From IMG/VR virus record IMGVR_UViG_2541047878_000001, positions 1-44,521 of that record: a stretch of 44,521 bases of DNA. The stretch is one strand, 5' to 3'. How positions within the stretch are numbered: the stretch's first letter is position 1; the number at the start of each line of letters is the position of its first letter. Both the position numbers and the translations under genes were made by a program. Shown piece by piece: positions 1 to 44,521 of the stretch. The stretch comes from a virus (lineage: Duplodnaviria; Heunggongvirae; Uroviricota; Caudoviricetes). The notes beneath the pieces were generated by a model that was given only the letters and a program-made list of their open reading frames with translations, was not told the DNA's origin and did not search any database.

Positions 1-1254
1 ATGCTGGAACAAATGGGCATTGCCGCGAAGCAAGCCTCGTATAAATTAGCGCAACTCTCCAGCCGCGAAAAAAATCGTGTGCTGGAAAAAATCGCCGATG
101 AACTGGAAGCACAAAGCGAAAGTATCCTCAACGCTAACGCGCAGGATGTTGCAGACGCGCGTGCCAATGGCCTTAGCGAAGCGATGCTTGACCGTCTGGC
201 ACTGACGCCCGCACGGCTGAAAGGCATTGCCGACGATGTGCGCCAGGTGTGCAATCTCGCCGATCCGGTGGGGCAGGTAATCGATGGCGGCGTACTGGAC
301 AGCGGCCTGCGTCTGGAGCGCCGTCGCGTGCCGCTGGGGGTGATTGGCGTGATTTATGAAGCGCGCCCGAACGTGACGGTTGATGTTGCTTCCCTGTGCC
401 TGAAAACCGGTAACGCGGTGATCCTGCGCGGCGGCAAAGAAACCTGTCGCACTAACGCTGCAACGGTAGCGGTGATTCAGGACGCCCTGAAATCCTGCGG
501 CTTACCGGCGGGTGCCGTGCAGGCAATTGATAATCCTGACCGTGCGCTGGTCAGTGAAATGCTGCGTATGGATAAATACATCGACATGCTGATCCCGCGC
601 GGTGGGGCTGGTTTGCATAAACTGTGCCGCGAGCAGTCGACAATCCCGGTGATCACAGGCGGTATAGGCGTATGCCATATTTACGTTGATGAAAGCGCAG
701 AGATCGCTGAAGTATTAAAAGTGATCGTCAACGCGAAAACTCAGCGACCAAGCACATGTAATACGGTAGAAACCTTGCTGGTAAATAAAAACATCGCCGA
801 TAGCTTCCTGCCCGCATTAAGCAAGCAAATGGCGGAAAGCGGCGTGACGTTACACGCAGATGCTGCTGCGCTGGCGCAGTTGCAGACAGGCCCCGCGAAG
901 GTGGTGGCGGTTAAAGCCGAAGAGTATGACGATGAGTTTCTGTCATTAGATTTGAACGTCAAAATCGTTAGCGATCTTGACGATGCCATCGCCCATATTC
1001 GTGAACACGGCACGCAACACTCCGATGCGATCCTGACCCGCGATATGCGCAACGCCCAGCGTTTTGTTAACGAAGTGGATTCCTCCGCTGTTTACGTTAA
1101 CGCCTCTACGCGTTTTACCGACGGCGGCCAGTTTGGACTGGGGGCGGAAGTTGCGGTAAGCACACAAAAACTCCACGCGCGCGGCCCAATGGGGCTGGAA
1201 GCACTGACCACTTATAAGTGGATCGGCATTGGTGATTACACCATTCGTGCGTAA
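1..1254 (+). CDS. proA: Gamma-glutamyl phosphate reductase (complete, 417 aa)
   Basis: Full-length ORF whose N-terminus and length match enterobacterial ProA as I remember it; lies immediately upstream of thrW as in E. coli. Confidence 0.9.
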
Positions 1255-1368
1255 ATAAAACCGGGTGATGCAAAAGTAGCCATTTGATTCACAAGGCCAT
1301 TGACGCATCGCCCGGTTAGTTTTAACCTTGTCCACCGTGATTCACGTTCGTGAACATGTCCTTTCAGG

Positions 1369-1444
1369 GCCGATATAGCTCAGTTGGTAGAGCAGCGCAT
1401 TCGTAATGCGAAGGTCGTAGGTTCGACTCCTATTATCGGCACCA
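1369..1444 (+). tRNA. thrW: tRNA-Thr (anticodon CGU)
   Basis: 76 nt with 7-bp acceptor stem GCCGATA/TATCGGC, anticodon loop TTCGTAA, T-arm GGTTCGACTCC and terminal CCA. Confidence 0.9.
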
Positions 1445-1458
1445 TTAAAATCAATAAG

Positions 1459-2622
1459 TTATACATCATTAGTACCTTCCTTATTTTTTGACTGGGACAA
1501 ATTTGGGACCGATGGGTTCAGGATCGAGTCTATTTGCCGTGCGTGTTCGGTAAGGTGATTAGGTGCGAGGTGAGCATATCGACGAACCATTTCGATAGAC
1601 TCCCAGCCTCCCATTTCCTGTAACACTGACAACGGGACTCCGGCTTGAACCAGCCAACTTGCCCAGGTGTGTCTCAAGTCGTGAAATCTGAAATCATCAA
1701 TACCTGCTCGTCTCAGCGCCGCTTTCCAGGCTGTGTTTGCGTCATACCGCATCTTCCTGACCGTTGGCGCTTTCGTTCCGTCTGGTTTGGTACAGCTTTC
1801 CTTGTACACAAATACCCAACGGTGATGATTCCCGATTTGTTTTTTCAATACGCGACATGCAGTATCATTCAGCGCAACGCCAATTGCGCGGTTTGATTTA
1901 CTCTCTTCCGGGTTTATCCATGCCACCCGGCGCTGCATATCTATTTGTTGCCATTCAAGGTTGATGATGTTCGAGCGTCTTAAGCCTGTTGCCAGTGCAA
2001 ATTCAACAACAGACTTTAATGGCTCCGGACATTCATCAATCAGCCTTTGTGCTTCATGGGGCTCCAGCCAGCGGATCCGTTTATTCTTTGGTTGAGGCAC
2101 TTTAATAATTGGTGCCTTATCCAGCATTTTCCATTCACGCTCTGCGGCTCTTAGTAGGGCCTTTATAAATGAAAGATGCGTAGCCTTCGTTGCAACGGAC
2201 GCTGGTTTTGGCGTGTATTCTGGAACAGGTTTCCCTTTTTTTCTGCATGCTTCTGCCCTGAGTTTCCAGTTTTCCTCATGACGCCGGTTCGTCATTTTCT
2301 GCATTGCTGAATAAATTTTTGATTCAGTAATGTCTCTTAGTTGCATTCCTGCGAAATGTTGAAGCCAGAATCCGATCCGGCTTTTGTCATCGTCCAGTGA
2401 TTTTTTATGTGCTTTCTCTTCAAGCCACCTGACACACGCTTCCTCGAACGTTATATCAGGTATTTCACCAAGTTTGCTGACCCGCCATGCTTCAGCCTTT
2501 AGCTTGTCATGGAGTTCTGTCGCCTGCCTTTTGTCCTTTGTTCCAAGAGACTGTTTAAATCTTTTACCGTTCGGCAATGTGAAACTGGCGTACCATATTT
2601 CACCTCTGCGGAAGAGTGACAT
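1459..2622 (-). CDS. int: Tyrosine-type prophage integrase (IntD-like), 387 aa
   Basis: N-terminus [14 protein letters not shown] and C-terminal HDLRHT...Y catalytic region; AGGAAAG RBS upstream of the ATG; stop 15 bp from the thrW 3' end (attL side). Confidence 0.9.
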
Positions 2623-2849
2623 TTTCTTTCCTCTGTTATGCCATCACCCGCGCTCACCTGGACAGTATGCAGCGGAGACTGAAGCGCCGCAATGCAGGCT
2701 TGTCGTGTTGTGAGGTAAGGAGATTTATTCTTAGTGGGATCTTTGCGTGTTGCCTGAAGACGCCCTGTGCGTATCCAGTTAATGGCAGTCGGTCTGGATA
2801 TCTTGAGAAAATGACAGGCCTCATCGAGTGTGAGGCTGTATGGCTCCAT
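2499..2849 (-). CDS. Excisionase/AlpA-like HTH protein (putative Xis)
   Basis: Motif [26 protein letters not shown] directly upstream of int; start chosen at MEPYSL (TAATG overlap with preceding ORF). The 124-bp overlap with int is unusual, so extent is uncertain. Confidence 0.45.
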
Positions 2850-3154
2850 TATTTCACCTCTTGCTGTGACATTGTTGAAAAATGGATACCAGCTCGTTGC
2901 TGCCAGACGATCCAACCGAGAGTCATATCCCATGCCATGTATTCGTTATCGCCGTTTTTTGCTCTCCGACGATCTACTAAGTCACCGAAACGCTTTTCCA
3001 TGAATAATTCATAAGCTTCGCGTTCATCTGGTTCTACTTCCAGAGATAGGAGTGCGATTTCATAAGCACGGCGCTCAATATCGTCTCGCACGTCAAGGCT
3101 GCTGATACGCTCTTTAATTTCTTTAATCAGTTCTTTGTCGGTAAAAGTGGTCAT
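2849..3154 (-). CDS. Hypothetical early-region protein (101 aa)
   Basis: ORF translationally coupled to neighbours in the leftward operon; no recognisable motif. Confidence 0.4.
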   Translation of the reverse strand: MTTFTDKELIKEIKERISSLDVRDDIERRAYEIALLSLEVEPDEREAYELFMEKRFGDLVDRRRAKNGDNEYMAWDMTLGWIVWQQRAGIHFSTMSQQEVK

Positions 3155-3510
3155 TATGCTCCAGCCTCCGGTGCTTTTGGCATTACTGCCCAGTGAGTGA
3201 TATTGACGTTTTCAAGGTCCCCGACCTGAAATGTCCACTGCCATTCTCCGGTTTCTTTTTGTCCCCAGGTGTACCAGAGAGAACGCCAGCCAATTAGCCA
3301 GCCTTCTCCGTTAGCATCGAATAACAAAACACTTTCATTTGCTGGTGGCAGTTCAGTTGACACTGGTATTACTTTGTTTTCCTGTGCTGCACATTTAGCT
3401 TCAAGCGCATCGAATTTACGCACCAGGTATTCAGCATCTGTTTCATTTACTTTCAGATCTCGCGGTACACATCTCCCACGAAGAAACCCTTCCATTTCGA
3501 AAACATTCAT
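3154..3510 (-). CDS. Hypothetical phage protein, W-rich C-terminus (about 118 aa)
   Basis: ORF in leftward operon; start placed at the ATGA overlap with the upstream gene stop. Confidence 0.4.
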   Translation of the reverse strand: MNVFEMEGFLRGRCVPRDLKVNETDAEYLVRKFDALEAKCAAQENKVIPVSTELPPANESVLLFDANGEGWLIGWRSLWYTWGQKETGEWQWTFQVGDLENVNITHWAVMPKAPEAGA

Positions 3511-4043
3511 GCGCATTTGCGTAACTCCGATAACTCGTTAAAGCGTTCCATAAACATCCCGTAGGCATGGCCCGGTGCCAGTGGAATCACGTTGAACATC
3601 TCTGTTGCCGGGATACCTTCCAGTACAGGCCAGAAAGAGCCATCATCAAGCCCGAGATCGCGGCGTTCGGTTGCCAGCATGATGAGATCGGCATATTTCA
3701 CGGGCGTACTCATAACCGGGGGTAACCCGTATTTCTCACGGATTACGGCGTCTATTTTTTCTTCCATTTGTTTATAGTCAGGAAGAAGGCGTTTCAGTGG
3801 TGCGGGAATGTCCTGGCAATACGCTTCTGTTGCATCATGCATTAACGCTTCAAAAGCAAATTCCTGCGGCACCAGCTGGCTGCAAAGAACCGCATGTTGG
3901 GCGACGCTGTAGAAGTGCGAAAGATGACCGGCAAAGCGACAGATATTTGAAAGGGAAACCGCGATATCGTTAATATCGATGTCGTCTTTATTTATCCTGT
4001 CATAATAAAAATGCTTCCCGGAAAAAGTTTTAATAAATGACAT
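3507..4043 (-). CDS. HD-domain phosphohydrolase (YfbR-like nucleotidase family)
   Basis: H...HD motif (AQHAV...LMHDATEAY...DIPAPLK) resembling YfbR-type dNMP phosphohydrolases; GGAG RBS before the internal ATG (MSFIKTF), the track ORF starting upstream at GTG. Confidence 0.55.
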   Translation of the reverse strand: MSFIKTFSGKHFYYDRINKDDIDINDIAVSLSNICRFAGHLSHFYSVAQHAVLCSQLVPQEFAFEALMHDATEAYCQDIPAPLKRLLPDYKQMEEKIDAVIREKYGLPPVMSTPVKYADLIMLATERRDLGLDDGSFWPVLEGIPATEMFNVIPLAPGHAYGMFMERFNELSELRKCA

Positions 4044-4139
4044 TTTGTTCTCCACGTATATGCGCTGCACCGCGCTGAATTCTGGTAAAAAGAATCCCTC
4101 ACCATCCGGCGATTATTGAGTAAATTACGTTTCCATAAA

Positions 4140-4440
4140 TGCCCCCGTAGGGGCGGTTAGTTTCTCCACAAAACAGAGAAGAACACCTGCGGTGGCAGCC
4201 GCCCGGATGGATTGGGTTATGAGCCCGTCGTCCGGTGATGCTCTTCTCTGTTTTGTAAAAAGGACGGTACCAGCCGGAAGCAAGGGTACAAACTGGTACC
4301 TCCAGGACTACACACAGCATAAAGTTGTGGTGCCGGGTGCCTCCCGGTGCCTGGCGAAGGTTGCACACCAGGCGGGTGGGTATCCACAGAAGGTCGACTG
4401 TCAGCCTCAACCTTAACCCGCGTGCGCTGAGCCGCATTCA
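4140..4440. ncRNA. Candidate structured non-coding RNA (unclassified); strand not determined
   Basis: GC-rich block with overlapping short ORFs in several frames, a perfect 15-bp inverted repeat (ACAAAACAGAGAAGA near 4169 / TCTTCTCTGTTTTGT near 4241) enclosing GC-rich sub-hairpins, and hairpin GCCCC-CGTA-GGGGC at 4141-4155. Confidence 0.2.
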
Positions 4441-4719
4441 CCACAACGCTAAGGATTCTCTCTGGTTGAAAATACTTAGCTGTTATGTGCCTGTCTTTTC
4501 ACCACTTCAGGCTCGGTGGTATCCTTTTAAGCCCGTATACATAAAAGGAAAATCAAATGACTTTTGATGAAAAAGAACTTGATAATGCAATTAATAAAAT
4601 CATCGTAACGTCGCTCTTTTCCTGTCTCAGCGACACTCAGCAAAAACAGTTCTACGAATCGGCTTTCAACATGATCGAGCGTTGTTGTTTCTGCGATGCC
4701 GACGAGTTACCTGAAAAAA

Positions 4720-4995
4720 TCAGGAAACAGTTGGCTGATGCTCTTCGAGTGCGACTTTCTGACCAATTTTCTGAAATGTACTCTCCGAATTTGGACAAAT
4801 AGAAAAAGGCCATTTCCATTCAGGGTCTGATGGAAAGACTTCAGCCTGTTCTAAAGCACGGCGTAAAGAGAACACAACTCCAGCCATAATCTGATGTTTC
4901 CCATTGGTCCAGCTATTGCCGCTCTGATCTACAGGAGCGGCTATGTCGTATGACCAAACGACTTCACCACTATTGTTTAAAATCTGGACTTTCAT
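4720..4995 (-). CDS. Hypothetical small protein (91 aa)
   Basis: ORF with GGAGG upstream, adjacent to the stop of the 5004-5225 ORF; overlaps a plus-strand ORF (4557-4802), so the call is tentative. Confidence 0.3.
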   Translation of the reverse strand: MKVQILNNSGEVVWSYDIAAPVDQSGNSWTNGKHQIMAGVVFSLRRALEQAEVFPSDPEWKWPFSICPNSESTFQKIGQKVALEEHQPTVS

Positions 4996-5003
4996 TTTGT
5001 TCT

Positions 5004-5225
5004 TTAACCTCCAGATTTCCGCGCATCTAAAGGCGCATTCTCATTTGGTGTGAACTGAATAGTTGTGCTGATATTGATTAATGCCCCGACACACAAGACT
5101 ACGCACTCAGAGCAGATAGCAACTTCATCTTTTCCGCCTTTGGCGATGATTTTTTTTGCCTGCAGCTCGTTTGCGCCACAAAACGAGCATGTGAAATAAC
5201 GGTTCATTTTCGCTCTCTTACACAT
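5004..5225 (-). CDS. Small zinc-ribbon protein resembling the ClpX N-terminal zinc-binding domain
   Basis: CSFCG...(19 aa)...ICSECV spacing similar to the ClpX ZBD C4 motif; first gene downstream of the putative PL/OL region. Confidence 0.4.
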   Translation of the reverse strand: MCKRAKMNRYFTCSFCGANELQAKKIIAKGGKDEVAICSECVVLCVGALINISTTIQFTPNENAPLDARKSGG

Positions 5226-5313
5226 AGTATTTAACGAATCATCCGGTCATTCATACGCCACCGGCGGCTACTTCGTGGGCGTCCTGCCTGTCCGTGATAG
5301 CTTACATTATGTT

Positions 5314-5352
5314 GCTACTTAAAGTAGCAGAAATCAACAACAAAAAGTAGAT
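5314..5352. promoter_or_regulatory. OL-like operator cluster (putative CI binding sites, PL region)
   Basis: Perfect 15-bp palindrome GCTACTTAAAGTAGC (5314-5328) and a further AAAGTAG half-site, related to the repeats in the cI-cro intergenic region. Confidence 0.4.
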
Positions 5353-5429
5353 ATTTGTTGTTGTCTATGATTTTTCTATAATTAATTGAAAGTTAAATGT
5401 TTTTGCTGATTTACGGTAATGACTCCAAC

Positions 5430-5933
5430 TTATTGATAGTGTTTTATGTTCAGATAATGCCCGATGACTTTGTCATGCAGCTCCACCGATTTTGAGAACG
5501 ACAGCGACTTCCGTCCCAGCCGTGCCAGGTGCTGCCTCAGATTCAGGTTATGCCGCTCAATTCGCTGCGTATATCGCTTGCTGATTACGTGCAGCTTTCC
5601 CTTCAGGCGGGATTCATACAGCGGCCAGCCATCCGTCATCCATATCACCACGTCAAAGGGTGACAGCAGGCTCATAAGACGCCCCAGCGTCGCCATAGTG
5701 CGTTCACCGAATACGTGCGCAACAACCGTCTTCCGGAGCCCGTCATACGCGTAAAACAGCCAGCGCTGGCGCGATTTAGCCCCGACATAGCCCCACTGTT
5801 CGTCCATTTCCGCGCAGACGATGACGTCACTGCCCGGCTGTATGCGCGAGGTTACCGACTGCGGCCTGAGTTTTTTAAGTGACGTAAAATCGTGTTGAGG
5901 CCAACGCCCATAATGCGGGGTGTTGCCCGGCAT
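5430..5933 (-). CDS. insB: IS1 InsB (transposase frame, expressed as InsAB' by -1 frameshift)
   Basis: 167-aa ORF overlapping the insA 3' end within IS1. Confidence 0.85.
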
Positions 5934-6127
5934 CCAACGCCATTCATGGCCATATCAATGATTTTCTGGTGCGTACCGGGTTGAGAAGCGGTGTAAGTGA
6001 ACTGCAGTTGCCATGTTTTACGGCAGTGAGAGCAGAGATAGCGCTGATGTCCGGCGGTGCTTTTGCCGTTACGCACCACTCCGTCAGTAGCTGAACAGGA
6101 GGGACAGTTGATAGAAACAGAAGCCAC
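5852..6127 (-). CDS. insA: IS1 InsA
   Basis: 91-aa ORF with zinc-finger-like CPSC...CSHC inside IS1. Confidence 0.85.
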
Positions 6128-6295
6128 TGGAGCACCTCAAAAACACCATCATACACTAAATCAGTAAGTTGGCAGCATCACCTGATTTACTATGCTATAA
6201 ACTGAAAATATCGCACGAAGTTGGAGTAGGTATTGAGCAAGGTGAATTATGAGGAGGGAGTTTTTTATGAGATTAATCAGGGAGAAAGAAGAGTA

Positions 6296-6318
6296 AAGCC
6301 CGGTTATGCGGCCGGGCA
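6296..6318 (-). terminator. Putative terminator downstream of the ParA-like gene
   Basis: GC hairpin (GCCCGGCCGCATAACCGGGC on the minus strand) followed by a T-rich tract. Confidence 0.35.
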
Positions 6319-6324
6319 CATGCA

Positions 6325-7401
6325 TTACTTTGTAAGTTCTAGAACTCGTTGAGCCAGCCCTTTAAATTGTTCGTTAAAGGCGTCTCTGCTTGATTTCATT
6401 GTATTTAAGGCATGCCCAAATTGCCCTGAATCGCGAATTTGCTGATCACTGATGGAGAAAACAGGTGTCGCTAGTTGTTGGCTTATTGCGATTAATGAGT
6501 TGAAATCGGAAATATGCGCAAGATCATAGGCTGATAAATCTCCACTGACTGTTGTTTTGTTAATTGCATGTTGCACTTTATCTCGTGGAATTATGCAGGT
6601 AATTTTTTCTAGATTTGGCACTAAGATCGAATCAACAGCATCACGGATAGCTGCCATCCATTTTTCGAAAGATTTTACAGGTGCTCCTTTACGCGGCCTG
6701 TATCTCTGCTGAATCATACCTAGAAACTGCGGTGCATTTTTAATTGATTGTGAAGAGTTACCATCATTATTTTCTTTAAATAATGCTAATTCTTTGTGCC
6801 AGCGAGGTATATTTTTTGAGAGAGAGCGAATTGCTTGCCAGCAAAAAAAGTCTGGAGCTACAGGTACGATAAAATAGTCACTTGACATGAGAACTACTTC
6901 ATTTAAACCTCCAATATTAGGGCTGAGATCATAAAGAATGTAATCAATATTATTCTTCATGGCGATTAGCTGTAATATTTTTGGCAGGTTCCCTGGTATA
7001 TTTCTTGTAGCAGGAATACCAGCAGCAATTTTTAGAGAAACACTTATCTGTGAATCTAAGTCCGAAACATCTAAATGTCCGGGAAGAAGCAGAAGGTTTT
7101 CATGCAGTGTAGGGTGTAATTTTCCCGTTTCTTTTTCAAGGTATGCTTCAGGTTGTCCGCCATTAATCAAATATTCTACAATAGGTCCAAGAGTTAAGTT
7201 ATCTCTGCTAGAATAAAAAGAATCTAAACCCTCATCAATCTTTTCATAGCCAAGAACCATTCCTGTTAGATTACATTGCGAATCAAGGTCAACCATCAAT
7301 ACTTTCTTGCCTTCATCCGCAAGTGCCCATCCAAGATTGAAGGTTGTTGTGGTTTTACTTACCCCACCTTTATGATTAAAAAAACAAATTGATTTTGTCA
7401 T
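6325..7401 (-). CDS. ParA/MinD-like ATPase with C-terminal extension (358 aa), orphan
   Basis: Deviant Walker A NHKGGVSKTT and ParA-like N-terminal region; AT-rich by eye; sits between the OL-like operators and cI, co-oriented with cI; no parB-like partner nearby. Confidence 0.7.
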   Translation of the reverse strand: MTKSICFFNHKGGVSKTTTTFNLGWALADEGKKVLMVDLDSQCNLTGMVLGYEKIDEGLDSFYSSRDNLTLGPIVEYLINGGQPEAYLEKETGKLHPTLHENLLLLPGHLDVSDLDSQISVSLKIAAGIPATRNIPGNLPKILQLIAMKNNIDYILYDLSPNIGGLNEVVLMSSDYFIVPVAPDFFCWQAIRSLSKNIPRWHKELALFKENNDGNSSQSIKNAPQFLGMIQQRYRPRKGAPVKSFEKWMAAIRDAVDSILVPNLEKITCIIPRDKVQHAINKTTVSGDLSAYDLAHISDFNSLIAISQQLATPVFSISDQQIRDSGQFGHALNTMKSSRDAFNEQFKGLAQRVLELTK

Positions 7402-7571
7402 ATTTCTCTATCCTTTCGACCCCCAGTATATTGTAATTTACGCTGGGTGATTATTTTATATTGTTAATGATAATGTTTAATAAAAATAAGAGAGTAAAAC
7501 AACTATTAGTAATAGCGCTTGCTTGCTAAATATTATTTTTTTACCTTTAGTTCTATAGTCTAAACGAAGAA

Positions 7572-8276
7572 CTAAAGCCGGTTGTATTTAATTGATTCGT
7601 GTATCAATGCTTTGCCCATAACATAAAGTTGATCTTGGGACTTCTCATCAATGTACCATTTCTCATAGGCTGGATTATCCGAAAGAACGGCGAGTTTGTT
7701 GCCTTGCATTTGTAGACGTTTAACGTGGAACGTCTTACCATAAACGAAAGAGTAAACACCATCAGTTTGGAAGTTGCGAACAGAAATGTCGACAAACAGT
7801 CGATCTCCGGAAACTAGAGTAGGGGACATGCTGTCGCCATTTACAGTCATAACTTTAATATCATCTTGAGAACGATTACCGAAAAGAGAACGGGCATGCT
7901 CTGTTGTGAACTCAATGGCGTAGAGCACATCAACATAGTCTGAAAGCATATAGGTCCCAGGTCCTGCGCTAACGCTAAGATCCAAAACTTCTATCCTGTA
8001 TACATCGGGTTTTGTTGGATTGGGGATGCTTGCCATTTCCTTACATCCTTCTCTCTCGCCAACACCATATTCTAAATATGAAGCTGATACCCCCAGAGCC
8101 AATGCAAGTTTATTCATGACAGAGGCACGAGGCTTCGCAGCGCCGATTGTGTATCGCCGCGCCATTTCATATGTAACGCCCACAAGACTTTTGAGTTGGG
8201 TGACAGAAATTCCCTTGTTTGTCATTAGCTCGTTTAGTCTCTTGGCGAAATCTGGATACTTCTGTTCTTCTACCAT
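7572..8276 (-). CDS. cI: CI-like repressor (HTH plus LexA-like S24 peptidase domain)
   Basis: N-terminal HTH (MTNKGISVTQLKSLVGV) and C-terminal S24-like domain (VNGDSMSPTL...GKTFHVKRL); start ambiguous between 8276, 8312 and 8333, and 8276 leaves a typical operator-containing intergenic region. Confidence 0.8.
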   Translation of the reverse strand: MVEEQKYPDFAKRLNELMTNKGISVTQLKSLVGVTYEMARRYTIGAAKPRASVMNKLALALGVSASYLEYGVGEREGCKEMASIPNPTKPDVYRIEVLDLSVSAGPGTYMLSDYVDVLYAIEFTTEHARSLFGNRSQDDIKVMTVNGDSMSPTLVSGDRLFVDISVRNFQTDGVYSFVYGKTFHVKRLQMQGNKLAVLSDNPAYEKWYIDEKSQDQLYVMGKALIHESIKYNRL

Positions 8277-8314
8277 AGGTAGAAGATTACTCGCATCACA
8301 TACGCTAGTCATTT

Positions 8315-8350
8315 CTATTTTAAGTAGTTGCATTTTGCTATTTTAAGTAG
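8315..8350. promoter_or_regulatory. OR-like operator repeats in the cI-cro divergent promoter region
   Basis: Two copies of CTATTTTAAGTAG (8315-8327, 8338-8350) 23 bp apart between divergent cI and cro. Confidence 0.45.
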
Positions 8351-8382
8351 CATCATCCCTCTGAATTTCAGAGGAGAAAGGT

Positions 8383-8646
8383 ATGTCATCTCAAAACTAC
8401 ACAGAGAAAGCAGTAAAAGCTGCGGGAAAATCTTTATCTGAAGTAGCCCGTCACTTTGGTTTTAAGTCCACTCAATCCGTCGCTAATTGGGTAATTAACA
8501 ATCAAGTCCCGTCAGAACGGGTTTTACAACTTTGTGAGTTGGGAAACTGGTCCGTGACCCCTCATGAACTGCGTCCTGATATTTACCCCAATCCAAATGA
8601 TGGATTACCTGAGTGCTATTCAAAAGTTAGCGGTTCAGCTGCGTAA
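8383..8646 (+). CDS. Cro/YdaS-like HTH regulator (87 aa)
   Basis: Divergent from cI, preceded by GAGGAGAAAGG RBS; HTH-like segment LSEVARHFGFKSTQSVANWV. Confidence 0.6.
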   Translation: MSSQNYTEKAVKAAGKSLSEVARHFGFKSTQSVANWVINNQVPSERVLQLCELGNWSVTPHELRPDIYPNPNDGLPECYSKVSGSAA

Positions 8647-8675
8647 ACGTAACCACAGAAACGAGGAGTTAACCG

Positions 8676-9232
8676 TGGGTAAGCATCACTGGAAAGTAGA
8701 AAAACAGCCTGAGTGGTACGTGAAAGCTGTCAGAAAAACTATCGCAGCGTTGCCGGGGGGTTACGCTGAAGCTGCTGACTGGCTGGACGTAACAGAGAAC
8801 GCATTATTTAACCGCCTTCGTGCCGATGGCGATCAGATTTTCCCGCTGGGATGGGCAATGATTTTGCAACGTGCTGGTGGAACTCACTTCATTGCTGACG
8901 CTGTGGCGCAGTCTGCAAATGGCATCTTTGTGTCTCTTCCTGACGTCGAGGATGTGGACAATGCCGATATTAACCAGCGTCTGCTGGAAGTCATTGAACA
9001 GATCGGCAGTTATTCCAGACAGATTCGTTCAGCAATTGAAGACGGTGTAGTGGAACCGCATGAGAAGACAGCAATTAACGACGAGCTGTATCTCTCAATT
9101 TCGAAGCTGCAGGAGCATGCAGCACTTGTCTACAAAATTTTTTGCATTTCAGAAAGTAATGACGCCCGCGAGTGTGCAGCTCCGGGCGTCGTGGCGTCGA
9201 TTGCTTCTGGTTGTGGAGAAACTAACGCATGA
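8676..9232 (+). CDS. CII-like early regulatory protein (putative)
   Basis: ORF after cro; start placed at GTG preceded by GAGGAG. Family assignment is from position and memory only. Confidence 0.4.
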
Positions 9233-9567
9233 ACAGTTTAACAACACACTACCGTCGCTCGCAACTGATTGCGCTTCCTGTACCGGGTGGAAAAGCGAAG
9301 GTGGAATATTGCTATGCAGTGAATGTACCAGGTGACAGGGAAATTGTAACCCACAGCTTTGCAGAGTGGGCTGTGGGGGATTTCAACCGGCAGAAGGAGA
9401 CAGTCCTTTGCGACAAGTTAACCGCTGGTTCAAAGATCACTACGGAGTGCCCGTCAGAGTCATTCGTTGGGAGCCGGAAACACAACGGGTTATCTACCTC
9501 CGCGAAGGTTATGAGCATGAATGCTTCAGTCCGCTCGAACAGTTTCATCGTAAATTCAGGGAAATAG
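9229..9567 (+). CDS. Hypothetical early protein (112 aa)
   Basis: ORF with ATGA overlap to the upstream gene. Confidence 0.4.
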
Positions 9568-9576
9568 AGGTCGGTC

Positions 9577-10518
9577 ATGAGCACTAAATTAACCGGCTAT
9601 GTATGGGATGGTTGCGCTGCATCAGGCATGAAGTTATCCAGCGTGGCAATTATGGCCCGCCTGGCTGATTTCAGTAATGACGAAGGTGTGTGCTGGCCAT
9701 CAATTGAAACCATTGCCCGTCAGATTGGCGCGGGGATGAGTACCGTCAGAACGGCTATCGCACGGCTGGAAGCAGAAGGCTGGTTAACGCGTAAGGCGCG
9801 TCGCCAGGGTAACCGCAATGCGTCGAATGTTTATCAGCTTAACGTTGCGAAGCTTCAGGCAGCGGCATTTTCTCAACTGTCAGATTCTGACCCGTCAAAA
9901 TCTGACGCATCAAAATCTGACCCGTCAAAATTTGATGCGTCGAAATCTGGCAAAAAAGCGGGTTTTCACCCGTCAGAATCTGGCGGGGATCCGTCAGTAA
10001 AATCAAAACATGATCCGTCAGATAAAAAAACTTCTCGTCCGGACGCTTCGCAACCGGACACGCAGACGGCTGAACAGGAGTTTTTAACTCGCCATCCTGA
10101 TGCGGTTGTATTCAGCCCTAAAAAGCGCCAGTGGGGAACGCAGGATGATTTGACCTGCGCACAGTGGCTCTGGAAAAAAATCATCGCCCTGTACGAGCAG
10201 GCCGCCGAATGTGACGGCGAGGTGGTTCGTCCCAAAGAACCGAACTGGACAGCCTGGGCAAACGAAATTCGCCTGATGTGTGTGCAGGATGGTCGTACTC
10301 ACAAACAAATCTGCGAGATGTACAGCCGCGTCAGCCGCGATCCGTTCTGGTGCCGTAACGTGCTCAGCCCGTCGAAGCTGCGGGAAAAATGGGATGAGCT
10401 TTCCCTGCGCTTATCGCCGTCCGTCAGCACGTACACCGAAAAACGCGAAGACCCGTACTTCAAAGCCAGTTACGACAACGTGGACTACAGCCAGATCCCG
10501 GCAGGATTCAGGGGGTGA
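9577..10518 (+). CDS. Replication initiator with N-terminal wHTH (lambda O-like role), iterons inside the gene
   Basis: N-terminal helix-turn-helix (SIETIARQIGAGMSTVRTAIARLEAEGW) and an internal SKSD/PSK repetitive linker encoded by tandem DNA repeats. Confidence 0.6.
   Translation: MSTKLTGYVWDGCAASGMKLSSVAIMARLADFSNDEGVCWPSIETIARQIGAGMSTVRTAIARLEAEGWLTRKARRQGNRNASNVYQLNVAKLQAAAFSQLSDSDPSKSDASKSDPSKFDASKSGKKAGFHPSESGGDPSVKSKHDPSDKKTSRPDASQPDTQTAEQEFLTRHPDAVVFSPKKRQWGTQDDLTCAQWLWKKIIALYEQAAECDGEVVRPKEPNWTAWANEIRLMCVQDGRTHKQICEMYSRVSRDPFWCRNVLSPSKLREKWDELSLRLSPSVSTYTEKREDPYFKASYDNVDYSQIPAGFRG
9880..10035. repeat. Iteron array (putative replication origin) embedded in the initiator gene
   Basis: Four tandem 15-bp units TCTGAC(C/G)C(G/A)TCAAAA at 9886-9945, further CCGTCAGAA-like copies to about 10020, then an A-rich tract (GATAAAAAAA). 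Confidence 0.55.
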
Positions 10519-11009
10519 TCATGAGTCTTTTGAATGAAGTTCAGAAATACATTGAAGCCCATCCGGGGTGTACTTCCGGAGACATTGCGGATGCTTTTGC
10601 AGGTTACTCACGGCAGCGCGTTCTGCAGTCAGCAAGCAAGTTACGTCAGAGTGGTCGTGTGGCTCACCGTTGTGAAGGGGATACACGCAGACATTTCCCG
10701 CGCCTGACTGAGAGAGCGCAGGAGGCGGAACCGCAACCAGTTCGTGAAACCAGACCTGTGCGCAATTTCTATGTCGGCACTAACGACCCGCGGGAGATTT
10801 TGTGCCTGACCCGCCAGGCGGAAGAACTGGAGTCCAGGGGCTTATACCGTCGTGCTGCAACGGTGTGGATGGCGGCATTCCGTGAAAGCCACTCCCAGCA
10901 AGAGCGAAACAATTTTCTGGCGCGTCGTGAGCGGTGCTTACGGAAAAGCAGCAAGCGCGCTGCATCGGGTGAAGAGTGGTATCTGTCAGGGAATTACGTG
11001 GGGGCTTAA
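10515..11009 (+). CDS. PerC-domain transcriptional regulator-like protein (Pch/PerC family C-terminal region)
   Basis: C-terminal AEELESRGLYRRAATVW...RRERCLRK matches the remembered PerC/Pch signature; N-terminal half unassigned. Confidence 0.45.
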   Translation: MIMSLLNEVQKYIEAHPGCTSGDIADAFAGYSRQRVLQSASKLRQSGRVAHRCEGDTRRHFPRLTERAQEAEPQPVRETRPVRNFYVGTNDPREILCLTRQAEELESRGLYRRAATVWMAAFRESHSQQERNNFLARRERCLRKSSKRAASGEEWYLSGNYVGA

Positions 11010-11662
11010 TGAGTAATAAATATTGCCAGGCGCTGGTGGAACTGCGGAACAAACCAGCCCATGAACTGAAGGAAGTGGGCGATCAGTGGCGCACGCCGGA
11101 CAACATTTTCTGGGGAATTAACACCCTGTTTGGCCCGTTTGTTCTGGATCTGTTCACTGACGGTGATAACGCCAAATGTGCCGCGTATTACACGGCGGAA
11201 GACAACGCGCTGGCGCATGACTGGTCAGAACGTCTTGCGGAGCTTAAAGGTGCTGCCTTTGGTAATCCCCCATACAGCCGCGCCAGTCAGCATGAGGGGC
11301 AATACATCACCGGCATGCGTTACATCATGAAGCATGCCAGTGCCATGCGTGATAAAGGCGGGCGCTATGTTTTCCTGATCAAAGCTGCCACCAGCGAAGT
11401 GTGGTGGCCGGAAAATGCAGATCATATTGCTTTTATTCGCGGGCGTATTGGTTTTGAACTGCCTGTCTGGTTTATCCCGAAAGACGAGAAGCAGGTACCG
11501 ACAGGCGCTTTCTTCGCTGGTGCTATTGCTGTTTTCGACAAGACCTGGAAGGGACCGGCAATCAGCTACATCGGGCGCGATGAACTTGAGGCATGTGGTG
11601 AGGCCTTTCTGGCGCAGGTTCGCCAGCAGGCGGAAAAACTGGTCAGGGAGATGGCGGCATGA
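11010..11662 (+). CDS. Phage Dam-type N6-adenine DNA methyltransferase
   Basis: Catalytic NPPY motif (FGNPPYSR) and DxWxTP N-terminal region; start at ATG preceded by GGGGG. Confidence 0.7.
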
Positions 11663-11985
11663 CGACGTTAACTCAATGCCAGCAGCAGGTGCTGGATATG
11701 CTGATTTCTTACCAGAAAGAGCGTGGCTTTCCGCCAACCAATCAGGAGGTGGCAACCATGCTGGGATATCGTTCAGTGAATGCAGCGGTGGAGCATCTTC
11801 GCGCACTGGAGAAAAAAGGCGTCATCACGATAAAGCGTGGTGTGGCCCGGGGGATAACGCTTCATACCGCGGTGAAGGACGACGACAGCGAGGCGGTCGG
11901 GATTATCCGCTCACTGCTTGCCGGTGAGGAAAACGCCAGGCTGCGTGCAGCCCACTGGTTACATGAGAGGGGTCTGAAAGTATGA
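11659..11985 (+). CDS. LexA N-terminal DNA-binding-domain-like protein (no peptidase domain)
   Basis: 108 aa resembling the LexA winged-HTH (QQQVLDMLISYQKERGFPPTNQEVATMLGYRSVNAAVEHLRALEKKGVI). Confidence 0.45.
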   Translation: MTTLTQCQQQVLDMLISYQKERGFPPTNQEVATMLGYRSVNAAVEHLRALEKKGVITIKRGVARGITLHTAVKDDDSEAVGIIRSLLAGEENARLRAAHWLHERGLKV

Positions 11986-12371
11986 AGCTGATTCTGCCTT
12001 TCCCGCCCAGCGTGAACACGTACTGGCGACACCCCAACAAAGGGGCGTTTGCAGGTAAGAGCCTGATAAGCGCGGCGGGGCGCAAATTCCAGAGCGCGGC
12101 GTGTGCAGCAATAGTTGAGCAGTTACGTCGTCTGCCAAAACCAACGTCGGCACCTGCTTCAGTGGAGATCGTGTTGTTTCCTCCGGATAACCGGATCCGC
12201 GATCTGGACAACTATAACAAGGCGCTGTTTGACGCCCTGACCCACGCGGGTGTGTGGGAAGACGACAGTCAGGTGAAAAGAATGCTGGTGGAGTGGGGAC
12301 CGGTTATCCCGGAAGGGAAGGTCGAGATCACTATCAGTAAGTACGAGAAAACGGCGGGTGCAGCCGCCTGA
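11982..12371 (+). CDS. rusA: RusA-family Holliday junction resolvase
   Basis: Typical RusA length and motifs (FPPSVNTYW..., DLDNYNKALFDALTHAGVWEDDSQV). Confidence 0.8.
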   Translation: MKLILPFPPSVNTYWRHPNKGAFAGKSLISAAGRKFQSAACAAIVEQLRRLPKPTSAPASVEIVLFPPDNRIRDLDNYNKALFDALTHAGVWEDDSQVKRMLVEWGPVIPEGKVEITISKYEKTAGAAA

Positions 12372-12390
12372 TTAAGAGGAGAAACGAAGT

Positions 12391-13188
12391 ATGAATAATC
12401 TGATGGTCATTGATGGTATTGAAGTTCGTCGTGATGCTTATGGGCGTTACAGCCTGAACGATCTGCACAGGGCTGCCGGTTCTCTGGATAAGCATAAGCC
12501 TGCATTCTGGCTCCGCAATGAGCAAACTGAGCGTTTAATAAGCGAGTTGCAGATTTGCAACTCGGTCAATATAGAGCCAGTTAACGTTATTCGTGGCGGA
12601 AATAACCAGGGGACGTATGTCTGCAAAGAACTGGTGTATGCCTATGCAATGTGGATCAGCCCGTCATTCCATCTGAAGGTGATCCGTACTTTCGACATGG
12701 TAACCAGCGCACCGGAAAAATTATCCGGACAGGCTGCTGACAAGATGCAGGCTGGTGTGATTCTGCTGGACTTTATGCGCCGGGAGTTAAATCTGTCTAA
12801 CTCTTCAGTGCTTGGAGCCTGTCAGAAACTTCAGGAGGCTGTTGGCTTACCGAATCTGGCACCGCGCTATGCCATTGATGCTCCTGCTGACGCGCCTGAT
12901 GGCTCAAGCCGCCCCACGCTGTCACTGAGTGCACTGCTGAAGCAGTATGGTATCCGCCTGACAGCTAATCAGGCATATCACCAGATGGTGAAGCTGGGGA
13001 TCGTCGAGCAGCGCGAACGATACAGCCGTACCGCGATTAACAACATCAAAAAATTCTGGTCGCTGACGGCGAAAGGCTGCATGTTCGGCAAGAACATCAC
13101 CAGTCCCGCAAATCCGCGCGAGACGCAGCCGCACTTTTTCGAATCCCGATTCCCTGAGCTGTTAAAGCTGCTCGATACCGTTCATTGA
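12391..13188 (+). CDS. KilA-N domain protein (antirepressor-like)
   Basis: N-terminal KilA-N-like region (VIDGIEVRRDAYGRYSLNDLHRAAG...KPAFWLRNEQTERLISEL). Confidence 0.6.
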   Translation: MNNLMVIDGIEVRRDAYGRYSLNDLHRAAGSLDKHKPAFWLRNEQTERLISELQICNSVNIEPVNVIRGGNNQGTYVCKELVYAYAMWISPSFHLKVIRTFDMVTSAPEKLSGQAADKMQAGVILLDFMRRELNLSNSSVLGACQKLQEAVGLPNLAPRYAIDAPADAPDGSSRPTLSLSALLKQYGIRLTANQAYHQMVKLGIVEQRERYSRTAINNIKKFWSLTAKGCMFGKNITSPANPRETQPHFFESRFPELLKLLDTVH

Positions 13189-13189
13189 G

Positions 13190-14185
13190 GTGACCGTGAG
13201 AGCACTACTGACCCCTGAAATTGCCCCGCGTATGGGGATCGTATTGTTCAGACCAGGTTCAGAGCTGATGCCCCTGTTTATGCAGGGGCGTGTCCTGCTG
13301 GAGCCTGAGCCGGAACGTTATTCATCTTTTGCCAGTGGTGCCGTTCCGGCGGCATCACAACCGCTGGCGGATGATCCTGCCGTTCGGGCCGTGTTCCGCA
13401 ATGAGGCAGTGATCCGTCGTGCTGGTGGAGTGGAATGTCTTGAAAGCTGGTTACTTCGTGAAAAAGGCTGCCAATGGCCTCATTCCGACTGGCACAGCGA
13501 GAACATGACCACAATGCGACACGCGCCGGGCGCAATCCGTCTGTGCTGGCACTGCGATAACCAGCTGCGCGATCAGTTCACGGAACGGCTGGAATCAATG
13601 GCAACGGATAACTGTGCCCGCTGGGTGTTGTCTGTTGTGCGTCGGGATCTCGGTTTTGATGACAGTCACGTTGTGACAATGCCGGAACTGTGCTGGTGGC
13701 TGATTCGTAATGACCTGGCGGATGCCTTACCGGAAAGTGCAGCCCGTAAGGCACTGAGATTACCGAAGCCTGTTGTGCCGTCTGTCACCCGGGAAAGTGA
13801 CCTTGTGCCTTCGATTCCTGCCACCAGCATCATCCAGGATAAGGCGAAAAAGGTGCTGGCGCTGAAAGTGGATCCGGAGTCGCCGGAGTCTTTTATGTTA
13901 CGCCCAAAACGTCGCCGCTGGGTTAATGAAAAGTACACGCGCTGGGTTAAGACACAGCCGTGTGCATGTTGTGGAAAGCCTGCTGATGATCCCCACCACC
14001 TGATAGGTCACGGTCAGGGTGGAATGGGAACAAAAGCGCATGACCTCTTTGTGTTGCCTTTGTGCAGAAAGCATCACGACGAGCTGCATGCGGATACCGT
14101 GGCATTTGAAGAGAAGTATGGCTCCCAGCTGGAGCTGATATTTCGTTTTATCGATCGTGCGCTGGCAACTGGCGTGCTGGCCTGA
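13190..14185 (+). CDS. DUF968-type lambdoid protein with C-terminal Cys/His cluster
   Basis: C-terminal PCACCG...HHLIGHG...CRKHHDELH cluster typical of lambdoid DUF968 proteins. Confidence 0.5.
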   Translation: MTVRALLTPEIAPRMGIVLFRPGSELMPLFMQGRVLLEPEPERYSSFASGAVPAASQPLADDPAVRAVFRNEAVIRRAGGVECLESWLLREKGCQWPHSDWHSENMTTMRHAPGAIRLCWHCDNQLRDQFTERLESMATDNCARWVLSVVRRDLGFDDSHVVTMPELCWWLIRNDLADALPESAARKALRLPKPVVPSVTRESDLVPSIPATSIIQDKAKKVLALKVDPESPESFMLRPKRRRWVNEKYTRWVKTQPCACCGKPADDPHHLIGHGQGGMGTKAHDLFVLPLCRKHHDELHADTVAFEEKYGSQLELIFRFIDRALATGVLA

Positions 14186-14187
14186 TT

Positions 14188-14568
14188 TTGTGGAGAAAGT
14201 TGATGCGTGATATTCAGATGGTTCTTGAGCGTTGGGGGGCATGGGCGGCGAGTGACAGTTCAGGAGTAGACTATTCGCCTATAGCTGCTGGGTTTAAGGG
14301 ACTTCTTCCCTATACAAGCAAAACACGTCAGGCTTGTTCAGATAGTGATGCATTAATTATTGAAGGTTGTCTTGCTCGTCTAAAGCAAAAAAGGCCAGAC
14401 GAACATTCGCTTCTTGTTGCCCATTACCTATACGGTATCTCTAAAAGAAAGCTCGCCAAAGCTCGTAAAAAGGATGAGAAACTAATACGCATTGAGATAC
14501 AGATGGCTGAGGGGTTTATTGAAGGCTGTCTCTCAATGCTTGATCTTTGTTTGGAAATGGACCAATAG
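14188..14568 (+). CDS. Late-gene antiterminator Q (phage 82/21 type, putative)
   Basis: 126-aa ORF at the canonical position before the lysis genes, with sequence pattern remembered for the small Q family. Confidence 0.55.
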   Translation: MWRKLMRDIQMVLERWGAWAASDSSGVDYSPIAAGFKGLLPYTSKTRQACSDSDALIIEGCLARLKQKRPDEHSLLVAHYLYGISKRKLAKARKKDEKLIRIEIQMAEGFIEGCLSMLDLCLEMDQ

Positions 14569-14591
14569 ACTACCAGAATAGCAACTGCCGC

Positions 14592-15014
14592 TCAGCTTTG
14601 CGGATCGGCAGTTTCTGATGGTGTAATGTTACGCGCAGATGTTTCAAGTATAGATTCCCTTCCGATTGATACCAAAATTTCGATTGTTCTTGCTTTAGCC
14701 TGCATCAATGTTGATTTTATTTCAGGACTTAAGTGGTCAGATCGTAACTGCTTCTCAATCTCAGCCAAATCACGCTTGCATTTTGCTCTTTTGGCTGCGT
14801 CTTCTGGAGATTCGAAACCATGCCTCGAAATGAACCAATTCATGACGTAAGTTAAAGTTGCCGCAACACCCGGTACTAATGCGTAGGCTACAGTTCGCCA
14901 CACGCTATTAGGGTCGGTTAAAATCGCGCTAACAAGAACACTTAAAATTGCTCCCCAACCACCAGTTGAAAGGGTAGCTTTTCCTGTGCTTAGACCTTTA
15001 GTTTGAGAATTCAT
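14592..15014 (-). CDS. Cassette gene 3: two-TM membrane protein with coiled-coil tail (140 aa)
   Basis: Two hydrophobic helices followed by a charged helical C-terminus; 4-nt overlap with the upstream gene. Confidence 0.5.
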   Translation of the reverse strand: MNSQTKGLSTGKATLSTGGWGAILSVLVSAILTDPNSVWRTVAYALVPGVAATLTYVMNWFISRHGFESPEDAAKRAKCKRDLAEIEKQLRSDHLSPEIKSTLMQAKARTIEILVSIGRESILETSARNITPSETADPQS

Positions 15015-15280
15015 TTTCGTTTTGAATTCTCCGCAATTGCCTCATCAATGAGGGTTGTTAGCATTTTTCCCTTTTTACTTGGAACTTTTATTACTAGCGT
15101 TTTGGTCACTCCGGAATCTTCATCGTGATATCGGAATTCGAAGACTTTTGTAGGGAATAGTCGACGCCAAAGCAAGGCTGACGCTGAATAGCAAAAACGA
15201 CTAAAGGCAGGGATGATCATTATCACCCCTATCCAGAAGATCAGTTGTGCTATCTGCATGTTTAGTGTCACTTTTGTCAA
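15011..15280 (-). CDS. Cassette gene 2: small single-TM membrane protein (89 aa)
   Basis: N-terminal hydrophobic helix (IAQLIFWIGVIMIIPAF); ATGA-type overlaps on both sides. Confidence 0.45.
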   Translation of the reverse strand: MTKVTLNMQIAQLIFWIGVIMIIPAFSRFCYSASALLWRRLFPTKVFEFRYHDEDSGVTKTLVIKVPSKKGKMLTTLIDEAIAENSKRK

Positions 15281-16146
15281 GCCTCAGCAGGGCGTTTTCG
15301 TTTTACTTTGGTTATAGCATACTTGGTTGTGGCATTTCGCGCAGTGAAAGTTTTTATAGTTTTTAGCTCAACAACAAACAAATCTTCTTTTGTAAAACTG
15401 ATGATTCCGTTTTGAACTTGGTGTATAAACAACTGATCTTCAAAGGTAACAGCATGCTCTTCGCCTAAATAATCGATTCTCCAACCCTTTGTACCCTCGA
15501 AGTTGATCTGTACGAATCTAACATTGACTTCTTCTACAGACTCTTCTTTTTCAAGTAGTGTGCCTCTAGGCAGCGGTTTGATCTCTTCGGTTTCACTTCC
15601 TTCAAGACGAACGACTTCTTCGCCTTCATCATTCAGCACCTTAAATACTGCTCCTTGTTTGCCGTCTAATGGTGCACGAACTACATTCACAAGGGCATCA
15701 CGGACTTCTGGATCTGTTACTAACTTAGCCACTGAGTCATGGCAAACAATTTCTTCCCCTTCAAGCTCAAGAACAGATTCTTCTGTTCCTGCCCGTTTTG
15801 TTACCGAAATTACTTTCTTGCTGCCCAGTTGGCGGATTAGTGATAATGCTGGAGCTCCAATAGTAGCCCCGGCTATCCCTGTTAGGCCAATCACTTTTGC
15901 TACGTCGACGGCATGAGGAACAAGCTCCATCATCGTATAGGATACGCCGAGTGATCCCGCTTCAGCTGGATTAGTAACCATTAACTTAACGGTTTGTTGG
16001 CCGTCATTAAGTCTTTTATCAGCTGCTGATATTAAATCTGCCATCGAACCTATGGAAATGCTTAATGTTTTGGCATCAATTTTATGCTGTGCTAATTCAT
16101 TATCCTCTGCATCGTAGAAGATCTGAAAAGAAGTTGTTTTAGTCAC
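15277..16146 (-). CDS. Cassette gene 1: soluble acidic protein of unknown function (289 aa)
   Basis: Long ORF opposite to the phage late direction, no TM segment, no motif I recognise; first gene of a three-gene coupled operon. Confidence 0.55.
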   Translation of the reverse strand: MTKTTSFQIFYDAEDNELAQHKIDAKTLSISIGSMADLISAADKRLNDGQQTVKLMVTNPAEAGSLGVSYTMMELVPHAVDVAKVIGLTGIAGATIGAPALSLIRQLGSKKVISVTKRAGTEESVLELEGEEIVCHDSVAKLVTDPEVRDALVNVVRAPLDGKQGAVFKVLNDEGEEVVRLEGSETEEIKPLPRGTLLEKEESVEEVNVRFVQINFEGTKGWRIDYLGEEHAVTFEDQLFIHQVQNGIISFTKEDLFVVELKTIKTFTARNATTKYAITKVKRKRPAEA

Positions 16147-16272
16147 TCTTTGCTCGCTATGTCTTGATTTTTTTCCATAAAATACCTTTTTTTGGTGTAA
16201 AAAACATTATCGCGGTCCGCAAAAATTGCGTTACTGTGTTAAGAGTGATTACTTCGTCACACAGCTTAAACC

Positions 16273-16300
16273 CGCCGTCGAGCGGGTTTTTTTATACCTG
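16273..16300 (+). terminator. Rho-independent terminator (candidate tR'-like)
   Basis: Hairpin AAACCCGC-CGTCGA-GCGGGTTT followed by a run of seven T. Confidence 0.5.
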
Positions 16301-16416
16301 TAAACCTGGTGCAGTACGGTAAACACGCTGGTGGTAGTGAATACTGACTTTTTATCTTGCTGGCTTTTTAGACAAGAGTTATTGGTATGTCATGTTAACC
16401 ATGAAGGTAAAAAGAC

Positions 16417-16611
16417 ATGCTAAAACAGCAAGATATGACAGAAACGGCGAAAGTTGTTTTTAATGAATTAAACGGCAAACCGGCAACAGTCGGGGAGATA
16501 GCACAAAACACATACCTTTCACGCGAACGCTGTCAGTTAATACTGACCCAGCTGGTTATGGCGGGGCTGGCAGATTACCAGTTCGGCTGTTACAGACGCC
16601 TTCAGCAATGA
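16417..16611 (+). CDS. Small hypothetical protein (64 aa)
   Basis: Short ORF preceded by an AGGT-containing region. Confidence 0.3.
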   Translation: MLKQQDMTETAKVVFNELNGKPATVGEIAQNTYLSRERCQLILTQLVMAGLADYQFGCYRRLQQ

Positions 16612-16760
16612 AGGGCTTTTAATTTGTGAAAATGGGCGGCTGGTGGGTGTTGGTAGCACCTGCCAGCCATTCGCTCATGCTTACTGGTCACAAGCGAACC
16701 ATGGCCCACTGCTTTAGCGCAAAAGCAGAGTGAGCCTACCAGAGTTACGCTTACTGATCC

Positions 16761-17813
16761 ATGAAAAATACTGTAAAAATAAACAGTGTTGATTTAATCA
16801 ACGCTGATTGCCTGCATTTTATTCAGTCCCTGCCTGATGATTCCATTGACCTGATAGTTACCGATCCGCCGTACTTCAAAGTGAAGCCCAACGGTTGGGA
16901 CAATCAGTGGAAAGGGGACGAAGATTACCTTAAGTGGCTGGACCACTGTCTGGCTCAGTTCTGGCGGGTGCTGAAACCTGCCGGAAGCCTTTACCTGTTC
17001 TGTGGACATCGCCTGGCATCTGATATCGAGATCATGATGCGTGAACGTTTCAACGTGCTTAACCATATCATCTGGGCGAAGCCGTCCGGACGATGGAACG
17101 GGTGTAATAAAGAAAGCCTGCGGGCATATTTCCCCGCTACAGAGCGCGTTCTGTTTGCTGAACATTACCAGGGGCCATATCGCGGCAAAAGTGACGGCTA
17201 TGCGGAAAAAGAAAGGGAACTCAAACAGCACATAATGGCACCGCTGATATCGTATTTCAGGGATGCACGTGCCGAACTGGGTATAACGGCAAAACAGATT
17301 GCCGAAGCCACTGGTAAGAAAAACATGGTTTCCCACTGGTTTGGTGCCAGTCAGTGGCAGTTGCCGAATGAGGCTGACTACCGGAAGTTGCAGGCACTGT
17401 TTTCCCGTATAGCGGCAGAGAAGTTTCAGGAACAACAACTGGAACAGACACACCACCAGCTGGTGGCATCTTATGATTCACTGAATCGCAAATATTCTGA
17501 ATTGCTGGATGAGTTTAAATCTCTCCGGCGCTATTTCTCCGTATCAGTCTCCGTGCCTTATACCGATGTCTGGACGCATAAGCCCGTTCAGTTCTACCCG
17601 GGTAAACATCCGTGCGAGAAACCGGCGGATATGCTCCGGCAAATAATCAATGCCAGTAGTCGACCTGGTGATCTGGTTGCTGATTTCTTTATGGGATCCG
17701 GTTCCACAATAAAAGCAGCAATGGCGCTGGGGCGTCGGGCGTTAGGTGTTGAACTTGAGTCAGAGCGGTTTAATCAGACGGTGAAAGAGGTAAGTGAACT
17801 GGTGGGGAAATAA
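16761..17813 (+). CDS. Orphan DNA methyltransferase (N6-adenine/N4-cytosine family, DPPY motif)
   Basis: SIDLIVTDPPYF catalytic motif and C-terminal FFMGSGST SAM-binding motif; no adjacent restriction endonuclease ORF. Confidence 0.8.
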   Translation: MKNTVKINSVDLINADCLHFIQSLPDDSIDLIVTDPPYFKVKPNGWDNQWKGDEDYLKWLDHCLAQFWRVLKPAGSLYLFCGHRLASDIEIMMRERFNVLNHIIWAKPSGRWNGCNKESLRAYFPATERVLFAEHYQGPYRGKSDGYAEKERELKQHIMAPLISYFRDARAELGITAKQIAEATGKKNMVSHWFGASQWQLPNEADYRKLQALFSRIAAEKFQEQQLEQTHHQLVASYDSLNRKYSELLDEFKSLRRYFSVSVSVPYTDVWTHKPVQFYPGKHPCEKPADMLRQIINASSRPGDLVADFFMGSGSTIKAAMALGRRALGVELESERFNQTVKEVSELVGK

Positions 17814-17889
17814 TTCTGGTGGCCACGTTGCGTGGCCTTTTTATTTCCAACACAGCACCCGCAAATATCGCGAGGTGAGAGATGACGAA

Positions 17890-18225
17890 ATGCCTCATAA
17901 CCCAAATACCTGGCCGGACTGGCTGGAGTTGTTTCAGAGCTGGTGGCGTGGAGACACACCGCTGGGTGCAGTGATTATGTCGATCGTTATGGCTGGTTTG
18001 CGCATCGCCTATTTTGGCGGTCGCGGTGGCTGGAAGCGAAAAACGCTCGAGATTTTGCTATGTGGCGCTCTGACGCTGACCTTTGCATCCGCTCTTGAGT
18101 ATGTCGGATGGCCTAAATCGCTTTCTGTTGCCATTGGTGGTGGCGTGGGGCTGATCGGTGTCGATGCTATTCGTGGGGCTGCAATGCGAGTAATCGGTAA
18201 CAAATTTGGTAGCTCGAAGGAGTAA
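17890..18225 (+). CDS. Holin (lambda S-like)
   Basis: About 111 aa with three hydrophobic segments and a charged C-terminus, immediately upstream of the endolysin; start placed at the internal ATG (MPHNPN) rather than the track ORF start. Confidence 0.65.
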   Translation: MPHNPNTWPDWLELFQSWWRGDTPLGAVIMSIVMAGLRIAYFGGRGGWKRKTLEILLCGALTLTFASALEYVGWPKSLSVAIGGGVGLIGVDAIRGAAMRVIGNKFGSSKE

Positions 18226-18228
18226 TTT

Positions 18229-18705
18229 ATGCAGGCACTAAATTCCCAGCGTAAAGCTTTCCTGGATATGGTGGCATGGTCAGAAGGAACGGATAACGGG
18301 CGACAACCGACACGTAACCACGGTTATGATGTTATTGTTGGTGGCGAACTGTTCACTGATTACTCCGATCACCCTCGCAAACTTGTCACGCTAAACCCCA
18401 AACTCAAATCAACAGCCGCCGGACGTTACCAGCTTCTTTCACGCTGGTGGGATGCTTACCGTAAACAGCTTGGCCTGGAAGATTTTTCTCCAGAAAGCCA
18501 GGACGCTGTAGCTCTGCAGCAGATTAAAGAGCGTGGTGCTTTACCGATGATTGACCGCGGCAGTATTCGTCAGGCAATCGACCGTTGCAGCAATATCTGG
18601 GCGTCGTTACCTGGTGCAGGTTACGGTCAGTATGAACATAAAATCGGTGACCTGATTGCCCGATTTAAAAAAGCTGGTGGGGTAGTAAATGAAGCTGAGA
18701 TATAA
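18229..18705 (+). CDS. Endolysin (lambda R-like lytic transglycosylase, 158 aa)
   Basis: Same length as lambda R, with the conserved N-terminal catalytic region (AFLDMVAWSEGTDNG). Confidence 0.8.
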   Translation: MQALNSQRKAFLDMVAWSEGTDNGRQPTRNHGYDVIVGGELFTDYSDHPRKLVTLNPKLKSTAAGRYQLLSRWWDAYRKQLGLEDFSPESQDAVALQQIKERGALPMIDRGSIRQAIDRCSNIWASLPGAGYGQYEHKIGDLIARFKKAGGVVNEAEI

Positions 18706-19081
18706 GCTGGTTATTGTTGCCTTCGTTGTTACCGTCATTGGTTCCTTCATCTGGTCTGCCGGGCATTACTACAGCAAATATCAGCACGAAAAGGAGCGTG
18801 CTGATGAGGCTGTACGAAATGCTGAATCAGCAACTGCCATTACCCGTAACGTTCTGCAATCACAGCAAATCATCAATACAGTTATAGAGGCTAACCAGCA
18901 TGCAAAACAGCAGATCGCACTGGAGTCACAGAGAACCGAGGAAGATATCAAAGTGGCTGTTGCGGATGATGATTGTGCTTCACGTCATGTGCCTGCTGCC
19001 GCTGCTGACCGGTTGCGGAAGTACGCGAACAGTTTACGTACCGATTCCGGCGGTACCGTTGCCAGCAAGCCTGACGACTGA
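18689..19081 (+). CDS. Rz-like inner-membrane spanin
   Basis: N-terminal TM helix followed by a charged coiled-coil region; overlaps the endolysin 3' end. Confidence 0.55.
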   Translation: MKLRYKLVIVAFVVTVIGSFIWSAGHYYSKYQHEKERADEAVRNAESATAITRNVLQSQQIINTVIEANQHAKQQIALESQRTEEDIKVAVADDDCASRHVPAAAADRLRKYANSLRTDSGGTVASKPDD

Positions 19082-19238
19082 AACTCCCCAGCCAGTCATT
19101 CCCGAGCCGCTGACCTATGGGGCCAGTCTGGATCTGAATGTGAGCCTGCTTTCGGCGTTGGGACAATGCAATATTGACAAATCGGGGATTCGAAGTATCG
19201 AGATGCGCCGTAACGCTTTGCTGGCAGCAGGCAAATAG
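18966..19238 (+). CDS. Rz1-like outer-membrane lipoprotein spanin (overlapped arrangement)
   Basis: Lipobox LLTGC after a short signal peptide, proline-rich mature part, in the +1 frame of Rz and extending beyond its stop. Confidence 0.45.
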   Translation: MMIVLHVMCLLPLLTGCGSTRTVYVPIPAVPLPASLTTETPQPVIPEPLTYGASLDLNVSLLSALGQCNIDKSGIRSIEMRRNALLAAGK

Positions 19239-19264
19239 TCCGGACAAAGAACAGGAATATATTT

Positions 19265-19615
19265 ATGCCCCCTCGAACTCCAAAAGCCTGCCGCGTTCGC
19301 GGCTGCCGTAATACCACGACAGACCCGTCAGGCTATTGCGAAAGCCACAAAAGCGAAGGCTGGAAGCAATACAAGCCGGGGCAATCCCGTCATCAGCGCG
19401 GCTACGGTTCGAAGTGGGACAGTATCCGCGCGCGCATATTGAAGCGTGACAAAGGCCTGTGTCAGTTATGTCTGCGTGCTGGTGTGGTGCGTGAGGCGAA
19501 AACCGTTGACCACATCATCCCTAAAGCGCATGGCGGCACCGATGCAGACAGTAATCTGCAGAGCCTGTGCTGGCCGTGCCATAAGGCGAAGACGGCCCGT
19601 GAACGGCTAAAGTGA
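19265..19615 (+). CDS. HNH endonuclease (terminase-associated)
   Basis: Cys cluster and HNH motif (VDHIIPKAHGG...N...CWPCH) directly upstream of the small terminase. Confidence 0.8.
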   Translation: MPPRTPKACRVRGCRNTTTDPSGYCESHKSEGWKQYKPGQSRHQRGYGSKWDSIRARILKRDKGLCQLCLRAGVVREAKTVDHIIPKAHGGTDADSNLQSLCWPCHKAKTARERLK

Positions 19616-19639
19616 TAATAATTCTCAACTGTCTGAGGG

Positions 19640-19700
19640 GAGGGGCGGGTCAAATCTCTGTGACCTGACGTCTTCCGGACTGCCCGCCCCATCGTTTTTT
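19640..19700 (+). terminator. GC-rich palindrome with T-run (terminator and/or cos vicinity)
   Basis: GGGGCGGG...CCCGCCCC with inner GGTCA...TGACC symmetry, followed by a run of seven T, between HNH and the small terminase. Confidence 0.3.
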
Positions 19701-19740
19701 TATACCCGCGAAAAATGAAATTTAACCAGGAGTGCCGCAT

Positions 19741-20226
19741 ATGGCTGGAACGGCGGGGCGTTCCGGGCGTCGCCCCAAGCCAACGGCGCGCAAGGCGCTG
19801 GCCGGAAACCCCGGCAAGCGAGCCCTGAATAAAGATGAACCTGTTTTTACGCCCATCAAAGGTGTTGAGCCACCGGAGTGGTTCGCTGAAGAAGATCTCC
19901 CTCTCGCCACGATCATGTGGCAACTGACAACCAAAGAACTCTGCGGTCAGGGCCTGCTGTGCGTGACTGACCTGGCGGTACTTGAGCGGTGGTGTGTGGC
20001 CTATGAATTCTGGCGACGTGCCGTGAAAAATATTGCCAGACAGGGCAACACCATCACCGGTGCAATGGGCGGCATGGTCAAAAATCCGGAGCTGACCGCC
20101 AAAAAAGAACAGGAGTCCGAGATGAGCAGCACGGGGGCAATGCTCGGACTCGACCCCAGCAGCCGCCAGCGTCTGATTGGCCTGGCGGGGAAGAAGAAAG
20201 CCACTAACCCGTTTCTGACAATCTGA
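19741..20226 (+). CDS. Terminase small subunit (P27 family)
   Basis: Start after AGGAG RBS; N-terminal GRSGRRPKP and overall pattern of P27-family small terminases. Confidence 0.75.
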
Positions 20227-20239
20227 AAATCATCGAATC

Positions 20240-21973
20240 ATGAGCCGGAAATCTTACCCCAACGTAAATGCAGCCAATCAGTATGCCCGTGATGTCGTGC
20301 GCGGAAAGATTGTGGCCTGCCAGTTTGTGATTCAGGCCTGCCAGCGCCATCTTGATGACCTGATGGCGGAAAAAAGTAAGTCGTTTCGTTACCGCTTCGA
20401 CAAGGACCTGGCTGAACGGGCCGCCAAATTTATTCAGCTGTTGCCGCATACCAAGGGTGAGTGGGCATTCAAACGGATGCCCATCACGCTGGAGCCGTGG
20501 CAGCTCTTTGTGATCTGCTGTGCGTTTGGCTGGGTCAATAAAGGTACCCGGCTGCGCCGCTTCCGGGAGGTGTATACCGAAATCCCCCGTAAGAACGGCA
20601 AATCGGCAATCTCTGCCGGTGTCGCCCTGTATTGTTTTGCCTGTGATAACGAGTTTGGCGCGGAAGTGTATTCCGGTGCCACGACAGAGAAACAGGCGTG
20701 GGAAGTCTTTCGCCCGGCGCGACTGATGTGTAAACGCACACCCATGCTGACGGAAGCGTTCGGGATTGAGGTTAACGCCTCAAACATGAACCGTCCGGAG
20801 GATGGCGCGCGGTTTGAACCGCTGATCGGTAACCCCGGTGATGGATCATCACCCCACTGTGCGGTGGTGGATGAATATCACGAGCACGCCACCGATGCGC
20901 TTTACACCACGATGCTTACCGGGATGGGGGCGCGACGTCAGCCACTGATGTGGGCCATTACTACTGCCGGGTACAACATTGAGGGGCCGTGCTACGACAA
21001 GCGGCGGGAAGTTATCGAGATGCTCAACGGGTCGGTACCCAACGATGAACTGTTCGGGATCATCTATACCGTTGATGAAGGTGACGACTGGACCGACCCG
21101 CAGGTGCTGGAAAAAGCCAATCCAAATATTGGCGTGTCGGTTTATCGCGAATTTTTGTTAAGTCAGCAGCAGCGTGCGAAAAATAACGCCCGTCTGGCAA
21201 ACGTCTTTAAAACAAAACACCTCAATATCTGGGTGTCGGCGCGTTCGGCGTATTTCAACCTGGTGAGCTGGCAGAGCTGCGAGGATAAATCACTGACCCT
21301 TGAGCAGTTCGAGGGGCAGCCGTGCATTCTGGCCTTTGACCTGGCGCGTAAGCTGGATATGAACAGCATGGCGCGACTTTATACCCGCGAGATTGACGGT
21401 AAAACGCATTACTACAGTGTGGCCCCGCGTTTCTGGGTACCGTATGACACGGTGTACAGCGTCGAGAAAAATGAAGATCGACGGACAGCCGAACGCTTTC
21501 AGAAATGGGTGGAAATGGGCGTTCTGACCGTTACCGATGGTGCGGAGGTGGATTATCGCTACATCCTCGAGGAGGCCAAAGCGGCGAACAAAATCAGCCC
21601 GGTCAGTGAGTCACCCATCGACCCCTTCGGGGCGACCGGATTGTCACATGACCTTGCTGATGAAGACCTGAACCCCATCACTATCATTCAGAACTACACC
21701 AACATGTCCGACCCGATGAAAGAGCTGGAAGCGGCAATTGAATCGGGGCGCTTTCATCATGATGGCAATCCCATCATGACCTGGTGTATCGGCAACGTGG
21801 TCGGCAAAACCATTCCGGGTAACGATGATGTGGTGAAGCCCGTCAAAGAGCAGGCGGAAAACAAAATCGATGGTGCAGTTGCGCTGATTATGGCGGTTGG
21901 CAGAGCCATGCTGTACGAGAAAGAAGACACGCTGTCTGACCACATTGAGTCCTATGGGATCCGCTCGCTTTAA
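20240..21973 (+). CDS. Terminase large subunit
   Basis: 577-aa ORF with ATPase and nuclease regions at the canonical position. Confidence 0.85.
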
Positions 21974-21984
21974 CTGAGGTAATT

Positions 21985-22167
21985 ATGATCATGCTGATTC
22001 TCGCGCCTCTGGTGGGCGTGCTGGGGGCGCTTTTGCTGGCGTATGGTGCCTGGCTGATTTATCCCCCGGCGGGGTTTGTTGTTGCCGGGGCGTTGTGTCT
22101 GTTCTGGTCGTGGCTGGTGGCGCGATATCTCGACCGTACACAGTCGTCTGTCGGCGGAGGTAAATAG
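21985..22167 (+). CDS. Small hydrophobic protein (60 aa)
   Basis: Two predicted TM helices; wedged between large terminase and portal. Confidence 0.3.
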
Positions 22168-23408
22168 TGTTCTTTTCGGGATTATTTCAACGAAAAAGTG
22201 ACGCACCGGTGACCACGCCAGCAGAGCTGGCGGATGCTATCGGGTTGTCCTACGACACCTATACCGGAAAGCAGATCAGCAGCCAGCGGGCCATGCGACT
22301 GACGGCGGTTTTTTCCTGTGTCAGGGTGCTGGCGGAGTCGGTCGGGATGTTGCCCTGCAACCTGTATCACCTGAACGGCAGCCTGAAGCAGAGAGCCACT
22401 GGCGAACGTCTGCATAAGCTGATCTCCACGCATCCCAATGGCTATATGACGCCGCAGGAGTTCTGGGAGCTGGTGGTCACCTGTCTGTGCCTGCGGGGAA
22501 ACTTTTACGCCTACAAAGTGAAAGCATTTGGCGAAGTGGCTGAACTGCTGCCCGTCGATCCCGGCTGTGTGGTACCGAAGCTTAACAGTAGCTGGGAGCC
22601 GGTCTATCAGGTCACATTCCCGGATGGCTCCACGGATGTACTGAGCCAGGAGGATATCTGGCATGTGCGCACGCTGACGCTGGACGGACTGGTGGGGCTG
22701 AATCCCATCGCCTATGCCCGCGAGGCAATATCGCTGGCGGCAGCGACCGAAGAGCACGGGGCCAGACTGTTCAGCAATGGCGCGGTGACGTCGGGTGTGT
22801 TGCGTACAGAGCAGACGCTGTCAGATCAGGCTTATGAGCGCCTGAAGAAAGATTTTGAGGAGCGTCACACCGGGCTTGGCAATGCTCACCGCCCGATGAT
22901 CCTTGAGATGGGGCTGGACTGGAAGTCGATGGCGCTGAACGCCGAGGACAGCCAGTTCCTGGAAACCCGCAAGTTTCAGCTTGAAGAAATCTGTCGTCTG
23001 TTCCGGGTGCCGTTGCACATGGTGCAGAACACCGATCGCGCCACCTTCAACAATATCGAAGAGCTGGGGCTGGGATTTATCAACTATTCACTGGTGCCGT
23101 ATCTGACCCGCATCGAACAGCGGATCAACACCGGACTGGTACGAAAAAGTAAGCAGGGCGTTTATTACGCCAAATTTAACGCCGGGGCGTTACTGCGCGG
23201 GGATATGAAGTCCCGTTTTGAAGCCTACGCCACCGGGATCAACTGGGGAATTTACTCTCCCAATGACTGCCGCGACCTGGAAGATATGAATCCGCGTCCC
23301 GGTGGTGATGTCTATCTCACACCGATGAACATGACCACGAAACCCTCCGATGGCAGTAAAGCCGGTAAGCAGAAGGATAACGCCAATGCAGACGAAACAA
23401 CGTCTTGA
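22167..23408 (+). CDS. Portal protein (HK97 family)
   Basis: 413-aa ORF following the terminase, followed by protease and capsid. Confidence 0.8.
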   Translation: MFFSGLFQRKSDAPVTTPAELADAIGLSYDTYTGKQISSQRAMRLTAVFSCVRVLAESVGMLPCNLYHLNGSLKQRATGERLHKLISTHPNGYMTPQEFWELVVTCLCLRGNFYAYKVKAFGEVAELLPVDPGCVVPKLNSSWEPVYQVTFPDGSTDVLSQEDIWHVRTLTLDGLVGLNPIAYAREAISLAAATEEHGARLFSNGAVTSGVLRTEQTLSDQAYERLKKDFEERHTGLGNAHRPMILEMGLDWKSMALNAEDSQFLETRKFQLEEICRLFRVPLHMVQNTDRATFNNIEELGLGFINYSLVPYLTRIEQRINTGLVRKSKQGVYYAKFNAGALLRGDMKSRFEAYATGINWGIYSPNDCRDLEDMNPRPGGDVYLTPMNMTTKPSDGSKAGKQKDNANADETTS

Positions 23409-24036
23409 TGTACCGCTGAGTCTGAAATCTGTCAGTGACTCCGGTGAGTTTGAAGGGTATGGCTCCGTCTTTGGTGTAAAGGACAGCCACGATGATGTGG
23501 TGATGTCCGGGGCATTTGCTGCTTCCCTGCGGGCGTGGAGTGACAGAAAAGCGTTACCTGCGCTGCTCTGGCAGCACCGCATGGATGAACCCATCGGTGT
23601 TTACACCGAAATGAAGGAAGACGATGTCGGGCTTTACGTCAGGGGGCGGTTGCTCATTGATGATGATCCCCTGGCAAAACGCGCACATGCACACATGAAG
23701 GCCGGTTCGTTAACCGGCCTTTCTATTGGGTACGTCCTGAAGGACTGGGAATACGACCGGACGAAAGAAGCCTTTCTGCTGAAAGAAATCGACCTCTGGG
23801 AAGTCAGTCTGGTGACGTTTCCGTCTAACGACGAGGCGCGGATCAGCGACGTCAAGAACGCGCTGGCCCGCGGGGAAATCCCCGAACAGAAAAAAATCGA
23901 AAGAGTCCTGCGTGATGTCGGACTCTCCCGTACCCAGGCCAAAGCATTCATGGCCGGGGGCTATGGCGCACTGTCCCTGCGCGACGCTGAGGATGTGGGC
24001 TCTGCACTGAATGCACTGAAAAATCTGAACTTCTAA
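23386..24036 (+). CDS. Prohead maturation protease (HK97 family)
   Basis: N-terminal FEGYGSVFGVKDSHDDVV... pattern; start placed at the ATG preceded by AAGGA rather than the track ORF start. Confidence 0.7.
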   Translation: MQTKQRLDVPLSLKSVSDSGEFEGYGSVFGVKDSHDDVVMSGAFAASLRAWSDRKALPALLWQHRMDEPIGVYTEMKEDDVGLYVRGRLLIDDDPLAKRAHAHMKAGSLTGLSIGYVLKDWEYDRTKEAFLLKEIDLWEVSLVTFPSNDEARISDVKNALARGEIPEQKKIERVLRDVGLSRTQAKAFMAGGYGALSLRDAEDVGSALNALKNLNF

Positions 24037-24050
24037 TCAGGAGAAATACG

Positions 24051-25256
24051 ATGGCGGTAGATATTAAAGATGTCGAACAGGTCGCGCAGGAGCTGCAGCA
24101 GAAGTTTGACGACTTCAAAGCAAAGAACGACAAGCGCGTGGATGCGATTGAGCAGGAAAAAGGCAAGCTTGCCGGGCAGGTGGAAACCCTGAACGGGAAA
24201 CTCAGCGAGCTGGAAAATCTCAAAAGCGATCTTGAAAAAGAGCTGCTTGAGCTGAAACGTCCGGCAGGTGGCGCGCAAAATAAACTGGCCACCGAGCATA
24301 AAGAAGCGTTTGTGGGCTTTTTGCGTAAAGGCCGTGAAGATGGTCTGCGCGATCTGGAGCGTAAGGCATTGCAGGTGGGCACCGATGAAGACGGTGGCTA
24401 TGCCGTGCCGGAAGCGCTGGATCGCAACATTCTCACCCTGCTGAAAGATGAAGTGGTGATGCGCCAGGAAGCCACGGTGATCACCGTTGGCGGTTCCGAC
24501 TACAAAAAACTGGTGAATCTGGGCGGCACGGCTTCCGGATGGGTGGGGGAAACGGATACGCGATCCCAGACTGCCACCTCCAGACTGGAGCTGATTGAAC
24601 CTCTCATGGGGGAAATCTACGGCAACCCGCAGGCCACCCAGAAAATGCTGGATGATGGCTTCTTCAACGTGGAGGCCTGGATCAACAGCGAGCTGGCAAC
24701 CGAATTTGCCGAACAGGAAGAAATTGCCTTTACCACCGGCGATGGTACCAAGAAGCCGAAAGGGTTCCTGGCGTATGAATCCACTGATGAAACCGATAAG
24801 GTCCGGGCGTTCGGCAAACTTCAGCATATTGTATCCGGCGAAGCGACCGCGGTGACCGCAGACGCCATTATCAAACTGATTTACACGCTGCGAAAGGCAC
24901 ACCGCACTGGCGCGAAGTTCATGATGAACAACAACAGCCTGTTTGCCATCCGTCTGCTGAAAGACACCGAGGGTAACTATCTGTGGCGTCCGGGGCTGGA
25001 ACTGGGGCAGCCGTCCTCTCTGGCGGGTTACGGTATCGCTGAAAACGAACAGATGCCGGATATCGCCGCTGATGCGAAAGCCATTGCATTTGGTAACTTC
25101 AAACGGGGTTACACCATCGTTGACCGTATCGGCACCCGCATTCTGCGTGATCCGTACACCAATAAACCGTTTGTCGGTTTTTATACCACCAAGCGCACCG
25201 GCGGGATGCTGGTCGATTCGCAGGCCATCAAACTGCTGAAGATTGCAGCGGCGTAA
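24051..25256 (+). CDS. Major capsid protein (HK97 fold) with N-terminal scaffolding-like region
   Basis: 401 aa with a coiled-coil N-terminus followed by a capsid-like body, after the protease. Confidence 0.8.
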   Translation: MAVDIKDVEQVAQELQQKFDDFKAKNDKRVDAIEQEKGKLAGQVETLNGKLSELENLKSDLEKELLELKRPAGGAQNKLATEHKEAFVGFLRKGREDGLRDLERKALQVGTDEDGGYAVPEALDRNILTLLKDEVVMRQEATVITVGGSDYKKLVNLGGTASGWVGETDTRSQTATSRLELIEPLMGEIYGNPQATQKMLDDGFFNVEAWINSELATEFAEQEEIAFTTGDGTKKPKGFLAYESTDETDKVRAFGKLQHIVSGEATAVTADAIIKLIYTLRKAHRTGAKFMMNNNSLFAIRLLKDTEGNYLWRPGLELGQPSSLAGYGIAENEQMPDIAADAKAIAFGNFKRGYTIVDRIGTRILRDPYTNKPFVGFYTTKRTGGMLVDSQAIKLLKIAAA

Positions 25257-25305
25257 TCATTCAGGGGCGCGGAACCGCGCCCCCTGTTCTGACGGGTGAA
25301 GAATC

Positions 25306-25506
25306 ATGATCCTGAAACAAGATCTGAAATGGTCACCGGACGGTATGCGTGTTGAGGTCATTCGGGCCGGTGAGTATGACGACGGGGCGCTTCCTGCCCG
25401 GGTGCAGGAGATTGCACTTCAGGCCGGGTTAGCTGAGCGCGGAACCAGTGCAAAAAGCAGTAAAGCGGCAAAAGAGAAAAAAGCCACGACCAGTAAAGAG
25501 AGCTGA
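25306..25506 (+). CDS. Small head-module protein (66 aa)
   Basis: Short ORF with a lysine-rich tail. Confidence 0.3.
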   Translation: MILKQDLKWSPDGMRVEVIRAGEYDDGALPARVQEIALQAGLAERGTSAKSSKAAKEKKATTSKES

Positions 25507-25508
25507 GT

Positions 25509-25832
25509 ATGCTTCTGACAATGGAAGAGATTAAAGCCCAACTCCGGCTGGATGAGGATTTCGATGCTGATGACCGCCATCTGCAACTGCTGGCCTGTGC
25601 GGCGCAAAAGCGGACGGAAACGTATCTGAACCGGAAGCTCTATGCACCGGATGAATCCATTCCGGACAGCGATCCGGACGGGCTGCACCTGCCGGATGAT
25701 ATTCGTCTGGGGATGCTGATGCTTATCAGCCATTTTTACGAAAACCGCTCGTCGGTTACGGAAGTGGAGAAACTCGACATGCCGCAGAGTTTTGGCTGGC
25801 TTGTCGGCCCGTACAGGTACTTTCCGCAATGA
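25509..25832 (+). CDS. Head-tail connector (gp6-like)
   Basis: About 107 aa with the EEIKAQLRLDED start typical of gp6-like connectors. Confidence 0.55.
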   Translation: MLLTMEEIKAQLRLDEDFDADDRHLQLLACAAQKRTETYLNRKLYAPDESIPDSDPDGLHLPDDIRLGMLMLISHFYENRSSVTEVEKLDMPQSFGWLVGPYRYFPQ

Positions 25833-26239
25833 AAATTCGTCAGGCGCAGACCAGCGCAACTTACATTCTGCCGGACCCCGGTGAACTGAATAAATGCGTC
25901 CTGATCCGCCTGCGGGTGGATATGCCCGCGGATAACTTTGGCGTGGAGCCTCAATACCCGGTTACGTTCCGGACATGGGCGAAGGTTATCCAGACCAGTG
26001 CCACCACCTGGCAGGAAACCGCGCAGACCGGGGACGCCATCACCCATTACATCACCATTCGTTACCGCCGGGGGATCACCGCTGATTATGAGGTGGTCTG
26101 CGGTGACAGTGTGTACCGGGTGAAACGTCAGCGCGATCTGAACGGGGCGCGGCGCTTTCTGCTGCTGGAGTGTACGGAGCTGGGCGAATGTAGGCAGAGT
26201 CACGGAGGCAACAATGACGACTTCCTTTTTGCACGTTGA
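25829..26239 (+). CDS. Head-tail adaptor / head closure protein
   Basis: Position and size in the head-tail joining block. Confidence 0.45.
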   Translation: MKIRQAQTSATYILPDPGELNKCVLIRLRVDMPADNFGVEPQYPVTFRTWAKVIQTSATTWQETAQTGDAITHYITIRYRRGITADYEVVCGDSVYRVKRQRDLNGARRFLLLECTELGECRQSHGGNNDDFLFAR

Positions 26240-26720
26240 TTTTCAGCAGCCCGCGGAGATGCGCTTTAACCGCGCCCGTGTCCGGCGGGCGTTTGTCACG
26301 ATTGGTCAGCGTCATATGCGTGATGCCCGTCGGCTGGTGATGCGCCGTGCGCGGTCGGCACCGGGTGAAAACCCTGGTTATCAGACCGGACGCCTGGCTC
26401 GTTCGATTGGTTACATGGTACCCAGAGCCAGTAAACATCGCCCTGGTTTTATGGCACGTATAGCCCCTAACCAGCGTAATGGAGAGGGAAACCGCCGTAT
26501 CACCGGTGATTTTTATCCGGCTTTTTTGTTCTATGGCGTGAGGCGAGGGGCAAAGCGTCGTCGCAGCCATCATCGTGGCGCATCCGGTGGCAGCGGCTGG
26601 CGACTGGCTCCACGTAATAACTTCATGGTGGAAACGCTTGAAAAGAACCGCAGCTGGACACGCTATTTTCTGGCGCGGGAATTGCGTAAATCACTGAAGC
26701 CGGAGCGACGACACAGATGA
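26214..26720 (+). CDS. HK97 gp10-like neck/tail component
   Basis: Basic, arginine-rich protein at the head-tail junction position. Confidence 0.4.
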   Translation: MTTSFLHVDFQQPAEMRFNRARVRRAFVTIGQRHMRDARRLVMRRARSAPGENPGYQTGRLARSIGYMVPRASKHRPGFMARIAPNQRNGEGNRRITGDFYPAFLFYGVRRGAKRRRSHHRGASGGSGWRLAPRNNFMVETLEKNRSWTRYFLARELRKSLKPERRHR

Positions 26721-27277
26721 AACTGACGCCTGTTATTGCTGCACTGCGTGCCCGCTGTCCGTATTTTGAAAACCGGGTTGCAGGCGCGGCCCAGTTCAAA
26801 AATCTGCCGGAGGTCGGAAAGCTGAAACTCCCGGCGGCATATGTTGTACCGGGTGATGATTCTCCGGGAGAAAACAAAAGCCAGACCGACTACTGGCAGG
26901 AGCTGAAAGAGGGCTTCTCCGTGGTTGTCATACTGAGTAACGGGCGTGATGAGCGCGGTCAGTTTGCTTCGTATGATGTGGTGGACGATGTCCGGCAGAT
27001 GCTCTTTAAGGCCCTGCTGGGCTGGAACCCGGAAGCGTGCGGTAACCCGATTACCTATGACGGCGGCACGCTGCTGGATCTGAATCGTCATGAGCTGATT
27101 TATCAGTTCGATTTTTCGGTCATCAGCGAGCTGACCGAAGACGATACCCGCCAGCAGGATGACCTGAACAGTCTGGATGAACTGCGAACGCTGGCGATTG
27201 ATGTTGATTATCTCGATCCCGGTAACGGGCCTGACGGCGATATCGAACATCACACCGAAATACCCCTTCCTTCCTGA
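26717..27277 (+). CDS. Tail-associated structural protein (186 aa)
   Basis: ORF preceding the sheath gene. Confidence 0.4.
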   Translation: MKLTPVIAALRARCPYFENRVAGAAQFKNLPEVGKLKLPAAYVVPGDDSPGENKSQTDYWQELKEGFSVVVILSNGRDERGQFASYDVVDDVRQMLFKALLGWNPEACGNPITYDGGTLLDLNRHELIYQFDFSVISELTEDDTRQQDDLNSLDELRTLAIDVDYLDPGNGPDGDIEHHTEIPLPS

Positions 27278-27439
27278 GGATCATCATGTTTGTGAAACCT
27301 GTTAAAGGGCGGTCAGTGCCTGACCCTGCCCGCGGCGACCTTTTGCCCGCCGAAGGGCGAAATGTTGATGAGAACAACTACTGGCTGCGCCGTGAAGCAG
27401 CTGGTGATATCCGGCGCGTGAATAAAAAGGTGAACACCG

Positions 27440-28936
27440 ATGACGATAAGCTTTAACACCATTCCGTCGAATACGCTGGTTCCGCTGTTTTATGCGGAAA
27501 TGGATAACCAGGCGGCGAATACTGCACAGGACAGCGGAGCATCGCTGCTGATTGGTCATGCCAATAACGGTGCAGAGATTGTTGCCAACAGTCTGGTGCT
27601 GATGCCGTCGGCAGACTATGCACGCCAGATTTGTGGTGCGGGAAGTCAGCTGGCGCGTATGGTCGAGGCTTATCGCCAGACCGACCCGTTTGGTGAGCTG
27701 TATGTGATTGCCGTTCCGGAAGCCACAGGTGCGGCGGCAACGGTTACGCTGACGGTGACCGGGGAAGCAACCGAAAGCGGCACGGTGAATGTCTATGTGG
27801 GACGTACCCGCGTGCAGGCTCCGGTGACCAACGGCGATAACGTCACGACGATTGCCAGCAGTATCAAAGATGCCATCAATGCCGTTCCGACTCTGCCGTT
27901 TACAGCTTCATCTTCGGCTGGCGTGGTCACACTGACCGCGCGTCATAAGGGGCTTTGCGGGAATGAAATTCCTGTCAGCCTCAATTACTACGGCTTTGGT
28001 GGGGGCGAAGTGCTGCCTGCGGGCGTACAGATTGCCGTGGCGACGGGGACCGCCGGAACGGGCTCTCCTGTTCTCACCGGCGCGGTGGCTGCAATGGCGG
28101 ATGAGCCGTTTGATTATATCGGCCTGCCGTTCAACGACACGGCCTCCGTTAACACGCTGGTGACCGAGATGAACGATACCAGCGGTCGCTGGAGCTATGC
28201 GCGTCAGCTGTATGGTCATGTGTATACGGCAAAGATCGGCACGCTGTCAGAACTGGTGACCGCAGGTGACCAGTTTAACCAGCAGCACATTACCCTGGCG
28301 GGGTACGAAAAAGAGACCCAGACGCCTGCTGACGAGCTGGCGGCAAGCCGTACCGCCCGCGCAGCGGTGTTTATTCGCAACGATCCGGCACGTCCCACGC
28401 AGACCGGTGAGCTGGTGGGTATGCTGCCTGCGCCGAAGGGGAAACGGTTCACGATGACCGAACAACAGACCCTGCTGTCTCATGGCGTGGCAACGGCGTA
28501 TGTCGAAAGCGGGGTGCTACGCATTCAGCGTGATGTCACCACGTACAGGAAAAACGCTTACGGGGTTGCGGATAACAGCTACCTCGACAGTGAGACACTG
28601 CATACCAGCGCGTATGTACTGCGCAAACTGAAATCCGTCATTACCAGTAAGTACGGGCGTCACAAGCTTGCCAGTGACGGTACCCGCTTTGGTCCCGGTC
28701 AGGCGATTGTCACCCCGGCGGTGATCAAAGGGGAACTGCTGGCAACCTACCGTCAGCTTGAGCGTGCGGGGATCGTGGAAAACTACGAACTGTTTAAGCA
28801 GTACCTGGTTGTGGAGCGTGATGCCAGCGATCCGAACCGCCTGAACACGCTGTTCCCGCCTGACTATGTTAACCAGTTGCGTGTCTTTGCCGTGGTTAAC
28901 CAGTTCCGTCTTCAGTATTCAGAGGAGTCTGCATAA
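27440..28936 (+). CDS. Contractile tail sheath protein
   Basis: 498-aa ORF followed by a 118-aa tube gene; N-terminus typical of Mu/P2-type sheath proteins. Confidence 0.8.
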   Translation: MTISFNTIPSNTLVPLFYAEMDNQAANTAQDSGASLLIGHANNGAEIVANSLVLMPSADYARQICGAGSQLARMVEAYRQTDPFGELYVIAVPEATGAAATVTLTVTGEATESGTVNVYVGRTRVQAPVTNGDNVTTIASSIKDAINAVPTLPFTASSSAGVVTLTARHKGLCGNEIPVSLNYYGFGGGEVLPAGVQIAVATGTAGTGSPVLTGAVAAMADEPFDYIGLPFNDTASVNTLVTEMNDTSGRWSYARQLYGHVYTAKIGTLSELVTAGDQFNQQHITLAGYEKETQTPADELAASRTARAAVFIRNDPARPTQTGELVGMLPAPKGKRFTMTEQQTLLSHGVATAYVESGVLRIQRDVTTYRKNAYGVADNSYLDSETLHTSAYVLRKLKSVITSKYGRHKLASDGTRFGPGQAIVTPAVIKGELLATYRQLERAGIVENYELFKQYLVVERDASDPNRLNTLFPPDYVNQLRVFAVVNQFRLQYSEESA

Positions 28937-29292
28937 TGGCACGTATCGGGGGAACCTGTTATTTCAAAATTGACGGTCAGCAGCTATCGCTGACCGGCGG
29001 CATTGAGGTGCCCATGAACAGGACGGTCAATGATGACATCATCGGCCTGGACGGTTCAGTGGACCGCAAGGAAACTCACCGTGCGCCCTATGTCAAAGGG
29101 ACCTTCAAGGTGCCGAAGAATTTTCCGGTGAGCAAAATCACCTCGTCTGATGAGATGACCATCACTGCCGAGCTGGCGAACGGTCAGGTCTATGTACTGT
29201 CGTCTGCCTGGCTGCACGGCGAAGCGAACCATAATGCCGAAGAAGGCACGGTCGATCTTGAGTTCCACGGTGAAGAAGGGGATTACCAGTAA
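28936..29292 (+). CDS. Tail tube protein
   Basis: 118 aa directly after the sheath, overlapping stop/start. Confidence 0.65.
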   Translation: MARIGGTCYFKIDGQQLSLTGGIEVPMNRTVNDDIIGLDGSVDRKETHRAPYVKGTFKVPKNFPVSKITSSDEMTITAELANGQVYVLSSAWLHGEANHNAEEGTVDLEFHGEEGDYQ

Positions 29293-29710
29293 TGAAAGAG
29301 CTTGAGTTAAAGAAACCGATTACTGCTCATGGCGAGACACTCTCCGTACTGGAGTTTGATGAGCCCACCGGGAAAGATGTCCGCGAGCTGGGGTATCCCT
29401 ACCAGATGAATCAGGATGAGTCCGTCAGACTTCTGGCGCATGTGGTATCGAAATACATCGTGCGGCTGGCGAAAGTGCCGCAAAGCTCTGTCGACCAGAT
29501 GTCTCCGGCAGACCTGAATGCAGCGGCGTGGCTTGTGGCCGGTTTTTTCCTCCAGGCCTGACGGCTGAATACCTCACTGATCGCTTCTTTGACTGCGCCA
29601 GTTACTGGCGCATTAATCCTTTCGAATTGCTGAATATGCCGATCAGTGAAATTCCCTTACTGGTCAGTCAGGCAAACAGGATAGAGCAGGAGAAACGCAC
29701 ACATGGCTGA
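29292..29710 (+). CDS. Tail assembly chaperone pair with programmed -1 frameshift (29292-29561 frame 0; 29528-29710 frame -1)
   Basis: Two overlapping ORFs between tube and tape measure; canonical slippery heptamer T-TTT-TTC at about 29543-29549 in the overlap. Confidence 0.5.
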
Positions 29711-31538
29711 ATTTGAGCTTAAGGCGTTGATCACCGGTGTCGACAGGCTTTCTCCCGCGCTGTCGAAAATGCAAAAGAAAATCCGGGGATTTAAACGCCA
29801 GGCGGAAGAAGCGTCACAGGGTGGGCTGGCGCTTGGTGGCGGACTGGCAGCGGGTCTGACGCTTTCCCTGAAATCTTATGCCGATCAGGAAAACGCCGCC
29901 ACCGGGCTGAAAGTCGCCATGATGGATGCGAACGGCGAGGTTGGAAAGAGCTTTCAGGACATCAATAAACTGGCTATTGGCCTGGGTAACCAGCTACCTG
30001 GTACAACGGCTGATTTCCAGAACATGATGCAGATGCTGGTGCGTCAGGGGATCCCGGCAGAAAACATTCTGGGTGGTGTGGGTAAAGCGACAGCTTATCT
30101 TGCGGTACAACTGAAAAAAACACCGGAAGCGGCTGCTGAGTTTGCTGCAAAGATGCAGGATGCTACCGGAACGGCGTCAGAAGACATGATGGGGCTGTTC
30201 GACACTATCCAGAAGGCGTTTTATCTGGGCGTTGACGATACCAACATGTTGTCCTTCTTCACTAAAACCAGTTCTGTTCTGAAGATGGTGAACAAGGATG
30301 GTCTTCAGGCTGCGCAGAGCCTTGCCCCCATCAGCGTCATGATGGATCAGATGGGGATGAACGGGGAGTCGGCAGGTAATGCCCTGCGAAAAGTTATCCA
30401 GTCCGGATTAAGCGTTAAGAAAATCAGGGACGTTAATAAAGTTATGGCCCGCCAGAAACTCGGGGTACAGCTCGATTTTACTGACGGCAAAGGAAGTTTT
30501 GGCGGTCTTGATAACATGTTCAGGCAACTGGCAAAGCTGCGAAAACTGACCGACGTTAAGCGAACAGGTGTACTTAAGGCAATATTTGGTGATGATGCCG
30601 AAACCCTTCAGGTGGTCAATGCACTAATCGATAAAGGAAAGGATGGCTACGATCAGATCCAGCAGAAGATGAATAAACAGGCCAGCCTGAATAAACGTGT
30701 TCAGGCACAGCTTGGTACGCTGTCCAACCTGTGGGAGGCAATGACAGGGACCGCAACTAACGGCCTTGCGGCTATTGGCGGCGCATTTTCTGGTGACGCT
30801 AAAAATATCACACAATGGCTGGGGGAGTTGGGGGAGAAATTCACGAAGTTTGCGGATGAAAATCCCCGGGTTATTCGCGGCGTCGTCGGGCTTGCTGCCG
30901 GTCTTGCGATTCTGAAACTGGGATTGATGGGCGTGGGCAGTGCCATCAGTATTGTCAGCAGGATTATGTCGATGACGCCGATTGGCATGATTGCGACGGC
31001 GATTGCTCTGGCTGCGGGATTAATTATCACTAACTGGGATGTTGTCGGACCTTATTTCAAGAAGCTCTGGGAAACCATTGGTCCTTATTTTGAGGCAGGT
31101 TGGGAACTTCTGAAGAAGGTTTTTGCCTGGTCGCCGCTGGGGATGGTGATCAATAACTGGGGACCGGTTGTTAAGTGGTTTCAGGATATGTGGGACAAGC
31201 TGAAGCCAATTATTGAGTGGTTTACCGACAGTTCCGGTGACACGGTCGATGCCATTAACTCTGCGCAGTGGGGCGCGGGTGCTTATGATGCTTATGGGAC
31301 GGGAATACCGGCACGGGGATACACACCTTATCAGGCGGTGGATCCGGCTCAGTCAAACAACGCCTCCGATGCCACAGGCCCGAATCCCTTCATGATTAAC
31401 AAAGCTTCTGCGCCAAAAGTTGATGGTGAGATCAAGGTCTCTTTTGTGAATTCGCCTCCGGGTATGCGGGTTATGGAAACGCGATCCAGCGGTTTTGATG
31501 TCAGCCATGATGTTGGCTATACGCGCTTTGGCAGGTAA
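29703..31538 (+). CDS. Tail tape measure protein
   Basis: 611 aa, Gly/Ala-rich with hydrophobic segments, following the chaperone pair. Confidence 0.8.
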   Translation: MAEFELKALITGVDRLSPALSKMQKKIRGFKRQAEEASQGGLALGGGLAAGLTLSLKSYADQENAATGLKVAMMDANGEVGKSFQDINKLAIGLGNQLPGTTADFQNMMQMLVRQGIPAENILGGVGKATAYLAVQLKKTPEAAAEFAAKMQDATGTASEDMMGLFDTIQKAFYLGVDDTNMLSFFTKTSSVLKMVNKDGLQAAQSLAPISVMMDQMGMNGESAGNALRKVIQSGLSVKKIRDVNKVMARQKLGVQLDFTDGKGSFGGLDNMFRQLAKLRKLTDVKRTGVLKAIFGDDAETLQVVNALIDKGKDGYDQIQQKMNKQASLNKRVQAQLGTLSNLWEAMTGTATNGLAAIGGAFSGDAKNITQWLGELGEKFTKFADENPRVIRGVVGLAAGLAILKLGLMGVGSAISIVSRIMSMTPIGMIATAIALAAGLIITNWDVVGPYFKKLWETIGPYFEAGWELLKKVFAWSPLGMVINNWGPVVKWFQDMWDKLKPIIEWFTDSSGDTVDAINSAQWGAGAYDAYGTGIPARGYTPYQAVDPAQSNNASDATGPNPFMINKASAPKVDGEIKVSFVNSPPGMRVMETRSSGFDVSHDVGYTRFGR

Positions 31539-31560
31539 TGAAAAATTAATCTGTTAATGA

Positions 31561-31583
31561 GTCCCACTCCGGTGGGATTTTTT
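31561..31583 (+). terminator. Hairpin with T-run inside the tail operon (attenuator-like)
   Basis: TCCCAC-TCCG-GTGGGA followed by a run of six T, between tape measure and the next gene. Confidence 0.35.
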
Positions 31584-31598
31584 ATGTACGGAGTTTAT

Positions 31599-32927
31599 AT
31601 GACGTGGAAAGACAGACTTCAGGACGCGTCATTTCGCGGTGTGCCATTTAAGGTTGAAGAAGAAAGTGCGGGAACCGGTCGTCGTGTGGAAACGCACGAA
31701 TACCCGAACCGCGACAAACCCTATACCGAAGACCTGGGGAAAATCACTTTCCGCCCGTCCATCACAGCTTATGTGGTGGGAGATGACTGCTTTGACCAGC
31801 GCGATCGCCTGATTGACGCGCTGAATAAACCCGGTCCCGGCACGCTTGTCCATCCGACTTACGGTGAGCTGAAAGTCTGTGTTGACGGGGAAGTTCGGGT
31901 CAGCACATCGAAGAGTGAAGGGCGTATTGTCCGCTTTGACCTGAAGTTTGTCGAAGCGGGAGAACTCTCTTACCCCACTTCAGGTGCGGCGACGGCGCAG
32001 ACGCTGATGTCATCCTGTTCTGCACTGGATGACTGCATCAGCGACAGCTTCAGTGGTTTCAGTATCGATGGCGTGGCAGATTTTGTGCAGAACGACGTCG
32101 TCGGTAATGCCAGCACAATGCTTGGGTATGTTTCTGATGCGATGAAAGTGGTGGATTCTGCCGTATCGGATGCCGCCAGGCTATTGCAGGGGGATATCTC
32201 GGTACTTCTGCCGCCGCCATCGTCAGGCAAAAATTTCGTTGAGCAGGTGCAGAAAATGTGGCGTACCGGGAAACGCCTTTATGGTAACGCCAGCGACCTG
32301 GTCACCATGATCAAAACGTTTTCCGGTGTCAGCCTCGGCAGCGATCTGCAACCGCGCGGCGTCTGGAAAACGGACAGTAAAACCACCGCCACGGCGACGC
32401 AGCAGCGTAACGTGGTTGCCAGCACCCTTCGTACGACCGCAATCAGCGAAGCGGCGTATGCCGTCACACGATTGCCTGCGCCCACAACTTCCGCGGTGAT
32501 GCAGAATGCCACAGTGGGGCAGTCAACAACACCCGCGCAGAGCACCGGCTGGCCTTCTGTCACGCATCCGGCACTGAACAATGCACCGGCGGTGAAAAAC
32601 ACGGTTGACCTGCCAACGTGGGAAGAACTGACCGACATTCGCGACACACTGAATACGGCAATTGATAAGGAGTTGTCCCGTACAACCAGTGATGCGCTGT
32701 TTCTGGCGCTGCGCCGGGTGAAAGCAGATCTGAATGCGGATATCAACACGCGCCTTGAACAGTCTGCACGGATCATTCAGCGCACGCCGGATGAGGTTTT
32801 ACCCGCGCTGGTGCTGGCGGCGACCTGGTTTGATAACGCGGCGCGTGACGCGGACATTATCCGGCGTAATGCCATTACGCATCCCGGCTTTGTGCCGGTG
32901 ATCCCTCTGAAGGTGCCAGTGCAATGA
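31599..32927 (+). CDS. DNA circulation protein (Mu N-like)
   Basis: Start placed at the ATG after a GGAG RBS (MTWKDRLQDASFRGVPF), not at the track ORF start. Confidence 0.6.
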   Translation: MTWKDRLQDASFRGVPFKVEEESAGTGRRVETHEYPNRDKPYTEDLGKITFRPSITAYVVGDDCFDQRDRLIDALNKPGPGTLVHPTYGELKVCVDGEVRVSTSKSEGRIVRFDLKFVEAGELSYPTSGAATAQTLMSSCSALDDCISDSFSGFSIDGVADFVQNDVVGNASTMLGYVSDAMKVVDSAVSDAARLLQGDISVLLPPPSSGKNFVEQVQKMWRTGKRLYGNASDLVTMIKTFSGVSLGSDLQPRGVWKTDSKTTATATQQRNVVASTLRTTAISEAAYAVTRLPAPTTSAVMQNATVGQSTTPAQSTGWPSVTHPALNNAPAVKNTVDLPTWEELTDIRDTLNTAIDKELSRTTSDALFLALRRVKADLNADINTRLEQSARIIQRTPDEVLPALVLAATWFDNAARDADIIRRNAITHPGFVPVIPLKVPVQ

Positions 32928-34003
32928 ACGACAATGTCACGCTACGGGTAAATGGCCGGGAGTGGAATGGCTGGACATCGGTGCGCATCGGTGCCGGTAT
33001 TGAACGGCTGGCGCGGGATTTCAGTGTGGAGATCACTCGCCAGTGGCCGGGAGATGAGGGTATCACCACGCTTCAGCCGCGCATTAAAAACGGTTCAAAA
33101 GTGGAAGTGCTGATTGGTGATGAGCTGGTGATCACCGGCTGGGTGGAGGCGACTCCCGTTCGTTACGATGCCCGTTCGGTCAGCACCGGTATTGCCGGAC
33201 GTAGTCTGACGGCTGACCTGATTGACTGTGCAGCCGAACCGACACAGTTTAACGGACGCTCGCTGGTGCAGATTGTGCAGGCGCTTGCTGCGCCTTTTGG
33301 CATTGAGGTGGTGAACAGCGGTGCGCCGTCGGGTGTTATTCCTGATGTTCAGCCTGATCACGGTGAAACGGTGATTGAGGTAATCAACAAAATACTCGGT
33401 CAGCAGCAGGCGCTGGCTTACGACGACCCGCACGGCAGGCTGGTGATTGGCGGTATTGGCTCAACGCGGGCACATACCGCGCTGGTACTTGGGGAAAACA
33501 TCCTTTCCTGTGATACGGAGAAGAGTATCCGGGAGCGGTTTTCTGTTTACCAGGTGGCGGGGCAGCGTGCCGGAAACGACGATGATTTCGGTGAGGCCAC
33601 CACCACCGCGCTGCGGGCCCGCACAGAGGACGCATTTATTGCCCGTTACCGTCCGATGTATATCAGGCAGACAGGGCAGGCCACGGGGGCAGGCTGTATT
33701 GCGCGTGCTGACTTTGAAGCCCGACAACGGGCGGCGCGGACGGATGAAACCACCTATGTGGTGCAGGGCTGGCGACAGGGTAACGGTACGCTGTGGCAGC
33801 CCAACCAGCGGGTGATTGTCTTCGATCCGGTCTGTGGTTTCGACAATACCGAACTGCTTGTTTCGGAAGTCACGTTTACTCAGGACCAGAACGGAACCCT
33901 GACGGAAATCCGTGTCGGCCCGCCTGATGCTTATCTGCCTGAACCCGAAGATCCCGGCGCGCGGAAAAAGAAAAAAGCCAGAGTACAGGAGGACCCGTTC
34001 TGA
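32924..34003 (+). CDS. Baseplate hub / Mu P-like tail protein
   Basis: 359-aa ORF in the Mu-type baseplate order. Confidence 0.55.
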   Translation: MNDNVTLRVNGREWNGWTSVRIGAGIERLARDFSVEITRQWPGDEGITTLQPRIKNGSKVEVLIGDELVITGWVEATPVRYDARSVSTGIAGRSLTADLIDCAAEPTQFNGRSLVQIVQALAAPFGIEVVNSGAPSGVIPDVQPDHGETVIEVINKILGQQQALAYDDPHGRLVIGGIGSTRAHTALVLGENILSCDTEKSIRERFSVYQVAGQRAGNDDDFGEATTTALRARTEDAFIARYRPMYIRQTGQATGAGCIARADFEARQRAARTDETTYVVQGWRQGNGTLWQPNQRVIVFDPVCGFDNTELLVSEVTFTQDQNGTLTEIRVGPPDAYLPEPEDPGARKKKKARVQEDPF

Positions 34004-34551
34004 TGAGGGCGATTGAAACCATACAGCGACAACTTCTCGGCCTGATTGGGCGGGCAGTGGTGAAAAGCATCAGTGCCGCCACGAAATGTCAGACCGTGGA
34101 TGTGTCCCTGATTGCCGGTGAACCCAAAGCCGGGGTTGAACATCTTGAACCCTACGGTTTTACCGCAAGGGCAAACAGCGGTGCGGAAGCGGTGGTGTTG
34201 TTTCCGGATGGCGACCGTTCTCATGCGGTGGTTGTTACGGTGTCGGACCGGCGCTACCGCCTGAAAGGGCTGCAGACGGGTGAGGTGGCTGTCTATGACG
34301 ATCAGGGACAGTCCGTGACGCTGACCCGGGAGGGGATCGTGGTGGACGGTGCAGGTAAAACGATCACGTTTCGCAATTCACCTGAAGCACGTTTTGAAAT
34401 GGACCTGGAAGTGACCGGACAGGTGAAAGACCTGTGCGACTCCGGCGGCACCACCATGTCAGCGATGCGGCTTGCCTATAACGGGCATCGTCACAGAGAG
34501 AACGGTCAGGGCAGTAACACCGACAAACCTGATAAAGCGATGGAGGCATGA
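34003..34551 (+). CDS. Baseplate spike/assembly protein V-like
   Basis: 182 aa in conserved order after the hub protein. Confidence 0.6.
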   Translation: MRAIETIQRQLLGLIGRAVVKSISAATKCQTVDVSLIAGEPKAGVEHLEPYGFTARANSGAEAVVLFPDGDRSHAVVVTVSDRRYRLKGLQTGEVAVYDDQGQSVTLTREGIVVDGAGKTITFRNSPEARFEMDLEVTGQVKDLCDSGGTTMSAMRLAYNGHRHRENGQGSNTDKPDKAMEA

Positions 34552-34976
34552 TGGAACTGTGGCTGACGGTGAACGGTAAACGCACCTGCGCCAGCGCACC
34601 GCTGGATCCGCTGACCCGCGCCGTGGTGATTTCCCTGTTTACCTGGCGGCGGGCGGAGCCTGATGACAACGCCGACGTCCCGATGGGATGGTGGGGGGAT
34701 ACCTGGCCTGCGGTACAGAATGACCGTTACGGCTCCCGACTGTGGCTGCTTCAGCGCAGCAAACTGACCAATCAGCTGGTGCAGACGGTAAGGGGGTATA
34801 TCCGCGAATGCCTGCAATGGATGATTGATGACGGCGTGGTGTCCCGTATTGATCTGGATATCCGCCGTACCGGGATTAATGAACTGGGTAACAGTATCAC
34901 TCTCTGGCGTCGTGACGGACCGGTAATGATTTCTTTTGATGATCTGTGGAGTGCGATAACGCATGGCGGACAGTGA
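34548..34976 (+). CDS. Baseplate wedge protein (GPW/gp25-like)
   Basis: 142 aa at the conserved position. Confidence 0.6.
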   Translation: MMELWLTVNGKRTCASAPLDPLTRAVVISLFTWRRAEPDDNADVPMGWWGDTWPAVQNDRYGSRLWLLQRSKLTNQLVQTVRGYIRECLQWMIDDGVVSRIDLDIRRTGINELGNSITLWRRDGPVMISFDDLWSAITHGGQ

Positions 34977-36021
34977 ATTTCAGCGCCCGACGCTGGCAGA
35001 AAATATCAGTATGCTCCGTAACGATTTATTCGCCAGGCTGGACGTCAGCAACACGCTCCGGCGCATGGATGAAGACGTGCGGGCAAAGGTGTATGCGGCG
35101 GCGCTGCATACGGTCTACGGGTACATCGATTATCTGGCAATGAATATGCTGCCTGACCTGTGCGATGAGTCCTGGCTGGCGCGACATGCTGCGATGAAAC
35201 GGTGTCCGCGCAAGGGGGCCACGGCTGCCAGCGGGTATATGCGCTGGGAAGGTGTCAGCGATGGCCTGAAGGTGACTGCCGGGAGCGTGATTCAGCGCGA
35301 TGACCTGGTTCAGTACACGGCAACTGCCGATGCAACCAGCTCCGGTGGTGTCCTGCGTGTGCCGATCACTTGCTCAACTACAGGCGCGGTCGGTAACGCT
35401 GACGACGGTACGGCATTAATCCTGGTCACGCCGGTGAATGGTCTGCCGTCTTCCGGTGTTGCAGATACCCTGACTGGCGGATTCGATACTGAAGATCTGG
35501 AAACGTGGCGCGCCCGCGTCATTGAGCGGTATTACTGGACGCCGCAGGGCGGGGCTGACGGGGACTATGTCGTCTGGGCTAAAGAAGTGCCCGGCATTAC
35601 CCGCGCATGGACATACCGTCACTGGATGGGAACGGGGACTGTCGGTGTGATGATTGCCGGCAGTGACCTGATTAATCCCATTCCGGAAGAATCAACGGAA
35701 ACGGCGGCAAGACAACATATCGGGCCACTGGCCCCGGTGGCAGGCTCTGATTTGTATGTGTTCAGGCCGGTGGCACATACGGTGGATTTTCATATCCGTG
35801 TGACGCCGGACACACCGGAAATACGGGCTGCCATTACCGCGGAGTTGCGTTCGTTCCTGCTGCGTGATGGTTATCCGCAGGGAGAACTGAAGGTATCGCG
35901 TATCAGTGAGGCGATTTCCGGTGCGAACGGGGAATACAGCCATCAGTTGCTTGCACCGGCAGACAATATCTCCATTGCAAAAAATGAACTGGCGGTACTG
36001 GGGACGATTTCATGGACGTGA
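34963..36021 (+). CDS. Baseplate J-like protein
   Basis: 352 aa at the conserved position. Confidence 0.65.
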
Positions 36022-36596
36022 CAAACGATGATTACATCCGTCTGTTGTCGGCACTGTTGCCCCCCGGTCCGGCGTGGTCAGCCAGCGATCCGGCGATTGC
36101 CGGTGCGGCACCGTCATTAACCCGCGTTCATCAGCGTGCGGATGCCCTTATGCGGGAGCTGGATCCGCGCACCACCAATGAACTGATAAACCGCTGGGAG
36201 CGTCTGTGCGGTCTGCCGGATGAATGTATTCCCGCAGGGACACAGACCCTTCGCCAGCGTCAGCAACGGCTGGATGCGAAGGTTAACCTGGTGGGCGGCA
36301 TCAACGAGGATTTTTATCTTGCACAGCTTGCTGCCCTGGGCAGACCAGATGCCACCATCACGCGATACGACAAAAGCACTTTCACCTGCTCATCGGCCTG
36401 TACTGACGCGGTGAATGCGCCGGAATGGCGGTATTACTGGCAGGTCAACATGCCAGCCGCCACCAACACCACCTGGATGACATGTGGCGATCCCTGTGAT
36501 TCCGCACTGCGTATCTGGGGCGACACCGTTGTCGAGTGTGTGCTTAACAAACTCTGCCCGTCGCATACCTACGTAATTTTTAAATATCCGGAGTAA
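36012..36596 (+). CDS. Tail protein I-like (Mu gp48-like)
   Basis: 194 aa immediately upstream of the tail fiber gene. Confidence 0.5.
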
Positions 36597-36599
36597 TCC

Positions 36600-37199
36600 A
36601 TGCATCGTATAGACACGAAAACCGCGCAGAAGGATAAGTTCGGCGCGGGTAAGAACGGTTTTACCCGTGGTAACCCCCAGACTGGCACGCCTGCCACCGA
36701 TCTGGATGATGACTACTTTGACATGTTGCAGGAAGAACTTTGTAGCGTTGTTGAGGCATCCGGTGCCAGTCTGGAGAAGGCGCGGCACGACCAGTTGCTT
36801 ACCGCGCTTCGTGCTCTGCTGTTAAGCCGCAAGAATCCGTTTGGTGATATCAAATCGGATGGCACGGTGAAAACGGCTCTCGAAAACCTTGGTTTAAGAG
36901 CAAGCGGGCAGTACACCGATAATTTGTTATTTACAGGTCCTGATGGTCTTAAGATTCAGGTGTTTCGCCGGACGCTCGCAAATTTGACTACTGTCGGTGT
37001 AGTAAATTCTGTGCCAGTGACTTTCCCTGTCCCGTTCCCTGTTAATTGCTGGGGCGTTTTTTCTACCAAATTAACATGGGTTCAGATAACTAACTCATGC
37101 GAGTGGGTAAGCAATACAGGATTTACCGCTCAGGTCATGATGAATATTGCTGTAAATACAAACACCTCAGACGCTATGTTTTTAGCTATAGGATATTAA
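36600..37199 (+). CDS. Tail fiber protein (constant N-terminus fused to the currently expressed variable C-terminus)
   Basis: Short fibre ORF crossing the left recombination site at about 36890; followed by a Tfa gene. Confidence 0.65.
36878..36900. repeat. Left inversion crossover site (gix/hix/pix-like)
   Basis: TCTCGAAAACC-TT-GGTTTAAGAG, imperfect dyad resembling hixL (TTCTTGAAAACCAAGGTTTTTGATAA); encodes ALENLGL in the fibre frame. Confidence 0.55.
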
Positions 37200-37200
37200 T

Positions 37201-37641
37201 ATGAATCGTTTTGTGTTCAGTCCATCTGAGTCCCGTTTTTATGCCATCGAGTGGCAGGCTGATTATGTTGATAATAATTGTTGGCCGCATGATGCCATTA
37301 ACGTTAGTGACAGCATTTATTATGAGTTTTCCGGCACTCCCCCTACAGGTAAGCAACTTATAACTTTAAATAACATGCCATCATGGGGTGATATTCCTCC
37401 ACCTACACGAGAAGAATTAATTGTCACCGCTGATGTCGAGAAGCAAAAAAGAATAGATTTAGCCAATGATTACATGAACGGTAAGCAATGGCTTGGTAAA
37501 GCAGCTATTGGTCGTCTGAAAGGTGAGGAACTGGCACAATATAATTTGTGGCTGGATTATCTGGACGCACTGGAGCTGGTCGATACCGCCAGTGCGCCAG
37601 ATATTGAATGGCCTACGCCTCCGGCAGTTCAGGCCAGATGA
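37201..37641 (+). CDS. Tail fiber assembly chaperone (Tfa), current orientation
   Basis: 146 aa directly downstream of the fibre gene; C-terminal Tfa-like motif (EWPTPPA). Confidence 0.6.
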   Translation: MNRFVFSPSESRFYAIEWQADYVDNNCWPHDAINVSDSIYYEFSGTPPTGKQLITLNNMPSWGDIPPPTREELIVTADVEKQKRIDLANDYMNGKQWLGKAAIGRLKGEELAQYNLWLDYLDALELVDTASAPDIEWPTPPAVQAR

Positions 37642-38215
37642 CATCTGGCGCGGTGCTGGTATCAGTTGCCGTCACCGCGTCAATGTAATCCAGTACAGCG
37701 TTAAGGCTGGTTGTTTCTGCCTGCGTCAGTTTACGTCCGGCCTGCAATTTCAGCTGAATCAGACTGATTGAAGCCATTGCAGTATCAATCAGTGACTGGC
37801 GCTGTGCTTCTGCTGCATCTACTGCGGCGCTATGCTGTGCTTCGGTATCCGTCACCCATTTCTCACCATCCCATTTATCGTATGGCGTTAACGGGGCGAT
37901 AGTGGTTGTATTATCAGGGTAATCACCCGGAGCTGTGATTTCTTTTGATTCTCCTGTTTCGGTGCTAAAGACGATTTCACCGCGATGGTCTGGCACATAT
38001 TCCCATGAGTTAAAATCTACAGATCGGCAGATTGCATAACCAGCTTTGTATGTGCCAGGGGCATCTAAACAGGAATATGCAGGGATACCGACACCAACGG
38101 CAAGATATTCAGTTGATGTGGAAATATATTCCCGTGTTTCGCCATCATAGTTATAGACGGTAATATTCCCCGCCTTTGTAGCAATAAACTCGCTATTTAA
38201 TACAGCGTTATCCAT
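37613..38215 (-). CDS. Tail fiber assembly chaperone (Tfa), alternate orientation
   Basis: 200 aa convergent with the other Tfa, with similar C-terminus (DVIWPELPEA). Confidence 0.6.
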   Translation of the reverse strand: MDNAVLNSEFIATKAGNITVYNYDGETREYISTSTEYLAVGVGIPAYSCLDAPGTYKAGYAICRSVDFNSWEYVPDHRGEIVFSTETGESKEITAPGDYPDNTTTIAPLTPYDKWDGEKWVTDTEAQHSAAVDAAEAQRQSLIDTAMASISLIQLKLQAGRKLTQAETTSLNAVLDYIDAVTATDTSTAPDVIWPELPEA

Positions 38216-38716
38216 TATGCAGCCCTCACGATATAGTTAAATGCAATATTCCGTGGACGGGTTTCATTTATCCCATATGCTGTTGTTCTCTGATTCCCGA
38301 CAAAATATCCATTTGGATTAGAAGATACAGAATAATCATCAAAATCAAGTGGGCTATCAGCACCCGGCGTCAGGCTTGCAATATATCCTCTTCCCATAAC
38401 TTCTAATGCTGGTATTTCTTTTGTACGATAATCACTAACTCTGAAGAGCTGCCCTTGGTGGGTGTGTGATTCCACTCCTCCATTCTGAAGACTTAGCAAG
38501 GCACGTACAGCATCAATACCACGCCCGTCATCCCAGCCACGAATAAACTCACCACGTAAATCAGGCAATTTATTTGTCGGATAAGCCTTTGCCAGTTCCG
38601 GGTATTCTTCAGCAGAAAAAGCGGCACCGTTGCATTTCAGCCAGCCTGTTGGCGGAGTGGCTGAAGGCCACGGAACAGGCACCCCAACCGGTAATGCAGA
38701 GCCTTCTCCCAAACCA
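38215..38716 (-). CDS. Alternate tail-fibre variable C-terminal segment (promoterless until inversion)
   Basis: Minus-strand ORF beginning at the right crossover site; after inversion ...ENLG would fuse in frame to LGEGSALPVG.... Confidence 0.55.
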
Positions 38717-38729
38717 ACATTTATGAAAA
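38704..38729. repeat. Right inversion crossover site (gix/hix/pix-like)
   Basis: Minus-strand reading CATAAATG-TT-GGTTTGGGAGAA, sharing the TTGGTTT core with the left site in inverted orientation. Confidence 0.5.
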
Positions 38730-38783
38730 TGCAGAAATAACGAGCAAATGGCATCATTCCTGCTTTTGTCAGGGGGCGCTACC

Positions 38784-39338
38784 ATGCTTATTGGCTATGT
38801 ACGCGTATCAACAAATGACCAGAACACCGATCTACAACGTAATGCGCTGAACTGTGCAGGATGTGAGCTGATTTTTGAAGACAAGATAAGCGGTACAAAG
38901 TCCGACAGACCAGGACTGAAAAAGCTGCTCAGGACATTATCGGCAGGTGACACGCTGGTGGTCTGGAAACTGGACCGACTGGGGCGCAGTATGCGGCATC
39001 TTGTCGTGCTGGTGGAGGAGTTGCGCGAACGAGGCATCAACTTTCGTAGTCTGACGGATTCAATTGATACCAGTACCCCAATGGGGCGCTTTTTCTTTCA
39101 TGTGATGGGTGCCCTGGCTGAAATGGAGCGTGAACTGATTGTTGAACGAACAAAAGCTGGACTGGAAGCTGCTCGCGCACAGGGACGAATTGGTGGACGT
39201 CGCCCCAAACTTACACCAGAACAATGGGAGCAGGCCGGACGATTAATTGCAGCAGGAATTCCTCGCCAGAAGGTAGCGATCATCTATGATGTTGGTGTAT
39301 CGACACTGTATAAGATGTTTCCGGTCGGAGATAAATGA
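38784..39338 (+). CDS. Serine DNA invertase (Gin/Pin/Hin/Cin family)
   Basis: N-terminal catalytic region MLIGYVRVSTNDQNTDLQ and C-terminal HTH; start at ATG after AGGGGG; adjacent to the invertible fibre segment. Confidence 0.85.
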   Translation: MLIGYVRVSTNDQNTDLQRNALNCAGCELIFEDKISGTKSDRPGLKKLLRTLSAGDTLVVWKLDRLGRSMRHLVVLVEELRERGINFRSLTDSIDTSTPMGRFFFHVMGALAEMERELIVERTKAGLEAARAQGRIGGRRPKLTPEQWEQAGRLIAAGIPRQKVAIIYDVGVSTLYKMFPVGDK

Positions 39339-39377
39339 AACCGCAGGCTCGTCGTATGCAAGATCGTGCTGCGGTTT
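39338..39377. repeat. Repeat family copy a (imperfect hairpin; also terminator-like)
   Basis: AAACCGCAGGCTCGTCGTATGCAAGATCGTGCTGCGGTTT; about 89 percent identical to the core of copy b by hand alignment. Confidence 0.5.
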
Positions 39378-39396
39378 ATGCTTATCACTTAAAGAC

Positions 39397-40266
<870 letters not shown>

Positions 40267-40356
40267 CTAATCCTTTGAATTTACATAGTAAAAAAAGATA
40301 CTTTTCCTCATAGTGTGAGCTAATTTTATGTTTCGTTTGATGATCGGACCGGTCTC

Positions 40357-40435
40357 AAAAACCGCAGGCACGTTGTATGCAAGAACGTGCTGTGGCTGGC
40401 TGGTGAACTTCCAATAGTGCGAATATTGAATGATG
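40357..40435. repeat. Repeat family copy b
   Basis: AAAACCGCAGGCACGTTGTATGCAAGAACGTGCTGTGGCTGG... shares its left core with copy a and about 65 bp (about 86 percent identity by hand) with copy c. Confidence 0.5.
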
Positions 40436-40592
40436 TCCAGCCGTTACCGTTTTTACGTGTTTATTAGTGAACAAACCACTCGTCAGCAGACTCCTAGGTA
40501 TGAACAAAAGTTTTAGCTGAAACTCTATCTGTGGTGCGCGTAACAGAAGTGTAATAAAAGGCCCTAGAAAAGGGCCTAAGATTAGCAAAGAT

Positions 40593-40735
40593 TATCCTCG
40601 ATACTTAGAGGCAGGAATTTTGATAGGAAAGGCTGCCAAGCCTTTTTGACGAGCAAAGATCCGTTTACCTTTGACCGTAATAAAAGGACGGTAAATTGTG
40701 ATGTATTCCTCAGATACAGCTTTTTCAATGGTCAT
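40593..40735 (-). CDS. Small ORF (47 aa), not in the supplied ORF track
   Basis: ATG..TAA ORF read by hand (MTIEKAVSEEYITIYRPFITVKGKRIFARQKGLAAFPIKIPASKYRG), followed on the minus strand by hairpin AGGCCCTTTTCTAGGGCCT plus T-run. Confidence 0.3.
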
Positions 40736-40761
40736 ATCGTGTTACCTGTAAAGTTTCGCTG

Positions 40762-40862
40762 TTGACAAAACCTAAGGTAAGCGTATACTCACAACCGCCA
40801 AGTTTTTCGTATTTGCTTACGATAGGAGAAGCCAGCGACAGCGGTTCGCTGGCTTTTTCGTT
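40762..40862 (+). ncRNA. Candidate small RNA: near-consensus sigma-70 promoter followed about 45 nt later by an intrinsic terminator
   Basis: TTGACA, 17-bp spacer, TATACT at 40762-40789, then hairpin GCCAGCGA-CAGCGGT-TCGCTGGC plus TTTTT at about 40833-40860. Confidence 0.3.
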
Positions 40863-41394
40863 ATCTTTTTGCATTTTTTCTCATCCAAGTTTCAGCCGCT
40901 TGTTGACTGACACCAAATGTTTTGCTTATATCTTCAACAGTCATTGTGGGCAAAACTAGTCTTGAGTCAATTAAGAAGTGGCTTGCAAAAACATCTGCTT
41001 GCCATTCGCTGTCTTCATAGATTTTATGCCCTCCACTAGTCTTATTACGTGCATAGATACTTTGATTGCGATGCATGACTAAATGACCAAGTTCATGCGC
41101 AACAGTGAATCTCGCATGGTTCTCACCATTGCACACTGCATCGTAAACAGATCGCTGTAAAACAATTTTGTTCTTATCTGGATAAGTCACTGCATAGCGT
41201 TTGGGCAGTTCATGATCTTCAACAATTTCTAGCTCAATGCTTTCTGAGGCCATAAGACCTTCTAGTAATACATCCAGTCTCAGATATGTGTGATTTGATA
41301 TCTGAAGAACGTCTCTCAGACGATGAGCGTATGATTTAATCATGCTGGTGCTGAGAGGTGAAACGCGATGGCCAAGTTCTCGTTTCGCAATCAT
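40861..41394 (-). CDS. ImmA/IrrE-family zinc metallopeptidase
   Basis: HEXXH motif (FTVAHELGHLVMH) in a 177-aa protein immediately downstream of, and coupled to, an XRE-family HTH gene. Confidence 0.7.
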   Translation of the reverse strand: MIAKRELGHRVSPLSTSMIKSYAHRLRDVLQISNHTYLRLDVLLEGLMASESIELEIVEDHELPKRYAVTYPDKNKIVLQRSVYDAVCNGENHARFTVAHELGHLVMHRNQSIYARNKTSGGHKIYEDSEWQADVFASHFLIDSRLVLPTMTVEDISKTFGVSQQAAETWMRKNAKR

Positions 41395-41397
41395 TAT

Positions 41398-41775
41398 TCA
41401 GTCCTTTAACATTTTATTAAGCTTATCGAGTTGCTCTGGACTCAGGTCCTTAAATTTACGAGCAAAAACAAGCATTAGTTCTTTGTTCTGCTCATTTGCA
41501 TCCGACATATCAACCTTAATGGACGGTTGAGAAATCTCTGCCTGTTTCTTGAGATTGATGATGTCTTGTCCGCTAAGCTCAAAAGTTGTTGCAATCGTAT
41601 TTACTAATGAGTCCGGTATAGCTCTTTTGCCTAATTCAATGGCGGATAAGTAAGCCGAACTAACGCCTAACAGATCAGCCATATTTTTGAGCACCATACC
41701 CCGGTCTATTCTCATTTTTCTGAGAGTCTTACCAAAGCTAGTTACCATGTTGCGCCTCCTACAATCCATGCTCAC
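41398..41775 (-). CDS. XRE-family HTH transcriptional regulator (ImmR-like)
   Basis: HTH (LRKMRIDRGMVLKNMADLLGVSSAYLSAIELGKR) at the N-terminus; upstream partner of the ImmA-like gene. Confidence 0.7.
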   Translation of the reverse strand: MSMDCRRRNMVTSFGKTLRKMRIDRGMVLKNMADLLGVSSAYLSAIELGKRAIPDSLVNTIATTFELSGQDIINLKKQAEISQPSIKVDMSDANEQNKELMLVFARKFKDLSPEQLDKLNKMLKD

Positions 41776-42081
41776 TTATACTAAAAACCAAACTCAAGAT
41801 CAACAAAAATTGTAGAATTTTTTAATCTCAGCGTGTGATGACAATCTACATAAAATCATGAAATGGTGCAAGGCGTAACTTAAAAAATACCATATGTAGT
41901 GTCAATTTTATGTGCTGTATGGATATATGGGGTTGGTAAACTTTTGCTCTTTTGTGCTCCTCAGCTATATGGTTGTTTGATTTTTGAACATCTTGTGGAA
42001 CATAAATTGGGTTTATGCTTTTCCCTTTCGGTGACAACATGTTTATAGGATGTATAATCCATAAAAAAAGGAGGGGATGGC

Positions 42082-42843
42082 GTGCAAAAGAATTTGTTAC
42101 AATTATGCTACGAAGGAGAGTGTGGAGAAAATTATATCCGTAGCATGAATGAAAAAGGGCAGATTTTTGTTTCACTTTCAGATGTGCTAAGAACGCTTTC
42201 TGCTGAGAACAGAAAACTGGATGGAAAGACTTCTCAAAGCTTGCTCACTGTAATAAGAGCGGTAATAAAAACTTTAGATCCAGATGAGTTTAGGAATGTT
42301 TCTCTTGTCGTGGATGGTGAAACTATCTCTGAGGTATTTCTTACTGAACCAGGTCTATATAGAGTACTTGCTCAGGATACTACTGCTGCGGGGAAAAAAT
42401 TCCAACGCTGGCTTTTTCATCAGGTCCTTCCGTCTATTCGTGAATTTGGTGTATATCCTCCGCCACCTAAGCAAGAACGTTCAGAACTGAGTGCTTTTGC
42501 TAACAGTCTGCAGCAGACGGTTCAAGCATTGGTAATGGAAATAGAAAAACGTGAAGAGTTAGAAAGTAGAGTAAACCAAGTTGAACTAAAAGTTAACTCG
42601 TTAGAAAGTTTAAGAGATTTGTCTCAGTTCAGAAGTGTTCCTCAACGATTGATGGAGTTAGGTTTGGATACCTATTCGGTTGAGGAGCTTTGGCAATGGT
42701 GTGAAAAATTGCGTAGTGAACGTGGAGCAGAAAGAATTAAGTGCCCCTCCGGATTGAATATAAATTCTTGCTATCCATTAGCTTTGGTTGATGAAGCTAT
42801 CGCTATATACCAGAAAGTAGTTGAGGCAAGAACACGTCAGTGA
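42082..42843 (+). CDS. Bro-N domain protein (antirepressor-like)
   Basis: Bro-N-like region (FLTEPGLYRVLAQDTTAAGKKFQRWLFHQVLPSIREFGVY) and coiled-coil C-terminus; divergent from the XRE/ImmA pair; GTG start after AGGAGG. Confidence 0.6.
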   Translation: MQKNLLQLCYEGECGENYIRSMNEKGQIFVSLSDVLRTLSAENRKLDGKTSQSLLTVIRAVIKTLDPDEFRNVSLVVDGETISEVFLTEPGLYRVLAQDTTAAGKKFQRWLFHQVLPSIREFGVYPPPPKQERSELSAFANSLQQTVQALVMEIEKREELESRVNQVELKVNSLESLRDLSQFRSVPQRLMELGLDTYSVEELWQWCEKLRSERGAERIKCPSGLNINSCYPLALVDEAIAIYQKVVEARTRQ

Positions 42844-42857
42844 GCTTGAGGGAAAAA

Positions 42858-42885
42858 AAAGCCCGCATAAGCGGGCTTTTTTATC
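42858..42885 (+). terminator. Rho-independent terminator
   Basis: A8-GCCCGC-ATAA-GCGGGC-T6 hairpin immediately after the Bro-N gene. Confidence 0.6.
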
Positions 42886-43007
42886 ACTCGGGAGCTGCGG
42901 CTCCTTTGCGTATCCTTTTTTGTCTCCTCACCGTCTGGTCGGTGTCCTGCTGAGACTGCTAACATCCTGTTTTTGTTGGTGTTGTCCTTACACCGTCCAA
43001 TCATGAT

Positions 43008-43040
43008 TGGTGGAGCTGGCGGGAGTTGAACCCGCTGACA
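43008..43040 (-). other. tmRNA (ssrA)-like 3'-terminal fragment (T-arm plus acceptor plus CCA), candidate att-site remnant
   Basis: Minus strand reads GTCAGCGGGTTCAACTCCCGCCAGCTCCACCA, matching the 3' end of enterobacterial tmRNA as I recall it; no tmRNA body or tRNA 5' half is present. Confidence 0.35.
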
Positions 43041-43105
43041 CGTCGTATGCAAGAACTTGCTGCGGCTGGATGGTGGACTTTCGATAGTGCGAGTATTGAA
43101 TGATT
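43031..43105. repeat. Repeat family copy c
   Basis: CGCTGACACGTCGTATGCAAGAACTTGCTGCGGCTGGATGGTGGACTTTCGATAGTGCGAGTATTGAATGATT, about 86 percent identical to copy b over 65 bp (hand alignment). Confidence 0.5.
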
Positions 43106-43474
43106 TCCATCTATTATAGATTTTACCGTATTTCGGCATGAATGAAACTGAATATCCTCCCACCGACCCTCCATGACTTTACACCACTGTCTCTGGGGCT
43201 GCTATGTGCCAAAAGCGGACATAACGACACGTTAGTTAGAAATCTCAAGACCAATTAGGTTGGATACTTACATGTATACTATTGCCTAACGATACTACCC
43301 TATCAACCTCATGGTTTATAGGCGGGGGTGAGAGCCAATCGAACGCTATCGTACGTTTTTATGCTGTCTACCCTAGACCCCAAGTAGACATGAATCTTAC
43401 CTGATTTCCATACGAGGGCGACGTTGATCATCCAGCTTTAGTGCGAGCACTGAACTTAACATTTACCAGCAATA

Positions 43475-44521
43475 GTGATATTTTCTACAAAGAAAAATAT
43501 ATGGAATAACGTCATCGCGGGTACAAAAATGACTATAAAAAAAACATATGTAACACCAACAGAAATAGTGAAATATTTTTATGACAAACCGGAAAACGAT
43601 AACGTAAAAGAGAGAAAAACAATTGAGAGCCTGACCCGTCTCAAACCTGAGTGGGAAAATACTCTCGATATGATGAAGTTAATACGCAATTGTGAAAAGC
43701 TAGCAACTGAAGGTATTTTAATGGAATTGTCTTCAGGACATACTCTTTTTGACCGTTGCTATTTCGCACCGAATTTCAATGAATCAGATGCGAAATATGG
43801 AAAGTATGATTTTATAGCTGATGGATTTGAGTCAATCATAGACCGCCTTAGTCCTTCCGTTTTACCTGTTGTTGTTGAAAAAAGTGATGGTTCACATGAT
43901 CTTGGTACTAGTTTTATTGTTGGGAATAACCACACGATATTTACAGCCAGACATGTTATTGAAGACATGAAGAGTATCAGGATACTTAGAGCTGGTGGTG
44001 AGGCTTTACCAATACATAAAATCTTTGTATCTAACGATGAACGTATTGATATCGCTTTAGTTTTCACAACCATTCCGAATGAAGATAATATTCAACCACT
44101 TAAGGTCTCAACCAAAGCCTCGGTACTGGATGAAATTTTATCAATAGGATTTCCACCCATTCCAGGATTTGATGCATTAAAGTTATATGACGTTTCGCAT
44201 ATAAATTCGTTTGTCCGACTGTCAAAGGGGCGAATTGTTGGTTCTGGTCACTCTTACTTAGATTCACAAGACTTTTTATTATTCAATGCTAGGGTTAAGG
44301 GGGGGAATAGCGGTGGCCCTATAATTAACAAATACGGCCTTGTTGTTGGTATGCTTGTACAAATACCAATATCATCTGAGGACAGTTCAAAGATTGATAA
44401 CCTTGGATATGGTATAGCTGTAACAGGAAAAAGCCTGCTGGATGCCATTACATTTACAGAAAATGGCCGCGAATTAACACTCACCGACCGAGGAAATGGA
44501 GAATATTCAACTCTAGCATAA
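43475..44521 (+). CDS. Trypsin-like serine protease with uncharacterised N-terminal domain (348 aa)
   Basis: Catalytic triad context FTARHV, IDIAL and GGNSGGPII in the C-terminal half; N-terminal roughly 140 aa unassigned; AT-rich; true start may be an internal ATG. Confidence 0.55.
   Translation: MIFSTKKNIWNNVIAGTKMTIKKTYVTPTEIVKYFYDKPENDNVKERKTIESLTRLKPEWENTLDMMKLIRNCEKLATEGILMELSSGHTLFDRCYFAPNFNESDAKYGKYDFIADGFESIIDRLSPSVLPVVVEKSDGSHDLGTSFIVGNNHTIFTARHVIEDMKSIRILRAGGEALPIHKIFVSNDERIDIALVFTTIPNEDNIQPLKVSTKASVLDEILSIGFPPIPGFDALKLYDVSHINSFVRLSKGRIVGSGHSYLDSQDFLLFNARVKGGNSGGPIINKYGLVVGMLVQIPISSEDSSKIDNLGYGIAVTGKSLLDAITFTENGRELTLTDRGNGEYSTLA

Follow-up and report, generated by a model that had tools for sequence, protein, structure and literature searches.

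What is the heavily structured block of DNA that lies ahead of the early-left genes of a lambdoid prophage, and is it read as a protein, as an RNA or as a site in the DNA itself? The block lies within a 44,521-nucleotide stretch, referred to here as the window, which is a segment of an Escherichia coli chromosome with a lambdoid prophage integrated at tRNA-Thr beside proA. When the whole window was scanned with Rfam at the gathering threshold, this tRNA-Thr was the only match. The block sits directly upstream of yfdR, the gene for a 5'-deoxynucleotidase (3507 to 4043, minus strand), and between yfdR and int (1459 to 2622, minus strand) the same strand carries an excisionase-like HTH gene, yfdT and a gene for a phage protein. 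Upstream of the block are two small genes, IS1, a ParA-like gene and a gene for an XRE-type repressor. The reading direction of the block is that of the minus strand, which it shares with the int-proximal early operon. The same setting recurs in SfV, ST64B, e14, mEp460, phiES15, LLS and phiNP, where the block invariably separates the leftward repressor gene from the first of the early-left genes; in all cases examined, the early-left genes are co-oriented with the block and downstream of it.

The initial annotation had described positions 4140 to 4440 as a GC-rich, structured, non-coding block. The GC content does rise locally, to 58.1% in 4140 to 4440 versus 45.4% and 42.6% in the 500-nt flanks, but the block reaches only the 88th percentile among 301-nt windows, so the rise is local rather than extreme. 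The structural elements that had been pointed out were present: a perfect 15-bp inverted repeat (ACAAAACAGAGAAGA, 4168 to 4182 with 4242 to 4256), the GCCCC-CGTA-GGGGC hairpin (4141 to 4154) and a further hairpin formed by GGTACCAG (4266 to 4273) and CTGGTACC (4293 to 4300). The inverted repeat lengthens to 25 nt at 84% complementarity, and by our own estimate chance alone would give about 0.004 repeats of this kind, spaced by at most 100 nt, in 44.5 kb. We compared the fold energies of the two strands of 4130 to 4500 with those of shuffled sequences. The minus strand folded at −161.1 kcal/mol (z = −6.97) and the plus strand at −146.3 kcal/mol (z = −3.66), a difference that establishes computationally that the RNA sense is the minus strand. 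As for the extent of the block, 4140 to 4440 is indeed structured, but the structure exceeds these limits, with a closing helix that reaches 4447, a 5' hairpin that reaches 4480 and a conserved hairpin that reaches 4520. We define the structured non-coding stretch as 4141 to 4447 on the minus strand, with 5' flanking hairpins up to about 4525.

Five open reading frames overlap in the block, on both strands as had been noted: three on the minus strand (4099 to 4437, 112 amino acids; 4217 to 4444, 75 amino acids; 4125 to 4283, 52 amino acids) and two on the plus strand (4192 to 4416, 74 amino acids; 4325 to 4567, 80 amino acids). Frames open on both strands are expected of GC-rich non-coding DNA, and a Pfam search with four of the ORFs of the block gave no match. 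Of 5426 complete E. coli genomes, 2926 contain the 461-nt stretch from 4100 to 4560, and in 1339 of these at least 80% of the query is covered at one place. PGAP labels the homologous copies "hypothetical protein" or "protein YmfH" and calls a 100% identical copy a frameshifted pseudogene; the gene ymfH of the K-12 prophage e14 is this block, at 91% identity. The longest open frame shifts from copy to copy: most of the E. coli copies have it in frame 2, e14 and L083 in frame 1, and the Salmonella copies in frame 3. An alignment of 22 copies contains 1-nt and 20-nt indels between the E. coli versions and the Salmonella versions (ST64B and 118970_sal3). A conserved coding frame, which the initial annotation had named as evidence against an RNA, was found in none of the homologues compared, and the substitutions in the helices described below are compensatory. 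The block is non-coding, and this conclusion is well supported. We found no description of the element in the literature on ymfH, SfV orf33 and the ST64B sRNAs, and no expression record for the window-type subfamily in the literature searched.

An Rfam search, which the initial annotation had proposed, gave a full-length match to STnc100 on the minus strand, below the curated cut-off. In a permissive scan, STnc100 (RF02076) was the sole significant match, at 39.3 bits (E value = 4.7 × 10−7; model positions 1 to 206, 4255 to 4477 on the minus strand); the gathering cut-off of the family is 47 bits, and a scan at the gathering threshold is silent on STnc100. An exact 22-mer at the 3' side, CACCGGGAGGCACCCGGCACCA (4328 to 4349, minus strand), is shared with canonical STnc100, and the 5' element of the STnc100 closing helix, UGGUGAAU, is present in the window as GUGGUGAAU (4444 to 4436, minus strand). 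The 22-mer is present in at least 120 IMG/VR contigs, and the flanks of those listed fall into 26 sequence clusters that are mutually unalignable by BLAST. Most of the 26 are bona fide STnc100 (54 to 162 bits). In the late region, where they are located after stxB or between Q and holin, these canonical copies are often repeated two to four times in tandem next to phage tRNA genes. Window-type relatives that score below the STnc100 cut-off were found in phiES15, ST64B and three further clusters (L017, L065 and L085). Among GTDB species representatives filtered on the 5' motif, the named records listed all belonged to the Enterobacterales except for one 388-bp contig, which is probably a contamination; this pattern scan was diluted by chance matches in GC-rich genomes, and about 31 of the 123 listed matches passed the 5'-motif filter.

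The core of the block is a pseudoknotted, multi-helix domain of 124 nt (4447 to 4324, minus strand), closed by helix P1 (4447 to 4439 with 4332 to 4324). Read along the minus strand, the junction J1/2 (AAU) leads to P2 (4435 to 4420), which consists of 3 bp, a bulged A, 2 bp and the loop UCAGC. The strand AAGGUUG (4414 to 4408) then forms the pseudoknot with CAACCUU (4363 to 4357) in the loop of P4, and it is followed by the variable insert P3 (4407 to 4374), by P4 itself (4373 to 4366 with 4356 to 4349) and by P5 (4347 to 4343 with 4337 to 4333, loop AGGCA). The comparison across related prophages that had been suggested as a check showed that the helices covary. Among 33 cluster representatives, the pairs of P1 switch between AU, GC, UA and CG, and GAUG/CAUC occurs as well in the GTDB copies. 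P2 fits 31 of the 33, three of its pairs being CG in the canonical type (18 representatives) versus GC in the window type (13, made up of 12 plus one with a G-U at the third pair), and P5 has GC pairs in 28 versus UA pairs in 5, with GGUGG/CCACC in LLS.

The pseudoknot is common to all clusters, and its two strands also change together from one cluster to the next (AAGGUUG/CAACCUU in the window, AAGGCUG/CAGCCUU in phiES15, AGACUGACAAA/UUUGUCAGUCU in L017 and GCCAGGUC/GACCUGGC in L051). Because the register of the pseudoknot varies between clusters, we evaluated it with an energy-based permutation test instead of a column-wise one. The mean duplex energy was −9.4 kcal/mol with a strand's own partner versus −5.6 kcal/mol for cross-pairs (Mann-Whitney test, P value = 2 × 10−7), and 0 of 10,000 random matchings equalled the observed pairing. 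The consensus structure line of Rfam STnc100 does not contain this pseudoknot. The sequences GGUGAAU, GCG in the P2 loop and CACC...GGCACC were near-invariant among the sampled representatives, in an alignment whose anchoring motifs bias which helices can vary. These results indicate that the Rfam match, the covariation and the shifting frames together back the original proposal of a structured non-coding RNA or processing signal as opposed to coding DNA. Two more specific roles for the fold were rejected by inspection: a riboswitch-type alternative pairing between fold and terminator, because the terminator sequences are unrelated across lineages while P2 is constant, and a sigma-dependent pause element within GGUGAAU, because the −10-like hexamer lacks an A at position 2. 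In the e14 copy, P5 is damaged by a deletion in the loop and by one broken pair, and this copy may be decaying.

STnc100 and the EPEC sRNA PasD have been described as structurally related, Hfq-associated sRNAs of late prophage regions with 3' terminators, PasD having been validated by northern blot (10.64898/2026.05.13.724894); a further source documents the expression and Hfq association of STnc100 and PasD (PMC12370729). The preprint on the Pas sRNAs mentions neither a pseudoknot nor a relative in the early region (10.64898/2026.05.13.724894). The window copy resembles these RNAs in having a P1 with the 5' sequence GGUGAAU, the 3' motif CACCGGGAGGCACCCGGCACCA, the helices P1, P2, P4 and P5 in canonical order, the pseudoknot, and a linker that leads into an intrinsic terminator, as well as in being carried by prophages and restricted to the Enterobacterales. 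It differs in its P2, which is GCGGC..GC(A)CGC in the window versus CCCCC..GG(A)GGG in STnc100, and in its location, between the repressor side and yfdR-xis-int rather than in the late region that contains Q, lysis genes, tRNA genes or stx. In contrast to STnc100 and PasD, the window copy is also without an obvious promoter of its own and has an extra 90-nt hairpin after its terminator. PasB was ruled out as the identity of the block, because PasB sits within structural-gene operons. Relatedness to the family is thus established by computation, and we regard the core of the block as a divergent member of an STnc100/PasD superfamily, a placement that the shared motifs and helix order support well. 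The initial annotation could not assign the block to a known RNA family; it can now be placed as a divergent relative of STnc100 and PasD.

Around this domain lie several smaller elements. The 5' side of the domain is adjoined by P0, a hairpin formed by the inverted repeat GCUAAG.../...CUUAGC (4448 to 4480, minus strand), whose stem is swapped for GAUAAGAG/CUCUUAUC in ST64B and for GAUGAGAG/CUCUCAUC in 118970_sal3. Further upstream is module C, a hairpin with the sequence ACCAC-CGAGCCUGAA-GUGGU (4501 to 4520, minus strand), and the 45 nt from 4480 to 4525 are about 95% identical in Klebsiella phages. Module C forms the 5' end of the pL-like transcript in LLS, where it comes after TTGACC-17-TAGATT, and in the Klebsiella phage ST405-OXA48phi1.2 the element right after it is a dicB-type copy of the fold. 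Between the domain and the terminator is a single-stranded box, AUGCUGUGUGUAGUC (4320 to 4306, minus strand), whose core UGCUGUGUG(U/A)AG(U/A)C is shared by the window, SfV, e14, ST64B, sal3, the Cronobacter phage phiES15, LLS and the Citrobacter phage phiNP, and which persists even after exchange of the terminator stem or, in phiNP, of the fold's interior. This persistence makes the box a candidate seed or protein-binding site. A search for targets of the box within the window returned the box itself and one site with three mismatches, at chance level.

The box is followed by an intrinsic terminator (4303 to 4257, minus strand), with a stem of 11 pairs and one bulged G (4303 to 4293 with 4273 to 4262, GGAGGUACCAG/CUGGUACC(G)UCC) and a U5 tract (4261 to 4257). 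The terminator is conserved as a structure: its stem sequence is wholly different in Salmonella (GUCGGCGUC/GACGCCGAC), LLS and phiES15 with the U tract retained, and compensatory double changes occur at four pairs (18/76, 22/72, 23/71 and 24/70) beside an invariant tract of five to seven U's. Next comes a long hairpin of about 90 nt (4256 to 4168, minus strand), which corresponds to the 15-bp inverted repeat. It has a stem of 20 pairs (4256 to 4237 with 4187 to 4168) with a branched top, it can be extended by pairing of the U tract with GGAGA, and it contains two G-U pairs, which are possible only in the minus-strand RNA. Its compensatory changes (in alignment columns) are AU to CG at 87/194, GC to AU at 94/187, AU to GC at 98/183 and GC to AU at 109/133. 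RNAalifold, applied to the terminator and the long hairpin of seven lineages, returned 48 consensus pairs, 10 of them with compensatory double changes.

The stem of the long hairpin has the length of about 20 bp or more that characterizes substrates of RNase III, and we propose that it is an RNase III-type processing element of read-through transcripts. Like the RNase III hairpins of the lambda N leader, sib, the T7 R sites and the dicF region, it lies between cistrons and forms a helix of roughly 20 bp that includes wobble pairs; the documented processing of the dicBF operon (PMC5069750; 10.1101/2023.04.14.536235) is the one precedent for the cleavage predicted here. The last element is the small hairpin, GCCCC-UACG-GGGGC (4154 to 4141, minus strand). 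The stretch 4050 to 4154 matches SfV downstream of orf31, and 4143 to 4620 matches SfV upstream of orf32; the small hairpin thus belongs to the sequence after yfdQ in SfV, and yfdP-yfdQ have been deleted in the window. At the same position, immediately ahead of the first gene's Shine-Dalgarno sequence, SfV (CGACC/GGGUCG) and ST64B (GGCGG/CCGCC) have other hairpins.

A scan anchored on the window-type 5' motif recovered a group of copies in a third context. Here, the fold comes directly after an intrinsic terminator and, having no terminator itself, leads into the Shine-Dalgarno sequence and start codon of a gene for DicB, a KilR-like protein or another early protein. One example is the spacer between dicF and dicB of prophage Qin, where the fold is unannotated; of 5426 E. 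coli genomes, 4633 have this spacer, and a single genome can contain as many as nine copies. Another spacer, which separates a DicF-like hairpin from a KilR-like gene, has the same fold. In K-12 Qin, Rfam places DicF at 2989 to 3040 and then a sub-threshold match to STnc100 (34.1 bits) at 3052 to 3192. The two spacers are like the block in their GCGGC... type of P2, their pseudoknot logic (CAGUUAA/UUAACUG), their early-left operon and their sub-threshold STnc100 scores. They differ from it in that the dicB and kilR-like copies run straight into a Shine-Dalgarno sequence with no terminator after the fold, and the Qin dicF-dicB copy in addition follows the DicF terminator and has a P1 of 21 bp and a P5 of CCUGG/CCAGG. 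In the Qin dicBF operon, RNase III yields a 72-nt DicF (PMC5069750, citing Faubladier 1990). The 3' end of this form is about 19 nt beyond that of the 53-nt form (PMC5069750) and, by our placement, would fall inside the 5' strand of the dicB-type P1. A recent study of dicBF regulation does not describe the fold between dicF and dicB (10.1101/2023.04.14.536235), and we found no published description of either spacer in the literature searched.

Across the sampled copies, about 60% have a terminator within 100 nt downstream of the fold and about 31% have a Shine-Dalgarno sequence and a start codon, as assigned by a rough classifier. The leader of LLS combines most of the elements described above in the order pL-like promoter (TTGACC-17-TAGATT) with palindromic operators, module C, terminator, P0, fold, box, second terminator, long hairpin and yfdP. 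It contains no ORF ahead of the terminators, and the location of two terminators and the fold between a pL-like promoter and the first ORF suggests regulated read-through. In Klebsiella phages, the late-region copies lie a short way upstream of holin and have constitutive promoters that come close to the consensus. For the window copy, a consensus scan found no sigma-70 promoter directly upstream and inspection gave weak candidates only; transcription of the block probably starts further upstream, and the transcript possibly crosses IS1. In SfV, ST64B, LLS and e14, the annotation of the inspected immunity and early-left stretches contains no N-like gene.

With moderate confidence, we favor the explanation that the block is a structured leader or intercistronic RNA from which termination releases an sRNA while read-through transcripts are processed. 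The block would be the leader or an intercistronic region of the leftward early operon, which extends from the repressor side to int by way of yfdR and xis. Transcription would come from the immunity side, and the domain would fold co-transcriptionally. The majority of polymerases would then halt at the terminator, at the U tract 4261 to 4257, and termination would free a stable sRNA of about 190 to 225 nt with an Hfq-type 3' end; this sRNA would probably make its contacts through the conserved box. The terminator would additionally insulate yfdR-xis-int, and RNA from read-through would bear the 20-bp hairpin, which RNase III may cut to give the downstream mRNA. The accumulation of this RNA, its binding to Hfq and the seed function of the box are predictions of this explanation, which gains support from relatives that are documented as Hfq-bound sRNAs.

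That the same fold is reached by three routes, namely its own promoter and terminator, termination within an operon, and apparent excision by RNase III in dicBF, argues for a function in the RNA itself. StxS and lambda 6S RNA are stable and possibly trans-acting RNAs that arise by premature termination in a phage operon leader. The proposed logic of early termination that frees a stable RNA is alike; in contrast, StxS and 6S come from the Q-controlled pR'-tR' late operon and have no kinship in sequence or structure with the fold. Several observations speak against the sRNA model. The score of the window copy is 39.3 versus 47 bits, and its location is early-left, not the late region typical of STnc100 and PasD. 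The conserved, pseudoknotted five-helix fold far exceeds what a base-pairing sRNA needs. With no recognizable sigma-70 promoter found directly upstream in the window, an independent sRNA gene is at most putative, and a pure "sRNA gene" reading does not explain the roughly one third of copies that lead into a Shine-Dalgarno sequence and start codon. The LLS leader, with its hint of regulated read-through, counts on the same side.

The main rival is that the fold acts in cis, by modifying RNA polymerase in the manner of HK022 put or by loading a phage or host factor in the manner of nut, and that polymerase then passes the terminator immediately downstream as well as later ones, which would switch on yfdR-xis-int after induction. 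We consider this possible but unlikely. It would fit the position of the fold, always upstream of and co-oriented with early-left genes, the arrangement of the LLS leader with no ORF before its terminators, the missing annotation of an N-like gene in the stretches examined, and the share of copies (about 31%) that are 5' leaders of dicB, kilR-like and other genes, and it would account for a fold whose complexity and invariance far exceed those of seed-type sRNAs. The block and put are alike as structured early-operon leader RNAs of lambdoid phages upstream of terminators, the block with no N-like gene apparent in the stretches inspected. However, the fold is 105 to 140 nt long, closed by P1 and pseudoknotted, whereas put is described as about 70 nt long with two adjacent stem-loops and neither a closing helix nor a pseudoknot (PMC9378689). 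Positions 24000 to 33000 of the HK022 record, which should contain putL and putR (the put sites are unannotated), gave no significant blastn match and no motif match, and homology to put was rejected because no similarity was found. Antitermination by the holin-proximal Klebsiella copies would give constitutive expression of lysis genes, and their near-consensus promoters imply that these copies are not autonomous antiterminators. Tandem arrays of up to four units of fold and terminator would make little sense in cis, and the DicF terminator of Qin lies upstream of the fold, so that the fold is unable to act on it.

A broader reading, which we put forward tentatively, is that STnc100, PasD, the dicF-dicB spacer, the spacer before the KilR-like gene, ymfH and the block form one unrecognized superfamily, with a pseudoknotted fold confined to prophages of the Enterobacterales, and that this fold is more than an sRNA scaffold and could itself be a functional module. 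The module might be a cis-acting antiterminator or switch for lambdoid operons without N, or an RNP or decoy that is freed by termination or by RNase III.

We judge it improbable that the fold is catalytic, tRNA-like or a decoy, for instance a ribozyme that cleaves itself, a substrate of RNase P that punctuates polycistronic phage transcripts, or a mimic that titrates a host factor or defense protein. The pseudoknot and the near-invariant junction nucleotides would suit such a role, and P1 with the adjacent 5-bp P5 hairpin may resemble the acceptor/T-arm minihelix of a tRNA. Late-region copies also adjoin phage tRNA genes, in arrays, but no Rfam ribozyme or tRNA-like family matched, and the putative CCA lies inside P1. 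In a published screen, the clone of e14 "ymfH" set off the retron-Sen2 toxin when over-expressed (10.1101/2020.06.22.160242); since P5 of the e14 copy is damaged, this effect may be unrelated to the fold.

A function at the level of DNA, such as a recombination hot spot, module boundary, cruciform or origin, is very improbable. The block is mosaic, with 4143 to 4304 alone present in mEp460, cdtI and Stx2c phages and with 4306 to 4463 and 4481 to 4534 also found separately. The initial annotation had listed a recombination site among its suggestions, and this holds only in the trivial sense that the small hairpin at 4141 to 4154 marks the joint of the yfdP-yfdQ deletion relative to SfV. Against a DNA site are the covariation, which preserves G-U pairs that only the minus-strand RNA can form, the strand-specific geometry of U tract and terminator, and the occurrence of the same fold in three unrelated genomic contexts. 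Least credible of all is a gene for a YmfH-like hypothetical protein, which the PGAP labels on homologous copies and the open 112-amino-acid frame would suggest, but against which stand the different open frames of E. coli, e14 and Salmonella, the 1-nt and 20-nt indels, the frameshift call on an identical copy, the lack of a Pfam domain, the compensatory changes in the helices and the ORFs on both strands.

What is new here is the early-left variant and the presence of the same fold between dicF and dicB; the kind of RNA that STnc100 and PasD represent was already known. The ymfH-type "hypothetical protein" of about half of the complete E. coli genomes would be reannotated as a structured RNA. 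The pseudoknot, with its good support from covariation, is recorded neither in the Rfam consensus nor in the preprint on the Pas sRNAs. One fold would tie STnc100 and PasD to the spacers between dicF and dicB and before KilR-like genes, ahead of inhibitors of cell division. For SfV, ST64B, e14 and LLS, with no N-like gene apparent in the parts inspected, the fold is a candidate for the means by which early-left terminators are passed.

Next, we looked into the sequence surrounding the leader, the non-coding RNA block of the early-left operon. No PGAP annotation is present at window positions 4445-4719, so the non-coding region reaches about 275 nt past the block. An 81-aa ORF on the plus strand (4557-4802) overlaps both this non-coding stretch and an annotated 91-aa gene on the minus strand (4720-4995). 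Further upstream, an IS1 element (insA/insB with a programmed frameshift, 5430-6127) lies between the small early-left genes and the ParA-like/repressor side, and it has probably cut the leader off from its original promoter. On that side, a gene for a ParA-family ATPase (6325-7401) is located immediately downstream of an XRE-type repressor gene (about 7470-8280); it is an unusual gene for this position, which in lambda is taken by rexAB.

At the other end of the block, the window lacks yfdP and yfdQ, which are orf32 and orf31 in phage SfV (window 4050-4154 versus SfV 1604-1708 and 3001-3012). The joint of this loss falls at the small hairpin at window 4141-4154, which suggests that the two genes were lost via recombination between intergenic sequences bearing hairpins.

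The leader also varied among phages. In Citrobacter phage phiNP, the leader region that separates the repressor from sb37 lacked the fold's GGUGAAU and GGAGGCACC motifs; this leader carries another GC-rich stretch, about 170 nt long and bounded by GUUGUGG and CACAAC, and retains the box as well as the terminator and long hairpin. The phiNP leader looks like a domain swap. In phages 118970_sal3 and phiNP, an insert in the loop of the 5' hairpin P0 carries GGTTCGATTCCAG, which resembles a tRNA T-arm and may be an attachment-site remnant or a tRNA fragment.

The same pseudoknotted domain as in the window was found in E. coli K-12 BW25113 (L232 3047-3201), between the DicF terminator and dicB. Helix P1 of this fold is 21 bp long, and the 3' end of the 72-nt DicF, reported to be made by RNase III (PMC5069750), appears to fall within it. 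No description of a pseudoknotted structure in the dicF-dicB spacer was found in the literature searched.

Canonical STnc100 units occurred in tandem arrays of 2 to 4 in the late region of four IMG/VR contigs (L015 2265-3380, L023 342-1038, L012 and L029), immediately adjoining phage tRNA genes, with each unit apparently having its own terminator. IsrI neighbored STnc100 in L029 and in a further contig, L014. ST64B has an isrK match (Rfam, 64.3 bits) at L004 5232-5308, within its rightward early region.

In K-12 prophage e14, ymfH (L002 3481-3792) looks like an RNA and not a protein. Overexpression of a "ymfH" clone triggered the RcaT toxin of retron-Sen2 in a screen reported in a preprint (10.1101/2020.06.22.160242). 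Because ymfH resembles an RNA more than a protein, this triggering could be an RNA effect.

Follow-up and report, generated by a model that had tools for sequence, protein, structure and literature searches.

The window analyzed here, that is, the whole stretch of 44,521 nucleotides of viral DNA (IMGVR_UViG_2541047878_000001), opens in proA (1-1254) and then enters a prophage located at the thrW tRNA gene. In the RefSeq twins of this region, proB, proA, tRNA-Thr, and the integrase gene are followed by yfdT, yfdR, ymfL, and yfdN, and because of these four genes the early region is regarded as CPS-53/KplE1-like. Strain EC6622 is 100% identical to the window over positions 4400-5420, which include the small zinc-finger gene that is the subject of this study.

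The immunity region contains a gene for a CI-type repressor (7572-8333, minus strand; HTH_3 and Peptidase_S24 domains), for which RefSeq places the start further in (234 aa), together with a cro-like gene (8383-8646, plus strand) and a CII(CP76)-like gene. The place that lambda gives to rexAB, flanked by the repressor gene on one side and by the leftward operator on the other, is taken by a gene for a ParA-family ATPase (6325-7401, minus strand; AAA_31/CbiA, PHROG 164). This ATPase gene also has a weak PADLOC match to the candidate system PDC-M28B, which covers the P-loop only. The replication initiator (9577-10518, plus strand) is a mosaic in which an N-domain of the HTH_36 winged-helix type is joined to a lambda-O-like C-domain; the latter is homologous to the C-domain of lambda O (BLASTP E 1e-25), and the N-terminal part is not homologous to that of lambda O. 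Within the initiator gene, the linker-coding part carries a 15-bp tandem array repeated 4.3 times (TCTGACCCGTCAAAA, 9886-9949), which, by analogy with the O gene of lambda, probably represents the origin iterons.

On the minus strand, the original prediction had pointed to an open reading frame (ORF) of 73 aa at 5004-5225 (MCKRAKMNRYFTCSFCGANELQAKKIIAKGGKDEVAICSECVVLCVGALINISTTIQFTPNENAPLDARKSGG). This ORF is real and its translation was reproduced, the minus strand reading MCKRAKMNRYFTCSFCG...AICSECVVLCV.... The likely coding sequence is 5004-5207 (minus strand), which encodes a stand-alone ClpX-type zinc-binding-domain (ZBD) protein of 67 aa beginning at the second Met. Since this Met is the start in every homologue retrieved (MN.Y.TCSFCG), and since a Shine-Dalgarno-like AAGAGAG (5213-5219) is positioned 5 nt before its ATG, the true product is most likely the 67-aa protein. 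The six in-frame codons by which the longer ORF exceeds it (5208-5225, minus strand) have no counterpart in the homologues, hold the AAGAGAG element, and are probably 5′ leader rather than coding sequence. Both versions are present in RefSeq, the 67-aa protein in the identical strain EC6622 (WP_001083098.1) and the 73-aa protein in strain EC11. The Cys codons of the gene are located at 5187-5189, 5178-5180, 5112-5114, and 5103-5105, and the protein has a net charge of about +1 (7 K/R and 6 D/E, counted).

An operator-like perfect palindrome of 15 bp (GCTACTTTAAGTAGC, 5314-5328), which is presumed to be OL, is found 107 nt upstream of the zinc-finger start. When up to three mismatches are allowed, this sequence occurs at only three places in the 44.5-kb window, namely 5314, 8314, and 8337, with five strand-wise matches compared with 0.84 expected by chance. 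The two other copies revealed by the motif search (8314-8351) lie between the repressor and cro genes and are presumed to be OR; the CI-type repressor presumably binds all of these operator-like sites. Directly downstream of the leftward operator, a candidate -10 element, CATAAT (5306-5311, minus strand), was read by eye and is accompanied by a poor -35 element, and a sigma-70 promoter scan of the IS1-free twin gave no 9-of-12 match before the zinc-finger gene; the leftward promoter itself is one that we infer.

The leader between the presumed promoter and the coding sequence extends over 5226-5305 (minus strand). About 60 nt of it are nearly identical to a Salmonella prophage (5226-5290, minus strand, versus 5915-5975 in locus L007), in which the operators and the coding sequence are diverged despite the near-identical leader. 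With regard to the leader RNA, the predicted fold is no better than that of shuffled sequences (z -1.18), and no Rfam family was matched.

On the upstream side, a terminator-like hairpin 3′ of the ParA-family gene (6298-6317, minus strand) marks the boundary between the repressor transcript and the zinc-finger operon. Between this terminator and the leftward operator sits a complete IS1 element of 768 bp (5415-6182), flanked by an 8-bp target duplication (TGATTTAC, at 5407-5414 and 6183-6190). Strain EC11 lacks this element, EC6622 carries it, and it does not belong to the ancestral locus. IS1 is located 87 bp upstream of the operator, and the presumed promoter region is therefore intact.

The arrangement around the zinc-finger gene recurs in its closer relatives. 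Proteins with 56-76% identity are encoded in Enterobacter/Citrobacter (loci L003-L006), in Salmonella (L007-L009), and on a metagenomic contig (L015), and in all of these loci the gene is located directly downstream of an S24 repressor gene on the same strand. In L003 and L007, a hairpin 3′ of the repressor gene is followed by copies matching the local repressor-cro region and then by the zinc-finger gene; these operator-like copies differ in sequence from those of the window. The claim that the gene is the first of a leftward early operon, behind an inferred promoter, is thus supported by the palindrome, by the terminator that closes the ParA-family gene, and by the recurrence of this architecture in three immunity specificities.

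The next gene in the same orientation (4720-4995, minus strand) starts 8 nt after the zinc-finger stop codon and encodes a protein of 91 aa that belongs to PHROG 3195, a family without an assigned function, and that RefSeq lists as hypothetical. None of the other loci examined has this gene beside the zinc-finger gene. It forms a convergent pair with an ORF of 81 aa on the plus strand (4557-4802), with an overlap of 83 nt; both members have strong matches to PHROGs (3311 for the plus-strand ORF and 3195 for the minus-strand one), and RefSeq annotates only the minus-strand member. Opposite-strand ORFs are also present right after the zinc-finger gene in other loci, and they are not convincingly homologous to the 81-aa ORF.

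In addition, matches to the prophage sRNA family STnc100 (RF02076) were found in the window (4255-4477, minus strand), in L001 (5855-6078), and in L007 (6691-6885), with scores of 37.5-43.4 bits, just under the gathering score of 47. In both E. coli and Salmonella, the STnc100-like stretch lies 3′ of the zinc-finger gene on the same strand, and part of it is annotated in RefSeq as a frameshifted hypothetical pseudogene. A 2026 preprint reported that STnc100 is related to PasD and listed 'Fels-1 prophage chaperone' as its commonest neighbour, a name that may refer to the present zinc-finger family.

The CSFCG...ICSECV motif noted in the original prediction is real, and the profile search suggested there assigns the protein to the Pfam family PF06689 (zf-C4_ClpX) with 41.2 bits and an E-value of 1.5e-10 over residues 12-46 of the 73-aa ORF, above the gathering score of 27 bits. 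Besides zf-C4_ClpX, a Pfam scan at E up to 1 returned only Zn_ribbon_Elf1, a weak match (E 0.052; 14.1 bits versus a threshold of 29.8), and no Gin/CsfB, CIII, or other family. In a sequence search of the PDB, the best matches are all ClpX ZBD or ClpX, led by 2DS5 and 1OVX, and the identity to the ClpX ZBD is approximately 37-41%, well above the roughly 20% of CsfB, whose likeness to ClpX is one of fold (PMC5890618). The four cysteines C7, C10, C32, and C35 are invariant or nearly so in an alignment of 44 sequences, across which six columns are invariant, and their spacing is C-x2-C-x21-C-x2-C, compared with C-x2-C-x18-C-x2-C in ClpX. Several non-ligand residues are also shared with ClpX (ClpX numbering), including S15, F16, G18, I35, E38, V40, L42, and C43. 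Among the single-domain relatives, the equivalent of F16 is invariant (79/79), and that of the non-ligand Cys, C43, is invariant or nearly so in the same 79 proteins. The likeness to the ClpX ZBD that had been proposed is therefore supported by profile, sequence, and predicted fold, and the analysis presented here establishes that the protein is a homologue of the N-terminal ZBD of ClpX and that the motif match is not due to chance. On the other hand, it is not the ClpX unfoldase itself: the protein has 67 aa and no AAA+ module, and the NCBIfam ClpX models align over the first 43-48 positions only, with equivalog scores of 25.8 and 23.4 bits, far below the cut-offs of 359 and 371.

Several features set the phage protein apart from its ClpX counterpart. 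At ClpX position 34, the phage-protein clade has Ala, compared with Tyr in E. coli ClpX; Tyr or Phe is present at this position in about half of the retrieved tandem ClpX-type fingers. A 3-residue insertion versus ClpX (the KGGKDE loop) adjoins position 34, the equivalent of I46 varies among relatives (A/T/V/I/M), and the helix has a far more hydrophobic sequence than its ClpX counterpart (CVVLCVGALINI in the phage protein versus CVDLCNDIIREE in ClpX). These sequence differences (Ala34, the loop insertion, variable I46, and the hydrophobic helix) suggest that the ligand specificity may differ from that of ClpX.

An AlphaFold2 model of the zinc-finger protein, built on the 44-sequence alignment, predicts a folded core of residues 1-50 (5058-5207, minus strand), which consists of a zinc knuckle, a beta-hairpin, and a C-terminal helix and has block-mean pLDDT values of 76-95. 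When the model was compared with the PDB by Foldseek, the top eight matches were all ClpX ZBD or ClpX models, and the core superposes on the ZBD crystal chains 2DS5, 2DS6, and 2DS8 with an rmsd of 1.4-1.7 A and a target-normalised TM of 0.80-0.85. It had been considered that the motif spacing might prove incompatible with the ZBD fold, a concern that is not borne out, as the predicted model superposes despite the spacing of x21 versus x18. Compared with the E. coli ClpX ZBD (PDB 1OVX and 2DS5-2DS8), the phage protein is predicted to have the same four-Cys treble clef and C-terminal helix; it is free-standing, and a disordered tail takes the place of the linker that connects the domain to the ATPase in ClpX. 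The core is under purifying selection, with dN/dS of 0.23-0.28 where synonymous sites are unsaturated; between genera these sites are saturated.

The C-terminal tail (residues 51-67; 5004-5057, minus strand) is predicted to be disordered, with a pLDDT of about 48, and tails vary between clades in both length and sequence. A hydrophobic strand motif (I-x-I-x-F/L, 'AP', 'GG') occurs in the tails of some clades only and is truncated in the protein of the window. The idea that this motif docks on the domain in the manner of the SspB XB peptide is unsupported, and in the AlphaFold model of the Enterobacter-clade protein the terminal motif is disordered (pLDDT below 50).

A HMMER search of 1.84 billion representative sequences gave 154 hits at E up to 0.001, few of which are full-length ClpX. 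One group of hits is a tight enterobacterial clade of proteins of 57-123 aa, which have the N-terminal 50 residues in common and variable tails. Other single-domain relatives are more distant. In locus L012 (5001-5198), which belongs to a Mu-like prophage, the gene comes immediately behind that of the repressor and lies opposite an early operon of the ner/A/B type. In L017 (5001-5219), which is a lambda-like phage with its own N, cI, cro, and cII, it is located between cII and the genes for an HTH_36 initiator and a lambda-P homologue, and it overlaps the called start of the initiator gene; the HTH_36 N-domains of this initiator and that of the window have 41% identity. Of the remaining distant single-domain relatives, one is found in a phage replication module and one in an early operon beside a cro/repressor pair, and a non-phage member is part of a chromosomal PadR operon.

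Among complete E. coli genomes, the zinc-finger gene was detected in 131 of 5,426, and some alleles have a 1-bp deletion. In four genomes (H33, H34, H36, and H37, including an ST131 isolate), 203 of 204 nt match and no CDS is annotated, a pattern that suggests frameshifted alleles within prophages undergoing decay. The family corresponds to PHROG 5259, whose category is 'unknown function'. RefSeq uses the name 'ClpX C4-type zinc finger protein' and UniProt 'ClpX-type ZB domain-containing protein', and a Salmonella relative was submitted as 'phage ATP-dependent protease, ATP-binding subunit'. The domain call is thus already public, and the PHROG, RefSeq, and UniProt names label the domain only. 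The present analysis contributes a corrected start, the observation that different immunity types all place the gene first after OL, and the repeated occurrence of relatives beside likely ClpX clients. Full-text literature searches turned up neither a study of a free-standing ClpX-type zinc finger from a phage nor one of a ClpX inhibitor encoded by a phage. Two further candidate identities were considered and rejected. Rac YdaE, a zinc-binding protein, gave no BLASTP alignment at E up to 100, and no PADLOC family of known anti-phage defence systems matched the zinc-finger protein at E up to 0.01.

With regard to function, previous studies of ClpX offer a starting point. The ClpX ZBD is a constitutive dimer that docks SspB, RssB, lambda O, and trigger factor by a hydrophobic pocket including F16 and I46, and the degradation of lambda O requires this domain (PMC7804408). 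[quoted passage not shown] By analogy, the phage protein could be a ZBD mimic that is made as lytic development begins and inhibits ClpX-directed degradation in trans, as a decoy or anti-adaptor; we favour this reading over the others, though tentatively, at somewhat below even chances. In a lambdoid, CPS-53-like prophage at thrW, the leftward early promoter under repressor control would transcribe this gene first, and the protein would accumulate after induction or infection. It would dimerise as the ClpX ZBD does and act on the ClpX system in trans and transiently, either by soaking up docking partners, such as the adaptors SspB and RssB or ZBD-dependent substrates (initiators of the lambda-O type), or, alternatively, by pairing with the N-domain of ClpX itself. 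Labile phage proteins such as the O-type initiator would then be transiently protected.

Such a mechanism is plausible because the free ClpX ZBD inhibits adaptor-dependent degradation in vitro. The Mu-like and lambda-like contexts of the distant relatives appear to fit it as well, as circumstantial evidence drawn from gene neighbourhoods. Like the Mu transposase, the Mu repressor is a ClpX substrate. A broader form of the same idea, which we regard as possible and advance with a little less confidence, is that temperate phages of the lambdoid and Mu-like types express a diverged free ClpX docking domain first after derepression and thereby reprogram the substrate choice of ClpXP. Adaptor- and ZBD-dependent degradation would be blocked and quality control of the ssrA type would be spared, so that initiators, transposases, or regulators would be protected, or a defence triggered by ClpXP would be prevented.

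Several observations count against a decoy. They include the differences from ClpX described above, namely Ala in place of the conserved Tyr34, the inserted loop residues, the variable I46 position, and the more hydrophobic helix. The determinants of lambda O that are recognized by ClpX lie in its N-terminal part, the very part to which the initiator of the window is not homologous. The gene is present in only 131 of the 5,426 complete E. coli genomes, with some alleles carrying a 1-bp deletion. The domain also occurs in settings without an evident link to ClpX, such as cyanobacterial sigma factors and the PadR operon, CsfB puts the fold to an unrelated use, and the existence of the PadR-operon member and of the cyanobacterial accessory domain implies that the fold is not restricted to ClpX-related roles. 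Furthermore, because the ZBDs of ClpX pair constitutively and are locally concentrated, a free domain may invade their dimers inefficiently.

Among the alternatives, it is conceivable, though on balance unlikely, that the ZBD fold has been reused as a small dimeric zinc scaffold for a target unrelated to ClpX, such as a sigma factor, RNA polymerase, or another take-over target. There are precedents in CsfB, a dimeric treble clef that structurally most resembles the ClpX N-domain and inhibits sigma factors (PMC5890618), and in cyanobacterial sigma-70 factors, which carry zf-C4_ClpX as an accessory domain (PMC11119718); the replacement of Tyr34 by Ala, the loop insertion, and the helix that is more hydrophobic than in ClpX also point in this direction, and the variable tails could carry target specificity. 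Nevertheless, approximately 40% identity to the ClpX ZBD with retention of ZBD-specific non-ligand residues speaks against this reading, as does the Pfam result, with no Gin/CsfB match and only the weak Elf1 match besides ClpX, and a ClpX-unrelated target would leave unexplained why relatives in the Mu-like and lambda-like phages have ClpX clients, whether known or likely, as neighbours. The docking-type domain might instead work as a recruiter, which pairs with the ClpX N-domain or fills its docking site while the tail delivers one particular protein, of host or phage origin, to ClpXP to be destroyed; candidate cargoes are a defence protein or fragments of the repressor. The combination of a folded domain with a disordered, clade-specific tail, resembling SspB-type adaptors in reverse, speaks for such delivery, as does the fact that the gene neighbours that of the repressor in every lambdoid locus and in the Mu-like one. 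We consider it improbable, as the tail encoded in the window has only about 17 residues and is devoid of the terminal hydrophobic strand motif of other clades, no partner is identifiable, and AlphaFold predicts no ordered tail.

It is much less probable that the protein is a nucleic-acid-binding zinc-ribbon regulator occupying the slot of lambda N, either as an antiterminator or as a translational regulator like Mu Com. Its position as the first gene after pL is that of N on the lambda map, and it is a small protein of the zinc-binding type with a weak match to Elf1 (E 0.052). However, that match is far below threshold (14.1 versus 29.8), a net charge of about +1 is unlike that of the arginine-rich N proteins, the lambda-like phage with a distant relative also has its own N, and proteins are what the ClpX ZBD is known to bind (PMC7804408). 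Least probable of all, and in our view hardly to be entertained, is the reading that the 5′ end of a clpX gene was captured and persists as a remnant that is decaying or without function. Some E. coli alleles do have a 1-bp deletion and are unannotated, and an IS1 is found nearby in the prophage, but purifying selection acts on the core, the 44-sequence alignment has six invariant columns, and position and intact frames have been kept across genera whose synonymous divergence is saturated.

Phages encode several inhibitors of host AAA+ proteases, including lambda CIII, which acts on FtsH, and T4 PinA and T7 Gp4.5, which act on Lon. For these small early proteins, it has been proposed or shown that they weaken a host protease and thereby shield phage regulators or block triggers of abortive infection, and the gene for lambda CIII is likewise part of the pL operon. 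The zinc-finger protein has no sequence relationship to them (in Pfam, only ClpX and the weak Elf1 match were found), and it differs in its proposed target, ClpX, and in its proposed mechanism, which would be mimicry of the docking domain of the protease. The closest parallel to this mechanism is the isolated recombinant ClpX ZBD, likewise a free ZBD of about 50-60 residues that is a competitor in trans (PMC7226468; PMC12373786); it is a laboratory fragment of ClpX, whereas the phage protein is the product of a diverged natural prophage gene, and its binding of the same ligands is putative. Bacillus subtilis CsfB (Gin), a small dimeric treble-clef zinc protein, has the fold closest to that of the ClpX N-domain, with approximately 20% identity to ClpX and different dimer contacts (PMC5890618), whereas the phage protein is a member of PF06689 without a Gin hit. 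Membership in the CsfB/Gin family was therefore rejected, as no Gin match was obtained in the Pfam scan at E up to 1.

ClpXP sets the stability of lambda O, Mu transposase, sigma-S, and other regulators via the ZBD docking platform. If the ClpX-directed reading is true, the protein would be the first virus-encoded modulator specific for ClpX, and it would inhibit by mimicking the receptor domain of the protease and not its substrates. A genuine ZBD mimic would provide prophages with a simple and testable route to tune host proteolysis at the lysis-lysogeny switch, and it would provide research with a ready-made ClpXP inhibitor that is selective for substrate classes. If the target is unrelated to ClpX, the protein would be one more small early phage protein.

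The second group of hits in the HMMER search consists of numerous short proteins that carry two to four ClpX-type fingers in tandem. These architectures, which include P0016, P0018, P0024, P0027, and P0028, appear to be undescribed, and one protein of 2,505 aa matches in 22 stretches.

Follow-up and report, generated by a model that had tools for sequence, protein, structure and literature searches.

The window analysed here, i.e., the whole stretch of 44,521 nucleotides, is an E. coli chromosomal segment in which proA and a tRNA-Thr gene are followed by an integrase-bearing SfV/CPS-53-like myovirus prophage. The EC6622 prophage is a near-identical relative of the window (97-99% identity across most of its length), and in its annotation the integrase adjoins tRNA-Thr. 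The gene considered here lies at positions 6325 to 7401 on the minus strand and encodes a stand-alone 'long ParA' (AAA_31) ATPase of 358 amino acids, as identified from the ORF list and Pfam; the protein (WP_000167381) begins MTKSICFFNHKGGVSKTTT. A cI-type repressor gene with HTH_3 and Peptidase_S24 domains is on the same strand at 7572 to 8333 (ORF with Pfam and PHROG matches; the RefSeq start is 8276), and cro- and cII-like genes are located beyond cI in the divergent orientation. A preliminary description of this DNA, made from the sequence alone, placed the ATPase gene downstream of and co-oriented with cI and considered it to be AT-rich. Both statements are correct: the two genes are 170 bp apart, and the GC content at 6-8 kb, which covers the cI-ParA module, is 0.36-0.41 versus 0.50-0.58 for most of the prophage.

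A repeat search found the palindrome TGCTAYTTWAAGTAGCA twice in the cI/cro spacer, at 8312-8327 and 8335-8352, and again at 5311-5329. The first two copies (CTATTTTAAGTAG) are the OR operators between cI and cro (8312 to 8352). The other copy (TGCTACTTAAAGTAGCA) is the one full palindrome of an OL operator region at 5309 to 5354, which also has a partial second site (repeat families D1, D3, I1 and I7); this 46-nt stretch is 78% complementary to 8311-8356. The OL-like palindromes that had been reported at 5314-5352 are thus real and shared with OR. Since the OR palindrome recurs at 5311-5329, OL is a genuine second operator set of the cI-type repressor. It forms the left boundary of the immunity region, and the ATPase gene is inside that region.

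The spacer between cI and the ATPase gene (7402 to 7571, minus strand) has 170 bp, is AT-rich and lacks a canonical terminator. Its predicted folding includes two AU-rich hairpins (MFE -31.7 kcal/mol, z -2.3), which could attenuate read-through from cI. A weak promoter-like site is present in the spacer at 7479-7450, and the number of promoters predicted there is no higher than in shuffled sequences. On the other side of the gene, directly 3' of the ATPase stop codon, a terminator scan and the sequence itself reveal a terminator-like GC hairpin, GCCCGG..CCGGGC, followed by TTTACTCTTC (6298 to 6317, minus strand). This hairpin is the likely 3' end of a cI-ParA transcription unit.

An IS1 element (InsA/InsB; 5415 to 6182, minus strand) sits between the ATPase terminator and OL. 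It was identified from Pfam, the sequence and repeat I2, and the 8-bp target duplication gtaaatca borders it on both sides (5407-5414 and 6183-6190). The element is absent from the otherwise identical IHE3034 module; it is inside the interval and it is no part of the ATPase system. The preliminary description overlooked both the IS1 and the terminator-like hairpin. A 54-aa ORF at 6161-6325, which overlaps the ATPase stop codon and extends into the IS1, was considered as a possible IS1-truncated partner gene and rejected because its start falls within the terminator hairpin; furthermore, removal of the IS1 restores only a low-complexity ORF of ~57 aa, and the ORF has no RefSeq annotation. The IS1-free IHE3034 copy contains no co-oriented gene downstream of the ATPase gene.

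The ATPase gene and the adjacent end of cI are present, at 99% identity or more, in 109 of 5,426 complete E. coli genomes. These genomes contain 111 copies, all of which are chromosomal and none of which is on a plasmid.

The ATPase protein

The protein matches AAA_31 (1.9e-29), CbiA and other ParA/MinD families in Pfam, and it matches phrog_164 ('ParA-like partition protein') in the PHROG collection. None of the NCBIfam equivalogs reached its threshold. PADLOC produced only Walker-A-limited matches, to the candidate PDC-M28B, and it gave no match to GiPD474, a prophage defence ATPase that is discussed below. The 358-aa ORF and its Walker A motif KGGVSKTT had been recognised correctly in the preliminary description. 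The motif comprises residues 11-18 (K11-GGVS-K16-TT), Walker A' includes D38 and D40, and Walker B includes D158. Residues K11, G12, G13, K16, T17 and T18 are invariant across 67 homologues, and no substitution occurs within the family at K11, K16, D38, D40 or D158. By its motifs and its seven-stranded fold the protein is a member of the ParA/MinD superfamily (SIMIBI, deviant Walker A).

In an AlphaFold model of the ATPase (pLDDT 87.7, pTM 0.90), the chain adopts a single compact ParA fold that contains each of the seven canonical strands. The last strand is at 293-298, and after it come a helix, the residues PVF, another helix and a terminal helix (330-357). The solved structure of a homologue, PDB 3PG5, could be aligned to positions 3-324 of the family profile (E 3e-28). 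The position of the strands and the 3PG5 alignment imply that the ~100 extra residues of this protein are internal, and so the roughly 100-aa C-terminal extension that had been proposed from the sequence does not exist as such. The extra residues occur as insertions at ~47-100, 185-211 and 243-290, and these are the least conserved segments of the protein. The C-terminal region had also been suggested as the place to look for a function, but a profile of the last 73 residues gave nothing significant against the PDB, and a separate C-terminal domain was rejected because both the model and 3PG5 place this region within the ParA fold. In MinD, an amphipathic C-terminal helix outside the folded core targets the membrane. 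In the ATPase, the terminal helix is modelled within the fold with a pLDDT of ~89-97 and has conserved hydrophobic positions, and it might still bind a membrane; no MinC or MinE is encoded nearby.

Comparison with the Salmonella and Morganella orthologues gave a pN of ~0.19-0.20 and a pS of ~0.8 (0.81), values that are reported in place of dN/dS because dS is saturated. The invariant catalytic residues, together with a pN far below pS, mark the predicted enzyme as catalytically intact and under purifying selection, and not as a remnant.

The ParA fold with all of its motifs and the PHROG label would suggest a true partition or positioning ATPase, the partner and centromere of which have escaped recognition, or else the decaying remnant of a partition module from a plasmid-prophage. 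However, no ParB-like gene or other partition partner is annotated in the EC6622 prophage or occurs in those parts that are specific to the window (14.2-19.2 kb and everything past 40.5 kb), and none of ~20 other contexts of homologues contains a ParB-like gene. There are also no iteron- or centromere-like repeats around the ATPase gene, where the operator palindromes are the only repeats; the annotation and the repeat search of the window therefore agree with the preliminary description, which had seen neither a parB partner nor centromere repeats. In addition, the prophage encodes an integrase and resides in the chromosome in each of the 109 genomes, and the ATPase gene is co-oriented with cI and lies outside the replication or late operon. 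As for a remnant, the ORF is intact, at least 99% conserved in the 109 genomes and under purifying selection. Consequently, it is almost certain that the ATPase does not serve in DNA partition, and both forms of the partition explanation are very improbable.

An exchangeable position next to the repressor

The cI type of this prophage was found in 206 E. coli genomes, and the ATPase gene is present only in the 109 of them in which cI is at least 99% identical. The occupants of this position vary among related prophages. XJW9B277 has the same yfdPQR backbone and a cI that is 92% identical, and its slot contains a gene for a 361-aa protein that is 93% identical to GiPD474; the E. coli orthologue of GiPD474 is present in 71 genomes. 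GPEC1240, in which cI is 95% identical, has an unrelated two-gene cassette in the slot, with both genes encoding hypothetical proteins. In Salmonella, the gene that comes after Gifsy repressors that are 94% identical is either GiPD474 or a 72% identical relative of the ATPase, and in Salmonella 14028 the same slot is occupied by RemAIN. The preliminary description had advised a search for the same gene at the cI-proximal position of related prophages, and this search was successful in the 109 E. coli genomes and with the 72% identical Salmonella relative. The ATPase gene is a variable, exchangeable cargo of the lysogeny module.

The order of repressor followed by ATPase also exists with unrelated repressors, i.e., in the P22-like phages ST160 and SE1, in Salmonella Gifsy-like prophages and in Pseudomonas, Morganella and Pectobacterium. 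In ST160 and SE1, a DUF3024 gene is located between the repressor and the ATPase genes. The Megalodesulfovibrio gigas homologue has HicAB, DarT/DarG and a type I R-M system as its neighbours within a P4-like element. In several other species, the homologue adjoins housekeeping genes with no recognisable prophage.

One of these occupants is GiPD474 (STM474_RS13505, WP_000368620.1), a single-gene phage defence of Gifsy-1 in S. Typhimurium 4/74 (Bosma et al., AEM, November 2025, PMC12724215). Its gene adjoins that of the repressor within the immunity region and encodes an AAA_31/ParA-like ATPase with an 'unknown domain', and it is highly expressed in lysogens (PMC12724215). By itself, GiPD474 reduces the plating of phages FO1, T4 and Alf5 by up to ~5 logs, as established by deletion, complementation and expression in E. 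coli (PMC12724215). We recovered its sequence by way of the homology arm of a published knockout primer.

Because sister prophages carry the proven anti-phage GiPD474 in the same slot, a defence role is the most likely one for the ATPase. Specifically, we assign a probability of about 0.6 to the explanation that the ATPase is a lysogen-expressed, effector-less ATPase switch that would defend its host against phages in a manner analogous to GiPD474. The position between OL and cI, the recurrence of the repressor-ATPase order with unrelated repressors, the relatedness to GiPD474 in profiles and models, the M. gigas context, the invariant catalytic residues and the pN and pS values also speak for this explanation. 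The preliminary description had offered a choice between an exclusion protein and a partition remnant. Exclusion has become the better supported of the two, with a slot shared with GiPD474 and RemAIN, and the remnant is disfavoured by an intact gene, invariant catalytic residues, a pN of 0.19 and the lack of ParB and parS.

Several observations do count against defence. Conservation within the family is higher than would be usual for an immune sensor, which counts against a simple form of it and would fit a conserved cellular component as the partner. The housekeeping-like contexts of some members, the spacer hairpins, the 22% identity to GiPD474 and the Walker-A-limited PADLOC matches also weigh on this side.

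Some of the same observations would suit a regulator of prophage or host physiology, which might act on repressor activity or induction, on replication (as Soj does on DnaA) or on division or polar positioning (as do MinD, FleN and FlhG). ParA/MinD ATPases are often regulatory, and FleN, FlhG, MinD and MipZ are among the structural matches of the protein; moreover, the strong conservation of the family suggests a conserved cellular target, some homologues are in apparently non-mobile chromosomal contexts and some database records label homologues as 'regulatory protein'. These labels, however, are unsupported annotations. Furthermore, the slot is exchanged with validated defence genes while the surrounding regulatory genes stay unchanged, which implies that the prophage's own regulation is independent of the ATPase gene. 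For these reasons a regulatory role is unlikely.

The wider family and its HEPN partners

Full-length relatives of the ATPase are present in at least 554 species representatives. Identity within the family is 60-65% across classes of the Proteobacteria, and relatives in the Firmicutes, Cyanobacteria, Chloroflexota, Acidobacteriota, Bacteroidota and Spirochaetes have 38-45% identity. Clustering of the neighbours at 80 sampled loci produced one recurrent partner, a co-oriented ORF of ~200 aa that occurs at 15 of the 80 loci, all of them in the most distant clade. The partner gene overlaps the ATPase stop codon by ~16 nt (translational coupling), and its product is a RiboL-PSP-type HEPN protein that scores above the Pfam threshold. 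The same HEPN gene, unannotated, is located directly downstream of Orf317 in the filamentous prophage Pf1. A second partner of ~310 aa accompanies the ATPase in another small clade and has no Pfam match.

These partners raise the question of whether the ATPase serves as one half, the sensor or regulator, of a split system of the ParA-HEPN type, with an RNase or another effector encoded by the host at a different site, or an orphan 'antitoxin' that neutralises such toxins. The ATPase and the HEPN-coupled ATPase of locus L089 are 41% identical over their full length (E 5e-86; family HMM 314 bits), and the ATPase-family HMM scores 144 bits on Pf1 Orf317, with its HEPN neighbour. Dyads of ParA/Soj and HEPN (MAE_18760 / RiboL-PSP) were predicted to be toxin-antitoxin modules in which the ATPase is the antitoxin (Anantharaman et al. 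2013, PMC3710099). RemAIN is likewise reported to join a ParA-like ATPase to a HEPN anticodon nuclease. We found no literature on WP_000167381 or on an experimentally tested ParA-HEPN dyad.

Against a split system, the HMM of the partner detected no HEPN gene in a six-frame translation of the whole window, and the HEPN profile detected none in 11 related prophage or satellite loci, including those of GiPD474, ST160, Salmonella, M. gigas and the 59-72%-identical clade. A rough NJ tree, calculated without bootstrap, places the ATPase clade in a deep branch in which all of the sampled members are solo, which argues for an autonomous function. Also, GiPD474 is active on its own, and this is so in a heterologous host as well (PMC12724215), and cross-talk at 41% identity with dyads that belong mainly to other phyla is unlikely. 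We regard both the split system and the orphan antitoxin as quite unlikely.

A possible mode of action and its implications

A defensive ATPase switch might operate as follows. In the lysogen, leftward transcripts of the gene would arise by read-through from cI, from a promoter of the gene's own or in both ways, and they would end at the hairpin at 6298-6317. The protein presumably forms the ATP-sandwich dimer that is typical of deviant Walker-A ATPases, to judge from the motifs and the fold. A component of the infecting phage would then substitute for the customary partner of the ParB/MinE type and switch the ATPase. Because the protein has no nuclease domain and the gene no coupled effector gene, the ATPase itself is proposed as the blocker, or it makes use of a host factor. 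It might occlude or sequester phage DNA or a needed factor, or act via a host protein, and so block a step after adsorption; we consider this last step rather doubtful, and an effector-less mechanism is speculative in any case.

A broader proposal is that the solo 'long ParA' ATPases constitute a large and ancient class of effector-less antiviral switches, so far unrecognised, in more than 554 species and at least eight phyla. The effector would be the ATPase itself, which might, for instance, coat or occlude the DNA of the phage or bring a phage or host machine into a wrong position. GiPD474, RemA and the HEPN-coupled forms, that of Pf1 included, would have elaborated the same principle in parallel. 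In SfV/CPS-53-like prophages, the E. coli version would then fill the rexAB-equivalent slot more commonly than any other gene. This proposal is possible but less likely than not, and we offer it tentatively.

If the ATPase does defend its host, it would mean that ParA-type ATPases, which are classically known as motors that position DNA or cargo, have been used repeatedly as antiviral proteins. At least three ParA branches would share one prophage hotspot, namely GiPD474, RemA and the ATPase family, the latter either alone or with HEPN. The ATPase family is far more widespread than the published range of GiPD474. Of the complete E. coli genomes, 2% carry the gene, those of ExPEC and APEC strains among them, and it could affect host range in phage therapy. 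Finally, a single prophage backbone offers a natural allelic series consisting of the ATPase gene, GiPD474 and the two-gene cassette, and this series would be a clean experimental system for a bare ATPase switch.

Comparison with known systems

The canonical ParA proteins (Soj, P1/F ParA/SopA, ParF and McdA) and MinD have a ParB, MinE or McdB partner, whereas the ATPase described here has no partner, no centromere and no extrachromosomal replicon. It also has ~100 more residues than these proteins, carried as the internal insertions described above. PDB 3PG5 (DIP2308 of Corynebacterium diphtheriae, 361 aa) is an uncharacterised structural-genomics target and a distant relative, with 24% identity to the ATPase.

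The ParA-HEPN dyads contain an ATPase of the same orthologous family. The difference is that no HEPN gene adjoins the ATPase gene in this prophage, where only the terminator and the IS1 are downstream.

RemAIN (STM14_3218-3220) of Gifsy-1 in S. Typhimurium 14028 is reported to consist of the ATPase RemA, the immunity protein RemI and the HEPN anticodon nuclease RemN. It resembles the ATPase gene in having the same slot behind the repressor. RemA (279 aa) is an AAA_31 ParA-like protein that is 27% identical to the ATPase over the N-terminal ~220 residues (223 aa), i.e., over the core only; it is shorter, lacks the C-terminal half of a long ParA and belongs to a three-gene system. No equivalents of RemI or RemN are encoded beside the ATPase gene, and RemN has no detectable homology to the RiboL-PSP HEPN partner.

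The position of the gene also recalls two other exclusion systems. In phage lambda, RexAB are lysogen-expressed exclusion genes that adjoin cI. BstA of Salmonella phage BTP1 is likewise reported to be a lysogen-expressed exclusion gene next to its cI (PMC8585504). Like these genes, the ATPase gene occupies an equivalent site within the immunity region, in the same orientation as cI, and the logic would be the same, namely that of protection by a protein expressed in the lysogen. However, the proteins have no sequence or domain relationship, and the resemblance is positional; scans of the ATPase against Pfam, PHROG, NCBIfam and PADLOC gave only ParA-type families and no homology to RexA or RexB.

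The closest comparison is with GiPD474. Here, the preliminary description had spoken of an exclusion protein of an unfamiliar type. This now holds only by half, since a ParA-like defence that consists of one gene in the same position was published in November 2025 (PMC12724215); the ATPase does belong to a different family, at 22% identity. The BLASTP alignment with this identity is collinear over 352 residues, and in an hhalign comparison the two families align collinearly, with a probability of 99% (E 7e-18), over 309 columns that include the motif DFNSLIAISQ/DGNTLAAIINHEG. The ATPase-family HMM matches only the ParA core of GiPD474, the last ~90 residues have no detectable sequence similarity, and the GiPD474-family HMM scores 42 bits on the ATPase versus 623 bits on GiPD474. 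The Walker A motif of GiPD474 is KGGVGKT and follows a 17-aa N-terminal leader, whereas the ATPase has KGGVSKT, and the models differ in that GiPD474 has a beta-hairpin where the ATPase has a helix. Anti-phage activity has been shown for GiPD474 alone. On the other hand, strands and inserted helices follow one another in the same order in the AlphaFold (AF2) model of GiPD474 (pLDDT 89.4) as in that of the ATPase, and both genes are AT-rich (GC 0.38 vs 0.41). Both proteins are stand-alone AAA_31 ATPases of ~360 aa, and their genes occupy the same repressor-proximal, co-oriented slot and are interchangeable in E. coli and Salmonella lineages. The ATPase and GiPD474 are separate families of one 'long ParA' group, each of which is broadly distributed.

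Genes accompanying the ParA-like ATPase in related loci

The Pf1 prophage record (AY324828.1) contains an unannotated ORF that encodes a RiboL-PSP-type HEPN protein, i.e., the RNase-type partner of some ATPases of this family (reverse complement, positions 5022-5549 of comparison locus L002; matched by the partner HMM at E 5e-42 and by Pfam at 37.8 bits). Because this ORF is directly downstream of the ParA-like Orf317, Pf1 carries a ParA-HEPN dyad, which is missing from the annotation of the record. Orf317 also appears to be annotated with a start about 30 codons too short.

Other genes accompany the ATPase elsewhere. For example, the gene order in the P22-like ST160/SE1 and in one Morganella prophage is repressor, DUF3024 gene and ParA-like gene, with the DUF3024 gene at 4521-4862 of the ST160 locus (L001) and 7418-7759 of the Morganella locus (L023). 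The DUF3024 gene may serve the ATPase as an accessory, or it may be small cargo itself, the second such gene at this site. In one small clade (Bryobacterales, Thiomonas, Burkholderia), a conserved protein of about 310 amino acids, with no Pfam match, is tightly coupled to the ATPase and downstream of it (L061, 9042-9974; L062, 9050-9985; L092, 9020-9955; also L080). Possibly, this protein is an alternative effector to HEPN.

The site behind cI can also be filled differently. In E. coli GPEC1240, two overlapping hypothetical genes (L110, 3458-4449) follow a 95%-identical cI; their products of 120 and 210 amino acids both lack a Pfam family, and the larger one looks coiled-coil-like. This uncharacterised pair is a third occupant of the cI-proximal hotspot.

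Other features of the window

A complete IS1 (InsA/InsB, 5415-6182), flanked by two copies of gtaaatca, the duplicated 8-bp target (5407-5414 and 6183-6190), is located between the left operators (OL) and the ATPase terminator. It is also present in the near-identical prophage of E. coli EC6622 and is missing from strain IHE3034, which has the same cI-ATPase module.

The cI ORF as mechanically called (7572-8333) encodes 253 amino acids and starts at 8333, within the right operators (OR); the RefSeq product has 234 amino acids and starts at 8276, which is the more plausible start. The leftward (PL) operon opens with genes for a 73-amino-acid ClpX-type C4 zinc-finger protein (5004-5225) and a phrog_3195 protein (4720-4995) of unknown function, and no N-like antiterminator was recognised.

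The AT-rich right end (40861-44521) encodes an M78 (ImmA/IrrE-like) peptidase and HTH pair (40861-41394 and 41398-41775), a Bro-N protein (42082-42843) and, at 43475-44521, a trypsin-like peptidase whose ORF continues past the window edge. EC6622 does not share this region, which may be an additional mobile or cargo module.

The EC6622 prophage also differs in the segment 14590-16150, which has a low GC content (about 0.42) and immediately follows the Q antiterminator gene (14188-14568). The segment has two minus-strand ORFs with no Pfam family, of 140 (14592-15014) and 289 amino acids (15277-16146). An N6/N4 DNA methylase gene (16761-17813; PF01555, 1.2e-42) is inside the same window-specific variable region, right ahead of the holin gene (17794-18225). 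In lambdoid phages, the site just downstream of Q is where morons such as stx reside, and because 14590-16150 occupies the same position, it is a candidate for a further cargo site by analogy with these phages.

Follow-up and report, generated by a model that had tools for sequence, protein, structure and literature searches.

A phage protein with the DNA-binding domain of LexA, a family-specific tail, and no S24 protease domain, encoded in the nin region of an SfV/SfII-like lambdoid prophage

A prophage-encoded protein of 108 amino acids (aa) carries the N-terminal winged helix-turn-helix (wHTH) of LexA and has lost the S24 autoprotease domain; it is conserved among enterobacterial prophages and is encoded in an early lytic operon. 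The window is the whole stretch of viral DNA that was analyzed, 44,521 nucleotides (IMG/VR record IMGVR_UViG_2541047878_000001, positions 1 to 44,521). Our preferred reading, held tentatively, is that of a non-cleavable LexA-derived regulator, which would be dimerized by its tail, bind SOS-like operators, and re-repress LexA targets during the SOS response. Occupancy of SOS boxes by an uncleavable protein of this kind, if it does occur, would put a phage-encoded brake on the SOS response and would affect prophage induction, the release of Shiga toxin, mutagenesis during antibiotic exposure, and the way in which prophages compete; otherwise, the protein would be one more phage-specific winged-helix regulator.

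The gene for this protein (here the LexA-DNA-binding-domain [LexA-DBD] gene) lies on the plus strand at positions 11659 to 11985, stop codon included (ORF list and sequence), with an ATG start at 11659 and a TGA stop at 11983 to 11985. A Shine-Dalgarno sequence, AGGGAG (11645 to 11650, plus strand), was read from the sequence 8 nt 5′ of the ATG, within the 3′ end of the upstream phage dam gene (Dam N6-adenine methyltransferase; 10976 to 11662, plus strand; Pfam PF05869, E = 7.8e-46). The dam stop and the LexA-DBD start overlap as ATGA (11659 to 11662), and so do the LexA-DBD stop and the start of the downstream rusA gene (ATGA, 11982 to 11985; RusA Holliday-junction resolvase, 11982 to 12371, plus strand; Pfam PF05866, E = 6e-15). 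Because of these overlaps at both of its ends, the LexA-DBD gene is predicted to form, with dam and rusA, a set of three translationally coupled genes. Its position is in the nin region, within the early-right operon of an SfV/SfII-like lambdoid prophage, where the plus-strand order is O-like replication protein, PerC-like protein, Dam, LexA-DBD, RusA, KilA-N, DUF968/HNH, and antiterminator Q. The gene lacks any intergenic space of its own, and neither a promoter for it alone nor an adjacent operator was found; nor was a repeated or palindromic candidate operator identified near the gene. Since it lies in the nin region with no promoter of its own, the gene is presumably expressed with the delayed-early lytic genes, a timing that we infer from operon structure.

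The first-pass annotation had described, from the sequence alone, a protein resembling the LexA N-terminal wHTH without the S24 autoprotease domain. Profile searches bore out both parts of that description, and the coordinates that it gave were correct. Its further suggestion, that the protein could bind SOS boxes as a non-cleavable LexA mimic, is plausible. Pfam PF01726 (LexA_DNA_bind) matched residues 1 to 65 over the whole profile (1 to 65 of 65; E = 2.9e-19; 69 bits, against a cutoff of 23.7), and a Pfam search of the 108-aa protein for Peptidase_S24 gave no match. NCBIfam TIGR00498 (the lexA equivalog) aligned over profile positions 1 to 91 of 203 only, and its 70.8 bits fell under the 110.95 cutoff. 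The phmmer search against the PDB returned 1lea, the DNA-binding domain of E. coli LexA (E = 7e-16; residues 2 to 69 on 2 to 69), and the PHROG 362 profile matched over the full length, tail included (E = 1.4e-59; residues 1 to 108 to profile positions 1 to 106 of 106). The LexA-DBD match is thus far beyond chance, and the protein belongs to PF01726 and PHROG 362. It is not LexA proper, because the S24 domain, the catalytic dyad, and dimerization through a C-terminal domain are all lacking. Subthreshold Pfam matches to Crp, Rrf2, HrcA, and DnaD and a PADLOC match to a CARF wHTH (E = 3.6e-4) were dismissed as generic winged-helix similarity. The CI-type repressor of the prophage (HTH_3 plus Peptidase_S24; 7572 to 8333, minus strand) is encoded by a separate gene; unlike CI/LexA-like cleavable phage repressors of this architecture, the LexA-DBD protein has no domain for RecA*-dependent autocleavage.

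An AlphaFold2 model was built on an alignment of 36 family sequences (mean pLDDT 84; pTM only 0.58; a monomer and silent on oligomers), and a single-sequence AlphaFold2 model was set aside as too poor (pLDDT 61). The former comprises a wHTH at residues 1 to 68 (11659 to 11862, plus strand; pLDDT about 90), with helices at residues 6 to 22, 28 to 35, and 40 to 52 and strands at 56 to 58 and 66 to 68, a low-confidence linker at about residues 70 to 74, and a family-specific two-helix tail at residues 75 to 88 and 93 to 103 (11881 to 11967, plus strand; pLDDT 86 to 88). The best PDB match by Foldseek was the LexA-DNA complex 3jso (root mean square deviation [rmsd] 1.0 Å over 68 columns; 50% identity), and the Foldseek matches past LexA (MntR, ArsR, and MepR; rmsd 6 to 11 Å) were uninformative on the tail. 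The phage protein is like E. coli LexA (1lea, 3jso, TIGR00498) in its N-terminal wHTH, which is about 50% identical, overlays at 1.0 Å, and keeps S39, N41, A42, E45, and the wing R64-G65-I66. It is unlike LexA in having no S24 domain, no Ser119/Lys156, and no C-terminal-domain dimerization, in having V at E44 and P40, and in carrying a helical hairpin of 35 residues; its gene also stands in an early lytic operon and is not autoregulated from an SOS promoter of its own.

The residues of helix 3 through which E. coli LexA contacts DNA are S39, N41, A42, E44, and E45 (PMC3091678). By alignment to E. coli LexA, the recognition helix of the window protein is at residues 40 to 52 (VNAAVEHLRALEK; 11776 to 11814, plus strand), with S39 just before it. 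Four of the five contacts are the same (S39, N41, A42, and E45) and E44 is replaced by V; P40V is a further difference from LexA in the E. coli clade. Throughout the family, S39, N41, and the wing motif R64-G65-I66 are invariant, whereas position 44 is never Glu in the 36 aligned members, which have a hydrophobic or small residue instead, and position 45 has E in 19 members, D in 7, and L in 6. On sequence grounds, the E. coli clade is the closest of the family to the LexA code, and the kept contacts and invariant wing support recognition of a CTGT-like half-site by the window protein, with a specificity that may be shifted in this clade by P40V and E44V.

Positions 40, 42, 44, and 45 of helix 3 vary between clades; the Klebsiella clade, for example, reads SSSNAVLLHL. 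If LexA helix 3 is conserved among the host genera concerned, as we take it to be, this variation implies that the recognition code of LexA does not constrain the family as a whole. Clade-specific variation at these four positions is also a mark of operator-specific repressors, and it points to the main rival of a LexA-mimic mechanism, a somewhat doubtful one in our judgment: that the wHTH is a borrowed scaffold and the protein a phage-internal regulator with a clade-specific operator other than the SOS box, tuning phage early or late transcription or the downstream antirepressor-like gene. The annotation of PHROG 362 ("transcriptional repressor") and the conserved adjacency to the KilA-N/ANT gene agree with such a regulator. 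It is harder to square with S39 and N41, which are invariant, and with E45, which is kept in the E. coli clade, all as in LexA, or with a gene that has no intergenic region and no repeated or palindromic candidate operator nearby.

The tail helices have no LexA counterpart and stand where LexA has its hinge and S24 domain. Conserved in the tail among members down to 39% identity are A79, L/I82-83, R84, L86, E90, A93, R94, R96, A97 (in 36/36 members), F/W/Y100, L101, and G105, at a spacing of i, i+3/4, and i+7, as in amphipathic helices. We propose the tail as a dimerization or partner-binding element. LexA needs two DNA-binding domains per box, and by analogy the most likely role of the helical hairpin is to bring two wHTH domains together in place of the dimerizing C-terminal domain of LexA. 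Stand-alone LexA_DNA_bind proteins (PHROGs 24920 and 3502) likewise have a LexA-type wHTH without S24 and are widespread in phages, with entries in BFVD from Caudovirales, Tectiviridae, and Mycobacterium phage Wildcat; unlike the window family, they are mostly 70 to 90 aa long without a tail or have two domains (140 to 170 aa), and by this comparison the helical hairpin is specific to the enterobacterial group. Proteins P0133, P0152, P0156, and P0160 (140 to 170 aa) and P0148 (352 aa) have a tandem pair of LexA_DNA_bind domains and gave no S24 match; they are apparent single-chain pseudo-dimers of the LexA DNA-binding domain. Tandem duplication makes such S24-less LexA domains bivalent, which indicates that bivalency is important in proteins of this kind.

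The alignment of the protein with LexA by HMMER passes through the LexA cleavage-site region (VAAGE against LLAGE), places A88-G89 opposite A84-G85, and ends at about residue 90; a MAFFT pairing of the tail with pieces of the LexA C-terminal domain was judged an alignment artifact. The extension through the cleavage-site region would fit a protein-contact decoy or competitor, for example, one titrating RecA*, ClpXP, or LexA through the LexA-like hinge motif LLAGEE. We regard such a decoy as very improbable: A88 is present in only 21/36 and G89 in only 18/36 family members, and the A88-G89 segment is modeled by AlphaFold2 as a turn between helices and not as the LexA strand-loop, with the active site absent in cis. 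The RecA*-binding surface of LexA, moreover, is in the C-terminal domain, which the phage protein does not have. A retained LexA cleavage site was rejected as a defining feature, residues AG 88-89 being variable across the family.

Another comparison is with the N-terminal fragment of LexA (residues 1 to 84), which is also a DNA-binding domain without a protease; the phage protein resembles a stabilized version of it and differs in running on into a structured tail. In nature, the fragment has a ClpX degron at its end (VAA-COOH) and is quickly degraded. As a precedent for the preferred reading, it reportedly retains weak operator binding (a result ascribed to Kim and Little in 1992), and it is said, after work by Neher et al. 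in 2003, that it must be removed by ClpXP. Degradation of LexA fragments by ClpXP is described in a preprint (bioRxiv 10.1101/2020.07.14.201889).

The LexA-DBD gene is already known and annotated and is not new as an object. Of 5426 complete E. coli genomes, 2233 (about 41%) have it at 95 to 100% identity; it is intact in 2222 complete genomes and is named "LexA family transcriptional regulator" there by PGAP. Shiga toxin (Stx) 2a phages carry a 100% identical gene named "repressor, lexA family," and 95 to 99% identical copies are present in SfII (SfII_44, "LexA DNA binding domain protein"), SfIV, SfV (orf42), mEp460, the cdtI phage, Stx2c and Stx2k phages, and further phages, for a total of 50 phage records. 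The PHROG 362 and RefSeq "LexA family transcriptional regulator" entries of lambdoid phages are the same gene (95 to 100% identity at the nucleotide level) in the same Dam-LexA_DBD-RusA position, with no substantive difference from the window copy; their names are based on homology only, and some are wrong. The 108-aa protein has been called "SOS-response repressor and protease LexA," "RecA-mediated autopeptidases," "Rrf2 family transcriptional regulator," and "hypothetical protein," of which the protease names are wrong because the S24 domain is absent. Full-text literature searches for experimental work on the LexA-DBD-only family found none and returned only functional analogues (GIL01 gp7, AriS, and DinI). 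A gene this frequent in complete E. coli genomes, and carried by Shiga-toxin and Shigella serotype-converting phages, thus has a homology-based name only.

For the wider family, a scoring of all 1.84 billion representatives and a subsequent profile search turned up full-length relatives, with identities as low as about 40%, in Escherichia, Shigella, Citrobacter, Salmonella, Cronobacter, Klebsiella, Enterobacter, Atlantibacter, Kosakonia, Raoultella, and Hafnia. Comparison with the SfII copy gave a dN/dS of about 0.10, and comparison with relatives of roughly 50% identity gave about 0.27 to 0.30; the gene is under purifying selection. The protein does resemble a truncated LexA, as a functionless, decaying remnant of a captured lexA gene would, but these conservation data contradict that origin and leave it scarcely credible: dN/dS is 0.10 to 0.30, the gene is intact in the 2222 complete E. 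coli genomes, and the tail, which LexA lacks, has been conserved in Escherichia, Salmonella, Citrobacter, Klebsiella, Cronobacter, Enterobacter, and other enterobacterial genera.

Gene order around distant relatives bears on a different role. In Cronobacter prophages, at 47% identity, the order PerC-Dam-LexA_DBD-RusA-ANT-DUF968-Q is kept. This conserved Dam-LexA_DBD-RusA order and the predicted translational coupling would suit an accessory of DNA metabolism, whose winged helix positions or modulates Dam, RusA, or replication proteins on phage DNA, and the wHTH is weakly similar both to DnaD_N and to PHROGs of O-like or DnaD-like type (E = 0.009 to 0.15). Those similarities are subthreshold and generic for winged helices, however, and the genes in SfIV and Klebsiella have no Dam or RusA adjoining them, so a partnership with Dam and RusA is not obligatory; we consider an accessory role of this sort distinctly improbable. 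The Klebsiella case is a prophage (GCA_003196185.1; L002 4385-5393) with a homologue of 130 aa (43% identity) in an operon of the order dinI-orf-LexA_DBD-orf-DUF968. The recognition helix of this homologue has Leu-Leu at LexA Glu44-Glu45.

Candidate targets for the preferred reading, that of a non-cleavable regulator on SOS-like operators, were sought with an SOS-box weight matrix made of 29 E. coli LexA sites. The Klebsiella operon is preceded by a perfect SOS box (TACTGTTTATTTATACAGTA, 27.1 bits) 20 nt before dinI, and the genes upstream are on the opposite strand. From this arrangement, the Klebsiella homologue is probably part of a LexA-controlled operon together with another SOS modulator, and a dinI operon behind an SOS box plausibly counts for the LexA-mimic reading. 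In the window, the only strong SOS box is TACTGTAAAAATAAACAGTG at 16769 to 16788 (22.4 bits; an exact CTGT-N8-ACAG, above the median of known sites), where 0.017 such sites are expected per window from local-composition shuffles. It overlaps codons 3 to 10 of a late-region N6_N4 DNA methylase gene (16761 to 17813) and may serve host LexA, and perhaps the LexA-DBD protein as well, as an operator. The methylase gene lies downstream of Q and of a tR′-like terminator (16268 to 16289), and its 5′ end is common to SfV, cdtI, mEp460, Ayreon, and Stx2c phages.

Boxes scoring 18 bits or more numbered 57 in the 1.28 Mb of 80 IMG/VR loci with a 99 to 100% identical gene, against 0.7 in shuffles, and at least one was present in 45/80 of these loci. 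They fall into three main classes, at the part of SfII-type cI that codes for the hinge, at the methylase start, and in the spacer between rusA and the KilA-N gene. Shigella phage SfII (KC736978; locus L001 2446-2465) has a perfect SOS box (TACTGTTTTTATATACAGTA, 26.8 bits) within the coding sequence of cI, where it falls in the hinge (NTVYKNSN) that joins the HTH and S24 domains, and this box or a one-base variant was found in 26/80 IMG/VR loci, 2.9 to 5.3 kb upstream of the LexA-DBD gene. In variant phages (locus L102 8069-8088), rusA is separated from a KilA-N antirepressor-like gene by a spacer of 150 bp with the strong SOS box TACTGTATTTATGAACAGTG (22.3 bits), which suggests that in these phages a LexA-controlled antirepressor follows directly downstream of the LexA-DBD/RusA pair; the same spacer in the window is only 20 bp long and has no box.

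As a control, Q-anchored loci were sorted by tblastn according to whether they carried a LexA-DBD family gene. No association between box and gene was found among them: 28/43 loci with the gene had a box, as did 9/13 without it, and the boxes totaled 36 over 746 kb with the gene and 9 over 197 kb without it. Strong LexA boxes are thus a property of the phage group and not of the LexA-DBD gene. Being equally frequent with and without the gene, the boxes are available targets and no evidence for a mechanism, and the argument that phage-borne boxes are cis targets of the LexA-DBD gene was dropped. This lack of association also favors the phage-internal regulator with an operator of its own. In Cronobacter loci with the LexA-DBD gene, no box above 8 bits was found within 10 kb.

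The preferred mechanism would then run as follows. A regulator that derives from the N-terminal domain of LexA and binds DNA at specific sequences would be made from the early-right (nin-region) transcript with Dam and RusA, mainly during lytic growth after induction or infection. Because the catalytic domain, the S24 serine-lysine protease, is absent, self-cleavage stimulated by RecA* is impossible, and the protein would persist when host LexA is destroyed. With two wHTH domains paired by the helical hairpin, it would bind SOS-box-like operators, that is, host SOS promoters and/or the phage LexA boxes in the cI hinge, in the late methylase gene, and before the KilA-N antirepressor-like gene. 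Such operators are the most likely targets because the E. coli/Shigella clade largely keeps the CTGT-reading residues of helix 3. LexA-controlled genes would be re-repressed while the SOS signal is still on.

A stronger form of this mechanism, which we consider unlikely, makes the protein a RecA-proof surrogate LexA that re-occupies SOS boxes after prophage induction or infection while host LexA is being destroyed. Were it true, the protein would shut off host SOS functions together with the antirepressors that LexA controls in co-resident prophages and would thereby shape the dynamics of Stx-phage induction and the competition between prophages, and the tail would be a new minimal dimerization module for LexA-type domains. 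Phage-borne proteins that dampen or reshape the host SOS response are GIL01 gp7, the DinI-like prophage proteins, and Listeria AriS (PMC4551915, PMC9043618). The window protein would be like them in modulating SOS from a phage, and dinI is the operon partner of the Klebsiella homologue; they are proteins of other kinds, however, which by description act on LexA or RecA proteins and not on operators, and the analogy is functional only.

By megablast, the window holds an SfV/SfII-like lambdoid prophage, with best matches to vB_EcoM-720R4, SfV, SfII, and SfIV. At the left end, window positions 1 to 1254 are a host gene of the aldehyde dehydrogenase family, and the prophage adjoins a tRNA-Thr(CGT) gene (1369 to 1444). 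The phage integrase gene (1459 to 2622, minus strand), in a region that matches SfV, SfII, and SfIV, is followed in order by an IS1 transposase, a ParA-like ATPase, the CI-type repressor, and a CII-like gene; the IS1 transposase ORF (5430 to 5933, minus strand; Pfam DDE_Tnp_IS1, E = 1e-77) is in the early-left region. Between Q and the late promoter region is a reverse-strand block of three genes (15277 to 16146, 15011 to 15280, and 14592 to 15014, all minus strand). A 289-aa product of this block (14592 to 16146) matches the PADLOC candidate defense family PDC-S42 (E = 8e-33), and the block is a possible prophage-borne anti-phage cassette. The accessory region at the right end has a GIY-YIG nuclease-like ORF (39397 to 40221, minus strand), an ORF for an IrrE/ImmA-type M78 peptidase (40861 to 41394, minus strand) followed by a small ORF (41398 to 41775, minus strand), and a gene for a Bro-N protein (42082 to 42843, plus strand). 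The ImmA-like protease and its small partner gene (40861 to 41775) could be a second, SOS-linked switch.

Follow-up and report, generated by a model that had tools for sequence, protein, structure and literature searches.

Between positions 36,012 and 39,338 of the window, i.e., the whole 44.5-kb stretch of DNA that was analyzed, the following features were identified:

36012–36596, plus strand: YmfQ/Mu gp48-like baseplate gene (Pfam Phage_Mu_Gp48, E 7.9e-26), the last gene ahead of the switch and directly upstream of the fiber gene
36600–36888, plus strand: constant N-terminal part of the fiber (aa 1–96, ending in ...KTALEN-LG), lying outside the invertible segment and belonging to the ORF 36600–37199
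36877–36902: left crossover site, pixL-type, 26 bp, found by consensus scan (CTCTCGAAAACC-TT-GGTTTAAGAGCA, core TT at 36889–36890)
36889–38717: invertible segment of 1829 nt, from core dinucleotide to core dinucleotide, as delimited by in-silico inversion
36891–37199, plus strand: variable fiber C-terminus A (LRASGQ...AIGY; Pfam Gp53-like_C, E 3.6e-7)
37201–37641, plus strand: tail-fiber assembly (chaperone) gene, variant A (tfaA; Pfam Caudo_TAP, E 5e-26)
37613–38215, minus strand: tail-fiber assembly gene, variant B, the TfaE orthologue (Pfam Caudo_TAP, E 7e-33; 90.5% amino acid identity to K-12 TfaE)
38215–38715, minus strand: variable fiber C-terminus B (LGEGSALPVG...IVRAA), StfE-like (Pfam phage tail Collar domain, E 6e-16)
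38704–38729: right crossover site, pixR-type, 26 bp, found by consensus scan (TTCTCCCAAACC-AA-CATTTATGAAAA, core AA at 38716–38717)
38718–38757, minus strand: 13-codon leader (MMPFARYFCIFIN) outside the segment, giving the pin-proximal cassette an ATG-initiated ORF (38215–38757; predicted to be of the StfE type)
38784–39338, plus strand: pin, encoding a serine DNA invertase of 184 aa (Pfam Resolvase, E 1.3e-51, and HTH_7, E 1.4e-14)
38802–38873, plus strand: putative recombinational (Fis) enhancer within the pin coding sequence, proposed from homology to the enhancer of P1 cin (nt 19–90 of the invertase gene)

The crossover sites were searched for with the consensus of Din-family invertases (TTCTCNNAAACCNNGGTTTNNGANAA), allowing up to three mismatches across the 44.5-kb window. 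Exactly two sites were obtained, differing from the consensus at two to three positions each; being dyads, they are matched on either strand. The mean number of matches expected by chance, as estimated from dinucleotide-preserving shuffles, was approximately 0.01, and none of 100 shuffles reached four. The two sites are in inverted orientation, both cores reading TT once the right site is taken from the opposite strand. Third or quasi sites, which would permit multiple inversions as in the Min system of p15B, were ruled out, since neither the consensus scan with three mismatches nor a looser half-site scan of the 44.5-kb window revealed any further site.

When set alongside pix of Escherichia coli K-12, cix of P1, and gix of Mu, the sites are imperfect 26-bp dyads of the hix/gix/cix/pix type. 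The outer half of the left site is identical to that of K-12 e14, whereas the inner half (GGTTTAAGAGCA) differs from the K-12 sequence at this place (GGTTTGGGAGAA) and matches the inner half of P1 cix (GGTTTAAGAGAA) at 11 out of 12 positions. The right site is one nucleotide apart from K-12 pixR (CGTTT in K-12, CATTT in the window), the difference being located in the outer half and adjoining the core. Because the left inner half represents a P1 cix-like allele, the two sites of the window exactly share only the 7 bp TTGGTTT, compared to a perfect repeat of 16 bp in the K-12 e14 pair. This hybrid pix/cix pair suggests that cassettes are captured between Pin- and Cin-type systems. Both the CATTT variant of the right site and the low likeness between the two sites were also found in the isolates Z1323PEC0011 and Z1323PEC0013, in which inversion is seen, showing that inversion tolerates sites with only seven contiguous shared bases.

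Between the sites, two convergent cassettes were found, each consisting of a fiber C-terminus and its own tfa gene, the two tfa genes overlapping by 29 nt. The left site corresponds to codons 93–101 of the fiber gene, the site core encoding the junction N-L-G-L; the late operon therefore reads one constant N-terminus of 96 aa into either cassette. At present, the constant part continues into cassette A, which thus provides the expressed tip, whereas cassette B faces pin and is silent in the current state. In-silico inversion of 36889–38717 converted ...KTALENLG|LRASGQ... (199 aa) into ...KTALENLG|LGEGSALPVG... (263 aa), and both fused ORFs were uninterrupted, with neither a frameshift nor a stop codon after inversion. 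After inversion, the pin-proximal ORF would consist of the leader and the gp53-like tip. With Gp53-like_C in one tip and Collar in the other, the Pfam families of the tips differ, which is consistent with, but no proof of, the recognition of different receptors.

The Pin protein shares 96.7% identity with K-12 PinE, 82.1% with P1 Cin, and 79.3% with Mu Gin. Its active-site motifs, GYVRVSTNDQ (Ser9, YVRVST) and VVWKLDRLGRS, are unchanged in the alignment with Gin, Cin, and PinE. The original prediction had placed inverted dyads at 36878–36900 and 38704–38729 inside fiber coding frames, so that inversion would swap the C-terminus together with its cognate Tfa, and had named an adjacent serine invertase; its coordinates were right to within 1–2 nt, the swap proved to be in frame, and the domains of Pin agree with the assignment of the gene.

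According to the annotation of P1, the enhancer spans nt 19–90 of cin, and the corresponding region of the window (38802–38873) is identical to K-12 pinE at 70 of 72 positions, to cin at 58, and to gin at 55. A test for excess synonymous-site conservation, comparing codons 7–30 with the rest of the gene, gave p values of 0.81 for pin versus gin and 0.23 versus cin, neither of them significant, and 0.02 versus the SKA5 invertase, while gin versus cin yielded 0.03, which amounts to a weak trend overall in a test based on few sequences. The scan for promoters and terminators around pin and the leader ORF returned counts not above the shuffled expectation, with no site ahead of either of them. The switch is located at the head of a hotspot of defence cargo, with PD-T4-3 following pin. 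Applying PADLOC, no defence-family match was obtained for Pin or for the StfE-like ORF.

Since the window represents a single assembly, it displays one orientation only, namely that with cassette A fused. The in-silico inverted sequence, however, aligned from end to end with E. coli FDAARGOS_1284, at a reported identity of 100.0% and with a single mismatch among its 2901 nt. Compared to the reverse complement of 36889–38717, this genome shows one mismatch in 1829 nt, its junction sequences are exactly those predicted, and its right flank of 5.8 kb is identical to that of the window, as is the DNA of its pinE to pin. Furthermore, the sister isolates Z1323PEC0011 and Z1323PEC0013 differ over 12.9 kb by three SNPs and an exact inversion, its breakpoints being those predicted, and for the sister isolates ZH48 and ZH49, which carry a P2-like backbone, an exact inversion was the only difference within 8.3 kb. 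The breakpoints were located in the site core in all three independent comparisons. Among the complete E. coli genomes matching at least 80% of the query, 13 were found in the orientation of the window and 10 in the inverted one. Both orientations thus occur in nature, as shown in relatives, and the breakpoints lie within the TTGGTTT core common to the two sites. The case considered in the original prediction, namely that a single orientation is ever observed, does not apply, the opposite one being present in FDAARGOS_1284 and documented by two pairs of sister isolates. In one of the orientations, the fused fiber gene is mislabeled by PGAP as a pseudogene with a 'missing C-terminus' (FDAARGOS_1284 and Z1323PEC0013).

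Regarding the element carrying the switch, the left end of the window features a ProA-like ORF followed by a tRNA-Thr(CGT) gene at 1369–1444, and a 48-nt att repeat, representing the 3' end of the tRNA, recurs past the right end in the near-identical locus of FDAARGOS_1284. The window also contains the complete set of modules for head, tail, and lysis. Based on the thrW flank, the att repeat, and these modules, the locus therefore represents a switch of the e14 type carried by an SfV-like prophage rather than e14 itself. An identification of the prophage with e14 at icd was rejected, as the left flank is ProA-like with thrW and no icd-like repeat was found.

Taken together, the locus was assigned with high confidence to a host-range inversion switch operated by Pin, a member of the Din family (Hin/Gin/Cin/Pin), i.e., the e14 P-segment system residing in an SfV-like myovirus prophage that is apparently complete and integrated at tRNA-Thr (thrW). 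The mechanism originally proposed, that of the Mu G, P1 C, and e14 P segments, was supported and could be refined to the e14/Pin branch. Hin-type invertases act on 26-bp sites together with a Fis enhancer, and inversion by the Din family requires supercoiled DNA and Fis, strand exchange proceeding via subunit rotation (PMC3798978). By analogy with the family, Pin dimers would bind both 26-bp sites and, together with the Fis-bound enhancer located in the 5' region of pin, form an invertasome; both sites would then be cut at the central TT/AA dinucleotide, and the ends would rotate by 180 degrees and religate. In the state represented by the window, a 199-aa fiber with the gp53-like tip would be produced along with TfaA, and in the alternative state a 263-aa fiber with the collar-domain StfE-like tip along with the TfaE-like chaperone. 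A lysogen population would accordingly be expected to be mixed, and induced virions to carry one of two receptor specificities.

That the switch is a fossil, or has become locked, in this particular genome, with the architecture kept, Pin or a site inactive, and the fiber fixed as variant A, is very improbable. Such fossils do exist, as exemplified by the left site of SfV lacking both partner and invertase, and the difference from K-12 in the right outer half-site beside the core, as well as the mere seven contiguous identical bases shared by the sites, could be read in this way. However, isolates possessing these very site sequences (Z1323PEC0011/0013) differ by an exact inversion, pin is intact including its catalytic motif and identical at the DNA level to that of FDAARGOS_1284, which has the other orientation, and both cassettes are uninterrupted ORFs. 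Inversion through general (RecA) homologous recombination, or chance dyads unrelated to the invertase, can practically be dismissed. Inverted repeats are able to recombine homologously if they are long enough, but the exact identity of 7 bp (TTGGTTT) is far below the need of RecA, and K-12 pinE pinQ mutants were reported to possess a locked switch (PMC12529663). Moreover, the site pattern is expected by chance only 0.01 times, and the breakpoints fall exactly in the site core in each of the three comparisons.

A different role for the switch, instead of or besides host range, was also considered, namely that the pin-proximal ORF, composed of the leader and the cassette facing pin, is expressed in the lysogen and acts as a phase-variable block to the adsorption of other phages. 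In K-12 e14, inversion of the P segment creates a chimeric StfE2, which was reported to block the adsorption of T2 (PMC12529663). A leader ORF that starts with ATG and is of the K-12 type (MMPFARYFCIFINVG compared to MPFACYFFIFINVG at the start of K-12 StfE) is retained in the window, and the genes just downstream of pin represent defence cargo (PD-T4-3). On the other hand, the tip of K-12 StfE2 is the variable part of StfP, whereas a different cassette is found here (no blastn alignment to K-12 stfP over 36896–37485, although the two fiber proteins as a whole align at 56%). Likewise, the leader ATG has only a poorly spaced AGGA ahead of it and no promoter-like site rising above background, and the switch ends an apparently complete tail operon, in which host-range switching is the straightforward role. 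A defensive function is therefore regarded as unlikely; if the leader ORF were expressed and its product blocked adsorption, the switch would serve both the defence of the host and the host range of the phage.

The preferred reading, a Pin-operated host-range switch, describes a system that is already known and belongs to textbook biology (e14 P segment/Pin), and its importance beyond annotation, i.e., beyond the correct identification of a textbook phage switch, is small. Which orientation is represented in an assembly of such a prophage is arbitrary. The crossover site, furthermore, marks a mosaic boundary at which fiber-tip cassettes are exchanged between phages of the SfV/e14-like and P2-like kinds, bearing on host-range prediction for temperate phages and on fiber engineering. 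In AR_0085, the C-terminus of a P2-type fiber shares 98% identity with tip A.

The closest counterpart is the P segment of K-12 e14, which inverts in K-12 cultures under PinE (PMC4272514; PMC12529663). The gene order of the window matches that of e14 (ymfQ-stfP-tfaP-tfaE-stfE-pinE), the two sites lie 1827 nt apart in both, and nucleotide identities reach 96.7% for ymfQ and the constant fiber region (5' region of stfP) and 93.7% for the 5' end of stfE and the pin region. In contrast, K-12 StfE shares only 60% amino acid identity with tip B, the central part of the tip having diverged, and the promoter-proximal cassette (36896–37485) represents a different allele from that of K-12 stfP. Moreover, e14 is a defective remnant of approximately 15 kb at icd with mcrA downstream of pin, whereas the element studied here is an apparently complete prophage of approximately 44 kb at thrW with PD-T4-3 at this position. 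The serotype-converting Shigella phages SfV, SfI, and SfII share with the window the thrW-type lifestyle and a short fiber with the same constant N-terminus, this part of the fiber being nearly identical in K-12 StfP and SfV orf21. Their tail modules are 97.5–98% identical to the window at the DNA level as far as the left crossover site, with homology ending at 36905–36907. The left site of SfV has the sequence of that in K-12 e14; however, SfV possesses one fiber tip and one tfa gene, with neither a second site nor an invertase, and thus carries no switch.

The Mu G segment with Gin and the P1 C segment with Cin belong to the same class and follow the same logic, a constant Sc part being joined to alternative Sv-U and Sv'-U' cassettes. 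Their 26-bp sites have the ...AAACC NN GGTTT... core in common with those of the window, and NLGL is encoded at the junction of Mu S as in the fiber described here. The core dinucleotide of the window (TT) corresponds to that of cix and pix, whereas gix features TC. The fibers of the window are considerably shorter (199 and 263 aa, compared to 504 aa for Mu S and 988 aa for P1 S), as is the segment (1.8 kb, compared to about 3 kb in Mu and 4.2 kb in P1), and in P1, cin resides on the other side of the segment, with its 3' end at cixL. The same layout as in the window, i.e., fiber/tfa/tfa/fiber/invertase, is present in the isolated phage SKA5.

The original prediction had placed a serine invertase gene directly beside an invertible tail-fibre segment, and this arrangement was recovered between 36.0 and 39.4 kb, where the following genes were annotated:

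36012-36596, + strand: Mu gp48/YmfQ-type baseplate gene (Pfam Phage_Mu_Gp48)
36600-37199, + strand: fibre ORF of 199 aa (Pfam Gp53-like_C)
37201-37641, + strand: tail-fibre assembly gene, variant A (Pfam Caudo_TAP)
37613-38215, - strand: tail-fibre assembly gene, variant B (Pfam Caudo_TAP)
38215-38757, - strand: fibre-like ORF of 180 aa (Pfam phage tail Collar)
38784-39338, + strand: invertase gene pin (Pfam Resolvase and HTH_7)

The deduced Pin protein featured 96.7% identity to PinE, 82.1% to P1 Cin, and 79.3% to Mu Gin, and alignment to these three enzymes showed the catalytic YVRVST motif to be intact. The convergent assembly (tfa) genes overlap by 29 nt (37613-37641), exactly as in K-12 e14. 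An imperfect inverted repeat of 33 nt (within 37582-37663, 73% complementary) was also detected there, because the conserved Tfa C-termini (APDIEWP and APDVIWP) are encoded on opposite strands.

Crossover sites were sought by scanning the whole 44.5-kb window with the Din-invertase site consensus, allowing up to three mismatches. Exactly two 26-mers were obtained, compared with an average of 0.01 matches in shuffled sequence, and a looser half-site scan of the window yielded no third site:

36877-36902: left crossover site, CTCTCGAAAACC-TT-GGTTTAAGAGCA
38704-38729: right crossover site, TTCTCCCAAACC-AA-CATTTATGAAAA

The dyads proposed at about 36878-36900 and 38704-38729 were thus correct to within 1-2 nt. 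Both cores read TT when the sites are taken on opposite strands, as inversion requires. Within the left site, the inner half (GGTTTAAGAGCA) differs from the K-12 pix version (GGTTTGGGAGAA) and is identical to the P1 cix inner half (GGTTTAAGAGAA) at 11 of 12 positions; owing to this cix-like half, exact identity between the two sites is limited to TTGGTTT. The K-12 e14 sites form a 16-bp perfect inverted repeat (PMC12529663).

Inversion of the 1829-nt segment (36889..38717) was modelled in silico, and the fibre frame was found to survive it, in agreement with the predicted exchange of the fibre C-terminus together with its cognate Tfa. The constant 96 residues, ending in KTALEN, continue as LG-LRASGQ in the current state (199 aa, gp53-like tip) and as LG-LGEGSALPVG in the inverted state (263 aa, collar-domain tip), each tip being followed by its own assembly gene in either orientation. 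The AAACC-TT-GGTTT core provides the codons of the N-L-G-L junction, a motif also present in K-12 StfP, SfV orf21, a P2-type fibre, and Mu S. In two genomes, PGAP labelled the fusion of the constant part with the collar-domain tip a pseudogene with a 'missing C-terminus' (E. coli FDAARGOS_1284, locus positions 20101-20622; Z1323PEC0013, locus positions 5101-5622). In these inverted-orientation genomes the ORF is nevertheless uninterrupted over 263 aa, and the call is an annotation artefact produced by the switch.

Of 5,426 complete E. coli genomes, none matched the window orientation exactly; the highest identity was 98.4%. The in-silico inverted sequence of 2901 nt matched FDAARGOS_1284 over its full length (reported as 100.0%), the 1829-nt segment matching as reverse complement with one mismatch (37493), while the right-hand 5.8 kb were identical to the window and the left-hand 17.6 kb 99.6% identical. 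The junctions correspond exactly to the predicted recombinants, CTCTCGAAAACCTTGGTTTGGGAGAA and TGCTCTTAAACCAACATTTATGAAAA. Moreover, in the sister isolates Z1323PEC0011 and Z1323PEC0013 from dogs, whose e14-like remnant has the window's site sequences, a comparison of 12.9 kb revealed an exact inversion and, at a distance, three SNPs. An exact inversion is the sole difference over 8.3 kb between the sister isolates ZH48 and ZH49 from pigs, whose P2-like prophage carries the same cassette pair as the window. In all three comparisons the breakpoint lies inside the common TTGGTTT/AAACCAA core. With a threshold of 80% or more of the query matched in the complete E. coli set, 13 genomes featured the window orientation and 10 the inverted one. 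A single observed orientation would have spoken against the original prediction; the opposite one occurs in relatives, namely in FDAARGOS_1284 and within both sister pairs.

With only 7 bp of shared identity and breakpoints within the core, RecA-mediated inversion was excluded. It is unlikely that the switch is locked or a fossil, since isolates with these same sites have flipped (Z1323PEC0011/0013) and pin shows no nucleotide difference from its counterpart in the oppositely oriented FDAARGOS_1284. One reading alone carries some novelty: lysogens would express the leader ORF next to pin (38215-38757) and so block other phages, as was reported for K-12 StfE2 (PMC12529663). However, the window has another cassette in place of the K-12 tip responsible (no blastn alignment, whole fibres 56% identical), a promoter scan found no signal, and Shine-Dalgarno spacing is poor, which makes such a role quite improbable.

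For the tail-fibre switch itself, the mechanism can be proposed from Hin, Gin, and Cin, where an invertasome is built from a pair of 26-bp sites and a distant enhancer bound by Fis (PMC3798978). By homology, Pin dimers on both sites would synapse with the enhancer, Pin would then cut at the 2-bp core, and strand exchange by rotation would follow. Inversion would presumably depend on Fis, the cassette facing the late operon is probably the transcribed one, and the two tips may differ in receptor specificity. The P1 record annotates the enhancer at cin nt 19-90. The putative enhancer here is the homologous stretch at 38802-38873, which lies 85-157 nt from the right site and is identical to pinE at 70 of 72 positions and to cin at 58 of 72. 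As the stretch encodes part of Pin, its conservation does not count as separate evidence for this function, and a comparison of synonymous sites in codons 7-30 with those in the remaining codons, made with few sequences, gave no more than a weak trend (p 0.81 against gin, 0.23 against cin, 0.02 against the SKA5 invertase, and 0.03 for gin against cin).

The prophage setting is defined by two features at the left end:

1-1254: ProA-like ORF at the window start
1369-1444: tRNA-Thr(CGT), thrW, the insertion site downstream of the ProA-like ORF

A 48-nt repeat of the tRNA 3' end (att; 1399-1446) recurs in FDAARGOS_1284, where the second copy lies some 650 nt outside the window on the right, indicating that the window contains nearly all of a ~44-kb prophage. 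Between the att copies, an integrase-side early region, lysis genes, terminase, HK97-type head, and Mu-like contractile tail were identified. For the early/regulatory left part (1-19260), the retrieved portion of the FDAARGOS_1284 prophage, nearly identical elsewhere, contained no counterpart. Identity was only 88% across the lysis region (17866-19194), compared with 99.6-100% from 19264 onwards, a pattern typical of lambdoid mosaicism.

Downstream of pin, several cargo genes were observed. The single-gene anti-phage system PD-T4-3 (39397-40221, - strand; PADLOC E 8e-140; Pfam LEM-3-like GIY-YIG) follows directly, in the slot occupied by mcrA in K-12 e14, and the Z1323PEC strains carry PD-T4-3 with a cytosine methyltransferase and a type II restriction enzyme; this slot looks like a variable defence-cargo hotspot. 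An ImmA/IrrE metallopeptidase and XRE-HTH pair (40861-41394 and 41398-41775, both - strand) resembles the CBASS regulators CapP/CapH (PADLOC E 5e-15 and 6e-11), with no CBASS genes adjoining it; a BRO-N gene and an S1 peptidase come after the pair. Three copies of a 37-nt element with hairpin potential, AAACCGCAGGCTCGTCGTATGCAAGATCGTGCTGCGG (39338-39374, 40359-40395, and 43029-43065), bracket the cargo genes; the element, also present after the invertase of phage SKA5 and in the Z1323PEC loci, could mark a cassette boundary or serve as a terminator module.

Among known phages, the tail module is 97.5-98% identical to those of the Shigella phages SfI, SfII, and SfV, this homology ending at 36905-36907, the left crossover site. 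In SfV this left 26-mer is intact (positions 1949-1974 of the SfV locus examined), but there is a single tip and a single tfa, and neither a partner site nor an invertase, leaving an orphan site at a mosaic joint. The isolated phage SKA5 features the complete fibre/tfa/tfa/fibre/invertase layout, and P2-like prophages carry the same cassette pair with an 85% identical invertase, their homology starting at the site (36886). Since SfV-type homology stops and P2-like homology starts here, the site represents a mosaic joint for fibre-tip module exchange, which is a known theme too.

The gene order equals that of K-12 e14 (ymfQ, stfP(ycfK), tfaP, tfaE, stfE, pinE), as does the site-to-site spacing of 1827 nt. 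Identity amounts to 96.7% from ymfQ to the end of the aligned constant fibre region at 36895, 90.1% over tfaE, and 93.7% over the stfE 5' end and pin, with no blastn alignment to K-12 e14 for 36896-37485 (cassette A, the gp53-like tip and its tfa) and 38266-38511 (middle of the collar-domain tip). The ProA-like ORF and tRNA-Thr(CGT) flank and the att repeat ruled out that the prophage is e14 itself. In K-12, e14 undergoes reproducible phase variation in clonal cultures (PMC4272514), with ~30% inverted in the wild type by qPCR, driven by PinE and PinQ, the double mutant being locked (PMC12529663). Sites, frame, Pin identity, and flipped relatives support the predicted switch of the Mu G / P1 C / e14 P type, namely the e14/Pin-type invertible tail-fibre segment, carried by an SfV-like prophage at thrW that is apparently complete; the switch is known biology, here with one alternative cassette that brings a cix-like half-site.

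Follow-up and report, generated by a model that had tools for sequence, protein, structure and literature searches.

What does the repressor-protease pair at the end of this prophage control? ImmA/XRE pairs are annotated by the thousands, with a regulated target that is mostly obscure, and the window studied here (the whole stretch of caudoviricete DNA analyzed, 44,521 nt) carries such a pair next to a divergent Bro-N gene and a predicted short RNA. In a comparison of loci, we found that xre, immA, a cis-antisense sRNA, and a 47-aa open reading frame (orf47) constitute a conserved unit that ranges from E. coli to Firmicutes. This prophage cassette, made up of an XRE repressor, an ImmA protease, an antisense RNA, and a 47-residue basic protein, is apparently new to the literature, and it would give one large ImmA/XRE subfamily a defined, testable output, namely, a small protein, conserved and for the most part unannotated, that an antisense RNA guards. 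All features listed by an initial annotation of this DNA were recovered where it had placed them, with the spacer length of one promoter as its sole error; its interpretation of how these features belong together is revised below.

The repressor-protease operon and its prophage setting

The coupled XRE-HTH and HEXXH metallopeptidase genes on the minus strand were borne out by domain searches. The xre gene (41398..41748, minus strand) encodes a 116-aa HTH repressor that is CapH/ImmR-like over its full length (Pfam HTH_19/HTH_31/HTH_3; PADLOC capH match of 1.2e-10 over residues 3-115), and full-length homologs of it adjoin ImmA in 15 distant genomes. Three nucleotides past its stop codon, immA (40861..41394, minus strand) encodes a 177-aa M78 zinc metallopeptidase (Pfam Peptidase_M78) made up of the peptidase and a short HTH-like tail, with no GAF domain. 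An alignment of 24 sequences shows H100, E101, H104, and E130 to be invariant, so both the HEXXH motif and the third zinc ligand are intact, and the PADLOC capP match (5e-15) covers only profile positions 31-146 of 242.

Upstream of xre, the proximal promoter (TTGATC at 41798-41803 and TATAAG at 41775-41780, minus strand) is overlapped at its −35 element by an inverted repeat, TTCTACA-N5-TGTTGAT (41800..41817, minus strand), the probable XRE operator. The position of this putative operator is conserved while its sequence covaries across lineages, being a perfect palindrome with other half-sites in Serratia (TTCAACA-N5-TGTTGAA) and Providencia (TCTACAA-ATA-TTGTAGA). Through it, XRE would repress its own operon, xre-immA-orf47. 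A second upstream promoter-like element (TTGCAC-17-TAGATT, 41843..41871, minus strand), presumably functional, is conserved in both position and sequence in seven lineages. Behind the xre promoter, orf47 is the only conserved gene besides xre and immA, and the operon closes with an intrinsic terminator of its own (40559..40577, minus strand), a feature that the initial annotation had overlooked. In strain EC02, IS1203 truncates xre and the strain is viable; this insertion is uninformative on toxicity, since it also cuts immA and orf47 off from the promoter.

The pair is of the ImmR/ImmA-CapH/CapP kind and is carried by a prophage, in line with the ImmR/ImmA type that had been proposed. Like ImmR/ImmA of ICEBs1 and phage phi105 (and DdrO/IrrE), it joins an XRE repressor to a cotranscribed M78 (COG2856) metallopeptidase of ∼170 aa with an intact HEXXH and downstream Glu, has an autoregulated promoter with an inverted-repeat operator (putative here), and is borne on a mobile element. 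By analogy with ImmR/ImmA, DdrO/IrrE, and CapH/CapP, we infer that a trigger such as DNA damage or infection would lead to cleavage of XRE by ImmA. Unlike in ImmR/ImmA, the protease gene is followed by a conserved third gene, for a 35- to 50-aa protein, and by an antisense RNA. Nor do the divergent genes serve excision or transfer; the divergent neighbor varies among loci (Bro-N, a 63-aa ORF, a 106-aa ORF, or none), which does not match divergent control of the element's own excision, transfer, or lytic genes. A further difference is that the host phage has a separate immunity repressor: the viable lambdoid phage LLS carries the cassette together with its own P22-like CI/Cro, in agreement with the earlier proposal that the XRE/ImmA switch is additional to the phage's own immunity.

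The best PADLOC matches are to CapH/CapP of CBASS and other defense operons (Lau et al. 2022; Calloji et al. 2026), and the zinc ligands are equivalent (H100/E101/H104/E130 here, H97/E98/H101/E128 in CapP). CapP consists of peptidase, HTH, and C-terminal GAF domains, about 288 aa in all, and senses single-stranded DNA through the GAF domain and a cysteine switch that is missing in some CapP homologs (Calloji et al. 2026). In contrast, the 177-aa protease described here has neither the C-terminal GAF domain nor the cysteine-switch loop; residues 105-129 (LVMHRNQSIYARNKTSGGHKIYEDS), between HEXXH and the downstream Glu, contain no cysteine. Moreover, its sole conserved candidate output lies downstream in the same operon and not in a divergent one.

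The two systems also share a defense-gene neighborhood. On its left, the cassette is bounded by a diverged att scar resembling the ssrA 3′ end (40359..40456), a direct repeat 82% identical to positions 43029-43126; the right boundary (43008..43126, minus strand) consists of 28 nt identical to the 3′ end of ssrA and a diverged stretch resembling tmRNA (weak tmRNA match, 23 bits, E of 1e-6). In strain S1-KEN-03-A, this cassette borders an intact ssrA, and in phage LLS it lies beside attP. PD-T4-3 adjoins it (PADLOC, 7e-140), and in another strain the retron Ec48 effector lies just beyond its right end. The setting is a moron/defense hotspot, and what had been taken for a possible satellite or island remnant is instead a moron-type cassette that sits at prophage ends and att sites and is present in a live phage.

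A predicted short RNA antisense to the immA-orf47 spacer

Between immA and orf47 lies a 126-nt spacer whose opposite strand encodes a predicted sRNA; that this RNA is cis-antisense to the immA-orf47 intercistronic RNA had gone unremarked in the initial annotation. Its promoter (40762..40789, plus strand) combines TTGACA (40762-40767) and TATACT (40784-40789) and matches 11 of 12 consensus positions, as had been reported, although the spacer is 16 nt long and not 17. On the two strands of the entire 44.5-kb window, there are only two σ70 sites of this quality, this one and the promoter of the Bro-N gene (P_bro), compared to a mean of 0.55 in local shuffles, which places the two above chance. 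Salmonella, Edwardsiella, Serratia, and Providencia loci identified through protein anchors retain both the −35 and the −10 elements. The predicted transcript extends from 40796 to 40866 on the plus strand (approximate ends), which gives ∼67 to 71 nt. It starts with a conserved 5′ end (ACCGCCAAGU) that is predicted to be single stranded, continues with hairpin 1 (40807-40822), and ends with an intrinsic terminator hairpin (40825-40859) and U tract abutting the immA stop codon; its predicted fold has a free energy of −26.8 kcal/mol (z = −4.2 against shuffles). No Rfam family matched at gathering thresholds, and a search at E≤10 over 40796-40866 returned only noise (BTnc005, 16 bits against a gathering score of 175).

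Conservation strongly supports the ∼70-nt RNA. In enterobacterial relatives, the sRNA region is 92 to 98% identical, compared to 73 to 80% for immA, xre, and orf47, and sliding identity peaks at 0.72 to 0.92 over 40760-40850 with 0.42 to 0.58 on either side. The limits of this peak coincide exactly with the −35 element and the U tract. Differences among relatives are confined to loops, and in Providencia the terminator stem has been replaced in a compensatory manner. One could still argue that there is no RNA gene at all, with the hairpin serving as a terminator or stabilizer of the xre-immA transcript, the promoter being fortuitous, and the identity stemming from recent recombination. The hairpin could indeed form in the sense transcript too, and compensatory pairs are few among the roughly nine enterobacterial variants. 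Yet of 25 loci examined for an intrinsic terminator near the ImmA stop, 20 have the T run past the hairpin on the antisense strand, compared to 4 on the sense strand; promoter plus terminator occur together in the spacer in antisense orientation in 10 of these loci and in sense orientation in none. Moreover, a promoter-like site recurs at the right distance in lineages unrelated in sequence (Providencia, Clostridia, Aliidiomarina, and a second group of viral loci, here called group 2), and the identity peak has the exact bounds given above. We therefore consider the absence of an RNA gene highly improbable; judging from these comparisons, the short RNA at 40796-40866 (plus strand) looks real.

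A short antisense RNA in the intercistronic spacer of a phage regulatory operon that limits a downstream gene is familiar from the sar RNA of P22 immI. The sar RNA overlaps the ribosome-binding site of ant, unlike the sRNA described here, which does not overlap that of orf47, and the proteins of the two operons differ.

RefSeq annotates a 49-aa ORF antisense to the sRNA (40725-40874, minus strand), which the initial annotation did not mention. Comparison rules it out as a conserved protein, as a 1-nt indel in LLS breaks its frame.

The small protein as candidate output

The 47-aa ORF noted at the outset (40592..40735, minus strand) encodes a basic protein with a pI of 10.3. It belongs, as judged by sequence, to an unannotated small-protein family with 65 cluster representatives at E≤1e-3 among 1.84e9 proteins, nearly all of them 37 to 87 aa long. 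It has no Pfam or NCBIfam match. An AlphaFold2 model of good confidence (pLDDT 86) predicts a basic β-sheet protein for which no PDB match was found, and the database and structure searches yielded no homolog of known function.

In all relatives, orf47 is kept as a protein downstream of ImmA. The family follows this ImmA subfamily at a distance of 120 to 200 nt in Enterobacterales, Vibrio, Clostridia, Veillonella, and Synergistota; the other strand of the spacer almost always bears a promoter plus an intrinsic terminator abutting the ImmA stop. The linkage holds with either gene as the anchor: starting from the small protein, ImmA is directly upstream on the same strand in 11 of 15 diverged viral loci, and in group 2 it ends 136 to 199 nt upstream in 51 of 54. 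XRE, ImmA, and the small protein occur together in Salmonella, Edwardsiella, Serratia, Providencia, Clostridia, Tissierellaceae, and Aliidiomarina; a variant small protein takes the orf47 position in Wohlfahrtiimonas, Vibrio, Morganella, Escherichia sp., Acetomicrobium, and Veillonella. Neither orf47 nor the sRNA had been recognized in the initial annotation as a conserved partner of XRE/ImmA.

We infer from this context that orf47 is most likely the output of the module, a growth-arresting or anti-phage effector. The small protein would then be the single conserved output of a protease-gated transcriptional switch, and the antisense RNA would restrain it. Coinheritance with ImmA fits a regulatory cofactor equally well, and orf47 could be an activator or inhibitor of ImmA or a feedback partner of XRE, with XRE acting on other genes in trans. 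Its very tight association with one ImmA subfamily across phyla points in this direction, given that effectors of the CapH/CapP type vary freely. So do the small size, basic charge, and predicted β-rich fold, which are compatible with nucleic acid binding, and the lack of a GAF domain in ImmA; orf47 could replace the missing sensor domain by binding nucleic acid. However, the cassette travels as a whole between phages of unrelated type and between different insertion points, and no other neighbor is constant, so that a purely regulatory trio would lack a constant target, and in three Firmicute/spirochete loci a 225-aa protein stands in place of the small ORF, which is more reminiscent of effector swapping. 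On balance, we regard the cofactor role as unlikely.

As for how an effector would be kept in check, a search of 16 loci yielded no conserved sense-strand promoter for orf47. Without its own promoter, each orf47 transcript bears the full complement of the sRNA, and we therefore propose that the sRNA holds orf47 silent until derepression out-titrates it. Silencing could proceed by duplex formation followed by decay, by interference from convergent transcription, or by blocking a long-range mRNA pairing that frees a sequestered Shine-Dalgarno (SD) sequence. With regard to the third route, the SD of orf47 (AGGUAA, 40742..40747, minus strand) is predicted to be largely paired in the mRNA of seven of seven enterobacterial homologs. 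An anti-SD region (GCUUACCUUAGG, 40771..40782, minus strand), located in the DNA of the sRNA promoter spacer, is predicted to pair either with the SD or with an upstream mRNA element (CCUAUCGUAAGC, 40815..40826, minus strand) that is itself complementary to the sRNA. The duplex of this upstream element is predicted at −13.6 kcal/mol in the window, and the window's own group shows compensatory changes between Enterobacteriaceae, Serratia, and Providencia. For Enterobacteriaceae and Serratia, own-lineage duplexes (−13.6 and −14.7) beat the cross pairings (−8.9 and −11.3) in both directions; for Providencia, the advantage holds in one direction only, and one viral contig (L128) does not fit. In group 2, an upstream hairpin loop covaries with an element just 5′ of the SD, with a mean own-locus duplex of −10.6 compared to −8.1 ± 0.7 after permutation (19 of 20000 permutations were as good). 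When the sRNA target was blocked in thermodynamic modeling, the probability of an unpaired SD fell from 0.44 to 0.32 in the window and from 0.33 to 0.19 in LLS and was unchanged in five others; the structural-switch mode is therefore weak for the window's group, as SD sequestration did not rise consistently.

A comparable arrangement is that of IncIα/IncB repZ/repA, where, according to the summary in PMC8053102 of Asano and Mizobuchi (1998), Inc RNA blocks an activator pseudoknot. As far as that summary goes, the systems share an upstream hairpin loop complementary to sequence beside a sequestered SD, an antisense RNA of ∼70 nt wholly complementary to the upstream hairpin, and, in the group 2 loci, covariation of the loop with the SD-proximal element. 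Unlike in IncIα/IncB, no leader peptide is evident at our locus, and for the window's group little or no effect on SD accessibility is predicted; genes and replicon type are unrelated, and the likeness is mechanistic only.

Taken as an effector system, the module would combine two designs, the three-component XRE-protease-toxin system and the antisense-controlled type I toxin. The first of these corresponds to the Xre-COG2856-toxin systems predicted by Makarova, Wolf, and Koonin (2009), which are abundant in phages and prophages and in which, as we propose here, the protease removes an Xre repressor that restrains a harmful third component; theirs, however, have a RelE or PIN toxin and often a fused Xre-protease, whereas the cassette has a new small-protein family and an antisense RNA. 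With type I systems such as hok/sok and tisB/istR-1, it shares a small ORF with a neighboring antisense RNA of ∼70 nt that is constitutively transcribed (predicted here), a ribosome-binding site sequestered in the mRNA (also predicted), and a frequent prophage location. In contrast to the hydrophobic membrane peptides of most type I toxins, orf47 is basic and soluble looking (GRAVY of −0.13, no hydrophobic stretch). It is also the third cistron of a repressor/protease operon, and its sRNA would pair with intercistronic sequence ahead of the ORF instead of with the ribosome-binding site.

The same architecture, which parallels both hok/sok-type modules and the systems of Makarova et al. (2009), could also describe a selfish addiction cassette that stabilizes the prophage by postsegregational killing, with stable toxin mRNA or protein outlasting an unstable antisense RNA and repressor. 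A patchy distribution (34 of 5426 complete E. coli genomes) would suit such a cassette. None of these carriers is a laboratory strain. However, the ImmA subfamily has almost no representatives on enterobacterial plasmids, a favored home of addiction modules (all plasmid matches, of which 16 of 18 are in Acinetobacter, have 36 to 38% identity), the cassette sits among defense genes at prophage ends, and a protease-gated trigger is superfluous for simple addiction, all of which makes this explanation improbable.

The role of orf47 as a toxin or defense effector thus derives from its context. If it is an effector, it would represent a new small toxin or defense family and a natural case of protease-gated transcription combined with antisense-gated expression of the output; annotation pipelines would then have reason to call both a ∼40-aa ORF and an sRNA downstream of ImmA genes of this kind and to drop the spurious antisense ORF. 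More tentatively, at well below even probability, the module may exemplify a so far unrecognized, phylum-spanning class of prophage-borne two-lock abortive-infection or toxin systems, in which a signal-activated protease unlocks transcription and the contest between the antisense RNA and an activating long-range mRNA pairing unlocks translation, guarding a new 35- to 50-aa β-sheet effector with a conserved cellular target.

The divergent Bro-N gene

The divergent Bro-N gene (42082..42843, plus strand) was confirmed as annotated, with a terminator hairpin at 42848..42889 (plus strand; inverted repeat I1 followed by a T run). It encodes 253 aa, of which residues 19-117 match Pfam Bro-N (PF02498, 31.7 bits against a cutoff of 25.6), and the protein also matches PHROG anti-repressor families. 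Its own near-consensus promoter, P_bro (GTGACA-16-TATAAT, 42031..42058, plus strand), equals the sRNA promoter in consensus score.

XRE/ImmA could act as a second induction switch, in which cleavage of XRE releases the divergent, antirepressor-like Bro-N protein to inactivate a prophage repressor. The geometry is that of CapH/CapP, in which target operons are invariably located upstream and oppositely oriented; the genes stay adjacent in E. coli, Salmonella, and LLS despite ∼75% DNA identity; Xre-Bro pairs have been described as recurrent (Makarova et al. 2009); and the PHROG matches are to anti-repressor families. Bro-N is divergent but not a constant neighbor, however. Serratia, Providencia, Edwardsiella, and three viral contigs (L015, L016, and L128) have the trio without Bro-N, and close Bro-N homologs occur without the trio in Yersinia (with RhuM) and Methylovulum (with an AAA ATPase). 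The P_bro hexamers recur in LLS and Salmonella, but conservation does not extend to the spacer or the flanks; no conserved operator is thus visible there, and no copy of the xre operator overlaps P_bro. The protein also lacks the C-terminal KilAC/ANT domain (PF03374) of classical Ant proteins: no Pfam match was found past residue 117, and PF03374 is carried only by weak, distant relatives (E of 1e-5 to 1e-3). We thus hold release of Bro-N by XRE cleavage to be rather improbable, and the earlier grouping of XRE/ImmA with Bro-N as one module does not stand. By sequence comparison, Bro-N is an independent neighbor and not an obligate part of the module, and a Bro-N gene divergent from an XRE/ImmA pair is not automatically its target.

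With its own promoter and terminator, the Bro-N gene would be a separate passenger, probably constitutive. The region between the att scars may accordingly hold two mutually independent prophage morons within one cassette, the four-part switch module and the Bro-N gene, a reading that, taken as a whole with the switch, silencing, and effector roles proposed above, we consider evenly balanced. In two strains, the Bro-N gene is naturally disrupted by ISEc52.

Linkage of the repressor, protease and small-protein genes

The genes, promoter and terminators listed in the initial annotation were all recovered where it had placed them, the one correction being the spacer of the short-RNA promoter, which counts 16 nt and not 17 nt. 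On the minus strand, xre (41398–41748; 116 aa; HTH_19/31/3) is followed 3 nt downstream by immA (40861–41394; 177 aa; Peptidase_M78) and then by orf47 (40592–40735), a 47-codon small-protein gene, and divergently from xre lies a Bro-N gene (42082–42843, plus strand; 253 aa; Bro-N domain at residues 19–117) that ends at a strong terminator hairpin (42848–42889, plus strand). We asked which of these parts belong together by running searches outward from ImmA, from the small protein and from Bro-N. In Salmonella, Edwardsiella, Serratia and Providencia, ImmA homologs (87 to 57% identity) always have a 116-aa XRE before them and always, after them, a small ORF whose core reads EE[YF]ITI[YF]RPFITVKGKRI[FY]AxQKGLxAF. 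The full-length XRE and ImmA pair is kept in distant Wohlfahrtiimonas, Vibrio, Rheinheimera, Pseudomonas and Morganella and also in Clostridia, Tissierellaceae, Veillonella, Acetomicrobium and Treponema, and most of these genomes carry a recognizable or variant small basic ORF 120 to 200 nt past ImmA. Starting from the small protein, ImmA lies directly upstream on the same strand in 11 of the 15 diverged viral loci obtained with a narrower small-protein alignment, and in group 2, the loci with a variant small protein after ImmA, it ends 136 to 199 nt upstream in 51 of 54. Three loci from Pseudobutyrivibrio, Treponema and Erysipelotrichaceae (L033, L034 and L035) have, directly after ImmA, a conserved protein of ∼225 aa (sequence start SQINCTR.GCRDVFHAFLVE...) in place of the small ORF.

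Bro-N does not share this linkage. The trio of xre, immA and orf47 has no Bro-N beside it in Edwardsiella, Serratia, Providencia and three further loci (L015, L016 and L128), and full-length Bro-N relatives occur apart from the trio, in Yersinia (L004–L006, 4762–6756) at prophage ends and divergent from a RhuM gene, and in Methylovulum (L007/L008, 6001–8339) between glyQ and glyS with an AAA_15/AAA_21 ATPase and a protein of 165 to 183 aa. These contexts hint at a defense-related role for this Bro-N subfamily. The linkage results therefore identify XRE, ImmA and the small protein as the conserved unit and Bro-N as a neighbor, so that the initial proposal of Bro-N as a part of the module does not hold; the short RNA and the 47-aa ORF, which stood at the periphery of that proposal, turn out to be core members of a conserved four-part module with XRE and ImmA. 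In the searchable literature, whose coverage is thin for subscription journals, we found neither the trio nor the small-protein family described.

The orf47 product (pI 10.3) is not hydrophobic and has no match in Pfam or NCBIfam and none in PHROG. Its relatives from Providencia and Firmicutes match phrog_4533 weakly and the group 2 variant matches phrog_33859 strongly, both being families of unknown function. When 1.84 billion representatives were searched with a profile, 65 clusters were returned (E ≤ 1e-3), nearly all of them stand-alone proteins of 37 to 87 aa, with the core [IV][IV][FYC][RT]P[YFW]IT[VLI]K(N)GKRI[YFW]A..G[LK]KAF.

The best PADLOC matches are capH for XRE, over its full length, and capP for ImmA, and the zinc ligands of ImmA are intact and placed as in CapP (comparison with Calloji et al. 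2026). Unlike CapP, which has a GAF domain and a cysteine switch, the ImmA of the window lacks both and consists of the peptidase and a short HTH-like part only. Judged from its sequence, the protease would thus work like ImmA/CapP, yet it is not a CapP. Upstream of xre, the inverted repeat TTCTACA-N5-TGTTGAT (41800–41817, minus strand) overlaps the −35 element of the xre promoter P_xre (TTGATC-17-TATAAG) and co-varies between lineages, being a perfect palindrome with other half-sites in both Serratia and Providencia; such behavior is typical of an autoregulatory operator, which this repeat probably is. A second promoter-like element upstream of xre (TTGCAC-17-TAGATT) is conserved. Nothing comparable to the xre repeat lies over the Bro-N promoter P_bro (42031–42058, plus strand), whose spacer and flanks are unconserved. 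A LexA box sought by eye in the spacer between xre and the Bro-N gene was rejected, the candidate being a half-match only (CTGT-N8-ATGG, ∼41912). Among the loci compared, only a Serratia prophage (L110, ∼4350–4366) has a perfect LexA-box-like sequence, CTGTATATAAACACAG, situated 5′ of a 63-aa gene divergent from xre; the window has no counterpart in its own xre–Bro-N spacer. That spacer of the window also holds a strongly hydrophobic ORF of 49 codons (41899–42048, plus strand; MSILCAVWIYGVGKLLLFCAPQLYGCLIF...), which is probably spurious because the spacer there is poorly conserved between lineages.

A conserved unit for a predicted antisense RNA

The short RNA predicted initially, here placed at 40796–40866 on the plus strand, is backed by a conserved antisense promoter-terminator unit, made up of the promoter TTGACA-16-TATACT (40762–40789, plus strand) and an intrinsic terminator (40825–40859, plus strand). 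The predicted transcript, ∼70 nt in length, has a folding energy of −26.8 kcal/mol (z = −4.2). A σ70 match at 11 of 12 consensus positions occurs at only two places in the entire 44.5-kb window, this promoter and P_bro, compared with 0.55 on average in local shuffles. Between the window and LLS, a viable lambdoid phage that carries the cassette, identity is ∼75% over the coding regions and ∼97% from 6 nt 5′ of the −35 element through ∼20 nt beyond the terminator, with the few differences located in hairpin loops. RefSeq places a 49-aa hypothetical protein, WP_001519526 (40725–40874, minus strand), opposite the RNA and overlapping it; a 1-nt indel in the LLS unit breaks its frame, which argues that the constraint on the unit is not on a protein. 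Edwardsiella and Serratia either lack this ORF or have a different one, and from these sequence comparisons it is probably a misannotation.

Across seven variant loci, the RNA unit is 92 to 98% identical, compared to 73 to 80% for immA, xre and orf47, a comparison that is biased for the six viral contigs because the promoter sequence itself was the query (LLS, the seventh, was retrieved through Bro-N). The loci from Salmonella, Edwardsiella, Serratia and Providencia were retrieved by ImmA and are free of this bias, and they retain the −35 and −10 elements, the 5′ hairpin and the terminator, whose stem in Providencia is swapped compensatorily from GCCAGCG/CGCTGGC to CCAACA/TGTTGG. Sliding identity over seven lineages peaks at 0.72 to 0.92 at 40760–40850, compared with 0.42 to 0.58 on either side. 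Of 25 loci drawn from several phyla, 20 have an antisense-strand intrinsic terminator near the ImmA stop and 4 a sense-strand one; a promoter paired with a terminator is seen in 10 on the antisense strand and in none on the sense strand. The RNA has no Rfam family at gathering or permissive thresholds. In a search of the window for trans targets of its seed, the complement AACTTGGCGGTT occurred only at its own cis site, and matches with two mismatches were at chance level.

Possible action of the RNA on orf47

Complementarity of the antisense RNA to the operon mRNA is complete over the final codons of immA and over ∼65 nt of the immA–orf47 spacer. No separate sense-strand promoter for orf47 is conserved, and orf47 is therefore presumably expressed only by read-through from P_xre, in which case every orf47 mRNA would contain the target of the RNA. 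The best-supported reading of the module is thus a protease-gated, autorepressed operon in which XRE would repress its own transcription, the small protein would be the sole conserved output, and the constitutive cis-antisense RNA would hold this output off. The main rival to this reading makes the small protein a cofactor of the XRE/ImmA switch.

Several observations bear on how such restraint might be exerted. The first hairpin of the group 2 RNA has co-varying stems, and its loop, CCUCUUGG, has the same sequence as an element just 5′ of the orf47-type Shine-Dalgarno sequence (SD). A role of this loop as an anti-SD was rejected, since the two are identical and not complementary, and we reinterpreted the loop as a competitor for an upstream mRNA hairpin: given this identity, the loop of the upstream hairpin in the sense mRNA must be complementary to the SD-proximal element. 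Own-locus duplexes of 12 diverged group 2 representatives have a mean of −10.6 kcal/mol, compared to −8.1 ± 0.7 for permuted pairings, of which 19 in 20,000 were as good as the own-locus set. The mRNA pairing and antisense arrangement of group 2 resemble IncI-α/IncB replication control, where an antisense RNA that binds an upstream hairpin prevents an activator pseudoknot beside the SD (Asano and Mizobuchi 1998, cited in PMC8053102).

Within the group to which the window belongs, CCUAUCGUAAGC (40815–40826) of the mRNA is predicted to pair with GCUUACCUUAGG (40771–40782), which includes UUACCU, complementary to the SD AGGUAA (40742–40747), and the equivalents of both segments co-change in Serratia and in Providencia. 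When the target was blocked in constrained partition-function folding, SD accessibility fell in the window (0.44 to 0.32) and in LLS (0.33 to 0.19), and it was unchanged in the other five of the seven homologs. Given this small or absent effect, a structural switch in the window's group stays a mere hypothesis, and duplex-triggered decay or interference by convergent transcription is equally plausible.

Prophage setting and the cassette hotspot

The window is 100% identical to sequence in E. coli strains A22, A32 and others, and its prophage is integrated at tRNA-Thr(CGT) (thrW); no attR was found within the window as a direct repeat of thrW. The module occurs in 34 of 5,426 complete E. coli genomes, in nearly identical copies, and sits at the tail-fiber/invertase end of the prophage in a stack of cassettes divided by three diverged direct ssrA-3′-like copies (39338–39374, 40359–40456 and 43008–43126), the last of which matches the tmRNA 3′ end exactly over 28 nt. 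We read these copies as att scars, and the stack looks like a cassette-exchange hotspot. Its cassettes are PD-T4-3, a LEM-3-like GIY-YIG protein (39397–40170, minus strand; full-length PADLOC match, 7e-140) and known single-gene defense system; the trio with its Bro-N neighbor; and a stand-alone S1 peptidase of the trypsin-like type (43529–44521, plus strand), whose stop codon ends at the last base of the window. In PADLOC the peptidase weakly resembles the protease portions of RT-Protease, LmuA and HamA, and it is a possible defense gene because it fills the next cassette slot. In strain S1-KEN-03-A the module's cassette lies at a lambdoid prophage end, next to an intact ssrA; in LLS, which has its own P22-like CI/Cro besides, it directly adjoins attP; and in LZSFT34 its right end is closely followed by a retron Ec48 effector, at the place where the window has an att scar and then the S1 peptidase. 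The region is thus a moron/defense hotspot.

From context only, the small protein may be a toxin or an antiphage effector, because the module is a self-contained mobile cassette in a defense hotspot and because of two analogies: the three-component organization of the trio is like that of the Xre-COG2856-toxin systems predicted by Makarova et al. (2009), and a small protein with an antisense RNA is like a type I toxin-antitoxin system. Among the 34 carriers in E. coli, 4 have an insertion sequence within the cassette: the Bro-N gene is disrupted by ISEc52 in ET490 (L199) and, according to the hit annotation, in ET670; IS1203 truncates xre in EC02 (L200) and cuts immA and orf47 off from the promoter; and in LZSFT34 (L201) an IS3 lies immediately 5′ of the orf47 start codon. 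These insertions are compatible with a cost of orf47 expression and are too few to argue from. Elsewhere in the window, six tandem TCAAAATCTGACCCG-like units with 15-nt spacing (9865–9987) are probably the iterons of the prophage replication origin.

Follow-up and report, generated by a model that had tools for sequence, protein, structure and literature searches.

A candidate phage-exclusion serine protease carried as a single-gene cassette in a thrW prophage of Escherichia coli

The window, which is the whole stretch of 44,521 nucleotides that was analysed (IMGVR_UViG_2541047878_000001), is E. coli chromosome at thrW. The tRNA gene is followed by a phiP27/SfV-like myovirus prophage with an integrase, a P27-type terminase, tail sheath, baseplate and tail fibre genes and the pinE invertase gene. 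After pinE, an accessory arm begins in which PD-T4-3, an ImmA/M78-HTH pair, a BRO-N gene, an attP-arm remnant, a repeat (copy c) and a serine protease gene follow each other in this order. The features of the arm and the tRNA gene are the following, with positions counted from the first nucleotide of the window:

1369 to 1444, plus strand: tRNA-Thr(CGU) gene thrW, attL of the protease-bearing element (ARAGORN, Rfam)
39397 to 40170, minus strand: PD-T4-3 (GIY-YIG, LEM-3-like), full-length (PADLOC 1-255/256, E=7e-140; Pfam LEM-3_GIY-YIG)
40861 to 41748, minus strand: ImmA/IrrE (M78) peptidase and HTH pair (40861-41394, 41398-41748), CapP/CapH-like (PADLOC, Pfam)
42082 to 42843, plus strand: BRO-N gene (Pfam Bro-N), divergent from the ImmA-HTH pair
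42855 to 43036: attP-arm remnant of the phage LLS type (match to 43035, 92.8% identity; LLS record 'tmRNA pseudogene / attP')
43009 to 43036, minus strand: 3'-end fragment of ssrA (tmRNA), 28 nt identical (sequence reading; Rfam tmRNA positions 347-363, sub-threshold)
43027 to 43126, plus strand: repeat copy c, the third copy of an element of about 100 nt (repeat search)

The protease gene ends with the window, and the DNA past this point was taken from genomes that are 100% identical to the window over 42800-44521. A 43-nt copy of the 3' half of thrW was found 650 bp beyond the protease stop (17373-17415 in the window-type locus L001), and the att copies were supported by an exact 25-nt repeat (L001 17391-17415, L009 10328-10352). 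Since this attR copy sits past the stop codon, the protease lies inside the element and not beyond it. Among the cargo genes of the thrW-integrated prophage it is the last one; the first-pass annotation had described it as just outside repeat copy c and beyond the tmRNA-like fragment. It had also been suggested that partner genes may lie past the window end. The inspected DNA contains no ORF of more than 56 aa in the 650 bp between the protease stop and attR. Directly past attR follow a P4-type integrase remnant, a MarR-family regulator and the vatX/vat vacuolating autotransporter island. The thrW site as a whole is a tandem array of elements (prophage, attR, P4-type integrase remnant, vat island).

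The arm upstream of the protease contains a known defence gene. PD-T4-3, a published single-gene anti-phage system, is located directly after pinE and about 3.4 kb upstream of the protease. The ImmA-HTH pair was matched by the PADLOC profiles capP (5e-15) and capH (1.2e-10) and by Pfam Peptidase_M78 and HTH_19. CapP and CapH are DNA-damage-responsive regulators of defence operons, and the ImmA and HTH proteins are similar to them. The pair is divergent from BRO-N, so BRO-N may be regulated cargo. A terminator-like hairpin with A and T runs on its flanks was observed 3' of BRO-N, and the attP-arm remnant begins thereafter. The tmRNA-like fragment that had been reported here is present, reduced to the last 28 nt of ssrA. 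The LLS-like ssrA attP remnant is evidence of a mosaic assembly of the prophage, because it is embedded in an element that is integrated at thrW and not at ssrA.

Repeat copy c, which had likewise been reported, is real; the cassette with the protease gene begins shortly to the right of it. The usual place of the 100-nt element is after pin-type invertase genes, and the 3' flank of the invertase gene of phage phi458 matched 43029-43211. The three copies in the window (39336-39374, 40357-40456 and 43027-43126) are 82-85% identical, and copy a begins at the pinE stop. Between and beside them lie PD-T4-3, the ImmA-HTH-BRO module and the protease cassette. Since the copies bracket the cargo modules in this way, they suggest that the element functions as a linker for module shuffling. 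Sequence similar to the element was also found in HK97-like and Stx phages.

The protease gene and its surroundings were resolved into the following features:

43201 to 44521, plus strand: in-window part of a mobile cassette of 1726 bp (blastn, boundary alignments, GC)
43456 to 43484, plus strand: promoter-like site TTAACA-17-TATTTT with TG extension (L001 15657-15685), a match to consensus only
43529 to 44521, plus strand: coding sequence of an S1/HtrA-like serine protease of 330 aa, WP_000152898.1 (ORF list, Pfam, homologs, dN/dS)
43529 to 43864, plus strand: family-specific N-terminal domain, aa 1-112 (alignments, AF2 model, no Pfam/PDB family)
43865 to 44518, plus strand: HtrA-like protease domain, aa 113-330, with the catalytic residues His142, Asp174 and Ser261

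The ORF 43475-44521 described in the first-pass annotation is present on the plus strand, and the last codon of the window is its TAA stop (ORF list, sequence reading). The likely start is ATG 43529, which gives a protein of 330 aa, as compared with 348 aa from GTG 43475 (RefSeq and homolog alignment). The GTG is an over-extended start; in an alignment of 51 sequences the homologs begin at the position equivalent to ATG 43529. RefSeq labels the protein as 'S1 family peptidase'. The GC content of the gene is 37% versus 50% for the window. The region upstream had been called AT-rich and without ORFs. The stretch 42844-43528 is indeed gene-free, but with a GC content of 41-49% it is above the gene itself. 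The promoter-like site is located about 45 bp before the ATG, within the stretch that is kept in an 84%-identical copy on a Klebsiella plasmid. The dN/dS of the whole gene was 0.12-0.15. Purifying selection acts on both parts of the protein, as the ratio is 0.16-0.21 in the N-domain and 0.09-0.12 in the protease domain. This is a genuine gene with an intact reading frame.

The protease domain was readily assigned. Pfam Trypsin_2 matched aa 126-275 (E=1.5e-17) and Trypsin matched more weakly. The triad contexts ARHV, IDIAL and GGNSGGP, already recognised in the first reading, were all found and correspond to His142 (codon 43952-43954), Asp174 (44048-44050) and Ser261 (44309-44311). In the numbering of the 330-aa protein, the three residues are invariant in all 51 full-length homologs. 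An AlphaFold2 model was built from the 51-sequence alignment (pLDDT 87, pTM 0.86) and was used in place of the single-sequence model, which had a pLDDT of 34. The double beta-barrel chymotrypsin fold and the triad order His-Asp-Ser place the protein in clan PA, family S1 (Trypsin_2/S1C-like). The model is of low confidence in a loop of aa 212-227, which lies between Asp174 and Ser261 and is preceded by the family-specific motif GYPPIPGFD. From its position, and by analogy with DegS, we take this loop to be the counterpart of the LD/L3 loops that regulate HtrA proteases.

The nearest sequence and structure matches were DegS, DegP, DegQ and Deg1. Together with the vat autotransporter island just downstream, they raise the question of whether the protein is a housekeeping quality-control protease of the HtrA/DegP type or a virulence factor of the vat island. 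A signal peptide and PDZ domains, the marks of a DegP-like protein, had been named in the first reading as evidence that would refute a defence effector, and neither feature was present. No Pfam match to a PDZ domain was obtained and the chain stops about 30 aa past the protease domain. No signal peptide or TM segment was found; the highest 19-aa Kyte-Doolittle window was 1.26, and the N-terminus is charged and not hydrophobic. With the NCBIfam/TIGRFAM trusted cut-offs, the TIGR02037 score was 46 versus 416 and the DegS score 34 versus 408, about a tenth of what is required for these families. In E. coli, moreover, the gene occurs in just 0.76% of the complete genomes, it and the vat island are on opposite sides of an att copy, and its copies in P2 prophages are far from vat. 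A periplasmic protease of the DegP type was ruled out by the absence of PDZ, signal peptide and TM segment and by the HtrA-family scores; the housekeeping and virulence readings, which we consider very improbable, were rejected for the lack of export and PDZ features, the rarity of the gene and its separation by att. The protein is thus predicted to be cytoplasmic, with an HtrA-like fold and an intact His-Asp-Ser triad. It differs from DegP, DegQ and DegS in its location, in the missing PDZ domain, signal and anchor, in its N-domain, in its rarity and in its mobility.

The N-terminal domain had been described as novel and of about 140 aa. Its novelty stood, and its size was reduced to about 110 aa because the start moves to ATG 43529. 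When its profile was compared with Pfam and with the PDB sequences, no family was found and the matches were insignificant (AsnC 'YGEYD' with E=0.04, DEP and Rio2_N). The structure prediction that had been proposed for the domain was obtained with the AF2 model described above and showed helices and a single beta hairpin (H48-60, E65-68, E77-79). In the alignments the residues F17, Y90, G91, Y93, G99 and F100 are conserved. From the order of the secondary structure elements and the weak matches to DEP and Rio2_N, the domain is possibly winged-helix-like. A search of the N-domain profile against 1.84 billion representative proteins returned 154 clusters. Almost all have 310-370 aa and the same architecture or are fragments, and essentially none of the 154 has the domain fused to another effector. 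Because almost all clusters have one architecture, the N-domain appears to be private to this protease family. It is thus no promiscuous module of the sensor type that other systems use as well.

We then compared the surroundings of the gene in other genomes. Among 5426 complete E. coli genomes, 41 (0.76%) carry the protease, in single copy, on the chromosome and at least 99.4% identical. The cassette consists of 328 bp upstream of the gene, the gene and about 405 bp downstream, and this last part of about 405 bp lies outside the window. Between the window type and P2-like prophages its identity was 99.4-99.5% (blastn, L001 versus L068-L070 and L060), and its right boundary is identical in all three contexts in which it occurs in E. 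coli. In the first context, that of the window, it is present in 11 genomes. In the second, found in 16 genomes with another arrangement at thrW, it is located after the DUF2971 (PDC-S31-like) and DUF4236 genes and before a P4-like satellite that carries DRT8. This satellite beside the protease in another E. coli lineage (L008 16216-22222) has an integrase disrupted by IS3, psu and ogr/delta, and its hotspot holds DRT8 (RT and PDDEXK). In the third context, in about 14 genomes, the cassette is inserted in P2-like prophages between G, the gene for tail-fibre assembly, and FI, the gene for the tail sheath, and the protease is encoded on the strand of these two genes. This position was checked in three genomes and in one IMG/VR contig, and the other eleven of the 14 were assigned from the coverage pattern.

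On either side of the cassette there are gaps of 390-600 bp. A search for terminal inverted repeats on the cassette gave nothing convincing. In the copy on the Klebsiella IncF plasmid (84% nucleotide identity), homology extends over just 108 bp upstream, from window position 43421, and 50 bp downstream. Small ORFs of 40-56 aa in the flanks showed no conservation. They are not conserved partners, because in the distant copies no more than about 110 bp before the gene and 50 bp after it are retained. In the 5' flank no Rfam family of structured RNA was found, and the z-score of its fold was -1.8. Taken together, the comparisons indicate that the protease gene travels alone, as a mobile single-gene cassette, between accessory 'moron' slots on prophages, satellites and plasmids. 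The claim of a stand-alone trypsin-like protease was borne out by both the Trypsin_2 match and the one-gene cassette.

The composition of the cassette bears on the possibility that the protease is the toxin of an addiction module, with its antidote in a small protein or RNA of the cassette that escaped annotation, and mainly stabilises the mobile element. There is room for such an antidote in the 328 bp upstream and the roughly 405 bp downstream of non-coding-looking DNA, and toxins that are serine proteases are known, for example IetS (PMC13069673). The 40-56 aa ORFs of these flanks are not conserved, however, and the short homology in the Klebsiella copy, the missing Rfam match, the z-score of only -1.8 and the lack of a conserved neighbour all argue against it. 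We regard an addiction toxin as quite improbable.

The P2-like copies suggested another role. They lie between two tail genes on the same strand, and in the window the gene comes after the tail-fibre/invertase region and the ImmA-HTH-BRO module. The protease might mature a tail-fibre or other virion protein, or it might cleave a repressor or antirepressor and so control induction. On the other hand, the P2 slot is non-essential, and fun(Z), which P2 itself has there, is unrelated to the protease, with no detectable homology. A role in the life cycle of the prophage is also at odds with the presence in only 41 of the 5426 E. coli genomes, the foreign GC content and the flanking gaps of 390-600 bp. 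In addition, plasmid and chromosomal copies have no virion genes among their nearest neighbours. Such a role is given a rather small probability.

The slots themselves are of the kind in which defence genes are found. The occupant of the G/FI slot in P2 itself is fun(Z), with the annotation 'cloned gene blocks growth of T5; nonessential; lysogenic conversion'. With fun(Z) the protease has in common the G/FI slot, occupied in about 14 E. coli genomes, and the character of a non-essential lysogenic-conversion cargo. The two differ in that Fun(Z) has 528 aa, is encoded on the opposite strand and shows no sequence similarity to the protease (BLASTP E=7.9). Vassallo et al. 2022 described the P2 slot as a second defence-enriched locus of P2-like phages and obtained three new systems from it (PMC9519451). 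In a P4-like element of Pseudomonas (DUF927 primase, Toprim), a 54%-identical homolog is located between HEPN_AbiU2 and DUF4238 genes, the latter being a validated single-gene defence system (PMC9122126). Other homologs adjoin GAPS4 in a P2-like prophage, a gene for a PDC-S15/FRG protein, a reverse transcriptase and a large SNF2 helicase, a group of TPR-CHAT, Ser/Thr kinase and SMC ATPase genes, or a type I restriction-modification system. With the P2 fun(Z) slot, the P4-like hotspot and the PD-T4-3 arm, the protease gene resides in hotspots of anti-phage genes.

A wider scan covered the three nearest neighbours per locus, 128 proteins from 43 loci, taken as a raw listing. Strong matches included pAgo, QatA, retron RTs, type II R-M, AbiEii, PDC-S01, PDC-S03, PDC-S15 and PDC-S73, and further HipA, Mrr, nSTAND3 and a KAP NTPase, with housekeeping genes alongside. 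One homolog of Nitrospina stands alone among housekeeping genes. Conserved partners were searched by all-versus-all clustering of the neighbours within 5 kb in about 50 loci from several phyla. No family occurred in more than three loci when near-duplicates were set aside, and MBL was absent from the best 25 of the 99 neighbour families. An LmuB SMC-ATPase or a HamB helicase was not conserved as an adjacent partner in the approximately 50 loci, and the cassette itself consists of one gene. The same loci gave no candidate for a co-evolving adjacent effector as in the trypsin-MBL, Pepco, EACC1 and nuclease pairs, as no neighbour was common to more than three of them. Because no conserved partner exists in about 50 loci, the function must reside in the single polypeptide. 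The genomic context points strongly to phage defence as the putative function.

The family is rare and patchy. A search of 5.8 billion proteins returned 78 homolog clusters of about 330 aa each, including Pseudomonas and Nitrospina. Among 185,579 species representatives, 44 loci (at most 44 species) were found, mostly in Bacteroidota, with others in Cyanobacteria, Opitutia, Nitrospinaceae and Alphaproteobacteria. The family also occurs on plasmids (Klebsiella IncF) and on 12 IMG/VR viral contigs, and no full-length copy was found by tblastn in the isolated phages of INPHARED. In PHROGs it corresponds to phrog_18002, whose function is not annotated.

Accessory slots of phages contain anti-defence as well as defence genes. 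A protease of the cytoplasm that is carried by prophages, satellites and plasmids, and that sits in slots of this kind, might degrade a protein of the host immune system or of a rival element to the benefit of its own mobile element. Against such counter-defence or competition between elements, many homologs of Bacteroidota and Cyanobacteria are chromosomal and lie beside R-M, pAgo, retron or Qat genes, and their nearest neighbours include no phage genes. Moreover, the P2 G/FI and the P4-like slots have so far yielded defence systems. We consider counter-defence unlikely.

The matches to known defence proteases were limited to one half of the protein. PADLOC 2.0 gave six matches, all within aa 101-282 and none over the N-domain, and no full-length model was matched. 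The protease domain was recognised by RT-Protease_XI, LmuA, HamA, PDC-M35A and PDC-S45. The best of these, the retron type XI RT-protease (E=5e-13), likewise consists of one gene and uses a trypsin-like effector, but only the profile positions 340-486 of 506 align. No reverse transcriptase domain was found in the protease, its N-domain has no similarity to RTs, and no msr/msd-like RNA was detected upstream with Rfam. Lamassu (LmuA-protease), Hachiman (trypsin-HamA), Avs2 and Avs4 and the pairs of trypsin with MBL, Pepco or a nuclease share the Trypsin_2-type domain as an immune effector or activator. There, an SMC, helicase or STAND ATPase serves as the sensor, either on one polypeptide with the protease or encoded next to it, and usually the protease cleaves a pro-effector; neither is present here. 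To our knowledge, every characterised trypsin-like defence protease works with a sensor or an effector or pro-effector as a partner.

A closer parallel in gene organisation is Lit of the e14 prophage. Lit cleaves EF-Tu when it is triggered by the Gol peptide of T4, which leads to phage exclusion. It is, like the protease described here, a single cytoplasmic protease encoded by a prophage without a partner gene and carried as cryptic-prophage cargo, and it served us as the model. The folds are unrelated, as Lit is a zinc metalloprotease and the present protein is S1/HtrA-like. From the context and the anatomy of the gene, we infer that a single-gene phage-exclusion protease of the abortive-infection type, expressed from the lysogen, is modestly probable. 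In the uninfected cell, the N-domain, probably with the disordered loop of aa 212-227, would hold the protease latent. A cue of the infecting phage would lift this latency, and the activated protease would then cleave an essential protein of the host or the phage and stop the infection, as Lit does with EF-Tu. The form in which sensor and effector are one polypeptide is more tentative. Here the winged-helix-like N-domain might recognise a phage protein or nucleic acid, unlock the protease and so abort the infection, which we regard as rather less likely than not. Against the defence reading stand the confinement of the PADLOC matches to the protease domain, the housekeeping contexts of the Nitrospina type, the absence of a partner and the lack of the gene in the isolated phages of INPHARED. 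The best reading of the protease is that of a putative partner-less form of the hotspot-borne protease immunity with a private N-domain.

Prior descriptions were searched in the literature. Neither the RefSeq accessions nor the architecture of N-domain and protease were found in any of the papers searched. The protein is not described in DefensePredictor, Rousset 2022, Vassallo 2022, the papers on domain-centric screens or the preprints on protease modules. The published domain-centric screens explicitly left out single-gene candidates.

If the form with sensor and effector in one polypeptide is true, Lit would have a counterpart among the serine proteases, and this would be the first defence system with a trypsin fold that needs no partner sensor or pro-effector. 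As a one-gene system, it would offer the simplest model for the latency of a protease and its switching-on by a phage. The cassette is 1.7 kb long and thus small enough for direct cloning and testing, and its residence in the fun(Z) slot of P2 provides a natural isogenic comparison. The family is a small one of about 150 clusters that are spread widely over the phylogeny, so the trigger and the target could be identified with escape mutants and substrate trapping. A negative outcome would also be instructive, as a warning that residence in a hotspot is by itself no proof of defence.

Other parts of the prophage showed features of their own. In the early region, six tandem iteron-like repeats of 15 nt (TCAAAATCTGACCCG-like) were found at 9865-9987, and this array is probably a replication origin or a regulator-binding array. 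The equivalent prophage of E. coli A32 carries a DNA methyltransferase gene before its lysis cassette and iss (increased serum survival, a Bor-like lipoprotein) after it (L010 18415-18708).
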